Notes under the pieces: generated by a model
Told to the model about the DNA's origin: nothing
What the model saw: only the letters and a program-made list of their open reading frames with translations
The model's database searches: none
Part shown: positions 1 to 64,000 of the stretch, in pieces
Layout: each line of letters opens with the position of its first letter
Numbering within the stretch: position 1 is the first letter of the stretch
NCBI RefSeq assembly: GCF_004010195.1
Contig: NC_057718.1
Span: 100,197,578 to 100,261,577 of the forward strand
Direction: 5' to 3'
Length of the DNA stretch: 64,000 nt
Origin: Chiloscyllium plagiosum
Lineage: Eukaryota
Translations under genes and position numbers: made by a program

Positions 1-335
1 ACCCCAGTTCCAACCTTCCAGCTCAGCATCATCCTCATGACCTATCCTACCTGCCAATCTCCTTTCCCACCTATCCACTCAACCCTCCTCTCCAACCTAT
101 CACCTCCACCCCCACCCCCAACCACCTATTGTACTCTTTGCTACCTTCTCCAAGCCCCACCAGCCCCTCATTTATCTCTCCACCCTGGAGGCTTCCTGCC
201 TCTATTCCTGATTAAGGGTTTTTGCCCGAAACGTCAATTTTCCTGCCCTCGGATGCTGCCTGACCTGTTGTGGTTTTCCAGCACCGCTCTGATCTAAACT
301 CTGGTTTCCAGCATCTGCACTCCTCACTTTTATCT
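1..335 (+). mobile_element. Penelope-like element 3' end (pLTR plus tail)
   Basis: C-rich 3' region, degenerate hammerhead core ctgatta...gcccgaaacgtc (208-235), then gatgctgcctgacctg...ctcactttt tail. Confidence 0.75.
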
Positions 336-399
336 AGAAGTTTAGAGGTGTCTATGTGAATCCTACTCTACCCCCCATGCTTTAATTTGATCAATATTT

Positions 400-755
400 T
401 ATGCTCATTCATGGGGTGAGAGCATCGCTGGCTGGTCCAGCATTTATTACCCATCCCTAACTGCCCAGAGGACAGCTAAGAGGCAACCACATTGCTGTGG
501 TCTAGAGTCACTTGTAGGTCAGACCAGGTAAGGATGACAGTTTCCTTCCTGAAAGGGCATTAGTGAACTAGATTGTTTTGTTTCCAAGAATGGACAATGG
601 ATTCCTGGTCATCACAGACTCTTGATTCCAGATTTTTATTGAATTCAAATTCCACCATCTGCTGTGGTAGGATTTGAACCCAGGGTCCCCAGAACCTTAC
701 CTGGATCTTGAGGTTAAGAGTGCAGCGATAATACCACTAGGCCATTGCCTCCCCA
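400..755 (-). mobile_element. tRNA-derived SINE family B (other copies ~4176-4500 -, 16160-16470 +, 19800-20170 -, 42397-42750 +, 53225-53540 +, 54380-54670 -, 56815-57165 -, 57245-57585 -)
   Basis: B-box-like gggttcaaatcc head; conserved body ccttacctggtctg...gactc.agac..cagcaatgtggttg; 3' tail gggcaataaatgctggcc shared with a LINE. Confidence 0.75.
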
Positions 756-1058
756 ATATCAGAGGCTTTCATTTAGTCCTAAATAATCCAATCTTCTTCA
801 TACGTCGGTCCTGCAATCCCAGGAGAGTGTTTGAAAAGTCAAGTCTAGAGATGACAAGGCATGGATGAGGATAAAACGGAATGAATTCAGAGAAAGCTGA
901 GCTCCAGCTGGCTCAGCCATTCCATTGGATTGTGGCTGATCTGATTACTCCACATTTCCCCCTGATCCCCCTCCCTCCCGATAACCTTTGACTTCTTCCT
1001 GATCAAATTCTACTCACCTCCGACTTGAATAGATTCAATGATTCTGCTTCCTTGAATC

Positions 1059-1478
1059 CTAGTTTAGGATTATTTTCATTAGAAAGACGGAGGTTGAGGA
1101 GGGAACCTGATTGAGGTCTATAAAATCATGAGAGGTATTGACAGGGTGAATAGCAAGAGGCTTTTTCCCCAGAGTGGGGGACTCAATTACTAGGGCTCAT
1201 GCCAAGTGAGAGGGGAAAAGTTTAAGGGAGAGATGCGTGGAAAGTTCTTTACGCAGTGGTTGGTGGGTGCCTGGAATGCGTTGCCAGTGGGGGTGGTAGA
1301 GGTGGGCACGATAGTGTCATTTAAGATGTATCTAGACAGATACGTGAATGGACAGGGAGCAGAGAGATACAGATCCTTGGAAAATAGGCGACAGGTTTAG
1401 ATAGAGGATCTGGATCGGTGCAGGCTTGGAGGGCCGAAGGGCCTGTTCCTGTGCTGTACTTTTCTTTGTTCTTTGTTC
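1059..1478 (+). mobile_element. CR1/HER1 LINE 3' end
   Basis: [22 protein letters not shown] and FFTQ..VGAWNALP; tail (ttctttg)n. Confidence 0.85.
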
Positions 1479-1999
1479 CACCATCTCTGGGAGAGAGAAG
1501 CCTGTCCCTCTGAGAGATAATGATTCTCCTCCCTGCGACCTTTTCTCTTTACGCACTGATTACTGGTCCCTGATTCTCCCACAAGAGAAATCGTGCTTTC
1601 CACATCCACTCTTTTAAGGCACTGCATGTTTAAACCAATTCTTCGATACTTCAGTGTAAATAAGCCCAACTCTCTGACCTTTCCACATTAGACAACCTGC
1701 CTACTTAATGTAGTGCATCTTCTCTCAACTGCTCACAGTACATTTATTTCTTTCTTATATAAGAACACCGATACTCTGCACAGTACTCCAGATACAGCCC
1801 TGCATAAATTAAGCACAATCTCTTCTTTATTCCACACACAATACTCCAGATGTGGCCTAACTAAAATCTTACACAGCTGCAACAGGACTTAAATATGCCA
1901 ACCAATGAAGGCAAGCACGCGATATGCCTTCATTACCACCTCAACACTATGTGCTGCAACTTTCAGGGAGCTATGGACTTGTGCCCCAAGATCCCTCTG

Positions 2000-4683
2000 T
2001 ACCTATTATTATTTGCTGTAGTTGTAAACTAATCCTTTGTGATTGAAGCACTTATTGCCTTGGCCAAGCAATCAGATGCTTTCTCCAATACCTCCTCATG
2101 TGCCTCCATTCAAAACCTTCCTGTTTAACATCCCATGACATTACATTGTTGTGGGAACTGTGCATCGATGTACCTTGTTGTTATCAATTTGCCTTTTCTG
2201 TTTTCTTTGGGGTTCAGAGTGAATCTCAGTTGCAAGCCAAGGCTCTTAATGCCAGTGAGGCTGGAAATGGAGCTGCGCTCAGTTTCTTAGACAGACTTTC
2301 CTTCAGACATTCCACATGCTTTAATGAAATTCCTTGCATCATTTCTTTAATGCACACGGCTTTGTTCAGAAAGGAGAGTTGCTGTTGCTTAATATTATGC
2401 TACATCTCACAGTCTGTATATCAGCATAGCTTTAAGGGACCAGCTCAAAGGATCATCACTGTATCACAGCTGGTGACCTGAGGAGATAACGGCCTCCACA
2501 CTCCATCTTGCCTCAGATCACTTGAAGCATGACTCTCCACTAAGAGCCTGCTTTTCTGTTATAACCTATTAACTTAATATTATCCCAGACACTTAGGAAT
2601 CTGAGATTGGAATGTTTGTATTTAATAGTTAGCAGTAATAAACTTCTGTTGGATTCTTCAATAGTTCTGAAGAAATCATATTGGGCTCAACTTTGATCCA
2701 GTCTCCCTGGATGTTGCCAGATCTGCTGAGCTTCTCCAGCTTCTTCATTTCAGGTTTCCCACATCCGCAGTATTTTGCTTTTATCGCCATGATGTCCATG
2801 TCCAGTTTCTTTTGACAACATAAGCACCGCTGTATCAGATATAATACCCTACTGGAAGCTAAATCATCTCACTGAGCATGATGATTTTGTAATTCTATTC
2901 CCTTATACAAATGCTGTCCTGATGTTTCCATTACCATGTTTCTAGTTTGAATTGTAGTATGTCAGAGGTCACACGACACCAGGTTACAGTCCAACAGGGT
3001 TTATTTGAAATCACAAGTTTATGGAGCGCTGCCCCTTCATCGGCTGAAGTGACACCTGAATAATTTATCCAAGTAGCAAACAGCATTAGATAAATCACCA
3101 AATCGTAGCCGCCAGTGATGACCCATCACCACCTCCTCAGCAGGAGTTTGTCCCCACCGTTGTGTCTTGGTTGTGGTCATGTGAGTAGCACTTCTGTCTC
3201 CATGTCAGACTCATGTCTCACTCGCAGCAGTAACTAGGTCTGAAAATCCAATGCAGTGCTGGTGGGGGGAGCGGGGGGGGAGTGCTGCACTGTCAGAGGT
3301 TCTGCCTTTCCCAGGTGTGGTGTTAAACCCTGCTGCCAAACCTACTCTCCGGGAAGGATGGGAAATATCCTGCATTTTGAAGAACCAGGATATACTGGTC
3401 AATATTTATCATTTGATTGACATGACTGTAATTAATCCCTTCACTGCCATCACATTGCTGCCAGTGGGAGCTCACTTCCACATCCTACAGCATAACAATG
3501 GTCACACATTTAAGGGTAATTCATTGCTGTGCCATGCTCTGGATCATCTTGAGTTCAGGAAATTTGAGGCGTTGGAGGGGGAGCACCGTGCAAACGCAAT
3601 CCATTCCTAATTCTACTACAAACAATGCTGCCGATGCAACATCCTTAACAAACTGCCCCAAAGTTTCGTTGATAATGTTACCAATTACCATTAATTTCAA
3701 GAGGGCTAGAATACAACAGCAGGGATGTACTGCTGAGGCTGCATAAGGATCTGGTCAGACTGTATTTGGAATATTGTGAGCAGTTTTGGCCCCTGTATTC
3801 AACAAAGAGTGTGATGTCCTGCTAGGGCCCAGAGAAGGTTTACAGGAATGATCCTGGGGATAAAGGGCTTGTCATAGGAGTTGAGAAGGATGAGGGGAGA
3901 TCTGATTGAAACCCACAGAATACTGAGCAGCCTGGATAGCGTGGACACAGAGAAAGTGTTTCCACCAATAGGAGAGACTAGGACCTGAGGGCACAGCCTC
4001 ACAGTGAAGGGACGACCCTTTAGAACTGAGATGAAGAGGAATTTGAATCTGAGGAACGCATGCCACAGAGGGATGTGGAGCCCAAGTCATTGAGTGTACT
4101 GAAGACAGAGATAGATACGTGCTTGATTAGTAAGGGGATCGAGAGTTATGGGGAGAAGGTGGTTGGGAAGCATGTTTTTTATTCATTCACAGGAGAGGGT
4201 GTCACTTGCTAGCCCAGTACTTATTGCCCATTCCTAATTGTCCAGAGGGCAGTTAAGAGCCAACCACATTGCTGTAGGTCTGGACTCACATGTCGGCCAG
4301 ACCAGGTAAGGATGGCAGATTTCCTTCCCTGAAAATCATTAGTGAACCAGAGGGGTTTTTCCAACCATCAGCAATAGGTGCATGGTCACCATTAGACCCT
4401 GAATTACAGATTCTTTACCATCGGATTCAAATTTCACCATCTGCAGTGGTGGGATTTAAACCAAGGTCCTCTCAAAATTGACAGTACCACACGGTCATCA
4501 CCTCTCCTCACAAGGGGAGCCACGATTGAATGGTGAAGTAGACTTGATGGGCCGAATGGCCTAATTCTGCTTCTATATCTTACGGTCTTATAGATAAATG
4601 CCCTGAATGCAGAGCTAACACTTCCAGAACTGAACCAGTGACCAGTGTGCAACACATCAGATCCTTTGCCTGTGTCAGAATCC
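2000..4683 (-). pseudogene. Pseudo-exon Q / terminal exon remnants, fragmented by repeats
   Basis: ctgttttctttattcag|G then DSDTGKGSDVLHTGHWFSSGSVSSAFRAFI. After a CR1 (3697-4590) it resumes LMVIGNIINETLGQFVKDVASAALFVVELGMDCVCTVLP. Further protein-like islands at ~3060-3175 and ~2000-2600; 3' end uncertain. Confidence 0.5.
3697..4590 (+). mobile_element. CR1 LINE 3' fragment, split by SINE B
   Basis: LVR..LEYCEQFWPL motif and CR1 3' UTR gggccgaatggcctaattctgct. Confidence 0.75.
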
Positions 4684-4792
4684 CTGAATAAAGAAAACAG
4701 AGGGTCCTCAATGACTATAAAAAGCTGCACACGCTGAATAGTTTGAGAGAAACAGAGAATGCTGCTTGGCATCTGCTTAAGCTGGAGCTGAC

Positions 4793-5127
4793 CTGTATAA
4801 ATATTTAATTGCCTGTGCTGAAAGCACAATACTGTTTCCATCACAAAGCCCACTCGAAAATAATTGCAGATGGAGAAGGTTCATCAGAGATGGGTGAAAT
4901 AATGACTCAGTCTGTTTAATAAACCAGAACTCTGAAGGCAGAACTGCAGACATGCCCCTCCCAACTGTTATATCATCATTAAAGACCGTGTGAGAGGTTG
5001 AGGTGTTGCATTTGCCTTGGACTCAAGATGCAATCCTTTGATATGCTCAAATGTGGAAGATTCCCTCTGGAGAGAGGCAAACCATTTGGAAAATTGTATC
5101 ATGAGTGCAGATGGACTTATTTCAGTC
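4793..5127 (-). pseudogene. Pseudo-exon P, 3' part (5' part broken up by repeats, possibly reaching ~7283)
   Basis: Reads ...TVFNDDITVGRGMSAVLPSEFWFIKQTESLFHPSLMNLLHLQLFSSGLCDGNSIVLSAQAIKYLY plus AG|gtcagc; a 109-bp intron follows. Confidence 0.6.
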
Positions 5128-5862
5128 ATTGAGTCATACAGCGCAGAAACAGACCCTTTGGTCCAACCAGTCCATCCTGAATATAATCCCAAACTAAACT
5201 AGTCCCATCTGCCTGCTCCTGGCCCATCTCCCTCCAAGGTTTTCCTATCCATGAACTTATCCAAATGTCTTTTAAATGTAACTGTGCCTGCAACCACCAC
5301 TTCCTCAGGAGGTTCATTCCACAGACAAACCACCCTCTGTATAAAACAATTTCACCTCATGTCATTTTTAAATCTCTCTCCTCTCACCTTAAAAATGTGC
5401 CCCCTAGTCTTGTAATCCCCATCCTAGGGGAAAAACCAACCACCATTAATCCTATCTGTACCCCTCATCATTTCATAAACTTCCAGAAGGCTGCTCTCAA
5501 CCTCTTACGTTCCAGTGAAAAATTTTCCAGCCTATCCAGCCTTTCCTAATAACCTAAACCTTCCATACCCAGTCACATCCTCATAAATCTCTTCTGAACT
5601 CTTTATAGCTTCATAATATCCTTCCTATAACAGGGAGACCAGAATTGGACACAGTACTTCAGAAGAGGCCTCACCAACGTCCTGTACAACCTCAACATGA
5701 TGTCCCAAATCCTATACTCACAGGTCTGAGCAATGAAGGCAAGCGTGCCAAACACCTTCTTAATCACTCTGTCTGCACATGACGCAAACTTCAAAGAACT
5801 ATGTACCTGAAACCCAAAAAGTCTCTGCTTTCCAATACCACTCAAGGCCCTATCGCAATCCT
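5128..5862 (-). mobile_element. CR1/HER1 LINE 3' fragment
   Basis: ORF track: LYRTLVRPLLKYCVQFWSPCYRKD. Confidence 0.85.
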
Positions 5863-5870
5863 TTGTTAGC

Positions 5871-6729
5871 AAGTTTTGAGAAGAGTTGTGGCTCAGGTTG
5901 AGGTTCTGGATGTAGGTTTGCTCACTGAGCTGGAAGGTTCATTTTCAGACATTTTGTCACCATACTAGGAAACATCTTCAGTAATCCTCCAGACAAAGCA
6001 CTACTGATGATTCCTGCTTTCTATTTATATGTTTGGGTATCTTTGGTTAGGTGATGTCATTTCCTGTGATGATGTCATTTCCTGCTCTTTTTCTCAGGGG
6101 TGATAAATGGGGTCAAAGTCAATGTGTTTGTTGGCAGAGTTCAGGTTGGAATGCCATGTTTCTAGGAATTCTTGTGCGTGTCTCTGGCTTGTCCTAGGAT
6201 GGATGTGTTGTCCCAGTCGAAGTGGTGTCCTTCCTTATCTCAATGTAAGGATATTAGTGAAAGAGGGTCATGTTGTTTTGTGGCTAGTTGATGTTCATGT
6301 ATCCTGGTGGCTAGTTTTCTACCTGTTTGTCCAGTGTGGTGTTTGTTACTGTTCTTGCATGAATGATATTAGTTTTGCTTGTTGTCTGTATAGGGTCTTT
6401 CAAGTTCATTAGCTGCTGTTTTATTGTGTTGGTGGGTTTGTGGGCTACCATGATGCCAAGGGGTCTGAGTAGACTGGCAGTCTTTTCTGAGATGTCTTTG
6501 ATGTAGGGGAGAGTGGCTAGGGTTTCTGGACGTGTTTTGTCTGCTTGTTTGGGTGGCTCGGACCAAATATTGAACTACAGAAGCAATCATCCTAACGTCT
6601 ACAAACGGAGCTGCATCAGAACATTATTTCAATGAGCCACCACACACTGCAGCACAGAGGAACTATGCAGAGCAGAGGAAAATCACCTATAAAGTGTATT
6701 CAGAAAGAATGGGTACCCAATGAACACAG
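5871..6729 (-). mobile_element. Penelope element fragment with GIY-YIG endonuclease; 5' piece (6560-6729) inverted
   Basis: Minus strand: LPYIKDISEKTASLLRPLGIMVAHKPTNT...GQTGRKLATRIHEH...HHFDWDNTSILG...EFLETWHS. Plus strand 6560-6729: DQILNYRSNHP..KRSCIRTLF..ATTHCS...VFRKNGYP (RT thumb/linker). Confidence 0.85.
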
Positions 6730-7564
6730 CTGAAAAATGTGTTGCTGGAAAAGCACAGCAGGTCAACCAGCATCAAAGGAGCAGGAGAATCGATGTTTCG
6801 GGCATAATTGACTGGCTATTGGTATTATTCTGAAGGACGTGCTAGCCAGCTATCTAGGCGAAAGTGAGGACTGCAGATGCTGGAGATCAGAGTCTAGATT
6901 AGAGTGATGCTGGAAAAGCACAGCAGGTCAGGCAGCATCCGAGGAGCAGGGGAATCAACGTTTCGGGCGAAAGCCATTCATCAGGAATGANNNNNNTACA
7001 GGTAGCCAGCTACCTGTCTGAACTAATCCACCCCGTGTTTCGGGGGTAGGAAGAGTTTTTGTGTGGCTGATGTTGACCTTGCTCAGCAAACAGAGAGAGA
7101 GACTGCGTTCTGAAGAATCGTACTGGGCGTAAAACATTAACCCTGTTTTTCTCCCTCCACAGACACTGCCAGAGCTGCTGAGTTGCTCTAGGAGTTTCTC
7201 TCTTTAGTTCAGATTTTCAGCATCCACGTGATTTTGCCTTTAGCAGTCAGTCAAGGAGGTTGTATTGCAGCTCCATTGGTATTACTGTGCTCCTGGAATT
7301 TACTTTAAACTGATAATTAGCGCAGGAAAAACTTCTTTAGTTTTCTTTTGATATTTCAAAGGGATTAAGCATATAAATGGGCTCTGTTTGTGCTTTTGGT
7401 TAGGGGGATGGTTAGCTCAGTTGGCTGGATGGCTGGTTTGAGATGCCAACAGTGTGGCCTCCATTCCTGCACCAGCTGAGTTTACCCTGAAGGGTTCTTA
7501 TTCTCAACCTCTCCCCTCCCCTCATCTAAGACGTTGTGACCCTCAGGTTAAACTACTACCAATC

Positions 7565-7762
7565 CTCTCTCTGTCTCTCTCTCTCTGTCTCTCTCTCTGT
7601 CTGGCTCTCTCTCTCTGTCTGGCTCTCTCTCTCTGTCTGGCTCTCTCCTGTCTGTCTCTCTGTCTGTCTCTCTGTCTGTCTCTCTGGCTCTCTCTCTCTC
7701 TGGCTCTCTCTCTCTCTGGCTCTCTCTCTCTCTGGCTCTCTCTCTCTCTGGCTCTCTCTCCC
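7565..7762. repeat. (CT)n-type compound microsatellite (ctggctctctctctct units)
   Basis: Visible directly in the sequence. Confidence 0.95.
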
Positions 7763-7971
7763 TCTATAATGATGGACCAGTCATGATTAAAAAAACCTGG
7801 AGCAGTACATTAAGCAAAAAGACAGTTTACATTTGATCCCGAGTGACCAGTGGGAATGCAGCACAAACCCCTTTGTTGGCTTGAACAACAGGCACATTTC
7901 TCTGACAACTCACAGACACAGATATAAACCTTCAATAACACAGCACTCCAAGTGGACTGTGCACTAGGCAT

Positions 7972-8643
7972 TGTGATGATGCTGCTCCTTTAACAAGGTT
8001 ATGTTGTCCTTGGCTCTCTTTTTCAGAGAGTTCGTAAAAGCAATGATTTGGAAAAGTCTGATTTGGATGGGTCTTACAGCCAGTTTGATTACAGCTAACA
8101 GATACGACCGGAGGCAAAATGCTTTCAAGATTTTAGAGTAAACACTTGGACAATGGAAGGGGAGTGGCCAGTTCTCCCAGCTCAGCTTTTCTCTGGTTTG
8201 GGTTGGTTTGGTTTTTAGCTGTTCACTGAAAGGAGAGTCAATCAGTATGAGGCTACTGGTTCAGGAACTAGCTACATGGAAGAGGGTGTTCCATGCTAAA
8301 TCTCTTTGCCATCTCTCTCTCCCCTGTAAAACCCTGTGTTTGATTTTATCTTTTGTGCCAAGGGGTGTTTACGGGGATTATTGCAAGAATTTGGAACAAC
8401 ATCATTAAGTTGGATGGCCTGTTGGGCTTTCGGGTAGGTTAAGTTATTTGGTATTCTGTTGTCTATAGTTGTGTTGATTTGGTAATCTTGTAAATAGGTT
8501 CTGTTTTGCTTGAAACGAAATGGTTTGACCAGCTGCATCCCCCTTGGAGTATCCACCTTACACCTGCTTCAAACAACAAGCAAAGTTAGAGTCTGACCTC
8601 CCTTCTTGAAATGTTTTGAGGGGGTCTGGCCTGGTCCGTAATA
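7972..8643 (+). mobile_element. Solo LTR (Ty3/Gypsy-like)
   Basis: Starts tgtgatga, ends ccgtaata (degenerate TG...CA); flanks ggcat/agcat as TSD; aataaa-like signal near 8491. Confidence 0.6.
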
Positions 8644-8745
8644 AGCATCATCACACACCCTTTCCATTTTGGGGACTGGTGTTTCGAGCAGGAGTAAGCT
8701 GGTGGTGGGACAGGTGACTTTACTTTTTAACATCTGCTTTGAAAC

Positions 8746-9057
8746 GGGGTGGCACAGTGGTTAGCACTGCTGCCTCACAGCACCAGAGACCCGGGTTCAA
8801 TTCCCGCCTCGGGCAACTGTCTGTGTGGAGTTTGCACATTCTCCCCGTGTCTGCGTGGGTTTCCTCCGGGTGCTCCGGTTTCCTCCCACAGTCCAAAAAT
8901 GTGCAGGTTAAGTGAATTGGCCATGCTAAATTGCCCGTAGTGTTAGGTGAAGGGGTAAATGTAGGGGAATGGGTCTGGGTGGGTTGCGCTTCGGCAGGTC
9001 GGTGTGGATTTGTTGGGCTGAAGGGCCTGTTTCCACACTGTAAGTAATCTAATCTAA
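8746..9057 (+). mobile_element. HE1 (V-SINE) shark tRNA SINE (other copies 24040-24323 -, 24800-25026 -, 29515-29797 +, 37125-37405 -, 44256-44597 +, 47720-48025 +, 48460-48612 - truncated)
   Basis: A/B boxes ggcacagtggttagcactgctgcctcacag..gggttcaattccc; V-domain gtgtggagtttgcacattctccccgtgtctgcgtgggtttcctccggg; CR1-like tail and (tctaa)n. Confidence 0.9.
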
Positions 9058-10212
9058 GAAACGGAGTTTGAGATTCATGCACCACCCACCTCTCCCCCTG
9101 CACCCCCCCACCAAAGAGATTACGTGGAAAAGCACAGTATATTCAATTCAGGCAAAAGTGAAGAATTCTCAGCTCAACTGCAGGTTTACTGCATTCACTG
9201 AAGAGCGAGCAATGCCTCTCTCTGATGGTGAAGCTCCATTTACAGACATGGTCCTCAGTAATGAACCCCAACCACACACCCCCCCCCCCACTAACCCTGA
9301 TTCCCATCCCCACCGCTCCCCCAGGGACACAGTGAACAAACGTGACAGCGTACACTTGATTGGCCTAACCTGTGGGAATGCTGCACAAACCTCTTCATTG
9401 ACCTGGACAGCAGGCACATTTCTCCCACACCTCTCACTCACAGATATAAACATTCAATAACAAGAGAACTGCTTGCTCAGCGCCTTCACACACTCCTTCC
9501 TTTCCATTTTGGGGCCTACAGGGAAGGCTTTGCAAGAAGGAGTTGACCAAATTGATGGCTCTTCGGTCACAATTATTCACATTTTAAATCAGCTACTCAG
9601 ATGCTGGACTGGAGAATTCCCACCCCAAATTTCACTGCCTGTGTACATCCCTCTCTCCTCCTTTAAGACACTCCTTAATACATATCTCTTTGATCGTGTC
9701 CCTGGTCTAATATCTCTCTTTGTAGCTTTGTGTTAAATTTTGTTAACATTCCTGTGAAACGTCACAGGACAATTGGTTATCTTGAAAGTGCGATATAAGC
9801 ACAAGTTGTTGCAACTGATTTGAAGGCAATCTGAACATTTTGGACCCCCACTTTACACAGTTGGAGCTAAGTTCTCAGGTTGTTGTCTTGGGATTTCTCA
9901 ACTTCAAGCCATGCTATTACAATTCTCTGGATTGTAATTCTGGAAATTCCATATGCTCGAAGCTTGTTGAGGTTTGGGGAAGCACTCTTGCTGGTGGTGG
10001 TGAGTTCAAATCCCACAGCAAAGACTCTAACATCACCGTAACCGCTCCAGTGCAGTACAGTTGGGATGCTACACTGTTGGAGGTGTCTGTGCTATGTTGC
10101 AACCGCTCTCTCCATCTGCACTCTGAGGTGGATGTAAAACATCCCATGGTGCTCTTTGATGTCCTAGCCATTGGTTATTGCTCAATCAAAATCATCAATC
10201 ATCGCTCTTAGT

Positions 10213-10970
10213 GCAAGATCCTGCATATACAACCAGGCCCTCTACGCCACCAAATGCTGCCCTTGAAGTGGTTGTGGGGGCGAGTGTAGAGACTGTCACA
10301 CATCTCCTTCTAGAATGTGCCTTTGCAGAGCAAGTCTGGAATAAGAAGCAGTAATGTCTGTTGAGGTTCATCCTGAGCAGCTCCGTGAGGAGGGACTCTG
10401 TTCCCCGTGACGCACACCGATAGAAACACCAACTGCACGTGGAGGATCATCAACACTGTGAAAGATGCTCTTTGGTCTGCCCGAAACGTGTTGGTCTTCT
10501 AGAGCAAGGGGTCAATCTAGACTGAGTGTTGCAGACTGTCACATTCCAAGTAAAAAATAAAAGCAAATTACTGCGGATGCTGGAATCTGAAACCAGAAGA
10601 GAGAATGCTGGAAAATCTCAGCAGGTCTGGTAGCATCTGTAAGGAGAGAAAAGAGCTGATGTTTCGAGTCTAACTGACCTTTTGTCATAGCTAAAAAAAA
10701 AAGGTTCAAGACTATGTGCTGAGGGACACACTACCACCAAGGCACAGTGGAGAAAGACAACTGTCAGAGGATATCCTGCCAAAGTACGATGGGTGTCCAT
10801 TCAGTTATTGGACCCTCTCGGTGCCGCAAATATATGTAAGTCTAGTCTTGTCTAAGTAAGAGATGCCTTGAGCTGTTTTGCTGCATAGAATCAAACTCCA
10901 ATATTTGTTTGTTTTCTTCATATGCTACTGTACAGAACCAAAATGCTTGAGTGACTATGCCTGCGTAATA
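10213..10970 (+). mobile_element. Tx1/L1-clade LINE 3' end, interrupted by a PLE fragment (10552-10692)
   Basis: C-terminal zinc knuckle CP..GCGG..ETVTHLLLECAFAEQVW and WRIINTVKDALWSARN.LVF. Confidence 0.75.
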
Positions 10971-11172
10971 TTTTGAAATAATAGAAAGTGTGAGCTTGCT
11001 GTGTGCAAATTGGCTGCTGTTGTAATTTCTACATTACATTTGGAAGGCACTCCTTTGTCTGTAGAGTATGCAGAAATATCTGAGATTGTGGAAATTCAAT
11101 TCTTTATGTAATATCAACCCCGATCATAGGTGTCACCCTGTTGCAACATCACACACATATAGATTCACTTGC

Positions 11173-11409
11173 CTGATATAAGACGAACACTTGTTAAGGG
11201 GAGCAGAATCTATTGTAAATCAAAGATTCTCTGAGTTTGCACTTCTCCGAAGTTGTCCAAAGCTGTACTGTTGTAAACACTTTTGAGTTGTGACCAGATT
11301 TCCTATCGGACTGCTGTAATGTTCCTCAATATATCTTTCTCTCTTTTTCGAATGTGTTGCTAAGTTAGCGAGCTGTCACCTTACAATGATTAATACCAGA
11401 TCGTTCTTC
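11173..11409 (-). pseudogene. Pseudo-exon O (237 bp, GC donor)
   Basis: gtgcag|GA...CAG|gcaagt. Reads RTIWY*SL*GDSSLT*QHIRKREKDILRNITAVR*EIWSQLKSVYNSTALDNFGEVQTQRIFDLQ*ILLPLTSVRLIS. Confidence 0.65.
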
Positions 11410-11637
11410 CTGCACCCACCAGCAGTGAGAATGAGACAAGTGCATTCACTTTATTAGCAGGTCATGCTCTGCAGGACTCCAATTAATCTATTGTCACACT
11501 TAAAATAGATTCATGCAGTCATTCCAGCACAGGAGGAGGCCACTCAGTCTATCAAGTCCATGCTGGTTCTCCTAAGAACAGGATTATTCAAACTTTTCAT
11601 ACCAGGAACTACATTTCTTTATGTTTGCACATTAGCA

Positions 11638-11935
11638 CGTGTGTGTGTGTGTGTGTGTGTTTGCATTTATGTCTCTGTGTCTGTGTGAGAGTGTCTGTGT
11701 GCATTTATGTCAGTGTGTGTGCCTGTGTGTCTGTGTGAGAGTGTTTCTGTGTGTGTGAGAGTGTGTGTGTACGTGTGTGTGTGTCTGAGCATCTGTTGTG
11801 TGTACACCTGTGTGTATCTGTGCATGTATGTGTGTATGTGCCTCTGTGTGTGTGTCTGTGTGTGTGTATATGTCCTACCCTCTCTCTCACACACACACAA
11901 TCTTTCCCTCTCTATCACACGCACACACTCCCTCA
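11638..11935. repeat. (TG)n/(CA)n imperfect microsatellite, possibly inside a hAT-type MITE (~11580-12087)
   Basis: Repeat is directly visible. Flanks caggattattcaaactt and gtttggtcaacccag resemble degenerate hAT TIRs (weak). Confidence 0.85.
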
Positions 11936-13013
11936 CTCACTCTTGCACATTGTCTGGTGAGGCTACCAGCTGCAAACATTGGGGTGAAATGATCTGAAGG
12001 AGCATCTCCTTCCACTGCCTGGCCCCCAGGTCAGATAGAGGACCCAGGCCAGATTCTGACCCTTGCATAGGAGTTTGGTCAACCCAGCAATCCAGTCACT
12101 CACATTAGCCCACTCAATCCCCTCAGCCCAGCAAGTTTATTACCCTCGTGACTTTCAAAGTTATTGAACATCTCCACTTCCAGAATTCTCATTAACAGTG
12201 AGTCCAAGGTCACAAACGTTCTTCCTTACATACCCCTCTCCCACCCCATCCCTGTAGTTGTAACCCATGACTAGCTATCGCACCTGTAAAAAAACAACCT
12301 TTTTTTTGTCTTTCTTATTTAAACATCTATCAAACCTTCCCTTAGGATCGTTTGCCATAAGGAGAACATCCCAGCTCCTCCAAACTAACTAGCTAAAATC
12401 CATCCTTGTCGGAACCATCTCAGCTAAATTTCCACTAATGATTCTCAAAGACATTTACATCCCTTCAAAGTGGGATGACCATGACTGTATACAATAGCGC
12501 AATTCCGGCCTGACCAGTGCTTTATTAAAAGTTCAGTTTGACATGCTTGCTTTATTTGGGGAGCCCAACATCTCAAACGTTTTATCATCTCTCTCACAAC
12601 ATTCCTATCATCCTCAAGGTTCTGGGTCCATCTGTCCCTTCACACACTTGTGAATTGTGTTGTGAAATCCAAAGTGTCCCCTTCCTATACTTTCTACAAA
12701 TGATTTGTAAAATACACTCAAAGAAGTGAAGATTTTCCACTGAAACAAAACGGTATACTTTTGTGATTAGGAAGAGACGGATGTGGGTGTCATCAGCTGG
12801 ACCACCATTTCTTGACCAGCTCCAGTTGCCCTTGGAGAAGGTGGGGGTGAGCTGCCTTCTGGAACCACTGCTATCCATGTGCTTTGATAGACACGCAATA
12901 GAGAGGGAATTCCAGGATTTTGACCCAGCGACAGTGAAGGAACAGCAATATGTTCCCAAGTCAGGATGGTCAGTGGCTCAGGGGGAACTTTCAGGAGGTG
13001 AGGTTCCCATGTA

Positions 13014-13179
13014 CAGAGGAACCTTGATTATCCAAATGATATTAGCAGGAAGCTAATATGTCCGGATAATCGAATGTTCGGATAATCGAATGCCGGATAA
13101 CACAGTTTAGCCAAGAATTGGGACCTTGCGATCTTGCCAGATAATCCAATATTCAGATAAACAAATTGAGGTTCCTCTG
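13014..13179. mobile_element. Tc1/pogo-type MITE
   Basis: TIR cagaggaacct...aggttcctctg with TA TSD; internal ggataatcgaa repeats; inserted in a LINE tail (12770-13265). Confidence 0.85.
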
Positions 13180-13544
13180 TACCTGCTGCTTTTGTCCTTC
13201 CAGATGGAAGTGGTCATGGATTTGGAAGGTGCTGCCTAAGAAGACTGGGTGAGTTGCTGGTCTATGGTCTGAAAGATGTGTCAATTGCTAAACAAGCCGC
13301 AATAAGGGGATGTAAAGATGAAACTTCGATGAGACTTGGCTTCCTTTGGAATCTCACTCCAGAATGGTGACTGAGACAGTCAGACATACACCTCTATCAA
13401 GACTTTACCTGCTGAAGGAGCAGTGCTCAAAAAGCTTGTGATTTCAAATAAACCTGTCGGACTAAAACTGAGTGTCATGTGACTTCTGACCTTGTCCACC
13501 CCAGTCCAACACCGGTATCTCCACATCATTTGTTTTCGGCATAC

Positions 13545-13956
13545 CCGTGTCAAAATCAAGTTTCTCAGACAATGTTTCAGTTAAAAGAGAGTGAAGGTTT
13601 GCAGTGGATTGCAATCCTCTCTGTCCCATCAACCTCACTCTCAGACATTGTTACTGACAACCACACCTCCCCAAAAGTATTGCAAAAGGAGTCACGGTCT
13701 ATATGTAAACACCAGGAACTGTACTCTGCTGATTCAATTCAACGCTGATTCACTATCCTGTGATTTTTTTTTAATTCACCTATGGGACTTGGGCATCGCT
13801 GGCTAGCCACATGCATAGCCCATTCCTGTTTGCCTTTGAAGATGGTGGTGAGAATAGCTTTGCACCAAGACTCCAGTTTGACTCCGGGGGAAGCAGAGGC
13901 CAGTGCTAAGTACAAAGAGTTTGTATATATTTTCTAGCTGTAAGTTGGGGGTCAAC
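13545..13956 (-). pseudogene. Pseudo-exon N, interrupted by a short SINE/LINE tail (~13764-13847)
   Basis: cttttcatttgcttcgtcgatag|G. Reads LTPNLQLENIYKLFVLSTGLCFPRSQTGVLVQSYSH/RIVNQR*IESAEYSSWCLHIDRDSFCNTFGEVWLSV in frame across the insert; donor CGG|gtatgc. Confidence 0.65.
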
Positions 13957-14519
13957 CTATCGACGAAGCAAATGAAAAGTAAATGATTATTTTGGTCAAT
14001 ACGAAAGTGTCAATCTTAATTTGATAGCGATCATTTCTCGAATATTTACAATTCTTAAGACGTTAATGATATGTGACTTTTGTGAACGTGATTTCATTAT
14101 CAGGTTATTAAATAGAGTCAGATGCAGGTGTTTTTTTAATGGAAAGTGCATGACTTTTCATACATTTTGTAACTTGTACTACAGAATTTACATTGCAGTA
14201 CCCAGGATGAACAGGAGGGGACTCTAACAGCCAAAAGATGTGACAGCTATTAAAGTATAAGTGACAATATACTGTTTCTTTTCCTGGGATTTAAGATAAT
14301 AGCTCATGGTGTATTGGCACTGAATTATTGAACCAGGTAATTCTCTGGGGATCAGAATGTGAATCCTACCATGTAATTAAAAACCTTAAGATGAAATAGT
14401 TTTCATTTAAAATCCCATGTGCTTTTCAAATCAGACAAGCATATCCAGTCTGGCTGATTATGACTACAACAACAATGTCCATTCTTCACCGTTCTCCGAA
14501 ATGGCCTCACGCAGTGATG

Positions 14520-15425
14520 TCAATTTGCTAAAAGATTCTCAAACTCTGAAACCAGGCGGACCACTCAGGAGCCTGACATGACAACGCTAACCACAGCCGT
14601 GTTGAACCTGCAAGACCTTCCTCATCCTCACACCCGGGGGCTAGTACCAAAATTGGGAGACCTGTCTCACAGTCTGGTTGAGCAACAGACTGATATGATC
14701 CTACTCACAGAACACCTTCCAGGCAATGTCCCAGACATCAGGCCCAGCTGAGGTGTCTGCACAGTGGTACACAGCTGGGACAGAGCTGCCCTGGAAGCCC
14801 TCGACATTAACTCTGGACCCCATGAAGTCTCATGGCTTCAGGTTAAACACGAACAAGGAAAACCCCTACTAATTATCATGAACCATCCTCCATCCGCTGG
14901 TGAATCAGCACTTTGCGACTCAGAGGAAGACTTAGGGTGGCAAGGGCACAGAATGTACTCTGGATGGGGGACCTTGGCATCCATCAAACTGGTTGCAATC
15001 TAAAGGACATTGACGTTCAACTGAATCTGCAGCAGGTGGTGAGGGAACCAATAACAGGGAAAAACATACTTGACCTCGTTCTTACCAATCTGCTAGCTGC
15101 AGTATCGATAAGAGTGACCACTGCACAGTCCTGGCGGAGATAAAGTCCTGCTTTCCATTGAGAATAACTTCCATTGTGTTGTGTGGCACTATCACCGTGC
15201 TAAATGGGACAGACTTCAAATAGATCTAGCAACTCAAGTCTGGGCATCCATGAAGCACTTTGGTCCATCAACAGCAATAAGATCACACTCCAACACAACC
15301 AGCAACCTCAATCATAGCCTGAAACCTAAAGGTTCCCTAGTCAGCACCTTCAAAAGTATGACCTCTACCATCTAGAAGGACAAGGGCAGCAGGTACATGG
15401 GAACATCGCAACCTACAACTCCCCC
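14520..15425 (+). mobile_element. Decayed CR1/L2-group LINE (AP endonuclease region plus 3' piece)
   Basis: GLVPKLG.LSH.LV.QQ.D.I.LTE; QNVLWMGD; LQQVVREP.TGKNILDLVLTN; WHYHRAKWDRL. Same family tail at 21620-21950, 28810-29110 and 56030-56260. Confidence 0.7.
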
Positions 15426-15507
15426 CTTCAAATTAGTTCAAATAATTACTTGAAGACTGCTACACAAACTCTCCTAGATTGGAAGCTTCACAGACCAAAC
15501 ATCATTT

Positions 15508-15607
15508 GGACTTTTGCTGCTCCTCGGATGCTGCCTGACCTGCTGTGCTTTTCCAGCACCACTCTGATCTGAACTCTGGTTTCCAGCATCTGCAGTCCTC
15601 ACTTTTG
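15508..15607 (+). mobile_element. Short PLE 3' fragment with 13-bp TSD
   Basis: TSD ccaaacatcattt at 15495-15507 and 15608-15620; the insert starts close to the predicted hammerhead cleavage site. Confidence 0.8.
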
Positions 15608-16752
15608 CCAAACATCATTTCTGATGAGCTAACTAGCTCCCTTGAATTGAACTGAATTGAAGTGAACCAACTCCTACTAAGATACAATTATTCCACTTTT
15701 GAAGCACAAATATAAAAGGCTGGTGTAACTCGGCATTTCTGTCACTGGACCCGAAATGTGAAATCTATTTTCTCCCCACAGATGCTGCCAGACCTGCTGA
15801 GTTTCTCTAGCAATTCTGATTTCCATCAGCTGGTGTCGGTTTCATTTTAGTGAAACCCACATCCCCCTGTTAGAATAAAACTTTATACAGCCGGAGGTGG
15901 CTAATATGTTGCAAGCTGATCCTAATTGGTTGAGGCAAATTTAAGATAACCTATTGAGTTCATAGTATGGTTAGTTTGCTAATCTCAGCTGCAGAATATA
16001 TTCACACATTCTGTGCTAATACAAGAATATTGTGTTAAATTATATTCCCATGTATCTGCTGCCCTTGTCCTTCTTGATAGTAGAGGTTTGGAAGGTGCTG
16101 TTGAAGGAGCCTTGACGTTCCAAGTCATGACTGAGATTACAGATTGTGTTAGAGTGTGATGGCCAAGTGGTGTTCACGTTAGGTTATTAATCCAAAAGCA
16201 CAGCTAATGTGTTGGAGTCCTGGGTTCAAATCCCACCACGGCAGATGGTGGATTTTGAATCTGGAGCTAAGGGTCTAATGATGACTATGAAATGATTGTT
16301 GGGGGGAAAAACTCATCTAGTTCATCAATGTCCTTTAGGGAAGGCAACTCCCATCCTTACCTGGTCTGGCCTACATGTGACTCCAGACCCACAGCAATAT
16401 GATTGATTCTTAATTGCCTGATGGACAATAAATGCAGGCCTAGCTAGAGATGCCCACATTCTGTGAGTATTTATTTTAAAAATGTCCAAGGGTGGCATCT
16501 TTTGGAATTACCTGGATGCTTGGGGAGCTTATTATTTCTGATTGTTGTCTCCATGGCAATGCCTCAGCCAATCAGAGTTGAGTTGGTAACCAGTCAGCAA
16601 TTCCTCCCCTGATGTAGTATAAATTGTTGTGATCATGTGAATTTTGACATTCTTAAATGTGTCCTGATGAGTGGAAGATGAAAAGCTTTAACATGTCTCT
16701 CTTTCTAGCAATAACATTTTAATCGACTAAACAGGCCAGGGAATGGCATATC

Positions 16753-17420
16753 TAAAGGGGCAGTACAGAGAGATCTGGGTGTTCTTGTACACCAGTCAAT
16801 GAAAGAAAGCATGCAGGTACAGCAGGTAGTGAAGAAGGCTAATAGCATGCTGGCCTTCATAACAAGAGGAATTGAGTATAGAAGCAAAGAGGTGCTTCTG
16901 CAGCTGTACAGGGCCCTGGTGAGACCACACCTGGAGTACTGTGTGCAGTTCTGGTCTCCAAATTTGAGGAAAGAAAATTCTGGCTATTGAGGGAGTGCAG
17001 CGTAGGTTCACGAGGTCAATTCCTGGAATGGTGGGATTACCTTACACTGAAAGACTGAAGCAACTGGGCTTGAGTTTAGAAGACTGTGAGAGGGGATCTG
17101 ATTGAGACATATAAGATTATGAAAGGATTGGCCACTCTGGCAGCAGGAAACATGATTTAGGACAGAGATGAGGAGAAACTTGTTCACCCAGAGAGTGGTG
17201 GCTGTGTGGAATGCTCTGCCCCAGAGGGCAGTGGAGGCCCAGTCTCTGGATTCATTTAAGAAAGAGTTGGATAGAGCTCTCAAAGATAGTGAAATCAAGG
17301 GTTATGGAGATAAGGCAGGAACAGGATACTGATTGAGGATGATCAGCCATGATCATATTGAATGGCGGTGCAGGCTCGAAGGGCTGAACGGCCTATTCCT
17401 GCACCTATTGTCTATTGTCT
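16753..17420 (+). mobile_element. CR1 LINE 3' fragment
   Basis: KKANSMLAFITRGIEYRSKEVLLQLYRALVRPHLEYCVQFWSP; tail (tattgtc)n. Confidence 0.9.
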
Positions 17421-17913
17421 AAATCTCTGTTCAGACACCCAGCTGAAACTGTGAATGGAAGGACAGGATCTGACAGTCAAACTATGTTTGATGACTAGTG
17501 TCTAATGCCAACATTCCATAAATAATGCTGATTTGGTGAGCATAAAACGTGGTTCTCTAGCACCTGAAGGACTTGGGGCAATGGGTCATTGCACTGAGGA
17601 GTAGGGAAATTGGAACAAATTGGCAGAGAAAGTAAAGAGAAACAGATAATTACAGAAAATAATGACTAACTGACTGTAAAAAGATGAATCAAAGATATTA
17701 GAGTCACAGAAGCATTAAAAAAAACAAAAATGAAGAGATCAGAGCGGTATTTCCATTCAATTAACTGCAAGAGAAATTCAAACTCCAGACAGTTATACAA
17801 GGATCAAAGGGGTTTTCATTGTTTGCTAACTAGTAAGCTCAGGATAATTGAATATGCTGATGGGCTATTATACAGTAAATGTGGAACAACATGGAGTCTC
17901 TGCTGTTGGAGAT

Positions 17914-18372
17914 TGTGAGAGACGATTTCGGTACAAATAGTTAAGATGTGCATGACCTCAGAGTCTAAGGGGAATAGAGCCGTGGGGGTAGGGTAAAACA
18001 TGCTTCTCTATAATAAAGGACGAGACAGAGTAGAAAAACAAGTCCTTGATTGATAAGACCACTAACTCTGACAGAGAAGAATAAGTCCTTGACTGATAAG
18101 ACTGCAGGCTAGAAAAACAACTAGGGAGACATATACTGCAGACTTTGTGATAAGGGTCCAGAATGGAAAAATAATGAATGTTCAGAATGTGAACCTCGTG
18201 ACTCTTTAGAGCTATAGAAGGGAGGAGCCTGAACTGTATTTAATCGAAAACTTTGTTAGCCTGGCGCGCCTTTTTTTTTCAAGGGTGCCCAACTCTGCAG
18301 ACTTGTTAATAAAACTTTGTTTTCCTGAATTTGTCTAGAGCGATTATTGAGAAGCGATTTTCGTTTCTAACA
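17914..18372 (+). mobile_element. Solo LTR (ERV- or BEL-like), 459 bp
   Basis: Termini tgtgagagacga and tcgtttctaaca (10/12 inverted match); perfect 5-bp TSD gagat; internal direct repeat aagtccttga.tgataagac; TATA-like ~18213; aataaa ~18308. Confidence 0.85.
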
Positions 18373-18642
18373 GAGATCAAGTTGGATTATAATAGCAAAG
18401 TTAATAGGAGGTAGTTAGGCATTTCATAGCCCCTGAATGATGGCTAAATTATAAAGGGAAACCATCCCTTAAAGACGAGGGAACGGATCTGCTTAAAATA
18501 GTAACAATGTCGAGCACAGTTATTTTGTGAAACTGGCAACAGCGACCTAGTTTAATCTTTTAATGTGTATGTTTCCTGTTACGTTGGTATTTAAGCCTCT
18601 CAAGAGGGGACTGGGACATGTGACGAAAATTAGAAAAATACT

Positions 18643-19410
18643 TAGAGTCATAGAGATGTACAGCATGGAAAACAGAACCTTCGGTCCGACCTGTCCATGC
18701 CGACCAGATATCCCACCCAGTCCCACCTGCCAGCACCCGGCCCATATCCCTCCAAACCCTTCCCATTCATATACCCATCCAAATGCCTCTTAAATGTTGC
18801 AGTCGTACCAGCCTCCACCACTTCCTCTGGCAGCTCATTCCAGACACGCACCACCCTCTGTGTGAAAAAGTTGCCCCTTAGGTCTCTTTTATATCTTTTC
18901 CCTCTCACCCTAAACCTATGCCCCTCTAGTTCTGGACTCCCTGACCCCAGGGAAAAGACTTTGCCTATTTACNNNNNNNNNNNNNNNNNNNNNNNNNNNN
19001 NNNNNNNNNNNNNNNNNNNNNNNNNNNNNNNNNNNNNNNNNNNNNNNNNNNNNNNNNNNNNNNNNNNNNNNNNNNNNNNNNNNNNNNNNNNNNNNNNNNN
19101 NNNNNNNNNNNNNNNNNNNNNNNNNNNNNNNNNNNNNNNNNNNNNNNNNNNNNNNNNNNNNNNNNNNNNNNNNNNNNNNNNNNNNNNNNNNNNNNNNNNN
19201 NNNNNNNNNNNNNNNNNNNNNNNGTGGCACTCCACTGGTCACAGGCCTCCAGTCTGAAAAACAACCCTCCACCATCACCCTCTGTCTTCTACCTTTGAGC
19301 CAGTTCTGTATCCAAATGGCTAGTTCTCCCTGTATTCCATGAGATCTAACCTTGCTAACCAGTCTCCCGTGGGGAACCTTGTCGAATGCCTTACTGAAGT
19401 CCATGTAGAT
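18643..19410 (-). mobile_element. CR1/HER1 LINE fragment spanning an N-gap
   Basis: YMDFSKAFDKVPHGRL...VTSGVP; FFTQRVVRVWNELP. Confidence 0.9.
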
Positions 19411-20404
19411 CACTCAGCTCCAGTACACATTCCCGTGACTGAGCACTTCTCCCAGATGGACAGGAATCCAACTAAGGATGGTAAGGAGGTACTTGCCACC
19501 TGCTTCCCAGCTGCTGAGAGATGTTGCAGGAGCAGACAGGCCCCACATTGTGTCAAGAGCCTGAGAAATGCATGGAGGCAGTAATATATGTCCGGAGTTT
19601 GGAGCAGGTACTTCAATTCACAACGGTTGTTTACTTACCTGCCGGCGATGTTTCACAAAAGGATCCATCCCAAAACTGCAGATTTCCCCCCAGGAAGACA
19701 CTTTATGAAGACTGCAGTGGTCTCTCTTACTGCCTGGTCTGGTTTGATAGCACCTTCCCTCACATGGAAGGATTTTTATTTTATTATTTTACGGGACTAA
19801 CTGTGTTAAAACCCCGCATTTGTTGTCGCATCCCTAATTGCCTTTGATCAGAGTGGCTCTCTAGGTCATTTCAGAGGGCAGTTAAGAGTTAGCCACATTG
19901 CTATGGCTCTGGTGTGTAGGTCAAACCAGGTAATGAAAGCAGATTTCCCTCCCTCACAGGCATCAGTAAATCAGTTGCATTTTTACAACAATTGATAACA
20001 GTTCTGTAATCACATTGACTGAGAATAGCTTCCATATTTCTAGTTTATTTAATTAATTGAATCTAAATTCCAACAACTGCTGTGGAGAGATTTAAACCTG
20101 AGTCCCCAAAATATCTCCCTGGGCCTGTAGAACATTAGTCCAGTGTCATCACTACTGCACCATTGCCCCTCCACTACCCACTGAGGAAACTGAAGATGGT
20201 CAGGATACCATCCACACACCCCCAAACCTCCAGTACAAGAACAACCCAAGGCCTGCTGATTGGACAGCTCGTAGTTGGAAGCCAGCTGGTGTCCCTGATT
20301 GGTTGGGGCACCCAGCAGCAGCTTCTTAATTGGATGCCCCCAAGACGGTCAGATCCACGGACACTGCAGCACTGACATTTACCACTGGTGACCGTGCCTG
20401 TGAC

Positions 20405-21152
20405 TACTGAATTGAATTTATTGTCACGTGTACCGAGACACAGTGAAAAGCTTTGTCTAGCAAGCAATACAGGCAGATCACAGAGTTAAATAGCATAGAT
20501 AAGTAAATGATAGGTAAACAGTGGCAAGAACAAAAACACAGGTAGAGGCGAATGTTAAGAGTTTGTGATTCCATTCAGTATTCTAACAACAGTAGGGTAG
20601 AAACTCTTATGAAACTGGCTGGTGCATGTGTTCAGGCTCCTGAACCTTCTCCCCCATGGTAGAGGTTGTAGAAAAACATTGCCAGGGTGGGATGGATCTT
20701 TGAGAATGCTGGCAGCTTTTCCTTGACAGTGGGCCTGGTAGATGGATTCTATAGATGGGAGGTTGGCCTTTGTGATCGTCCAGGCCAAGTTCACTACTCT
20801 CTGTAACCATCTCCGATCTTGAATGGTACAGTTGCCATACCATCCATGGCGTACTTATAAATATTGGCAAGGGTATTCACCGTCATGCCAAATTTCCTCA
20901 GCTGCCCAAGGAAGAAGAGACGTTGTTGGGCCTTTGTAACCAGTGCGTCCACATGAAGAGTACAAGATGACCACTCCCAGGAGCTTGACACTCTCCACTT
21001 GTTCCATCTCTGTGCTGTTCATGTGTAGGGGGACAAGAGTAACATCCTGCTGAAAGTTCATTGGTTTTGCCAGCATTAAGAGCTAGGTTGTTCTCAGTGC
21101 ACCGTTTTTCCAGGTCTTCCACCCCCTGTCTGAAGTCTGTTTCGTCGCCATC
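20405..21152 (-). mobile_element. Rex/Babar-type LINE 3' fragment
   Basis: KAQQRLFFLGQLRKFG; LPSIESIY...KAASILKDPSHPG..FLQPLPWGRRFRSL; (ttcaa)-type tail. Confidence 0.8.
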
Positions 21153-22652
21153 AACAACAACGGTTCTTTTACTCACTCCATAAAACCTGCCACTTTTACC
21201 AAATTTTTGGTGACCTGTTCTAATTGTTCTATCCTAATTGGTATTGTATACGGAGTACCAATCATTGGTGACTTGTAGCTGGGACAGAGTGCTGCCATCT
21301 CTTCTACACTGAGGGTAAGGATCTATCCAATAGTAGAGAATAAACCACTACTGAAGAGACACTTGACTTACACAAGATGCAGTGCCCTACATGGCTGTAA
21401 TAAGTACAAGTTGCACAACTAGTTAGGCATTAATGAAAGACTATTAGGAGCCAGTAATGCCACATCTATCACCATCCAAACCTTGTCTTAAATTCCTTGG
21501 CTCTGTGTGACATCGTTGGATTGGGAATAGTTTAAACAGTTTTAACATTAAATCTTTCACCTTAATAAGCCGACACCTTATGCAATGTCTCCTCCTCAGA
21601 TAACATCGACACATCTACCAGATGTACTGCAGAAATTCACCAAAGATCCTCAGACAGCACCTTCCAAACCCATTCCAGGAAGGACAAGGGCAGCAGATAT
21701 ACGGGAACACTACCCCCTTCAAGTTCACCTCCAAGCCACTTGCCACCCTGACTCGGAAATGTATCGTCATTCCTTCACTGATGCTGGGTCAAAATCCTGG
21801 GATTCTCTCCTTAATGGCATTTTGGGTCAACCCACAGCACATGGACTGCGGCAGTTCAAGACAGCAGCTCACCCTCACCTTCTCAAGGGGCAACTAGGTA
21901 ATAAATGCTGGCCCAGCCAGCAACACCCACATCCCACTAAAATTAATTCTAAGAAACATTCACGTGTATAACTATATTTACGTTAGTGGTGTCTCACCTC
22001 GCACTTGCCCCCATCCTTCCAGGTCCCTGATTTCACACATTCTAGAGAATTCTGAAATTGTCCTTCGCAGCGGAACACTCCCCTGTGACCTCAGATCATT
22101 GTCCCACCACCTCATCCAGGAAACCATTAATGTTATGAATGGGTGTCATGGAATCCATGCTGAGAAGTGTATTTCCTCCTTGCAGTAATTGGATATTTTA
22201 GATCAGATCATTTCTTCTTAACCGTGTCCTGAACATGTCACCTTTGGTCTGTCTTCCCATGCAGCTCATTGTCAGTTTGTTCAAGCAAGCCGTTACTCTG
22301 ATCCATCCATGTTGAAGAGTGTTAGCTCTTCAACCTACCTTCATTTACCGTCTATGGTTGCCTTAATAGTGAACTAGGATTGATGTTTCCTCAGCATCAT
22401 TTTTGCCACCAATATTGACAACTCCTCAATGCAAGGCAAAGAGTTAAAATGTTGATCCTGAGTTTGAGTTGGATCATCATTTGACATCAAAGTCAAACCA
22501 GCTGTAAGTGTTCGTTCAGCGTACAATTTTAGTGCTTCGGTAATGAGCTCAGTTTTTTTTTTATTCTTTTACAGGATGTGAGTGTCACTGTTCAGGTCGC
22601 ACAACATCAGATTATATTCCAACAGGTTTGTTTGGAAGGAGAAAGTGAAGTA

Positions 22653-22875
22653 CAGTAGTTTCCCCCCCCCCCCCAAATCCGCAGGGAATACACTCCAAGA
22701 CCTACCAGGGAAGCCAGAATACATGGACTGTAGCAAACCCATTCATTTAATGTACCTTCCCAACAGCTCCTGGTCCGTGGTTCTGGAACGTTCCCTAAAA
22801 TATGTTCGGGCCGTGGTAAACTGCAGGTAACTAATATCTTTGAAACTGGACCCCGTGGGTACAGGGTTTGCCCTG
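22653..22875. mobile_element. Tigger/MER2-like MITE
   Basis: ta-cagtagtttcccc...atccgcaggg at left and cccgtgggtacaggg...ctg-ta at right; TA TSD. Confidence 0.7.
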
Positions 22876-23430
22876 TACTTGCTTTCAGAGCGCTGCTCCT
22901 TCATCAGGTAACTAGTGGGGCAGGATCATCAGACACAGAATTTGTAGCAAAAGATCACAGTGTCATGCAATTAAAACGATATATTGAACAAACCTCGATT
23001 ACTGTTAAGTCTTTCTTCTTTTAGAATGGGTTGCAGGTTTCGGTTCATTAAATCCCAGAACTTCTTTTAAGTCACATTCTCAAGATAACTTAAGGTTTTA
23101 TTAAAAAAAAGGTAACATCTCAGGTCAGACAATGCATTAAAGGTGTAGGGTTAGAGTCTGTCTGTATCCCAATCTTGAGTCAGACTGATTCTATTTCCAA
23201 CGTAGGAATTTATAAAATGTTACACGGATTGACTGCCTGCAGATTGTGTGTTTTTTGAGCAAAAATAGAATGTATCTGCAACTATAATGCTGAAATACAA
23301 ATTCACCCCATAGACTTATATGTGTGTGTATATGTGAGGGAGAGAGAGAGAATGAATGTGTGCATGTGAGTGTTTGCATATGAATGTGAATAAACCTGTT
23401 GGGCTCTAACCTGGTGTTGTGCTTTGTCAA

Positions 23431-23607
23431 GGAGAAAGTGAGGACTGCAGATGCTGGAGATCAGAGCTGAAAATGTGTTGCTGGAAAAGTGCAGCAGGTC
23501 AGGCAGCATCCAAGGAACAGGAGAATCGACGTTTCGGGCATAAGTCGATTCTCCTGTTTCTTGGATGCTGCCTGACCTGCTGCGCTTTTCCAGCAACACA
23601 TTTTCAG
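23431..23607. mobile_element. PLE family 1 hairpin insertion
   Basis: Arms inverted around the hammerhead; only one arm carries the tail; TSD ttgt(g/a)ctttgtcaa. Confidence 0.85.
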
Positions 23608-24565
23608 TTGTACTTTGTCAACCCTAGTCCAACACCGGCTCCTCCACATCATGACTGTCCAGGTCAACATTCATTCCTCATCCCCAATTGCTCAGAGGAC
23701 CTTTAAGAGTCAACCACATTACTGTGAGGTCTGGAGACACAGGGTAGGTAAGGACAGCAGATTTCCTTCCCTAAAAGACCTTAGTGAAGCGGGATGGGCT
23801 TTTTACAACAATCACCAATAGTTATATGATTGCAGTTGAGTCTTTCATCTTTTAGAATGGGTCACAGGTTTCGGTTCATTAATATGTAAATCCCAGAACT
23901 TCTTTTAAGTCACATTCTCAAGATAAAAGGTCAACCTTTTATATAATTCAAATTTCACCATCTGCCATGGTGGGTTTCAAACCCATGGCCTCCACAACAT
24001 TAGTTCGGGTTTACTGGATCACTGACATGGCCATTATTTTAGATTAGATTACATTACAGTGTGGAAACAGGCCCTTCGGCCCAACATGTCCACACCGACC
24101 CGCCGAAGCGCAACCCACCCATACCCCTAACCTAACACTACGGGCAATTTAGCACGGCCAATTCACCTTGCCTGCACATCTTTGGTCTGTGGGAGGAAAC
24201 CGGAGCAAACCCACGCAGACACGGGGAGAACGTGCAAACTCCACACAGTCAGTCGCCTGAGGCGGGAATTGAACCCGGGTCTCTGGCGCTGTGAGGCAGC
24301 AGTGCTAACCACCGTGCCACCGTCCAGCTCATTCTTGCTCTAAGTATTTTCTTCTTCTGGAAAATGTTACTGATTTTTGTCTTCTGAATCTTCTTAGGTG
24401 ATAACAATAATAAAAAACATTACCAGCTGTCCTGTAATGTCTGCAACTCCCTTCCTGCTGACAGTAGAACACCATTTTCTTATGCCAACATTAAGTAATC
24501 TCAATAAATTATTTCTTCTTTCAAGGTTTTGCCATAAGTCTAGGAAGCCCAAAGAAATCTTCATA

Positions 24566-24795
24566 AAAAACCAGAAGAATTGTGGACACTGGAAATCAGA
24601 AACAAAAAACAGAAATTGCTGGAAAAACTCAGCAGGTCTGGCAGCATCTGTGGTGAGAAATCAGAGTTAATGTTTTAGATCCAGTGACCCTTCCTCAGAA
24701 CCCAAGTGACTGGACCCGAAACATGAACTCTGATTTCTTTCCACAGATGCTGCCAGACCTGCTGGGTTTTTCCAGTATTTTCTGTTTTTGTTTTT
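24566..24795. mobile_element. PLE family 3 hairpin (similar at 29275-29470 with TSD atg(t/c)tatgacaca and 50140-50352; single arms at ~2643-2783, 7107-7241, 15738-15825, 51930-52032, 52211-52342)
   Basis: aaacagaaattgctggaaaaactcagcaggtctggcagcatc and its inverse; centred on a degenerate ctgaggaagggtcactggacccgaaac core. Confidence 0.75.
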
Positions 24796-25289
24796 TTTAG
24801 ACTCCCTACAATGTGGAAACAGGCCCTTCGGCCCAACCAGTCCACACCGACCCTCTGAAGAGTAACCCACCCATTTTCCTCTGACTAATGCACCTAACAC
24901 TACGGGCAATTTAGCGTGGCCAATTCACCTAACCTGCACATCTTTGGACTGTGGGAGGAAACCCACACAGACACGGGGAGAATGTGCAAACTCCACACAG
25001 ACAGTCGCCCGAGGCTGGAATCGAACCTGTCCAGGTCAACATTCATTGCTCATCCTCAATTGCCCAGAAGGCAGTTAAGATTCAACCACATTACTGTGAG
25101 GTCTGGAGACACAGGGTAAGTAAGGACAGCAGATTTCCTTCCCTAAAGAACCTTAGTGAAGCAGATAGATTTTTTACAACAATCACCAATAGTTATATGA
25201 TTGCTGTTGAGTCTTTCATCTTTTAGAATGGGTCACAGGTTTCGGTTCATTAATATGCAAATCCCAGAACTTCTTTTAAGTCATCGAAC

Positions 25290-26402
25290 CTGGGACCATG
25301 CTGCCCCATTGTTGCCAAACAAATCTTCCCCTTTTTGCACCTTGACTGATTGGTTGATAACAACTTGTTCCTGGATCAGTTGATTTCCTGGAACTAGTTG
25401 AACTTCTCCTGCTATAGAAACATAGAAACTCAGGGCAGGAGTAGGCCATTCGGCCCTTCCAGCCTGCCCCACCATTCAATATGATCATGGCTGATCATGC
25501 AACCTCGTATCCCACTCCAGCTTTCTCCCCGTACCCCTTGATCCCTTTAGCCGCAGGAGTCATGTCCAGCCCCCTCTTGAATATATCTAATGAACTGACC
25601 CCAACAGTTTTCTGTGGTACAGAATTCCACAGGTTCACAACTCTCTGGGTGAAGAAATCCTTCCCCATCTCAGTCTTGAATGGCCTACCCTTATTCCTAG
25701 ACTGTGACCCCTTTTTCTGGACTTCCCCAACACCAAGAACATTCTTCCTGCATCAAGCCTGTTCATGAGATGTCCCCCTCATTCTTCTCAATTCCAGCAA
25801 CCACAAGCCCAGTCAATCCAGTCTTTTGTCATATATCTTAAGGACGTTGAGCTCAAGACATGTACACAGGCTCAAAAGTGTCCCAAGTGTTGGTTATGAG
25901 TTACATACGCACTTTTAACTCCATTAACAGTGTTACTTGTTGATGTTTTGCCTCTTGAGAGTTATGCCACCCTCTCTGTGTAGTTTCATCCCTGTAAACT
26001 GCCACTTCTGTTTCTTCTGATCGGACAGAACAGTAACATCCGCCCTTGTATCAAACCTAAAATTAACAGGAAGTTCACTAACTTACACAAGTCCTGTCGA
26101 TTTCACATCAGTCAGATTACCAATTTCCCCTGAGCCTCGGATACCCTCTGTTGGATGTGTATTGTCTGATGTGGGTACATTTTCTACAGGAGGAGGTTTT
26201 ACTACGGTGATCTCTTTGTATGAGAAAGCAGATTTATTTTCACTGCTATGAAACTCTGTCCTACATCTTTGCACGTGTTCTGAAATTCTGTTTGATAATT
26301 GGTTCTGTGAGGCATGTTGTGATTTTTTTTGCCACTTCAAAGGTGGTATAAAAATGCAAGTGGCTCTTCAAAGCGCTTTGAAAATCTCACAAGCTCCCAA
26401 AT
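25290..26402 (-). pseudogene. Pseudo-exon L (large, interrupted by a CR1 and a retropepsin-like relic)
   Basis: ttttctgatattttacag|IWELVRFSKRFEEPLAFLYHL*, a low-complexity stretch, CR1 at 25413-25830, then YSRRSSTSSRK...GRFVWQQWGSMVP plus G|gttcga. May be more than one exon. Confidence 0.65.
25413..25830 (-). mobile_element. CR1 3' end inserted in pseudo-exon L
   Basis: tagaaacatagaaa tail, CR1 3' UTR, FFTQRVVNLWNS. Confidence 0.85.
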
Positions 26403-26594
26403 CTGTAAAATATCAGAAAACCCTGTGACAGTTTCTGCCGTTTCACCCGCTCCTTAAACTAAATGCTGCTAAATCTAAAGGGCCTTTCATGAAGGGAGCA
26501 CCTTTATAATCTGACTAATTTGGAGTTGGAGTGCAGAACAATCCAACAGTACCAGCTCCCAGTTATTAAATCATTCAAGCTATTAATACTGTAC

Positions 26595-27084
26595 CTTTTA
26601 ACATGAGCTGTCCAATTTTAAATTCAATACATATTTTCAAAAACCACTTTATTTACATCCCATTAAGCTAAAAGGTTTTATACTGCAACATCATCCATTC
26701 AACAAAAGCTGGAAAATTGTCAAAGTATTTCTTCATAACAATTTGTCTCCTTCTTTTGACAAAGTGCTCCTGGCCATTGATTGTGTCGTATATTTCACAA
26801 CATGGAAATGCATCCCTCAGCCCTTCAGTTCCCTCCCACGACATGAAAAACAATTGCATTTGGCAATTTTGCCGTCTGTTCATCTATTTCCTCTGAAACA
26901 CTGTTCCTGCACTTGCCAGAGCTACCACGATAACAAACAACTCGCATGCTTGTCGAATCCAGTCAAATTCCTCTCTTGTAGCCTGCAGGTATTTCTCTGT
27001 ACATCACCGTGCTTTTCTCTATTGTCTTGGTCACAGCATCTTGTTCCAATGTAATGTGAAACCCCTCGGAATTACGGGCTACAC
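26595..27084 (-). pseudogene. Pseudo-exon K
   Basis: Long pyrimidine tract then ctgtag|G. Reads CSP*FRGVSHYIGTRCC / EKYLQATREEFDWIRQACE / EEIL*QFSSFC*MDDVAV*NLLA*WDVNKVVFENMY*I*IGQLMLK; donor AAG|gtacag. Confidence 0.7.
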
Positions 27085-27390
27085 CTACAGTTCCATTTCA
27101 CGGGTCAAGAAAAAAAATGAGTAGAAAGCAACAAAAAGAAACTGGGGAGAGAAAAAAGAATAATCCGTCTACACGCAGCTGAGCTTAGCAGCAACAACTT
27201 GTGTAGCTCCTTTAATGCAGAAAACTCTCCCAAGGGTTCCTAACCGCTGTCTTGCCAAACAACGCTTGACACCACACAAGGAGAGAGGCCACAGTTTTAG
27301 TAAATGTCACCTCTAGGCGCTGCAAAGAGTAACCAAGCACAAAGAGGTACCCAAGGCCGTTCTCAAGCTACAGAAAAGCAGTGACCATAC

Positions 27391-27665
27391 CTCAATGCTG
27401 TCCCACGCAGGTACAGCAGCTGCCCTGGGCCCCAGGGACGGCCTCCCAACTCCATGGAGGGTCCATCACTGGAGCAGTGTGGTGGGTGGAGCAGTGATTC
27501 AAAGTCCAATTCCGCTCCACTATAAGAGTCTGTTTACAATTGATGCTCACTGTGTTTAATCGGTTAAGCTTGGGTGTTGACTCAGAGACAGATAAACAGA
27601 TGTTATCAAAGGAGCTAGGAATTGCTGCAAGCCATTTTAAGGAATAAGGTGAACTTGTGTCGTCT
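27391..27665 (-). pseudogene. Pseudo-exon J
   Basis: gcctttcag|A completes the Arg codon. Reads DDTSSPYSLKWLAAIPSSFDNICL..., frameshift, ...DSYSGAELDFESLLHPPHCSSDGPSMELGGRPWGPGQLLYLRGTAL; donor GAG|gtatgg. Confidence 0.75.
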
Positions 27666-29799
27666 CTGAAAGGCACTAAAGAAGTAAGTTTGGGATCTCA
27701 ATATTTGAAGGCCACCAATTCTGAAGGGATTAAAATCTGGGTGTTCATGAGTCAAGAACTGAAAGAGGGCAGAGAGCTTTGTGTCTGCACAGTACAGGAG
27801 GGACAAAGACCATGGGGAGATAATGGGCCTGGAATTGGTGTTAAAGACCCGGGAATTATCAATTATTGAGTTTCAGGCCTCATCAGCCTGGTTCCGATAA
27901 GCTGCCTATGTTAATTTGGCTTCAGGAAGCTCAGTCTGTGAGAAGATGTTCCTCCCTGTCAAAACATATCAAGGAGGCCCACAGGGTGTAGATGGATGTC
28001 AGGGTGGTAGGTGATCAGGAAGGAGAGAGAGGCAGAGGAATTCAGGACTGATAGATGTGGGGAGTCAGGCAAAAACAGTAGTGGGGGTGGGGGGAATAGA
28101 AGGAGAAGTTAGGAGGTGAGCTTACAGGACTCAGGCCTGGTGACCACTTTTTCAGAAAGGAGGCCTCTTAATTGTCGAATTACAGAGCTGCTGGGCTAGT
28201 CCTTGATGCACAGCTGTTGTTCTGCATTCAGGGCAGACCCACTTCAGCAAAGGGGCCTCAAACAGACATTGAAATCCCTTTAGCATAGGCAAGGGGCATG
28301 AAGCCTATTTCAGGTACAGGCGGGTATGTGGACACCAATACTGGGGGCCTTAAGCAACATGCCAAGTAGCACATGTCCACCTTGAAATGCAGTGCATTAA
28401 CCTCCCAAAATATTGGATACCTCTTACACCTGAAAAATGGATACAACTTCAGCATATTTCTATCACATTATATTAATGCATAACAAGGCAGTCATCCAAT
28501 CCGAACCTATGTCACTGTGCGGTGAGTTCTAATAGATTTACTGATGAGTAATGCTGGGGAAATGAAATGTAACTCCAGGCTCAGGAATCCCACCGCCCCC
28601 CCAGCTTCTGCGCAGTTCACTGAAATGCAGCACAGTTCAATGTTTTTCAGATCCATCCTGTACAAAAGTAGCCCTCGCTGACCCCACCTGAAACTTCCCG
28701 AACCCAGACATGTCTCTGTCTTTTATTTTAATAAGATTTGGATTTACAATCAATTTTGTCAGTTTCTTTTTCCTTGGGGCTTGTCTTAATCGGGATCAAA
28801 TCTGAGACTGATCCAACCTCCCAAGCCCACAACGTCTACCATCTGGAAGGACAAGAGCAACAGATCCATGGGAACATAGGTCCCTTCAAGTTCCTCACCA
28901 AGTCACTCACCATCTTGACGTGGAAATATATCCCTGCTCCTTCACTGTCATTGGGTCAAAATCATGGAATTCCCTCCCTCAGGGCATCTTGGGTTCATCT
29001 GCTCCATTGGTTCAAGACAGTAACCCACCATCACCTTCTCAAGGGCACATAATGACAGACAATAAATGCTGGCCCAGTCAGTGATGACCACATCCCATAA
29101 AAGAATTTTTGAGGCAACCCAATTCACATTACAGGATAAGGGGCAAAGAAAATTTTAATGACAGCCATTTGGATGGGAATAATTTCATTTAACAAGTTAA
29201 AAAAAAGTTCTCTGAAGCATCTATCCTGTTGAAGACATATTCCCAAGCAACCTGTTCGGAGATGTTATGACACATAAAAACAGAAATTGCTGGAAAAACT
29301 CAGTAGGTCTGTGGAGAGAAATCAGACTTAACATTTCAGGTCAGTCCTGAGGGTGGACCCGAAATGATAACTCCGATTTCACTCCATGGATGCTACCAGA
29401 ACTGCTGAGTTTTTCCAGCAATTTCTGTTTTTGTTTCTGATTTACAGCATCCGCAGTTCTTTCGGTTTTTATGCTATGACACACCTCTGGAACAGAATGG
29501 GACTTGAACCCTCAGCGCAGTGGCTCAGTGGTTAACACTGCTGCCTCACAGCACCAGGGACCCAGGTTCGACTCCAACCTCAGGTGATTGCCTATGTGGA
29601 GTTTGCAAATTCTCCCTGTGTCTGTGTGGGTCCCTTCGGGGGACAGTAGGTTAGGTGGATTGGTCATGATAAATTGACCAAAGTGTTCAGGGTCATTTAG
29701 GTTAGGTGGATTAGCCATGGGGGTTACAGGGACTAGGTCTGGGTAGGATGTTCTTTGGAGAGTTGGTATGACCTGCCTCCACACTGTAGGGACTATATT

Positions 29800-32053
29800 A
29801 CATTGCTGGATGACTAAAGAAATTGAGGGTTTGGTTAAGAAAAAGAATGTCAGGCACAGACAGGATAGACTGAGTGCATCCTTAGAAGAGTATAAAGAAA
29901 GTAGGAGTATACTTAAGAGGGAAATCAGGAGGGCAAAACAGGAACATGAGATAGCTTTGGCAAATAGAATTAAGGGGAATCCAAAGGGTTTTTACAAATA
30001 TATTAAGGACAAAAGGATAACTAGGGAGAGAATAGGGCCTCTCAAAGATCAGCAAGGCGGCCTTTGTGTGGAGCCACAGAAAATGGGGGAGATACTAAAT
30101 GAATATTTTGCATCAGTATTTACTGTGGAAAAGGATATGGAAGATATAGANNNNNNNNNNNNNNNNNNNNNNNNNNNNNNNNNNNNNNNNNNNNNNNNNN
30201 NNNNNNNNNNNNNNNNNNNNNNNNNNNNNNNNNNNNNNNNNNNNNNNNNNNNNNNNNNNNNNNNNNNNNNNNNNNNNNNNNNNNNNNNNNNNNNNNNNNN
30301 NNNNNNNNNNNNNNNNNNNNNNNNNNNNNNNNNNNNNNNNNNNNNNNNNNNNNNNNNNNNNNNNNNNNNNNNNNNNNNNNNNNNNNNNNNNNNNNNNNNN
30401 NNNNNNNNNNNNNNNNNNNNNNNNNNNNNNNNNNNNNNNNNNNNNNNNNNNNNNNNNNNNNNNNNNNNNNNNNNNNNNNNNNNNNNNNNNNNNNNNNNNN
30501 NNNNNNNNNNNNNNNNNNNNNNNNNNNNNNNNNNNNNNNNNNNNNNNNNNNNNNNNNNNNNNNNNNNNNNNNNNNNNNNNNNNNNNNNNNNNNNNNNNNN
30601 NNNNNNNNNNNNNNNNNNNNNNNNNNNNNNNNNNNNNNNNNNNNNNNNNNNNNNNNNNNNNNNNNNNNNNNNNNNNNNNNNNNNNNNNNNNNNNNNNNNN
30701 NNNNNNNNNNNNNNNNNNNNNNNNNNNNNNNNNNNNNNNNNNNNNNNNNNNNNNNNNNNNNNNNNNNNNNNNNNNNNNNNNNNNNNNNNNNNNNNNNNNN
30801 NNNNNNNNNNNNNNNNNNNNNNNNNNNNNNNNNNNNNNNNNNNNNNNNNNNNNNNNNNNCTAGGAACTCTCCAACCACAAGGGATGAACTCGGGTTTCAC
30901 CAGTTTCCTCATTTCCCCTCCCCCCACCTTGTCTCAGTCAAATCCATCGAATTCAGCACCGCCTTCCTAACCTGCAATCTTCTTCCCGACCTCTCCGCCC
31001 CCACCCCAGTCTGACCTATCACCCTCACCTTGACCTCTTTCCACCTATCACATTTCCGACCACCCCTCCCCCAGTCCCTCCTCCCTACCTTTTATCTTAG
31101 CCTGCTGGACAAACTTTCCTCATTCCTGAAGAAGGGCTTATGCCCGAAACATCGATTCTCCTGTTCCCTGGATGCTGCCTGACCTGCTGCGCTTTTCCAG
31201 CAACACATTTTCAGCACTAATTCGGGATAGTCAACATGGCTTTGTACGTGGGAAATCATGTCTCACAAACTTGATTGAGCTTTTTGAAGAAGTAACAAAG
31301 AAGATTGATGAGGGCAGAGCAGTAGATGTGATCTATATGGACTTCAGTAAGGCGTTCGACAAGGTTCCCCCAAGGGACACTGATTAGCAAGGTTAGATCT
31401 CATGGAATACAGGGAGAACTAGCCATTTGGATACAGAACTGGCTCAAAGGTAGAAGTCAGAGGGTAGATAGGATAGTGAAGAAGGCGTTTGGTATGCTTT
31501 CCTTTATTGGTCAGAGTGCTGAGTATAGGGGTTGGGAGGTCATGTTGCAGCTGTACAGGACATTGGTTAGGCCACTGTTGGAATATTGCGTGCAATTCTG
31601 GTCTCCTTCCTATCGGAAAGATGTTGTGAAACTTGAAAGGGTTCAGAAAAGATTTACAAGGGTGTTGCCAGGGTTGGATGATGTGAGCTACAGGGAGAGG
31701 CTGAACTGGCTGAGGCTGTTTTCCCTGGAGCGTCAGAGGCTGAGGGGTGACCTTATAGAGGTTTACAAAATTATGAGGGTCATGGATAAGATAAATAGAC
31801 AAAGTCTTTTCCCTGGGGCAGCGGGGTCAAGAACTAGAGGGCATAGGTTGAGGGTGAGAGGGGAAAGATATAAAAGATACCTGAGGCATTTGCAACATTT
31901 AAGAGGCATTTGGATGGGTATATGAATAGGAAGGGTTTGGAGAGATATGGGCTGGGTTCTGGCAGGTGGGACTAGATTGGGTTGGGATATCTGGTCGGCA
32001 TGGACGGGTTGGACCGAAGGGTCTGTTTCCATGCTGTACATCTCTATGACTCT
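29800..32053 (+). mobile_element. CR1/HER1 LINE ORF2 (gapped, internally deleted) with a PLE 3' end at 30860-31216
   Basis: NPKGFYKYIKDKR...ILNEYFASVFT; SQHGFVRGKSCLTNLIE..YMDFSKAFDKVP joined directly to KKAFGMLSFIGQ. PLE part: LGTLQPQGMNS plus hammerhead. Confidence 0.85.
30151..30859. other. Assembly gap (others at 6991-6996, 18973-19223, 38078-38289)
   Basis: Runs of N, all within or beside young repeats. Confidence 1.
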
Positions 32054-32169
32054 TTATGAACCCTGGCCTCCTGGCTTAGAGATCAGGACACTGCCACTGC
32101 ACAGTAAGACCCTCTGAATCCTGTTGAACAATTAGTGATAAAATCTGTTCACAAATAAATAAATAAAAC

Positions 32170-32261
32170 CTGTTGTATCCGGTTAGCTCAAGAGCTGCAT
32201 CCACCATATCATTGATGATCAATAGGAGACTGTTCATCTCATTTAGATAATATGTTACAAT
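32170..32261 (-). pseudogene. Pseudo-exon I (92 bp, open)
   Basis: ttcacttttaatgctacag|ATT...CAG|gtttta; reads IVTYYLNEMNSLLLIINDMVDAALELTGYN plus AG. Confidence 0.75.
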
Positions 32262-32431
32262 CTGTAGCATTAAAAGTGAACGTATTGATATTTTTTAAAC
32301 AAGCCTGGATCAATTTAATTGAATGTGCAGCAACGGAAGAACATTACTTCTCAATTTGCATTTTGTAACTACTAGCTCCTGATGAAATTGAAATGGTTCT
32401 TATTTTGTTTCAGTTTTCTCATCCCATTAAC

Positions 32432-32509
32432 CTGTTCATCGACGAATCTGCGTGTGCCCATGAACTCAAAAGCTGATTGAACAGAATCCGATTTGTCGAC
32501 TGTGCTATG
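32432..32509 (-). pseudogene. Pseudo-exon H (78 bp, open)
   Basis: ccactag|CAT...CAG|gttaat; reads HSTVDKSDSVQSAFEFMGTRRFVDEQ, phase 0-0. Confidence 0.65.
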
Positions 32510-33284
32510 CTAGTGGCAATTGTTAATATAAGGATTGATAGTAGCGTCAGAGTATCACTGGGTCAGTAACCCAGATACCTCAGTTACCGATGGCCACTTT
32601 AACCACCTCATCCCATCCCCACCACTAACTTACCTCCAGAGTCAAGGGGATGTGCCACGGGCTGGGCAAGGTACATGCTTTGTGGGCTCCTGGTCACATT
32701 GGAGACACACCCTCCCCCACCTCTGCTTATATGATCACAACCACTCTTTATTTTCCCCTGGCCTCTTAAACCAGAATCCTCAATTGGGACTTATAACCAA
32801 TCCCCACTGATATCCTGGGCTCACCTGAAGTCAGGCCTCCATTAGCTCCTCTTCATTTGGGGGGGGATGGAAGGAAACTGCAGTCCCAGCAGTGTCCACT
32901 GGTGGTGCTCCTGGGACTGCGGAACTGTCAGCGATCTGATTGGCGAACCATTAAATGGTGTTTCTGCCCCAGAAGGGGGCGACTTCTTGATCTGAGCCAA
33001 TGAATGCCCTGTGGGTTGTACAATTCCCTTAGTTGGCAGGAATGTTTCCCAGTTGACACTTTATTCACTCGTTGGATGTGGGCATCACTGGCTGACCAGC
33101 ATTTACTGCCTGTCCCGAGTTGCCCTTGCATACATGGTGGTGAGCTGCTTTCTTGAACTGTTGCAGTCCATGTGCTGTAGGTAGACCCACAATGCCCTAA
33201 GGGAGGGTTTCAATCCAGCGAACTGAAGAAACAGCGATATAATTCAGCCCCTCCTACTCAAACTCTAACCATAGGTTGTGGTTC

Positions 33285-36200
33285 TGTTATGAAGGTGTAG
33301 AGGTGTACTGTACCTCTAAGAGAGTTGAAAAACTAGTAAGGTCTGCCTGACTCTGCGCAAAGTGTTCTGAACAAGGAAGCAATGTAACATTTGGTCAGTA
33401 GCTGAGTTGCCATGAGACAAAAACAAATTCAAATTCAGCCAATCAGTTTAAATTATACCCAAGATACCAAACTCCAATCAAGTTTGAATTTAGTATTTTC
33501 ATAATATTAAAACCAATGAAATGATCCAATGTTTCGGGCTATAAAACCAGACATTTTTGAAAAGTTGGGAGAGAACTGTCAAAAGACCAACAGATATAGG
33601 CTGTTAGTTTAAGAGGTCTCTGAAAGGTACCTGTCTGGGGATGGCATTTGCACAGCAGAACATTGAGGCCAACCTGAAGAGAATCTACAGAGGAAAATCT
33701 GCAAAGGAGATTTGGCAAAACTGACTGGTTTTTAAATGTGATTTTTTTTTGTAAATCTTAATCGAGATTTCTTATTGGACTAGTGTTGTGGAGTCGAGGG
33801 GGTGAAAGATAGGTTTAAGAAAAAGGAGTCGTAAATAGTTTTTGGTTAATATTCTCTGTTGGACTTAAAGAATAAAAGTTGTCAATTTTTACTTTAAATA
33901 GTGATCTCTGGGATAGCTCTTTGCTTCTCAAATGTTAACAGATTACAGCACAGGGTGCATTTTTTCGGTGTTGCTGGTTTAAATTAGCAGATGGGTTACT
34001 CCATGTCATAACAGTTTGGGGGCCCGGGATTTGGACAGGTTTAGACAGATTTGAATAGGTTTGGGGTACGATAAAGCCAAATAAATTTAAACACTTGCAG
34101 ATTAGCATCCCAGACCCTTAAATAAAATATAGATGAGACAATTTGTTTAATTTCAGTGACTTGTGGTTGATTGAATTAAACATGAGAGAAATGGCTCTTA
34201 AAATTGCTAACAAGGTTCTGGAGTTTGAAGATGATAATCAAATTTTCCAAGAAAGTTTAGAAGGAAAATAAAAAGGCCATACATTTAGAAGTTAGATTTG
34301 GGTTTGACCAAGGACAAAAATAAATTGGAAATTGTAAGGCAGTTACTCACTTAAACGTGTCAGGGAAACAGACAAGTGCAGTAGAGGTAAAAACAATTAA
34401 ATTACAATTGAGGAAAATGGAGTTAGGAGATAAACAAAGAGAGAGAAAAGAAAGAAAAAGAGAGAGAGGAAAATGAGAGAGAGAGAAGGTTCTTAGTTGA
34501 GCAAAGAGCAAGAGAAGAAAGGGAGAGAAAAAGAGAGAGAGAGGAACAAGAAAGAGAGTAAAGGTTCTTAGCTGGGCAAAAAGGTTCTTAGCTGGGCAAA
34601 AAGAGAGAGAACTTGAACTTGAGAAATTGCGACTTAGTCAGCAAAGTCAAGTTAACAGGATGGAGATTAAAAGAGAAGGTAGTGATATATACAAATTTGT
34701 CAAAACTCTGCCACATTTGGATGAGAAAGAATTTGAAGCCTTCTTTATTTCATTTGAAAAATTGGATAGGCAGATGGAGTAGTCCAAGGATTCATGGGTA
34801 ATGCTAGTTTAGTTCAGACTAAACTGGTAGGCAGAGCTAGTGAGGTATTTGCTGTGCTGTCAAATGAGGGGTCAAGAGATTATGAAGAGGTTAAACAGGC
34901 AATTTTAAGTGTTTATGAATTGGTACTAGAAGCATATAGAAATAGTTCAGAAACATAAAGAAGGAACCAGGACAAACTTACGTTGAGTTTGAAAGAATTA
35001 AACATAGTCAATTATTATTGATTGATGTGTGCTTTAGAAATAGAGAGGATCTATGAAGCTCTAAGAGAGATTATTCTGCTGGAGGAGTTTAAAAACTCAC
35101 TTCCAGAGTTGGTAAGAATTCATGTGGAAGAACAAAAAGTTCAGGAGGTGAGAAGGGCAGCAGAATTAGCAGATGAAAACATGTTGGTGTATAAGACAAG
35201 CTTCTGGCCAAAATTTCATCCTGTGAGGGACAGAAGTTGGGAGAAATCCTACACTACAAAACAAAGAGTAAAGAACACTGGTAAGAGGTTAAAAAAGAAG
35301 CCCAAGAGGGTGGAAAGGAGATGAAAGGTCCGGTTTTTCAATTGTAGTAAAGTGGGACAAGTAAAGTCACAGTGCTGGTCGTTAAAGAAAGGCCCTGTAG
35401 GAAAAGATGTGGTAAAAGAAGCTAAGCCAGTGGCATTAGTGAAGGTAGTAAAGGAGACCCCAAGAAGAGCTGAGGAGCTGCAGGAGAGTGTACAGCCGAG
35501 GCAAGGGCTGGGTATGGAGTTAGTACCTGATCTCTACAAAGAATTTGTCTCTGTGGGTAAAGTTTACTCAGAAAGAACAGGGGGAGAGGACAAAAAGTTA
35601 GAATTTTGAGAGATACAGGATCTAACCAATCACTGATAGTATGAGATGAGCGAATTTGCACTCTTTCTGATCTGTTACTTGAGAGTGTGGTAATTTGTGG
35701 GATAGATGGACAGAAATTTAACGTTCTCCTATATAAGATCAGATTGGCGTGCCAGCGCAACTTTGAGGAAGTTACAGTGGGAGTGATTGACAGAGTGTCA
35801 GTTCCTGGAATTCAGTTTGTTCTTGGGAATGATTTAGCAGTATCCAAAGTGGGAGTGACACCCCTTGTTGTGGAGAAGCCCAAGGAACACCAAGAAACTG
35901 TGGAGTTAAAAATATCCTGGTATTTTCCCAGACTGCGTAGTAACCATATCACATTATCATAGACCATAGAAGCAAAAACTAAAGAGAAAGATGTAGGAGT
36001 TGAGGTTCAGTTAGTGGATACCCTGTCTGACATAATGGTGCAGGAAAAACCTGAACAGGCAGAGAGTCAGACAGGAGTGTTTACTCCTGAAAGGCTAAGG
36101 GACTTACAACAGAAAGACAAGATAAATAAAAGCTGTATATGTGGATGCATATTCCGAAAGGGAGGTAGAGGGTAATCCTGAGGGTTATTAGCTGAAAGGC

Positions 36201-37035
36201 AGAATCCTATGACAGAAATGGAGACCATGGCAGTTTAGTGCAGAGGAGAAATGGGCCGAAGTGCACCAGATTGTGTTGCCGGTAGCATAGAGACAGGGGG
36301 TGTTATGGGTAGCACATGAACTACCTGTCGGAGGTCACCTAGGGGTATGAAAGACTCAGGCTAAGGTACAAAAACATTTTTATTGGCCTGGAATGCACAA
36401 GGGTGTGGCTAACTTCTGCCGTATGTGTCTCACATGCCAAATGGTAGGTAAGCCACAGGCAATAGTAAAACCAGCCCCTTTGTTGCCAATTCCTGCATTT
36501 GAAGAACCTTCCACACGGGTTATAATTGATCGTGTGATCGTGTAGGTCCCCTCCTGAGAACTAAAAGTGGGAACCAGTATATATTAACAATAATGGATGG
36601 GTCTACCAGATTTCCGGAGGCAATTCCATTACGGAGTATCAAGGCCAAAAGGTGGTAGAGGAGTTAGTAGCTTTCTTCACACGGTATGGGCTACCCAGAG
36701 AGATTCAGTCAGACCAAAGGTCAAATTTTACTGCTAGGCAGTTTAAGAAGGTTATGGATAGCTTAGGTATACAGCACTTTAAATCCAGTGCCAATCATCC
36801 TGATTCCCAGGGAGCTTTAGAAAGGTGGCATCAGACCTTGGAGACCATGTTGAGAGTATACTGTCAGGACTACCCGAATGACTGGGATAAAGGTATCCCA
36901 TTCGTATTGTTTACAATAGAGATGCCCCAATCGAATTTACTCAGTTTACTCCCTTCGAGTTAATATTCGGGCATGAAGTGAGAGGCCCTTTGAAATTAAT
37001 TAAAGAAAAATTGACAGGACCAAAGTCTGGAAATG
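33285..37035 (+). mobile_element. 3'-truncated Gmr1-like Ty3/Gypsy retrotransposon (5' LTR, PBS, gag-SCAN-CCHC, protease, integrase)
   Basis: LTR tgttatga...tcataaca 33285-34013; PBS tgggggc--ccgggat (tRNA-Pro type); gag ATG 34191; SCAN-like ILLEEFKNSLPELVRIHVEEQK; protease ILRDTGS ~35602; HHCC (AHELPVGGHLG..KHFYWP..CRMCLTC) then integrase core YGLPREIQSDQRSNF with no RT in between. Many stops and frameshifts. Confidence 0.9.
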
Positions 37036-37701
37036 ATGAGGTCGGTGTTTTTGACCACCCACAGAGTTGATGGGCCGAAGGGTCTTTTTCTGTGCTGCAG
37101 ACTTCAATAAGTCTATAATTCATAGAATTCCTACAGTGTGGATGCAGGCCATTCAGCCCATCAAGTACACACTGACCCTTCGAAGAGCATCCCACCCAGG
37201 CCCACCCTATACCTGTAACCCTGCATTTCCCATGGCTATTTCACTTAACCTGCATTTCTTTGGACTGTGGGAGGAAACTGGAGCACCAGAGGAAATCCAC
37301 ACAGACACAGGAAAAATGTGCAAACTCCACACAGATGGTCACCTGAGGGTGGGATCGAACCTGGGTCCCTGGCACTGTGAGGCAGCAATGCTCACCAGCA
37401 AGCTGCCCCGATTCTGTGAGGAAAATTAGCAACAAGGTAAGGGTGGGCATTATTTCTTTGGACCAAAGGAGTTTGAGGAAAGATTTGATTTGGTGGAAAA
37501 GATGATGATGGGTTTCAATAAGATTAAAAAGAAAATCTGTTCCCATTACTGATCATGCAAGGACTGGAAGATTTTGGGCAAGAACTATAGGGGGAATGTG
37601 AGGAAGAGCTTTTATTTTAACAAAGCAAGTGGTAATGACCTGGAACTCTCTGTCCACAAGGGGGAGTGGAAACAGACAGTGATTGATTTCAAAAGGAATT
37701 A

Positions 37702-38075
37702 CAGTAGCGCCTCGACATACAAACGGCCCCGTTCACGAACAAATCGGTTTACGAACAGGATTGTACGTAAAATTTTGCTTCAACATACGTACGAAATTCA
37801 AGGTACGAACGAAGGTACGAACGCAAAAAGCCCGTGTGCGACCACGTGGTATCATTGTTCTGCTTTGCTACGTGCGCTTTGAACGCAAAAGCTCTCGGGC
37901 CCCGCGTGATCTCATTCAGTTCGTCTTTGGTGCGCGCGCTGTGAACAGCATTCGTTGCTACGTCCAAGCATTCTTACGCTATCCGAACAATGGGAAAAAT
38001 TGATTCAGTTCGCAAACTTTTCGGTTCGCGAACCGGTCCCGGAACAGATTAAGTTCGTAAGTCGAGGCGCTACTG
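37702..38075. mobile_element. pogo/Tigger-type MITE, young (CpG-rich)
   Basis: TIR cagtagcgcctcgac(a/t)tac; TA TSD on both sides; many intact CpGs. Confidence 0.9.
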
Positions 38076-38289
38076 TANNNNNNNNNNNNNNNNNNNNNNN
38101 NNNNNNNNNNNNNNNNNNNNNNNNNNNNNNNNNNNNNNNNNNNNNNNNNNNNNNNNNNNNNNNNNNNNNNNNNNNNNNNNNNNNNNNNNNNNNNNNNNNN
38201 NNNNNNNNNNNNNNNNNNNNNNNNNNNNNNNNNNNNNNNNNNNNNNNNNNNNNNNNNNNNNNNNNNNNNNNNNNNNNNNNNNNNNNNNN

Positions 38290-39058
38290 CCCTTAAAACC
38301 CTTCCTATTCATATACCCATCCAAATGCCTCTTAAATGTTGAAATTGTACCAGCCTCCACCACATCCTATGGCAGCTCATTCCATACACGTACCACCATC
38401 TGCGTGAAAAAGCTGCCCCTTAGGCCTCTTTTATATTTTTCCACTCTCAAGCTAAACCTATGCCCTCTAGTTCTGGACACCTCGGCCCAGAGAAAAGACT
38501 TTGTCTATTTATCCTATCCATGCCCCTCATAATTTTGTAAACCTCTATAAGGTCACCCCTCAGCCTCCGACGCTCCAGGGAAAACAGCCCCAGCCTGTTC
38601 AGCCTCTCCCTGTAGCTCACATCATCCAACCCTGGCAACATCCTTGAAAATCTTTTCTGAACCCTTTCAGATTTCACAACATCTTTCCGATCGGAAGGAG
38701 ACCAGAATTGCACACAATATTCCAACAGTGGCCTAACCATTGTCCTGTACAGCTGCAACATGACCTCCCAACTCCTGTACTCAATACTCTGACCAATAAA
38801 GGAAAGCATACCAAATGCCTTCTTCACTATCCTAAATACAGGCAACTCCATTTTCAAGGAGCTATGAACCTGCACTCCAAGGTCTCTTTGTTCAGCAACA
38901 CTCCCTAGGACCTTACCATTAAGTATATAAGTCCTGCTAAGATTTGCTTTCCCAAAATGCAACACCTCTGAATTAAACTCCATCTGCCACTTCTCAGCCC
39001 ATTGGCCCATCTGTTCCAGATCCTGTTGTAATCTGAGGTAACCCTCTTCGCTGTCCAC
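38290..39058 (-). mobile_element. CR1/HER1 LINE ORF2 C-terminal part
   Basis: 203-aa ORF LQQDLEQMGQWAEKWQMEFN...RPLLEYCVQFWSP. Confidence 0.9.
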
Positions 39059-39257
39059 GATACAACTTCACATCAAGGTCACTATCAGTAACGTTGATTA
39101 ATTACAGATGTAGTGCATTAGTGTAGATTAAAACCCGTCAGTCTGAGTATTACTAGTATATCCATTAACTAATATCTGTTTAATGTAATATTATGCACTT
39201 CTGCAATAAGTTACAATTGAAGTATTGTTAAATCATGCTCATATAACCAATTAGCAG

Positions 39258-40160
39258 TGTTACGCAAAAAAGTAACACTCTGTTGTTGGATTCTCCTAAA
39301 ATCTAACTAATAAAAATGCCATTCCTTAGCGTCTGGTCTGCAGCCTCCAAGGGTCCCATTAAAGTGTGGATTTGGGAGCTGTGAACCAGAGCTAACTATG
39401 TGGAATTTGTATGATACATGCTCCTGGCATCAATGCAAAGTTTGGAGCAGAGGTGAAATTTAGGACCCTGAACAGCTGTTTGAAACAGCAGTAACTGAAG
39501 TGGTTACAGATGAACAGGAGCCAAGGGGTTCTGTGGACATATACAGCTGGGTGGCAGCAAGACGTTGATTGGTTTGTGGACTAATGGCTGGTTATCAATG
39601 ACAAAAGCCTTTTGCTTGCTAATAACCATCAGTGATCAGATCTCAAGGAATAAAATCAAGAGGTGTGTCTTGATCACCACAAGCATGAGAGCAGTCTGTC
39701 TGTTCTCTGCAGTTAAAACTCATTTTAAATCTGAAAAAAATATTCATCTTTCTTTCAGCAGTGCTAAGTTGTGACTTCTAATTGATAAGTTAGAGACTGT
39801 TTATAAGCAAACCAGTTGACTTGTGCCTACAACAAACCAATGGAAGCATCTAGACAAAGACGACTAACAGCAACAGTCTGACCAGCATAAACACCACTCA
39901 GCAATTCCTGAATAGGAACTGCCTTCCCACTTTTCCTCTGTGCATAACCAATATTTTTCTGTTTCCCTATTTGTTTGTGTGCGTAAGTGGGAATTTATAA
40001 GAGCATTAGAGTTTTAATTTGCGGAGTTATATGCCAATGCCTTATAACTGCTTAAATGCAGCTAGAGTCTAATAACTTATAATAAATTGTTATTCTTGTT
40101 AAGTACAGAAACCTTGTCCATGCTTTCTATCACCCAGGATCTGAAAATCAAGCAAATTTC
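39258..40160 (+). mobile_element. Possible decayed LTR
   Basis: Starts tgttacg; aataaa plus LTR-like 3' portion near 40081; no clear TSD. Confidence 0.3.
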
Positions 40161-40329
40161 TGTGTACAATAAACTCCCTGTTACCTGGAACTCCATTATC
40201 TAAGATTGTCGCACACGCAATTAATGGGAATAGGTTTCCTCTCTCGCTGAATTGATCATTTAGTCACTCTCCTTTGATCAAGCTTCGCTGATAGTATTTA
40301 TGAGCTGTCCTAACCACAACTGGCACATT

Positions 40330-41995
40330 CATAGTTTCATGGTAATAGAAGCAGGAGTAGGGCATTTCACCCATCAAGCCTCCTCCGCCATTCATTAAGA
40401 TCATGGCTGATCTATCCATTGTCTCAGCTCCTCCTACCTGCATTATCCCCATAATCCTTAATTCCCTACCATGCAATCAACTATCCAACTGTGTCTTGAA
40501 TATATTTAATGAAGCTGCCTCTACTGCTTCCTTGGGCAGAGAATTCCATAGTTTCACTACTGTCTGGGAAAAGCAGTTCCTCCTCATCTCTGTCCTAAAT
40601 CTACTCCCCCTAATCTTGAGGCCATGTCTCCTAGTCCTGGTATCACCCACCAGCAGAAACAACTTGCCTGCCTCTACCTTATCTATCGCTTTCATACTTT
40701 TAAATGTTTCTATAAAACCTTCTAAATTCTAGTGAGTACAGTCCCAGGCGCCTCAACCTCTCCTCATAGGGTATCCCCGTCATCTCCGGAATCAACCTGG
40801 TGAACCTCCTCTGCATCGCCTCCAAAACCAGTATATCCTTCCTCAAGTAAGGAGACCAGAACTGCGCACAATACTCCAGGTGCGGCCTCACCAACACCTT
40901 GTACAATTGCAGCAGAACCTCCCTGCTCTTCAATTCAATCCCTCTAGCAATGGAAGCCAATATTCTGTTTGTCTTCCTGATTACCTGTTGCACCTGCAAA
41001 TCAACTTTCAGCGATTCATATTCAAGCACTCCTAAGTCCCTCTGCACAACAGCATGCTGCAACCTTTCACTATTTAAATAATACTCTGACCTACTATTTT
41101 TACTTCCAAAGTGGAAAACCTCACATTTCCCAACATTGTACTCCATCTGCCAGGCCCTTGTCCATTGACTTAACTGATCTAAATCTCTCTGCAGACCCTC
41201 CACATCCTCTGTTTACCTTTCTATTCAATTTAGTGCCATCAGCAAACGTGGATACATTATAATTTGTCTCCTCTTCCAAGTCATTTATATATATCATGAA
41301 CACTTGCGAGCCCAACACCAATCCATGCAGCACCCCGCTCACCACTGATCTCCAACCAGAGAAATACCAATTTATCCCAATTCTTTGCTTTTCTATTGGT
41401 TAACCAGTCCTCTGTCCATGCTAGTACATTCCCTGCAACTCCATGCATTCTTATCTTATGAATGAGTCTTTTATGCAGCACCTTATCAAACCCCTTCTGG
41501 AAATCCAAGTATACAACATCCACCTGTTCCCCTTCACCCACCGCACTTGTTACATCCTCAAAGAACTCCAGTAAGTTTGTCAAACATGACCTTCCCTTCC
41601 TGAATCCAGGCTGAGTCTGCCTAATGGAATCCTTTCCATCCAGATGTCTCACTATTTCTCCTTTAATGATAGCCTCCAGTATTTACCCGACTACAGATGT
41701 TAAGCTAACTGGCCTTTAGTTGCCTGCCTTTTGCCTACACCCCGTTTTAAACAGCGGTGTGATATTTGCTGTCTTCCAATCCACTCGGACCTGCCCGGAG
41801 TCCAGTGAATTTTGGTAAATTACCACTAACGCATCCATTATAACTTCCACCATTTCTTTCAGCACCCTGGGATTCTCTCCATCAGGACCAGGGGACTTAT
41901 CTACCTTTAGACTCTCAAGTTTGCTCAACATTACCCCTTTAGTGATAACAATTAAATTGAGGTCCTCACCTCTCATCGTATCATTAACATAATTC
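40330..41995 (-). mobile_element. CR1 LINE RT region and 3' end
   Basis: KSPGPDG..PRVLKE; GFRKGRSCLTNLLEFF..YLDFQKGFDKV; FADGTKL; VRPHLEYCAQFWSP. Confidence 0.9.
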
Positions 41996-42298
41996 TCTGG
42001 CACTTATGTAACCAAGATCCACCCATACCTAATGCATGCTGGATGCTAGGATGTTGACTGTACTTGTTAAATGCCAGTGCATTGCAGGTTATGGACCCAG
42101 TGCAGATAAATGGGATTAGTGTTTGTAGTGTTTGCTGGTCAACATAGGCATGATGGGCCAAAGGGCCAGTTTCTACGCTGTATGATTCTATGAATACTTC
42201 TTTTAAAATCTTTAACTTTTGGGATGACTTCAGGAATAGTGGGCTTGATTTCCAGTATGTTATCCCAATGAGTCATGACTCCTGGTTACCCAATTGTA

Positions 42299-42383
42299 TC
42301 TGGAGACTGGAACATCTGGATTCCAGAACACCTAGACTCTGTAACGTCTGGACTATGGAATATCTGGACACTGGAACACTCAG
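42299..42383. repeat. 16-bp minisatellite (tctggacactggaaca), about 5 copies, continuing at ~42752
   Basis: Visible directly; interrupted by SINE B. Confidence 0.7.
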
Positions 42384-42941
42384 AAGGAAAACGATGGTCT
42401 AGTGCTATTATCACTAGACTATTAATCTAGAGACCCAGGTAATGTCCCAGAGACCTGTGTTCAAATCCTGACACAGCAAATGGTGAAATTTGAATCCGAT
42501 TTTTAAAAAGAATCAGCAATTAGGAGTCTAATGATGGCTATGCATCCATTGTCGATTGTTGGAAAAACCCATCTGGTTCAATAATGTCCTTTACGCAAGG
42601 AAACTACCACCCTTAACTGGGCTGGCTTACATGTGACTCCAGGCCCACAGCAATTTGATTGATTCTTTAACTGCTGTCTGGGCATTTAGGTTTGGACAAT
42701 AAATGCTGGCCTGATCAGCAATGAACTCATCCCTTGAATGAATGAAAAAACACCTGGACAGTGGAACATCTGGAAAGGTTGAAGGCAGTGGTTTCTATTT
42801 GGCAGGCTTTTGATCAATCATGAGAAATTGTGGCTTGAGTTTCTCCTACCTCTATCCAATCCCCAAAAAAACAGTTTACTCATAAAAACAGGCTGATCAG
42901 GAAATACAATCATTTACTGTAAATTTAGAAGAGGAATAGAC

Positions 42942-43150
42942 CTCATTTCTCTCTTGGATTTCTTCTACATTTCCTGAAACTGAGTTGGTTTCCAAACTCG
43001 TTGATGAGTCTGATCAAGAGAGAGGGGAATGAAGTTTCCTGAAGAAGATCAAAGATGGTGCAGTGTTTCAGGTGTCACTCCTTCATTCCATCTTTCCCGA
43101 CGGAATTCAACCCAGATCCAAGGGAAGTGACCTTGCTGAAGAGCTCCAAA
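42942..43150 (-). pseudogene. Pseudo-exon G
   Basis: Acceptor tttctgtatttaattag|T completes the Gly codon from exon F. Reads LELFSKVTSLGSGLNSVGKDGMKE*HLKHCTIFDLLQETSFPSLLIRLINEFGNQL, then a frameshift; donor weak (gtctat). Confidence 0.7.
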
Positions 43151-45080
43151 CTAATTAAATACAGAAACCTCAATCAATCACAGAACCATGGAATGATTCT
43201 TCCAGGTCCAGTCATGTACAGCATGTTAATGAAGCATAGAACACATAGAGCACAGCATAGAATAGCAAATCTGGTAGACAAAGTTTTTATTGTTATAACT
43301 GTTGGCCTAGAGATTTGACAATGGTGTAGAAAAATATTTGGTGAGACCATGGAACTCACAGCATAGGGAGTGGTCTAAGCAAGTGGCACAGATGTAGATG
43401 CCAGGTAGCACAACAAACTTTGAGAGACAAAGCAATAAAAGGTTACAATGATAGGTTTAGAGAAAGATAGATGGTAGGAAACCTTGATAGGAGTTTGAAC
43501 TCCGGCAGTGACTGGAGAGGCTGAATGGCCTGTTTCTGTGCTCTATACGCATGTAGTCTGAATTTAGAGATATAGGAATCTATCTAAGTCAGAAGAAGTG
43601 TCCACTCTTGAAAAAAGAGTTGGCACACTGTAAAACTGTATCTATTTGGGGCATCTTTCATCACATTGGATTGCTCTCCTCTCTTCTGATTGCTTATCTC
43701 CATCTCTTGCCCCTTTTTCTCCTCACCTCTACACCAATCCCTTACATACTGCCCTTCCAATTCTAATGCATCTGATAGGAAGGGTAGACCCGCCTCGGAG
43801 GGAGGGTACAGTAAGTTTACTAGAATGATAACAAGATACCCTAAGAGTTAAATTACAAGCAGAAACGACACAAACTAAGGTTATATTTCTTCATCGGTTT
43901 GATTAAAGTTTTCACGATATTAAGGGAAACAGATAGTGTGTTATTCCAGTGAGTCATGACTCCTGGTTACCTAATTGTACCTGGATACTGGACCATCTGG
44001 ATTCCAATTTCAATGTTTAATGAGACTAGGACTAAGGGCCAGAGTCTAAAAATGAAAGCCAGATCTTTCCAAAACAAAATTAGGAAATGTTTCTATGTTT
44101 AAAAGATGGTGAATATTTTGAATGCCTCTGCAAATGGCAATTTATTCTACATGAATTGTTAATTTCAAATTTGGGATGAATCAGTTTGTGTTAACCAAAG
44201 GTATTAAAAGATGGAGTTCATTAGCAGCTACGTGCAACTCAATCATAATCATAAAGGGCGGCACGATGGCACTATGGGTGGCACAGTGGTTGGCAATGCT
44301 GCCTCACAGCGCCAGAGACCCGGGTTCAATTCCCGCCTCAGGCGACTGACTGTGTGGAGTTTGCACATTCTCCCTGTGTCTGCGTGGGTTTCCTCCGGGT
44401 GCTCCAGTTTCCTCCCACAGTCTAAAAACGTGCAGGTTCGGTGAATTGGCCATGCTAAATTGTCCGTAGTGTTAGGCGAAGGGGTAAATGTAGGGGAATG
44501 GGTGTAGGGGGGTTGCGCTTTGGCGGATCGGTGTGGACTTGTTGGGCTGAAGGGCCTGTTTCCACACTGTAAGTAATCTAATCTAATCTAATCTAATCAT
44601 TGAAGGACAGAACAGGCTTTAGGGGTTGAATGGCCTCCTCCAATTCCAACGGAACACCAGTGAGGGCCCCAGCGATGTCATGCATCTTATTGGTCTGAAG
44701 TAAATGAAGATCTACAGTTTTCTCATTTATATTAAGAAGGACTTTAATGTTAACTATTACCTTATTTCTTTATTTTTCGACTTATTCTGTAAAGGTCTGT
44801 AATGCTTAAGTTACTAACTTTGTACCTTTTACTACTTTGTACCTGAGTGTTTTTGTACCTAGATATGTTTGTACTTATGTTAGTGCCTTGTGTGGTGGCA
44901 CTGTACACTTTTCACTGTACTCTTGTACTTGAGTACAAGTGACAATAAAATCTAAATCTATTTTTTTCTTAAAAGGGCGAGATGGTATTGTTGCGATAAT
45001 GCCACTGGGCTAATGAATCCAGGGCTGAAAATGTGTTGCTGGAAAAGCGCAGCAGGTCAGGCAGCATCCAGGGAACAGGA

Positions 45081-45117
45081 GAATCGACGTTTCGGGCATA
45101 AGCCCTTCTTCAGGAAT
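45081..45117 (-). ncRNA. Minimal type I hammerhead ribozyme motif (PLE)
   Basis: attc-CTGAAGA-agggc-ttat-gccc-GAAA-cg-TC-gatt. Confidence 0.75.
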
Positions 45118-45829
45118 GGGGAAAGTGTGTCCAGCAGGCTAAGATAAAAGGTAGGGAGGAGGGACTTGGGGGAGGGGCGTCGGAAATGCCCTCGACTTGA
45201 TTTAAATTAGACATTTTCAAGTTCTGAGTGACAGGATTAAAATGCATTTTCTAATGTCTGGTTGCAGCCTGGTAAAAAAAAATGTAATGGGCCAAACTTT
45301 ACTGTAAATGACAACTGAATACCACCTGCCAAGAGTCAGACTTCTTTTTCCTATTTAATCTCCAGAATACTTTGCACATTAAATTGCTTTGGCTGGGAGG
45401 CGGAAACAGCACAGATCCTTTAGCTGAGTATCTGTGTGAACAGGGCAAGTAACTCTGTTTCTCCTTATCCAATGAGATTTAATGAATATAACCTGTAGAG
45501 TTGTGTGTGGTAGTGGGTAATATCGCTAATCATGGAACTTCTCAGAAACCCCGGGTTCACGTCCCACTTCAGGAGATGACAACCACACAAAAAAAAAGAG
45601 TTCAAAGCATGTCAACCAGATTGCTTATGAGCCAGTAAATACTTCTGATATGCTTGATGGTCAGTAGTTAGAGCAGGCCTGGTCCTGTTTCTTGATCAGC
45701 CATCCTGCAAAAAGCAATAACAAACCATTGCAGTACTTTGCCAAGTCCATCATTGCCAATGTCCACTTAGTGTTTGGTACCTGAACAGAGACAGAGAAAA
45801 AGACTCTGCACCAGACGTGTGAGAACATT

Positions 45830-48320
45830 GAAACAGAAGCAGCAGCAGATCCTACATCTCGTCGAGTCTACTCAAAAACTCAGTACAATCAAAGGAACAA
45901 AATAAGTTATTCAGCGTGTCGAACACACCCCACTATTCAATATGATTATGGCTAATCGAATACTTTAACGTCTTTTAACTAGGCCATTCCCATAATGCTT
46001 TATGTCACTGGTGACCAGAAAGCTAACAATCTCTGCCTTGAACATATTCAACAACTGAGCTTCCCCAGCAGTCTGTGGTAGAGAATCTCAATGATTCACA
46101 ACACTTTGAGCGAAAAAAAACTCCTCATCTTGAACCTTGGAGGCATCCCTCTTATTTTTAAATTGTGCCCCCGGTTCTAGAGGGGAAACATCTTACCTGC
46201 ATCCACCGTACCTGTCCCCTGTCATATTTTGTAAGTTTCAATGAGATGACCTTTCATTCTTCGAAACTCTAGACAGTACAGGCCCAGTTGTCCAATCTCT
46301 CTTCACAGAACTATCATCCCAGAAGCAAGTTTGGTGAACATTCACTGCACTCCCTCTATGGTAATAATATCTTTCCCAAGATATGAAATCAAAATTGCAC
46401 ACAATATTCCAGGTTTGGTCTCACCAAGCTCCTATAATTAAAGCAAGATTTCACTAGTCCTGTACTGAAATCCTCTTGCAATAAAGGCAAACATTCCATT
46501 CGTCTTCCTAATAGCTTGCTGCATCTGCATGTTAGCCTTCAAAAACTTATTGTACATCAGCTGTTTCCAACTCTCACTATTTAAGAAATACTCTGTAAAT
46601 CTGTTTCTCCTACCAAATGGCCTCACATATTTCCACATTACATTCCTTCTGCCGTGTTCTTGCCCATTCACTAAGCCAGTCCCAAAACCGCTTTATGTTT
46701 TCCTCACAATACACGTTCCCACTTAGCTTTGCATCATCTGTAAATTTGTAAATGTTGCTTTTGATATACATTGTAAACATCTGGGGTCCCAAATACTGAA
46801 CCTTGCAGTATCCCACTTGTCACAGATTGCCAATGTGAGGAAGATCTTTTTATTTCTACACTCTGTTTCCTGATCATTTGCTAATCATTAATCCATGTCA
46901 TTACATTACCTCCTTTCTGATGTGCTTTAATTTGTCGAACCAGTATCCTGTGGAGGACTTTACCAAAAGCTGTCTGAGAATCTAAGTGTACTGCATCACT
47001 GGCTCTCTTAATCAATTTTGTTGGTAAAATCATCAAACATCCTCACCAACGTCATCAAACACTATTTCCCATTCACAAATCCATGTTGACAATGTGCAAT
47101 GCAGCTGAGTTGGAGATGGTCAAGAGCATCAAGTACCTTGGAGTGACAGTCATTAGCAATCTGTCCTGGAGTACCCACGTCAAAAAGACACAACAACGTT
47201 GCTTCTTTCTCAGAAATCTAAGGAAATTCAGCATGTCTGTCAGGACTCTCATCAACTTCTAAAGATGCACCATAGAAAGCACTCTATGTAGATGCATCAT
47301 GGCCTGGTATGGCAACTGCTCTGCCCTGGACTGTAAGAAACTACAGCAAGCTCCGGACAGAGCTTTGTCCATCACACAAGCCAACCTTCCATCCGCTGCC
47401 TCCATCTACATTTCTCAATGCCTCAGAAAGGCTGCCAACACTAAAGAATCCTCCTACCCAGTTATAATCTTTTCCAAACTCATTTGTCAGGCAGAAGATA
47501 CAAAAGCTTAAATGCACATACCAACATGTTCAAGAACAGCTTCTTCCCTGTTGTTATTAGACTTCTGAATGCACCTCTCAAATTTCAAATGTAATGTTGA
47601 TGTTGCTTTTGTGAACCTACTTTGCAGCGGAAACTTTCTATTCCTTGCTCTATCCACTCATGCTACGATCTTTGTATGTTATGATCTGCCTGCAATATCA
47701 GGTGCAGTAGGCTTTGGGTTAGCATGGTGGCTTAGTGGTTAGCACTGCTGCCTCACAGCACCAGGGACCCAAGCTTGATTCCAGCCTTAAGTGACTGTCT
47801 AATTGGAGCTTGCTCATTCTTCCCATATCTGCGTGGGTTTCCTCCGGATACTCTGATTTCCTCCCACAGTCCAAAGATGTGTAGATTAGGTGGATTACCT
47901 ATGCTAAATGGCCCATAGTGTTCAGTAATGTGCAGGCTGGGTGGATTAGCCATGGGATGTGCAGAGTTACAGAGATAGGGTCTGGATGGGCTGAAGGGCC
48001 TACTTCCACACTGTAGGAATTCTGTGATACTATATTGCATGCATAACAAAGCGTTTCACTGTACCTAGGTACATCTCAACAATAAATCAAGTCAATCAGA
48101 TCATTATTAACCAGAAGTCTATTTATTCACTCCTTGATAATAGATTCTAGCATTTGCAATGGAGTCACATTTGCTAACTTCCAGTCTTCAGGAATCATTC
48201 CAGAATCTATGGAATTTTGCAAGATAATCATCAATGCATTGACTATCTCTATAGTGATATCCTTCAAAACTCTGGGATGTAGTCCATCAGGATTTATCAA
48301 CTTTCAGCTCCATTACTTAC
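45830..48320 (-). mobile_element. Old CR1 LINE fragment with a nested Rex/Babar piece (47085-48100, +) and HE1 SINE
   Basis: AIRKTNGMFAFIARGFQYR; KFTDDAKL; Rex-type AWYGNCSALDCKKLQ. Confidence 0.75.
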
Positions 48321-48690
48321 AGTTATAGAGTCATAGTGATGTACAGCATGGAAACAGACCCTTCGGTCCAATCCGTCCATGCTGACCAGATATCCCAACC
48401 CAATCTAGTCCCACCTGCCAGCACCCGGCCCATATCCATACTTCTTCCAGTACAATCAAAGAATTATCAAATCCCTACAGTGTGAAAACAGGCTATTTGG
48501 CCCATCGAATCTACACTGACCTTCTGAAGAGTTTCCCACCCAATCCCACCCCTCCATCCTATCCCTGTAACCTGCATTTCCCATGGCTAATCCACCTAAC
48601 CTGCACATCCACAGGGGCGGATTTCTGACGCCCCTCCCCCAAGTCCCTCCTCCCTACCTTTTATCTTAGCCTGCTGGACAAACTTTCCTC

Positions 48691-48727
48691 ATTCCTGAAG
48701 AAGGGCTTATGCCCGAAACGTCGATTC
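48691..48727 (+). ncRNA. Minimal type I hammerhead ribozyme motif (PLE)
   Basis: attc-CTGAAGA-agggc-ttat-gccc-GAAA-cg-TC-gatt; near-identical copy at 31122-31158 (one stem III change). Confidence 0.75.
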
Positions 48728-49653
48728 TCCTGTTCCTTGGATGCTGCCTGACCTGCTGCGCTTTTCCAGCAACACATTTTCAGCTCTGATCTCCAGCATC
48801 TGGAGACCTCACTTTTTCCCTAATGAATCCAGGGGCCCAGGCTAACGTCGATTTTGCCTGTCCTCGGATGCTGCCTGAATTGCTGTGCTCTTCCAGCACC
48901 ACTGATCCAGAATAATGCTCTTAAGACACAGGTCCAATTTCCCCAGAACAACTGTTGGGATTAATACATTTGGAATCTGGAAGCCAGTATCAGTAATGGT
49001 GACATCTATTGCTGCTGTTAAAAAAAATCCATCTGGTTCAAGATGGTTAAGGAAGCAAATCTGCTGTCCTTACCTGGTCTGGCCTACAGGTGTCTCTTGA
49101 CTCACAGCAATGTGGTGACTCTTAACAGCTCTCTGAAATGACTATCAAGTAATTCAGTTCTAGGACAACTAGAGATGGGCAATCCAATACAGAATTTTTA
49201 AAAATCAGTTGTGATCAAAGCCTACTCAGTCCAACCTTCCTATCAGTCACAGGGTGTCAGTTGGCTAGATGGTGGATTTGTAATGCAAAGTGATGTGTCC
49301 AGGGTGGATTCAATTCCCATGCTGGCTGAGATTACTCTGATGGACTCCCCTTCTCAACGTTTCCCCTCACCTGAGGTGTGGTGATCATAAGGTTAAACCA
49401 CCACCAGTAGTCTCTCTCTCGCTAATGAGAGAGCAGCCCTCTAGGACTATGTGATTTTACTATCTGCCATTATCCTGTTAAAATAATTCCAGCTGACCTT
49501 GACATGAAACTTTGCTGGGGCCAGCCTTGACTCACTGTAGATTCATTCATAAACTGAAACATTACAATAATATAATTTGTGGCTCACAATGGGTCGAATG
49601 CCGTTTTTATTTGTTTTGTAACAGTTCTTCAATCCTGTAAGTCATATCCTAAC

Positions 49654-49904
49654 CCTAAGTATAGAATAATAAGGCTGTCTTCTACATCCAACTTAAATAT
49701 ATTGAAGCAACAGGAGATGCTGAGTGACATCTGACAACAGTCATCAAGCAGGGAAAGCCGAACTGAGGTCAAACCAAAATCGAAGTCTTCCTCGCGTTGT
49801 CTGCAATGCTTCGCTTGTTGGACATCCTTCCCACAAGCTGTCCTTGCAACCTTACTGAATATAGCTGCTTGCTCTTGAACAATCTTGTAACTGCTATCAT
49901 TTTT
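49654..49904 (-). pseudogene. Pseudo-exon F (251 bp, fully open)
   Basis: Acceptor catttcccaatttcag|, donor AGG|gttagg. 83 open codons KNDSSYKIVQEQAAIFSKVARTACGKDVQQ...DVEDSLIILYL plus GG (phase 2). Confidence 0.75.
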
Positions 49905-50537
49905 CTGAAATTGGGAAATGGGATGCCACCATCTAGTGGATGATTCTCATTCAGATAATTCATTTCATTCCCTTTAGCCGGTTATTGACTAATCTTAAAT
50001 GCTTCCTTAGTTTCAGCAGGAAAAGAGTAAAGCTTAACCATACCTTCACTTGTCATTTTGTACTATTCAGCCTTAATTTCCTTTTGAGTTTTAGCAAAGA
50101 CCATGACAGGAAGACTTCTGCACATTGCTACCAATATTAAAATAAAAGAATTGTGGATTTTGAAGTTGTCAAACTAAAACAGAAATTACTGGAGAACATC
50201 AGCAAGTCTGGCAGCTTTGGAGAGAAAGCAAAGTCAATGCCTTGAGTCCAGTGATCCTTCATCAGAGCTCAGAGTTCAGTCACTCGAATTGAAATGTTCA
50301 CTCTGCTTTCTTCCCCACAGATGCTGAGTTTCACCAGCAATTTCTGTTTTTCTTTGAGAATGCCAGATCTCAATTCACAGTCAATTTCTGTCAATGGTTC
50401 TCAACCTCTGATCTCTAGTCATTAGCGTGTCCAATGCTGGATGGTACAAGGAACCACTTTCTTCCTCATTGACATTTTAAAATCATTTTCCTTTTCTGTA
50501 GTATGTGAGTAAATGTTGTGGTGAATGTTTGCTGTAC

Positions 50538-50573
50538 CTATTGTATTTCTCCCAAATTTGTCCCCACCCTTTC
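50538..50573 (-). pseudogene. Pseudo-exon E (36 bp)
   Basis: Acceptor tgctgttttccag|, donor TAG|gtacag; reads ERVGTNLGEIQ*, phase 0-0. Confidence 0.5.
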
Positions 50574-51159
50574 CTGGAAAACAGCAAATGTCTGTCAGGA
50601 CAGATAGTAACAATCAACATAAATATGTGGACTATCTGTCCCAACAGTGAACGTCATGAGAAGCAGATTATTTGGTTGTTACACTTTCTTAACCACATTA
50701 TAATCTTGGAGGAATAGATGTGTGAAGTTGACACAACCTAGCAGAAAAAAAACCGCATGGAGCCAAGCAGCAAGTTCTCATGAATTTGACTTCCTGTTTA
50801 TGTATTTTATCCTGGACATTGTTATTCAGCCTGTCTCTGTCCCTCAGCCCCTATCTTTCTACAGTTTCTGTTTCCTTTGTTTTGTACTCTTAGCAAATAA
50901 TGTAGAAAGCAGAGGTCCCTGCTCCTGAATATGCACGTACATTTCTGCAAAAATTAGGCCTTGACTTTATCTGTCTCTTATCATGCCTTTCTCTCTCTTT
51001 CACACTGTACCCATCTCTGATTGTGTCACTAGTTTCATATTGCAGTCTGTTCATTGGGAGAGTGAACTGAGCTTTGTGATCTCCAGCCTGATTTTCTTTG
51101 CATAATAACCAACTGCCCATCAACCCATGGCTTTGTAACTCAACACCAGGTAGAACAAG

Positions 51160-51347
51160 AGCACAGCAATTCAGGCAGCATCCGAGGACAGGCAAAATCG
51201 ACGTTTCGGGCAAAAGCCCTTCATCAGGATTCATGCTTTTGCCCGAAACGTCGATTTTGCCTGTCCTCGGATGCTGCCTGAATTGCTGTGCTCTTCCAGC
51301 ACCACTGATCCAGAATCTGGTTTCCAGCATCTGCAGTCATTGTTTTT
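51160..51347. mobile_element. PLE hairpin inserted in pseudo-exon D
   Basis: Inverted arms meet at the hammerhead; perfect 15-bp TSD accaggtagaacaag (51145-51159, 51348-51362). Confidence 0.9.
51196..51231 (-). ncRNA. Minimal type I hammerhead ribozyme motif (PLE), best-paired copy
   Basis: AATC-CTGATGA-agggc-tttt-gccc-GAAA-cg-TC-GATT: perfect 4-bp stem I, 4-bp stem II, palindromic ACGT stem III. Confidence 0.8.
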
Positions 51348-54300
51348 ACCAGGTAGAACAAGCAAGGCCATTAACAGAGCAGCACATTTATTGACCTCAG
51401 GGAATGGGATGCAGTGGGCAAGATTCAAACCAAAGACAAGGCAGTCTTAATGCAGGGTCCCTTTGCTGCACAGAAAAGCCATGCTTGCTCATAACTGAGG
51501 ATGAGAGGGGCCACTTTAGTCACCCTGGAACCTTTGCAAGGGTGACACACTGGCACCCACAGTAGACTCATCAGGAGAAGTGCAAGTGAGTTTGCAGGCA
51601 TGCAATCTCATCCTAGCAACCCAGCGATACTCTCCAAGGTCTCTGTGCCTCCTCCAATTCTGGGCTCTTGAACAGCCCCAACTTCTATCAGTCCGAGATT
51701 GGTGGCCATGCCTTCAGCTGCCCAAACCTCTACACAGTATTATTCCCTCCCTAAACTGTTGCTAAAGACAGTTAGTACCGGAAAGGGTTAGCTGACACCT
51801 CGCGATAAGGTCTGGCCACGAGAATATAAAAGACTGTTCCTGGGAGGAGCTAATCAGTTCTAATGTTTCAGTTTCTGTCTCTAAGTTGTTGTTTTAGTGT
51901 TAAATCCACACAGCTAACAGTCATGTGAAACAAACACAAGAAGATGCTGAAGAATCTCAGCAGGTCTGGCAGCATCTGCAGAGAAAGAGACAGAGTTAAC
52001 TTTTCGAGTCTGGCATGACTCTTCTTCAGAACTATGTTCCCAAACACCTCAAAGGAAGAAAAGACGTTTCTTGTTAAAGTTTCGAAAGAGACACAGAATG
52101 AAGTGGAGTGGAAGAAGCTGAAAGATTAAAATGGAAACCCCATCAGAGAGGAGCAAAACTTGTTCAAGGTGGGCTTACCTGGAAGAGAAGTGGCAGTGAA
52201 TTAAACACTCAAATAAAAGCAAAATACTGCTGGAAATCTGAAACAAACAAACAGAAAGTGCTGAAGAAACTCAGCAGGTCTGGCAGCATCTGTGGAATGA
52301 GAAACGGAGTTAATCTTTTGAGTTCAGTGACTTCTTCAGAACTCCTCAGAACAGTAATATGAACTTACTGTTAAGGTGGGACCAATGTCTCACAGAAGTC
52401 TTTCGCAATCTTATCTGTAATGTAGCTAGCTATTAAGTACTATGCAATAAACAGTTACTATTTATCAATAGGGAGCCTACTTCTGCCAAAGACTTTGTGT
52501 GGACGTCTTTCCTTACTTGATAACTTAGACCAATACCAATAAGACAGATCACTGATTGTAAATCTACTCAAAGCATCCTAGCTGGTTCAGGTGGACACAT
52601 CGTTTTATTATAAACTTCTATACCTCTCTTTCTCCATAAAGAAGTACCTTAACACCTACGTTTTTGACCAAGCTTTTGGTAACCTATCTTAGTATCTCCT
52701 GATGCAGCTCGATATCAAATATTGTGAGATATTGTGAGATGTACAGACGCAACCTGCTCATCTTTTCCTCATACATTTCCTCATCCCAGGCACCAGTGTC
52801 TTTGCTGAACTGTGTCCAATGCACATAAATCCCAATGTAAAAATACCTTGGGTGTACTAGTTTTACAGGGTGGAAAGAACCTACATCCTGGCCATTGTCT
52901 GTAAGAAAGACACGACTTCATTTTTAAACATGGTCTATCAGCTCCCCCACAACATGAAACAGCAAGTGAATGAGGGATTGGCTAGTCTCTCTTTCTGGCT
53001 GTGTACTGTCTTCTTTGTTTCTCTTTTACTCATCTGTACTTTTCCATCTCTCTTTCTCCCTTTCTATCTCTCATACAAACGTATCAACAAGAAGCAGACA
53101 TAGGCCACTCAGCCTCTTGAGCCTTCTCCACCAATTGTGATTTCTCCAGATTCCTGCCATCTCCTGTAGCTCTTACCTGGGAGGGATGTTGCAAAACTGG
53201 AAACAGTCAGCCTTCAATCATGGAGTTGTTATTGTGGTGAATATGCTACTGGCTTAGTAATTGAGAGGCTTGGAATGATTATTTGGGGTTCAAATCGCAC
53301 AACAGCAACTGTGGAATTTTAATAATTTTTTTCTGAAAGACATGAGCATCAGTACTGTAAAGTATGAAAAGACTGGATTGTTGTAAAATCTATTTCATTA
53401 AAGTTCTTTAGGAAGGAAATCTGCCACCCTTACCCAGTCTGGCCTACATGTGACTCCAGACCCACAGTTGTGGTCAGGAATGTGACTCCCTACTACATTC
53501 TCAAGGGCAGCTAGGGTTGGACAATAAATGTTGGCCTTCCTGATATAGAGAATAATAAAACAATAAAAATAGACCATTACATAATAAGGTTATCAGGACA
53601 GATGGTTAATGAATATCTTAAAGAATGTCTTGCGGGAAATGTTGATATTTATGGAGGGAATTTGGAGTTTTGGACCCAGGCAGCTGAAGGCATCGCTATC
53701 CCAATGGTGAAACAATTTAAATCAGGGATTCTCAAGAATTCAGAAATTAGAGGAATGTAGAGGTCTTGGAGAGTTGTGGGACTTGAGGTGATTACGGAGG
53801 TAGTGAAGGGGCAAAGCCATGTAGGAATTTGAAGTCATGGATGATCATTTTAAAGTTGAGGTGCTTCTTAACCAGAAGCTAACGTAGATCGTGGGTAGGG
53901 TAACTAGATGCCCTGGGGCTTTACTGGGATAGTCACAGTTTTTAATTAAATATCCTGGTGTGCCAACAATTTCCTAAAAGGAGTTCAGATACCCTGGTTA
54001 TTTCACCTCCTGTGTCAAAACAAAAATAGCTTAGGGAAAGAAGTCAGTGTGAAATGTCATCCTCCTCCCTGGAAACACCTATCACTTTACAATCACCGCA
54101 ACCCCCAACCATACCAGGCACCTCTGTGGGAGTTGTCTCCACCTTTTTGGTGTCAATGACTCCATTGCTGATGAGTGCTTTTTAAACAATTGACAGAGAA
54201 AGGTCACTAACTCTGGCTGGGCTTATGGATGGAGTTGTCATCACATGTGTATTCAACTGCTCCTCGCCGAGGCTCCTGCCATTGGTCACCCAACATGTCA

Positions 54301-55177
54301 ATCATCACAACATCCCACCTTCACACCATATCCTGATTTTGAGTTTTGAAAATCTTCTCATTCTAGTCAAGGGTGTTTTTTTAATTGGAGCATTGGATCC
54401 AGCATTATTGACCATCCCTAACTGCTTAGAGAACACTTAAGAGTCAATCTCATTGCTTTGGATCTGGAATCACATGTGGGCCAGACCTGGCAACAATGAT
54501 AAAATAAAAGGTATTACTGAACGAGATGAATTTTATAACAACTGACAGTGGTTACATAGTTACCATTAAGAAAGCTTTACAATATTTTCTTTTAATTAAA
54601 ATTTCACCATCTGCCCTGGTGCGATTTGAACACATGTCTCCAGAATATTAGCAGCCAGCTCTGGATTGCTAACATAGCTCAGTTGGTTGGAGAGCTAGTT
54701 TGTAATGAAGAATGATAATATAAAACACGGATTCAGTTCCAAACAATGCTTGAGGTTACCATGAAGAAATCTCTTTCTCAACATCTTCACCTCACATGAG
54801 GTGGTGACACTCAAGTTAAAACACCACCGGTCACGCCCCCCCCCCCCCCCCCCCCCCCATCTCTATTGTGGGAGCAGGATAATGGTGATTTTACCTTTAC
54901 TCACCATAATATGGGGTGAAGTGTCAACAGAGCTTGTAAGAGTTTGAACATGGGAGTGGAGTTCATGATTTTAAGTCCTTACAGAAAATGAGGAAGGTTG
55001 GAAGGTAGAAATCAAGCCAGGATTTAGATTTCTACTGTTACAGCTTTCCTCGTGCTCTATTTCAAGAAAGGTGAATGAACAATGTCAACTTTACATTCAC
55101 AACAAAAATCAAAATGACAGACCACCTACCGTCCTCCTCCTCCCAATCAATCAGCCATTGTCTTAACATTTTCATCA

Positions 55178-55378
55178 TTGAGTCATAGAGTCGTAGAGAT
55201 ATACAGCACGGAAACAGACCCTTTGGTCCAACTCGTCCATGCCGACCAGATATCCCAACCCAATCTAGTCCCACCGGCCAGTACCCAGCCCATATCCCTC
55301 CAAACCCTTCCTATTCATATACCCATCCAGATGCCTTTTAAGTGTTGCAATTGTATTAGCCTTCACCATTTCCTCTGG
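55178..55378 (-). mobile_element. CR1/HER1 3' end
   Basis: gagtcatagag tail and HER1-type 3' UTR. Confidence 0.85.
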
Positions 55379-55722
55379 CTCGATCTCTCTTGATTTGTCT
55401 CTGATGTTTCTCTCTGCCTCTATAAGAATGAACTGTCTAACACTTCACCATCCTTAGTGGTTTTCCTGAGAACCCCACATTTTAAATCCAATTTAAATGT
55501 CACCCGTGAATATGAATATTCTTTCCTAAATTCATTCATATACTGATTTCCCCTTTCATGTTAGGCTTCATTCTAATTGATTCGATTTTATCGCATTTCT
55601 CAAACAATAAAACAAATGACAGAAAGTGTTCTATTTCTTTACACATTGTAGTATTTCTCAATATGCCTTGCCGAGAGATTGCTGACGAACAATTGGCTTG
55701 AGTCAGCAGCTGAGAATATTAC

Positions 55723-55800
55723 CTTATGAGGCAACATGTTATGTGTCTGGACTTTACCCTCATTTCAGGTGAGGTGGAGCAGACAGCAGAGACTTTGAAA
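55723..55800 (-). pseudogene. Pseudo-exon C (78 bp)
   Basis: Acceptor ctctctctcaatag|, donor AAG|gtaata; the phase-0 reading FQSLCCLLHLT*NEGKVQTHNMLPHK links exons B and D. Confidence 0.55.
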
Positions 55801-57837
55801 CTATTGAGAGAGAGCTGTTGTGAAAATGACAACAGGATTTAAACAAATAGCAAAACTGATAATCGTGCACTTTGATATTGAATTTTACCAAAATGAAACA
55901 TTTTTATGATTTACTTGAACATATCCCACTTTACAAACTTGAGAAAGTACTTAATTGGCCGTGAAGCACTTTGGGATGTCCAGGGGTCAGGAGCAGAACT
56001 ATATGAATACAAGTTTAATCAGTGAATTCTTGCAAAAACAGATTGCACAGGCATCATTAACCCTTCAGCAGCATCTTCCAAACCCTCACTTCTACCATCT
56101 AAAAGAACAATGGCAGCCAGTGCATTGTAACACAACCACTCGCAAGCTCTCCAACCTATAAGTCACACACCATACTATGCAACTGGGGCAAACTTCTGGA
56201 ATTCCCTCCAGCATTGTTGCTGTCCCTGCACCACGTGGATTGCTGCAGTTCTTGGGATGTGAACATTTGTTGCCCATCTCTAACTCCTCCTGAGACATTG
56301 CCGGTGGCAGCATCACAGCAGCAAGCCTGAGCTGTGTTGCAAATGAGGCCTCTTAATCACTTGGTGACAGTAATTCTCGGCGTTCTTGCCGTTGTGCAGC
56401 CACCTCATGGAACATCTCCACTAATGTTATACCTGCTGCAATGGAAGCTGTTCCCCTCCCCTTGTTTAAAGCACATCTTCCACCCCACACCATCCATAAG
56501 CTGCAAACTGAACTGACATTACTCACTTGTCCAAGACTGCAATCCATGGTTGGATTCAGTGCCCAGCCCTTCTGTAGCATGGTTCCTATGAGATCATCCC
56601 TGCAAGGAAGGGTGAGGGGAGAATGTCAGACACTAGCAGTCTCAGGATCAGGAATCCATCTCAACATCATAGAGATTATAAGATTCTGGCTGTAACCTCC
56701 CAAGGGGGCACCCACAGTATAAGAGATGTCACCAATACATGAAGCATCCCATGCTAAGTAAATGAGGCTGAATACCGAAATAGAGTTGTTTTAGGTTTTT
56801 TTCTTGATTTTTTTTCCTAGATGTGTGTGTCGCCAGCAAGGTAACATGTTCCTCATTCCTAATTGCCTTGGGACTGAGTAATATGCTGGACATTTTCAGA
56901 GAGCAGTTAAGAGCCAAGCTGTGGTTCAGAAGTCACAGATATTCCAGACTGGGTACAGACAGTAGTAACGCCTACTTGAAAGAACATTAGAACTAGGTAG
57001 ATTTTTATGACAGTCAAAAGTTATTTCCTGGTCATTACTGAGAGTAACTTTATATTTCAGATTTATTCATTCAAATTCTATTTTGAATGCCCATCCTCCT
57101 GGGGATTAGTCTGGGCCCCTTGATTGCTGGTCTAATGACATTACCACTACAACACTACCTCCCACAGAATGATACGGAAGTACAAGAGTTGAGGTGTGTT
57201 TAATCAACTTCAAATGTCAACATGCTCCAGTCAGAGAGCCATTTTTAAAAATTCATTCATGGGACGTGGGTGTTGCTTTTAGGTCAGCTTTTTTGCCCAA
57301 TCCTAATTGTCCATTAAGAATTAATCACATTGCCACGTGTCTGAAGTCACATGTAGACCAGATCAGGCATGGGTGGCAGTTTCCTTCCCCAAAAGAGGCA
57401 TTAATGGATTAGATGGGTTTTTCCCGACATTTTAAAACAGCTTCATGGTCATCATAAGACTCTTAAATCTACATTTTTACCGAATTTAAAATCCAACATC
57501 TGTTATCTGGATTTGAACCCGGGTCCCAGAGCATCATTTGCGTGTCTGGATTAGTCGTCTCACAATAATACCACTAGGCCAATACCTAGAAATACTAATA
57601 TAATGCCCTCATCCTCCATCTCCTAATTATAATTCCAAATTACATTTGGAGATTCTGTGTAATCTCAGTTTACATATCATGATTACTGTAACTGCAGGGA
57701 GGATATATCCAGACCCAGAATAATATGCTGACACTTTACTGTCCTCTGAAGTGGCCTCATAACTTACTCAGCTCCAGAGCAATCAGGGATGGGCAACTAA
57801 TACTGGTCTTGCCAGTAACACCCACATTCATCAAAGA

Positions 57838-60668
57838 AAGCCTCTCCCTACAGCTCAAACTCTCCAACCCTGGCAACATCCTTGTAAATCTTTTCTGAAT
57901 CATTTCAAATTTCACAACATCTTTCCTATAGCAGGGAGACAGGAATTGCATGTGGTATTCCAATAGTGGCCTAAACAATATCCTGCAGCCAAGGAGTGGC
58001 AGAGGGTGTTTAATTTCTCTCTTGTCAAGAGGAAGAAGAAGGTTTATGTTAGGATGAGATGTGATGACTCAGTTAGGGCACTTGAGAGTTACAACTTAGC
58101 CAGGAAAGACCTAAAGAGCTAAGAAGAGCCAGGAGGGGACATGAGAAGTCGTTGGTGGATAAGATCAAAGAAAATATTAAGTCTTTCTCTAGGTATATCA
58201 AAAATAAAAGAATTACTAGAGTAAGATGAGGGCTAATCAAGCATAGTAGCAGGACGTTTTGCGGGGAGTCAGGGGAGATAAGAGAAGTGCTAAATGAATA
58301 CTTTTCATCAGTATTCACACTAGAAAAAGACAATGTGGTCAAGCAGAATACTGAGATGCAGGCTACTAGACTAGATGGGATTGAGGTGCATAAGGAGGTG
58401 TTAGTAATTCTGGAAAGTGTAAAACTAGATAAATCCCCTGGGCTGGATGGGATTTATCCCAGGATTCTCTGGGAAGCCAGGGAGGAGATTGTCAAGCTTT
58501 TGGCTTTATGTCGTCATTGTCTACAGGAATAGTGCCAGAAGACTGGAGGATAGCAAATGTTGTTCCCTTGTTCAAGGAGAGTATAGACAACCCTGGAAAT
58601 TATAGACCTGTGAGCCTTACTTCAATTGTGGTAAAGTGTTGGAAAGGGTTAGAAGAGATAGGACTTATAATCATCTTGAAAGGAATAAGTTGATTGGGGA
58701 TAGTCAACACGGTTTTGAGAAGGGTAGGTCGTGCCTCACAAACCTTATTGAGTTCATTAAGTTCTTTGAGATGGTGACCAAACAGGTGGATGAGGGTAAA
58801 GCAGTTGTTGTGGTGTACATGGATTTCAGTAACGCGTTTGATAAGGTTCCCCATGGTAAGCTATTGCACAAAATATGGAGGCATGGGATTGAGGGTGATT
58901 TAGCAGTTTGGATCGGAAATTGGCTAGCTGAAAGAAGACAGAGGGTGGTGGTTGATGGGAAATATTCATCCTGGAGTTCAGTTACTAGTGGGACACCACA
59001 AGGATCTGTTTTGGTTCCACTGGTGTTTGTCATTTTTATAAACAACCTGGATGAGGGCATAAAAGGATGGGTTAGTAAATCTACGGATGATACTAAGGTC
59101 GGTAGAGTTGCGGATAGTGACAAAGAATGTTGTAGGTTATAGAGGGACACAGATAAGCTGCAGAGCTGAGCTGAAAGGTGGAAAATGGAGTTTAGTGCAG
59201 AAAAATATGAGGCGATTCACTTTGGAAAGAGTCATAGGACTGGGCTAATGTTAAGATTCTTGGTAGTGTAGATGAGCAGCGAGATCTCAGTGTCCAGGTA
59301 CATAGATCCCTGAAATTTGCCACCCAGGTCAATAGGGTTGTTAAGAAGGCATACAGTGTGTTAGCTTTTATTGGTACAGGGACTGAGTTTCGAACCATGA
59401 GATCATGCTGCAACTGTACAAAACTCTGGTGCGGGTGCACTTAGAGTTTTGCGTACAGCTTTGGAAAGGGTTCAGAGGAGATTTACCAGGATATTGCCTG
59501 GTATGGAGAGAAGGTCTTACGAGGAAAGGCTGAGGGACTTGAAACTGTTTTCATTAGAGAGAAGAAGACTGAAAGGTGACTTAATTGAGACATATTAGAT
59601 AACCAGAGGGTTAGATAGGTTGGACAGTGAGAATCCTTTTCCTCAGGTGGCGATGGCTAGCACAAAGGAGCATAGCTTTAAATTGAGGGTTAATAGATAT
59701 AGGACAGATGTCAGAGGAAGTTTCTTTACTCAGAGAGTAGTAGGGGCATTTAACGCGCTGCCTGCAACAGTAGTAGACTCACCAACTTTAAGGATATTTA
59801 AATGGTCATTGGATGGCATATGGACGAGAATGGAACAGTATAGATTAGGTGGGCTTCAGAGTGGTTCCACAGGTTGGTGCAACATCGAGGGCTGAAGGGC
59901 CTGTGTTGCGCTGTAATATTCTATGTTCAGTGTTCTAATTTAGATAAATGTGAATTTTGGAAAGGCAAATCAGAGCAGGACTTATACACTTAATGGGGAG
60001 TGTTGCTGAACAGAGACCTTGGAGTGCAGGTTCATTGTTCCTTGAAAATGGAATCACAGGTACTGAAGAAGACGTTTGATATGCTTGCCTTTATTGGCTG
60101 GCGTATTGAGTATAGAAATTGGGAGGTCATGTTGTGGCTGTACAGGACATTGGTTGGGCCACTATCAGAATACTGCTTGCAATTCTGATCTTCCTGCTAT
60201 AGGATTGATGTTGGGAAACTTGAAAGGGTTCAGAAAAGATTTACAAGGATGTTGACAGGACTGGAGAGTTTGAGCTATAGGAAGAGGCTGATTTTCCCTG
60301 GAGTATCGGAGGGTGAGGGTTGACCTTGTTGAGGTATATAAAATCATGAGGAGCATGGATAGGGTATATAGACAAGGTGTTTTCCCAGGTGAGGAGTCCA
60401 AAACTAGAGGGCATAGGTTTAAGATAAGAGGGGAAAGATTTAAAAGAGACCTAAGAGTCGACTTTTTCATGCAGAGGGTGGTGATGGATGGAATGAGCTG
60501 CCAGAGGAAATGGTGGAGGTTGGTACAATGACAACATTTAAAAGGTATCTGGATGGGTGATATTAGGAAGGGTTCAGAGAATATGGGCCAAGTGCTGACA
60601 AATAGGATTGGATTAATTTAGGATATCTGATCAGTGTGGATGTGTTGGACCTATGACACTATGACTCT
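57838..60668 (+). mobile_element. CR1 LINE ORF2 (57985-59937) followed by a second CR1 3' part (59937-60668); short inverted CR1 piece at 57838-57985
   Basis: LNEYFSSVFT; KSPGLDGIYPRIL; PGNYRPVSLTS; YMDFSNAFDKVPHG; SGTPQGSVL; two separate 3' tails. Confidence 0.9.
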
Positions 60669-61003
60669 AATAAACAAAATAGTTCCATCACAATAGCAAT
60701 GACTGACGAAAGATGGTGCAGGGTATCCAGTGTTTCACACCCAAAACTATTCGTAAAGTAAAATGAGAAAGAAAGAATTTGAAAGCCTGCAAGACAAACT
60801 TCAATTGCCTGTGCATTAAATGACACCCAGAAACTGGGAACAGAGGGGGTTCTGACAGAGTTGAGGACATTTTTAACACAGTGTGTTTTTGACCCTTTGT
60901 GACGACTTTTACAAACTGTACCCAGAGTAGTCACTTTTAAACGATTATCTCAGCTGGCAGCTTTTGTCAGCACTGGTTAGTGGCATTTATCCAACTGACT
61001 TAC

Positions 61004-61078
61004 CAAGCAAACAATAGCTGATGCAAATGAGTTATAGGAGGCTGGAATCATTTTTTTCCTTAGAGAGTTTGGAGTGGT
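61004..61078 (-). pseudogene. Pseudo-exon B (75 bp, phase 0-0, open)
   Basis: Acceptor ttttttttcag|, donor TTG|gtaagt; reads TTPNSLRKKMIPASYNSFASAIVCL. Confidence 0.75.
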
Positions 61079-61344
61079 CTGAAAAAAAATTCCCATGATG
61101 ATACAAGTGTGACGGAATAGACAGGAGCAGATTGCTTCCAGATGTTGAAGAGACATCAAAAACAAGAGGTTTATAAGCTACAATATTAAATGTCAGGGAT
61201 TTAGAAAAGGAGGAGACACTTCAATGAGTCTGACTTCCAAAACTGTAACAGAAACTACATCATTATCAATGTTTCAAACAAATTGATGGATGAAGGAAAG
61301 AAGTTAAAGGAAGAGGATACAAAAGGAAGAACAGAGCATCAGTG

Positions 61345-62902
61345 AAATGCTGTCACCTGCTCTGACAGTCTCGTGTGAAACAGTGCCCACGGTCAACATC
61401 ACAGACATCAGAGCAGCCTTCTTAAGGGTGAACCCACAGAAAGTGACTGGCCGGATGGAGACCCCGGTTGTGCTCTCAGATCCTGTGTGGACCAGCTGGT
61501 GAGACTATCCAAACATCTTTAACCGCTCCTTACACCAACCTGAAGTTCCCACTTTCTTCAAGACCAGTGCAAAAAAAAGGTGAGGCAGTGTGCCTTAATG
61601 ACTACAGCCCGGTGACTCTAAGATCCATCATTATGAAATGTTTTGAGAGTTTAGTCATGGCACATATCAAACTCCAGCCTTCCAGATTGCCTCGATCCAC
61701 TACAATTCACCTACCATCACAAGTCCATGGCAGACACCATCCCCCTGGCCCTACACTCATTCTTGGAACATCTGGATAACAAAGGCACATACATCAGACT
61801 CCTATGAATTGACTATAGCCCTGCCTTCGACACTATAATTTCAACAAAACTCATCTTCAATTGTTGAGTCTTAGGACTCTCCTCCTTACTTTGCAACTGG
61901 ATCCTCGACTTCTTGACCCACAGAGCACAATTAGTAAGGATAGGCGACAACCCCTCCTCCACAATAGTCCCTAACATTGATGCCCTGCAAGGCTGCATAT
62001 TCAACCCCTTACTATGCTCCTTATACACTCATGATTGTGTGGCCAAATTCTGCTCTATTCCATTTACAAGTTTGCTGATGACCACTGTAATGCTTTGGGC
62101 CTTAAACAATAACAAGACAGAGTACAGGAAAGAGATAGAGAGCTTACTGGCATGATGTAAAGACCACAATCTTTCCCTCAATGTCAGCAAAATGAATGAG
62201 CTGATCATCGACTTCAGGAAGCAGAGTGGAGGACATGCCCCTGTCTGTATCAAAGGTGCTGAGGCAGAGATGGTCAAGAGCTTCAAATTCATAGGAGTAA
62301 AGATCATCAAACATCTGTCCTGGTCCATCCACATTGATGATACGGTTAGGAAAGCACACCAATGCCTTTATTTCCTCAAAAGGTGAAGAAAATTCAGCAT
62401 GCCCAAAATGATTTATCAATTGTTATAGATGCAACATAGAAAGTGTCCTATCCAGGTGCATCACTGCTTGGTATGGCAACTGCTCTGTCCAAGATCAGAA
62501 GAAATTGCAGAGCATTGTGAACACAGCCTAGTCCACTACGTAAACCAGCCTTCCATCCACTAACTCCGCTTACAATTCCCATTGGAAAGCAGCCAACATA
62601 ATCAAAGACCCCTCCCTCCCAGTTATACTCTCGTCAATCAGGCAGAAGATTTTAAAAAAGTTTGAAAACACAAAACAACAGATTCAAGAACAGCTGCTTT
62701 CCTGCTGTTATCAGACTTATGAACGGACATCTCATACACTAAAGTTGACCTTTCTCTGCACTCTCTCTGTAGCTGTAACACTTCATGTTGCATTCTGTTC
62801 TATTATCCTGATGTATTTATAGATAATATGATTTGCCTGGATAGCATACAAAACAACTTTTCACTGTATCTCAGTACATGTGACCATAATAAAACCAAAT
62901 CA
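61345..62902 (+). mobile_element. Rex/Babar-type LINE RT fragment
   Basis: [65 protein letters not shown]. Confidence 0.85.
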
Positions 62903-62904
62903 GA

Positions 62905-63345
62905 TAATTGCATTGGATGCAGTTCAGTGAAGGTTCACTAGGCTGATTCCTAAGGTGAAGGTGTTGTCTTGCGATGAAAGATTGAGCAGGTTGTGCCTGT
63001 ACTCTTTTGGGAACAGAAGGATGAGAGATTATCTTATTGATTTTGAGGATGCTTGACAGGATAGGTGTTGAGAGGAAGTTCCCTCTTACTAGAGAGCCTA
63101 GAATGAGGGGCCAGTTTAAGGATAAGAGATCTCCCGTTTATAAGTGAGGAAGAGGAATTTCTTCTCTCAGTCTTTGGTACACCCTTTCATATGACCTCCA
63201 GAGGCTTATTCATTAAATATATTCAAAGCTCAGTGAGACCACTGTTGGTTGACAAGGGTTATAGGGGACAGGCAAGAAAATGAAGCCTAGGCTCCATCGG
63301 GTCAAGCCATGATCTTATTGATTGGCAAGGCCGTCTTGGTGAGAT
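62905..63345 (+). mobile_element. Decayed CR1 3' fragment
   Basis: ALDAVQ.RFTRLIP..K.LS..ERLSRL.LYS; CR1 3' UTR. Confidence 0.7.
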
Positions 63346-63611
63346 CATATTTATTATAATTTAACGATTAAAACTACTTACTCACATAGAGATAAACACT
63401 AACACTGGGGAGGTTAACTGGCTTGTTCCTGCTTTGTCATTTCTGTGTATTGCTAAGTATGGCACCAATCCACTTAAAGGCAGCTAACAACATAGCAACA
63501 TGTTTTCTGCAAATATCCGTACAAAACAAAGCATATTTAAGGCAAGGTTTTATAGTTCCACTGCTTAGGTTGTAGGGCTGAAGTGGAAGTTTTTGTCTTG
63601 CCTGCACTTAC

Positions 63612-63890
63612 CAAATGGCCAGCAGACCTCTGGGGACAAACACCCTGGTTGCTGACAGCTATCAACCAGGTACAATCTTTATTTCTTCACTGGATGGAAC
63701 TTCATACCGGGGCAGTTACATCACTGAGGAGTGAACATCCAGCAACTTAACAGCTCTTAAATAGCTCCATTCAGGATTTAAATGATTCAAATCACTCAAT
63801 GCTGAGTACGCACATGTGATGTCAAACATTTTTTGTCAATTCTTCGAAGAATGCATGTACAGGGTAACTTTTAGCTTCATGCCCTTAGAG
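63612..63890 (-). pseudogene. Pseudo-exon A (279 bp, phase 0-0)
   Basis: Acceptor ttttattttctctctggcttgcag|, donor TTG|gtaagt. Reads L*GHEAKSYPVHAFFEELTKNV*HHMCVLSIE*FESFKS*MELFKSC*VAGCSLLSDVTAPV*SSIQ*RNKDCTWLIAVSNQGVCPQRSAGHL (7 stops, 5 of them TGA). Confidence 0.7.
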
Positions 63891-64000
63891 CTGCAAGCCA
63901 GAGAGAAAATAAAATAAAAGCTTGGGAAAGTCAGTGGATGTGGAAATAATTTGAGGGCAAAACAAAGTGTTCCATTTATCACAATCTATTTAATAAACAC

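What the first reader, a model, noticed from the sequence alone, without database searches (positions are those of the whole stretch)
45010..48834. Composite-transposon-like unit: inverted hammerhead-bearing PLE arms enclosing 3.4 kb of old genomic DNA
Seen: two 163-bp inverted arms differ at only 4 positions and are truncated within 1 nt of the same point. Only the right arm has the ~35-nt tail. A perfect 15-bp TSD lies in direct orientation, and one SINE B copy is split across the two flanks, which points to a single insertion site. The interior is a heavily decayed mosaic (CR1, Rex, SINEs) that looks much older than the arms, and its right end cuts through an HE1 SINE. Inference: genomic DNA was captured during PLE integration (template jump) or during repair of a broken hairpin. 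This would be a PLE-driven route to segmental duplication.
Basis: partly seen in the sequence, partly recalled or inferred. Interest (0 to 1): 0.72.

Follow-up and report, generated by a model that had tools for sequence, protein, structure and literature searches.

The report
Host DNA trapped inside Penelope fold-back
A jumping-gene insertion of the Penelope type has 3.4 kb of older, unrelated genomic DNA wedged exactly between its two mirror-image halves, probably picked up while the insertion was being sealed; such capture is known in other animals, and where this DNA came from is still unknown.

Summary
The anatomy is real. A tail-less inverted arm (45025-45187) and a tailed arm (48621-48819) of one hammerhead-bearing Penelope-like family share a unique 15-bp target duplication. 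They split one SINE, whose halves rejoin colinearly with three other copies. The 3,433-bp interior is therefore foreign to this site.

New here: both arms stop at the same base, and each inner junction starts with a short inverted copy of the same arm motif (right 7 nt, null 0.15-0.27%; left 5 nt, null 2.4-3.3%; statistic chosen after seeing it). Best reading (0.5): two target-primed cDNAs ran to the same RNA end, each folded back briefly, and a genomic fragment then bridged them.

Not shown: no donor lies in the window, no genome is held, and no reads were laid. Duplication, copy number, the empty site and the assembly are all untested, and nothing shows the unit moving as a composite transposon. 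Host-DNA capture by Penelope ends is published for a rotifer (up to 4 kb). This scan already noted 143-236-bp captures and a roughly 0.9-kb case elsewhere in this genome; this is the largest of those I was shown.

The parts
44979..45024 (+).
   Evidence: colinear with 3 other copies across the empty site
45010..45024 (+). left target-site duplication, 15 bp
   Evidence: 15/15 with 48820-48834, only two occurrences in the window
45025..45187 (-). inverted, tail-less pLTR arm, 163 nt
45086..45113 (-). minimal hammerhead motif in the left arm
   Evidence: core, unpaired base, 4-bp stem II and palindromic end matched by pattern; not found by Rfam
45189..45193 (+). left snap-back-like scar, inverted copy of 45172-45176
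   Evidence: 5 nt; null 2.4-3.3%; weak
45188..48620 (.). captured interior (cargo), 3,433 nt
   Evidence: lies between the arms; no second copy in the window
45883..47104 (-). decayed LINE reverse-transcriptase region (CR1-like, label recalled)
   Evidence: tblastx mostly 30-60% to in-window LINE pieces, including the RVT_1-positive 41284-41682
47104..47600 (+). decayed LINE 3' end with ALKBH8_N domain (Rex1/Babar-like, label recalled)
   Evidence: Pfam PF09004 E 5.7e-08; 68% to 62258-62734
47726..48023 (+). HE1-like SINE inside the cargo
   Evidence: 82% to 8748-8944
48321..48437 (.). young LINE 3'-end piece inside the cargo, with an imperfect duplication of about 9 bp at its ends
   Evidence: 94.7% to 31944-32056; flanks printed
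48476..48608 (-). HE1-like SINE lacking its 5' half, ending 4 nt from the right scar
   Evidence: starts at reference position 165 against 13-60 for 6 other copies
48613..48619 (+). right snap-back-like scar, perfect inverted copy of 48629-48635
   Evidence: 7 nt; null 0.15-0.27%; 7-bp DNA hairpin of -7.8 kcal/mol
48621..48783 (+). sense pLTR arm, 163 nt
48695..48722 (+). minimal hammerhead motif in the right arm
48784..48819 (+). one-sided 36-nt tail
   Evidence: aligns with the tail of the sibling at 23431
48820..48834 (+). right target-site duplication, 15 bp
48835..49190 (+). 3' part of the target SINE, interrupted at 48844-48913 by a 70-nt stub of a second Penelope-like family

Best explanation
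One Penelope-like (PLE) insertion whose centre was closed through a third piece of DNA. Steps: (1) The element's endonuclease cut both strands 15 bp apart inside a SINE [TSD and split SINE shown; enzyme inferred]. (2) Each target 3' end primed reverse transcription of the element's pLTR RNA, the right one at the outer start (arm with tail) and the left one at the inner start (arm without tail) [orientation shown; two-strand extension and two starts are published in vitro for an anole PLE, not tested here]. (3) Both cDNAs stopped at the same base, most simply the RNA's 5' end [same stop shown; cause inferred]. (4) Two 3' ends of identical sequence cannot anneal to each other, so each folded back and copied 5-7 nt of its own GC-rich end [scars shown, right strong and left weak; mechanism inferred]. 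Normally this makes a complement that joins the two arms into a lopsided palindrome. (5) Here both ends were instead joined to, or copied across, a 3.4-kb genomic fragment from more than 15 kb away, whose right break falls inside a SINE [inferred; donor not found]. The result is a dead, one-off insertion carrying old repeat-rich DNA, with no gene found in it.
For: TSD 15/15 and unique; three sibling insertions in the window have 13-15-bp TSDs. The SINE rejoins across the empty site. Both arms read as cDNA extended from the target's two 3' ends, and the target's last 5 nt match the RNA at the tail boundary 4/5. PMC11167929 (main text read): the anole PLE protein cuts and extends both strands, starts at two sites that bound the tail, and is predicted to be a dimer. 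The scars on both sides point at the same arm motif. The two ordinary fold-backs in the window have lopsided centres (about 13 nt at 23.5 kb; a 5-nt filler repeating nearby arm sequence at 51.2 kb), whereas here neither arm is trimmed. At arm position 117 the left arm shares C with the copy at 31052, while the right arm and 9 of the 10 other copies examined have T (chance about 5-7%), a weak hint of two template RNAs. Genomic templated inserts at retrotransposition junctions are reported for LINE-1 (PMC11702581, passages).
Against: No donor, empty allele or junction-spanning read was seen. The snap-back statistic was defined after looking at the junctions. The left scar is only 5 nt and needs a one-base slip to match the right one. 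The stop point is 74 nt upstream of the hammerhead core and 102 nt upstream of its cut site, and no other in-window copy starts there, so a fixed RNA 5' end is assumed. Earlier notes on this genome (unchecked) report donors within 1-1.3 kb, whereas none lies within 45 kb to the left or 15 kb to the right here (1,178 N in 4 gaps aside). The comparison with ordinary centres rests on n = 2.
Confidence: 0.5

Rival explanations
1. RNA transduction / non-autonomous element: a PLE stub at a donor locus was transcribed with 3.4 kb of upstream DNA and mobilised in trans. The right junction, scar included, was inherited from the donor, and the unit may be multi-copy.
For: Trans-mobilisation of host DNA by pLTRs is published (PMC3846280). 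The young LINE piece in the cargo shows it has aged as a block.
Against: The left cDNA would have to stop within 1 nt of the arm/cargo border, and its next bases differ from the right junction by about 3 changes in 8 nt, against 2.5% arm divergence. There is no direct 5' pLTR as in the rotifer NRPS case. Two look-ups of cargo sequence among earlier notes found 0 look-alikes; these are not a genome search.
Confidence: 0.14
2. Later repair: a perfect 163-bp palindrome formed first, broke at its centre, both ends snapped back, and the break was patched with a templated genomic insert.
For: It predicts two identical free ends and two scars, as seen. Snap-back synthesis at breaks is documented (PMC5728401, passages). 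That long perfect palindromes are fragile is established knowledge, recalled.
Against: It needs an original centre with no loop, while both ordinary centres in the window are lopsided (n = 2). Neither arm lost a base at the break.
Confidence: 0.12
3. Single-strand template jump: one cDNA copied the right arm, folded back 7 nt, jumped to genomic DNA or pre-mRNA for 3.4 kb, then returned to itself to make the left arm.
For: The cargo's first bases share a 4-nt inverted match with the right filler, which could guide the return to the same point. Self-priming is the model proposed in PMC3846280.
Against: The return would have to skip 2 nt of the filler. The left arm begins exactly at the tail boundary, which is an RT start site in vitro (PMC11167929). 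The arms differ at a site that varies in the family (weak).
Confidence: 0.12
4. Misassembly: an ordinary fold-back was joined to unrelated DNA by the assembler.
For: The window has 4 N gaps, at least one inside a repeat, so the assembly is not gap-free. No read check was obtained.
Against: There is no N in the unit. It needs two gap-free misjoins at the same element base, each with junction bases that copy the arm, and with TSD and SINE halves left in the right order.
Confidence: 0.07
5. Resident DNA: the interior was always here and two separate PLE stubs landed at its ends.
For: The family is common in the window: 19 BLAST pieces to the right arm, itself included.
Against: One SINE is split exactly at the duplicated 15-mer, only one arm has a tail, and both arms stop at the same base.
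Confidence: 0.03

Closest known systems
[quoted passage not shown] 2013, PMC3846280, parts 1-4 of 5 read; size of 4 kb from PMC6431247, passages)
   Same: kb-sized host DNA framed by pLTRs, the whole unit bounded by a TSD; the paper also mentions non-coding sequences captured between solo pLTRs with TSDs
   Different: There the NRPS gene lies between two direct pLTRs with an extra inverted one, and an empty allele was shown. Here the cargo sits at the centre between the inverted arms, there is no direct 5' pLTR, no gene was found, and no empty allele was seen.
Standard EN+ PLE insertion with inverted 5'-truncated copy, one-sided 30-40-bp tail and minimal hammerhead (PMC8557442 and PMC4209133, passages; PMC11167929, main text)
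   Same: inverted arm, one-sided 36-nt tail, TSD, minimal hammerhead motif
   Different: The arms are normally adjacent; here they are 3,433 nt apart, untrimmed to the same base, each followed by a snap-back-like scar. No RT/GIY-YIG ORF could be tied to this family here.
Templated genomic insertions at LINE-1 retrotransposition junctions (PMC11702581, passages)
   Same: genomic DNA inserted between the reverse-transcribed end and the other end while an insertion is sealed
   Different: LINE-1 in cultured human cells, with templates reported near the integration site in the three insertions described; here both ends carry element cDNA and no donor is nearby.
Snap-back synthesis-dependent MMEJ (PMC5728401, passages)
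   Same: a few inserted bases form an inverted repeat with sequence just inside the end
   Different: described for small repair junctions in Drosophila; the polymerase here (PLE RT or a host enzyme) is unknown
Earlier notes of this scan in the same genome (e1-7789820, e1-7789279, e1-7858368; unchecked)
   Same: foreign DNA exactly where the two inverted PLE arms meet
   Different: 143-236 bp with identified, mostly local sources; this one is about 15-24 times longer and has no source in the window

Membership tests
EN+ Penelope-like element insertion | minimal hammerhead motif in the pLTR | tested here: met
   core, unpaired base before stem II, G-C first pair, 4-bp stem II and palindromic end in both arms (against the PMC4209133 description). 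Rfam found nothing, the MFE fold is unremarkable (z 0.08), and cleavage is untested.
EN+ Penelope-like element insertion | inverted 5'-truncated copy framing the unit | tested here: met
   arms 97.5% alike over 163 nt
EN+ Penelope-like element insertion | 30-40-nt tail on one side only | tested here: met
   48784-48819, 36 nt
EN+ Penelope-like element insertion | target-site duplication | tested here: met
   15/15; siblings 13-15 bp
EN+ Penelope-like element insertion | family encodes RT plus GIY-YIG endonuclease | tested here: inconclusive
   the only candidate ORF end (30860-30967, 36 aa, cut by a gap) gave 0 PDB hits, 1 chance-like hit and one 0.76 Atlas lead; the clade cannot be assigned
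pLTR-mediated trans-mobilised host DNA (Adineta NRPS type) | cargo between two direct pLTRs | tested here: not met
   only two arms, in inverted orientation
pLTR-mediated trans-mobilised host DNA (Adineta NRPS type) | empty allele with one copy of the TSD | not tested
   reconstructed in silico only; no reads or relatives were aligned
Segmental duplication | second genomic copy, 1 kb or more at 90% identity or more (definition recalled) | not testable with these tools
   none in the window; no genome held
Composite transposon | the whole unit moves again by its two end elements (several copies with different TSDs) | not testable with these tools
   single copy in the window; the arms are non-coding stubs
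Snap-back (SD-MMEJ-like) junction | junction bases form an inverted repeat with sequence just inside the end | tested here: met
   right 7 nt (null 0.15-0.27%), left 5 nt (null 2.4-3.3%), post hoc statistic

The most novel reading that the evidence does not exclude
Vertebrate PLEs insert by twin target-primed reverse transcription from two RNA molecules with a fixed (possibly capped) 5' end. This leaves two non-complementary cDNA ends that must be closed by snap-back end joining. That gap routinely traps distant genomic DNA of kb size, so PLE fold-backs are a recurrent generator of dispersed duplications in shark genomes, and captures like this one freeze both cDNA ends for inspection. The extra G at 48620 before a CA start and the shared derived base at arm position 117 are the weak hints for a capped start and for two templates.
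Probability: 0.2. Interest if true: 0.72.

Novelty: new variant of a known kind. Interest (0 to 1): 0.42.

Why it matters
How PLEs build their inverted arm and finish an insertion is unresolved; the 2024 in vitro paper leaves the later steps open (PMC11167929). A capture keeps the two arm ends apart and untrimmed, so it records what ordinary fold-backs erase: where each cDNA stopped and what it did next. A genome-wide set of such loci would test twin priming against self-priming directly, and would show how much kb-scale host DNA PLEs move in a vertebrate. This single locus carries no identified gene and has no evident function.

Tried and rejected
No whole genome is held, so no donor or copy-number search was possible.

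One search listed 24 public runs, 18 holding part of 44600-49600 (organism A up to 0.73 of the words, B 0.16-0.31, C 0.22-0.26). None was laid on the locus, so these shares are not used as evidence; junctions, empty site and donor remain unchecked by reads.

Rfam: 0 hits at gathering score in the window and 5 chance-level hits around the unit, none a hammerhead. An exact 37-nt family pattern gave 0 matches in viral, prokaryote-genome and metagenome contigs, so no further family copies were obtained.

Donor in the window: none by BLASTN or by shared 16-30-mers outside known repeats; 1 of 8 gap flanks matched the cargo, and only through a LINE piece at 85.5%.

An exon-like stretch at 45366-45446 (pyrimidine tract, open frame; 1 of 26 candidate rows) found no homologue and was dropped as a captured exon. 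No host gene was recognised among 116 stop-free frames of 90 aa or more (read by eye). Pfam on the six frames of the cargo gave only ALKBH8_N and one sub-threshold hit. Pfam on 5 LINE-like frames gave hits in 2. Attempts to identify the family's ORF end failed.

A 6-nt direct repeat after the left scar was judged chance by a rough estimate made without a call. Look-ups among earlier notes by place near, by cargo sequence, by relatives and by two word sets were empty.

Literature searches (related topics in 28, 29, 37, 55, 56) listed no paper on kb-scale DNA at the centre of inverted PLE arms in a vertebrate. The library lacks most subscription papers and I read no supplements; those of PMC11167929 and PMC3846280 could hold such cases.

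Full report
1. Observation. The unit runs 45010-48834. A 15-bp direct repeat (45010-45024, 48820-48834) is perfect, cannot be extended and occurs only twice in the window. Inside it lie two inverted 163-nt arms with 4 differences, 3,433 nt apart. Only the right arm continues into a 36-nt tail, which aligns with the tail of a sibling insertion at 23431. A longer family copy at 31052 runs on upstream of the point where both arms stop, so both arms are 5'-truncated, at the same base; the left arm may have one more element base. The flanks are two halves of one SINE. After removing the unit, one TSD copy and a 70-nt stub of a second family at 48844-48913, the sequence aligns colinearly through the site with 3 of 5 candidate copies tested. 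The interior is therefore not resident between these flanks.

2. What the arms are. Each carries a minimal hammerhead motif as described for metazoan PLEs (PMC4209133, passages). Rfam does not detect it and the free fold is not special. Inverted arm, one-sided tail and TSD are the standard PLE insertion form (PMC8557442, passages; PMC3846280). Three siblings in the window have 13-15-bp TSDs. I could not tie the family to an RT/GIY-YIG ORF, so PLE identity rests on architecture. That the host is a shark comes from earlier notes of this scan and was not tested.

3. The cargo. About 700 nt have no relative in the window. Then follow a decayed LINE RT region, a second LINE end with an ALKBH8_N domain, a SINE at 82% to its best in-window relative, one young LINE 3' piece (94.7%) with an imperfect duplication of about 9 bp, and a SINE fragment. 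Half of the cargo has in-window relatives and 3.3% of it at 90% or more, whereas the arms are about 95-96% identical to their siblings. The last SINE starts at reference position 165, against 13-60 for six other copies, and ends 4 nt from the junction scar, so the right break does fall inside it. No second copy of the cargo is in the window, and an exon-like stretch found no homologue.

4. The junctions. On the right, 48613-48619 is a perfect inverted copy of 48629-48635, forming a 7-bp hairpin; a match this long arises at 0.27% of 125,352 window positions and 0.15% of 6,800 cargo positions. On the left, 45189-45193 is an inverted copy of 45172-45176, the same arm motif; null 3.3% and 2.4%. 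I chose this statistic after seeing the junctions, so the figures are optimistic and the left scar alone is weak. Such short inverted fillers are the signature of snap-back synthesis at a free 3' end (PMC5728401, passages). The two ordinary fold-backs in the window have lopsided centres, in which one arm is shorter; here neither arm is trimmed.

5. Mechanism. Both arms read as cDNA extended from the two 3' ends of the cut target, and the target's last 5 nt match the RNA at the tail boundary 4/5. The anole PLE protein cuts and extends both strands, starts at two sites that bound the tail and is predicted to be a dimer (PMC11167929, main text). Two such cDNAs have the same sequence and cannot anneal; snap-back by one of them would create the complement and give the usual lopsided palindrome. 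I infer that here both snapped back and were then bridged by a genomic fragment (0.5). Rivals: transduction from a donor stub or a multi-copy non-autonomous element (0.14), later breakage and repair of a perfect palindrome (0.12), one strand jumping out and back (0.12), misassembly (0.07), resident DNA (0.03). Two weak hints go further. The left arm shares a derived base at position 117 with the copy at 31052, while the right arm and 9 of 10 other copies have the other base (chance about 5-7%). An extra G precedes the right arm, as at capped full-length LINE-1 5' junctions (PMC11702581, passage), but one base has a 1-in-4 chance and no other in-window copy starts there.

6. What is not shown. 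No genome is held and no reads were laid, so donor, copy number, empty allele and assembly are unchecked. 'Segmental duplication' and 'composite transposon' are therefore unproven. Donors reported in earlier notes on this genome were about 1 kb away; none is within 45 kb to the left or 15 kb to the right here, apart from 1,178 N in 4 gaps.

7. Known and new. Capture of host DNA by PLE ends, up to a 4-kb gene, is published for Adineta vaga (PMC3846280; PMC6431247, passages), there between direct pLTRs and with an empty allele shown. Templated genomic inserts at LINE-1 junctions are also reported (PMC11702581, passages). This scan had already noted smaller captures at PLE fold-back centres in this genome (unchecked). 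My searches listed no paper on kb-scale cargo between inverted PLE arms in a vertebrate, or on paired snap-back scars; supplements and subscription papers were not seen. Verdict: a real, well-bounded fossil of a known kind of event in a variant geometry, useful mainly as a mechanistic record. Interest 0.42.

Noticed in passing
window 48844-48913: A 70-nt tail-less stub of a second PLE family sits in the same SINE 9 nt after the TSD, 100% identical to 51247-51316 and with no clear TSD of its own; two PLE hits within 25 nt.
   Followed up: partly
window 51145-51362: Fold-back of the second family with a 14-15-bp TSD; its centre has a 5-nt filler that repeats arm sequence 5 nt upstream, like a templated end-joining insert, and its tail-less arm stops short of the usual tail boundary.
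   Followed up: partly
window 23416-23621: Plain fold-back of the same family as the finding, TSD 14/15, centre lopsided by about 13 nt, with the short arm starting next to the hammerhead cut site.
   Followed up: partly
window 29747-31925: A longer, tail-less copy of the family (30860-31215, cut by a 709-N gap) lies inside a LINE RT reading frame; its first 36 codons may be the end of the PLE ORF but found no homologue.
   Followed up: partly
window 45366-45446: Exon-like stretch in the unique part of the cargo (pyrimidine tract, acceptor, open frame of 27 codons, donor-like site); no protein match, could be non-coding.
   Followed up: partly
window 48321-48437: Young LINE 3' piece inserted into the old LINE within the cargo, with an imperfect duplication of about 9 bp; a marker for dating the capture once the donor is found.
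   Followed up: partly
window 34500-37000: Frames resembling gag, protease and integrase of a decayed LTR retrotransposon (read by eye, labels recalled).
   Followed up: no
window 23655-23912 and 25027-25283: A 258-nt direct repeat at 93% identity, 1.4 kb apart.
   Followed up: no
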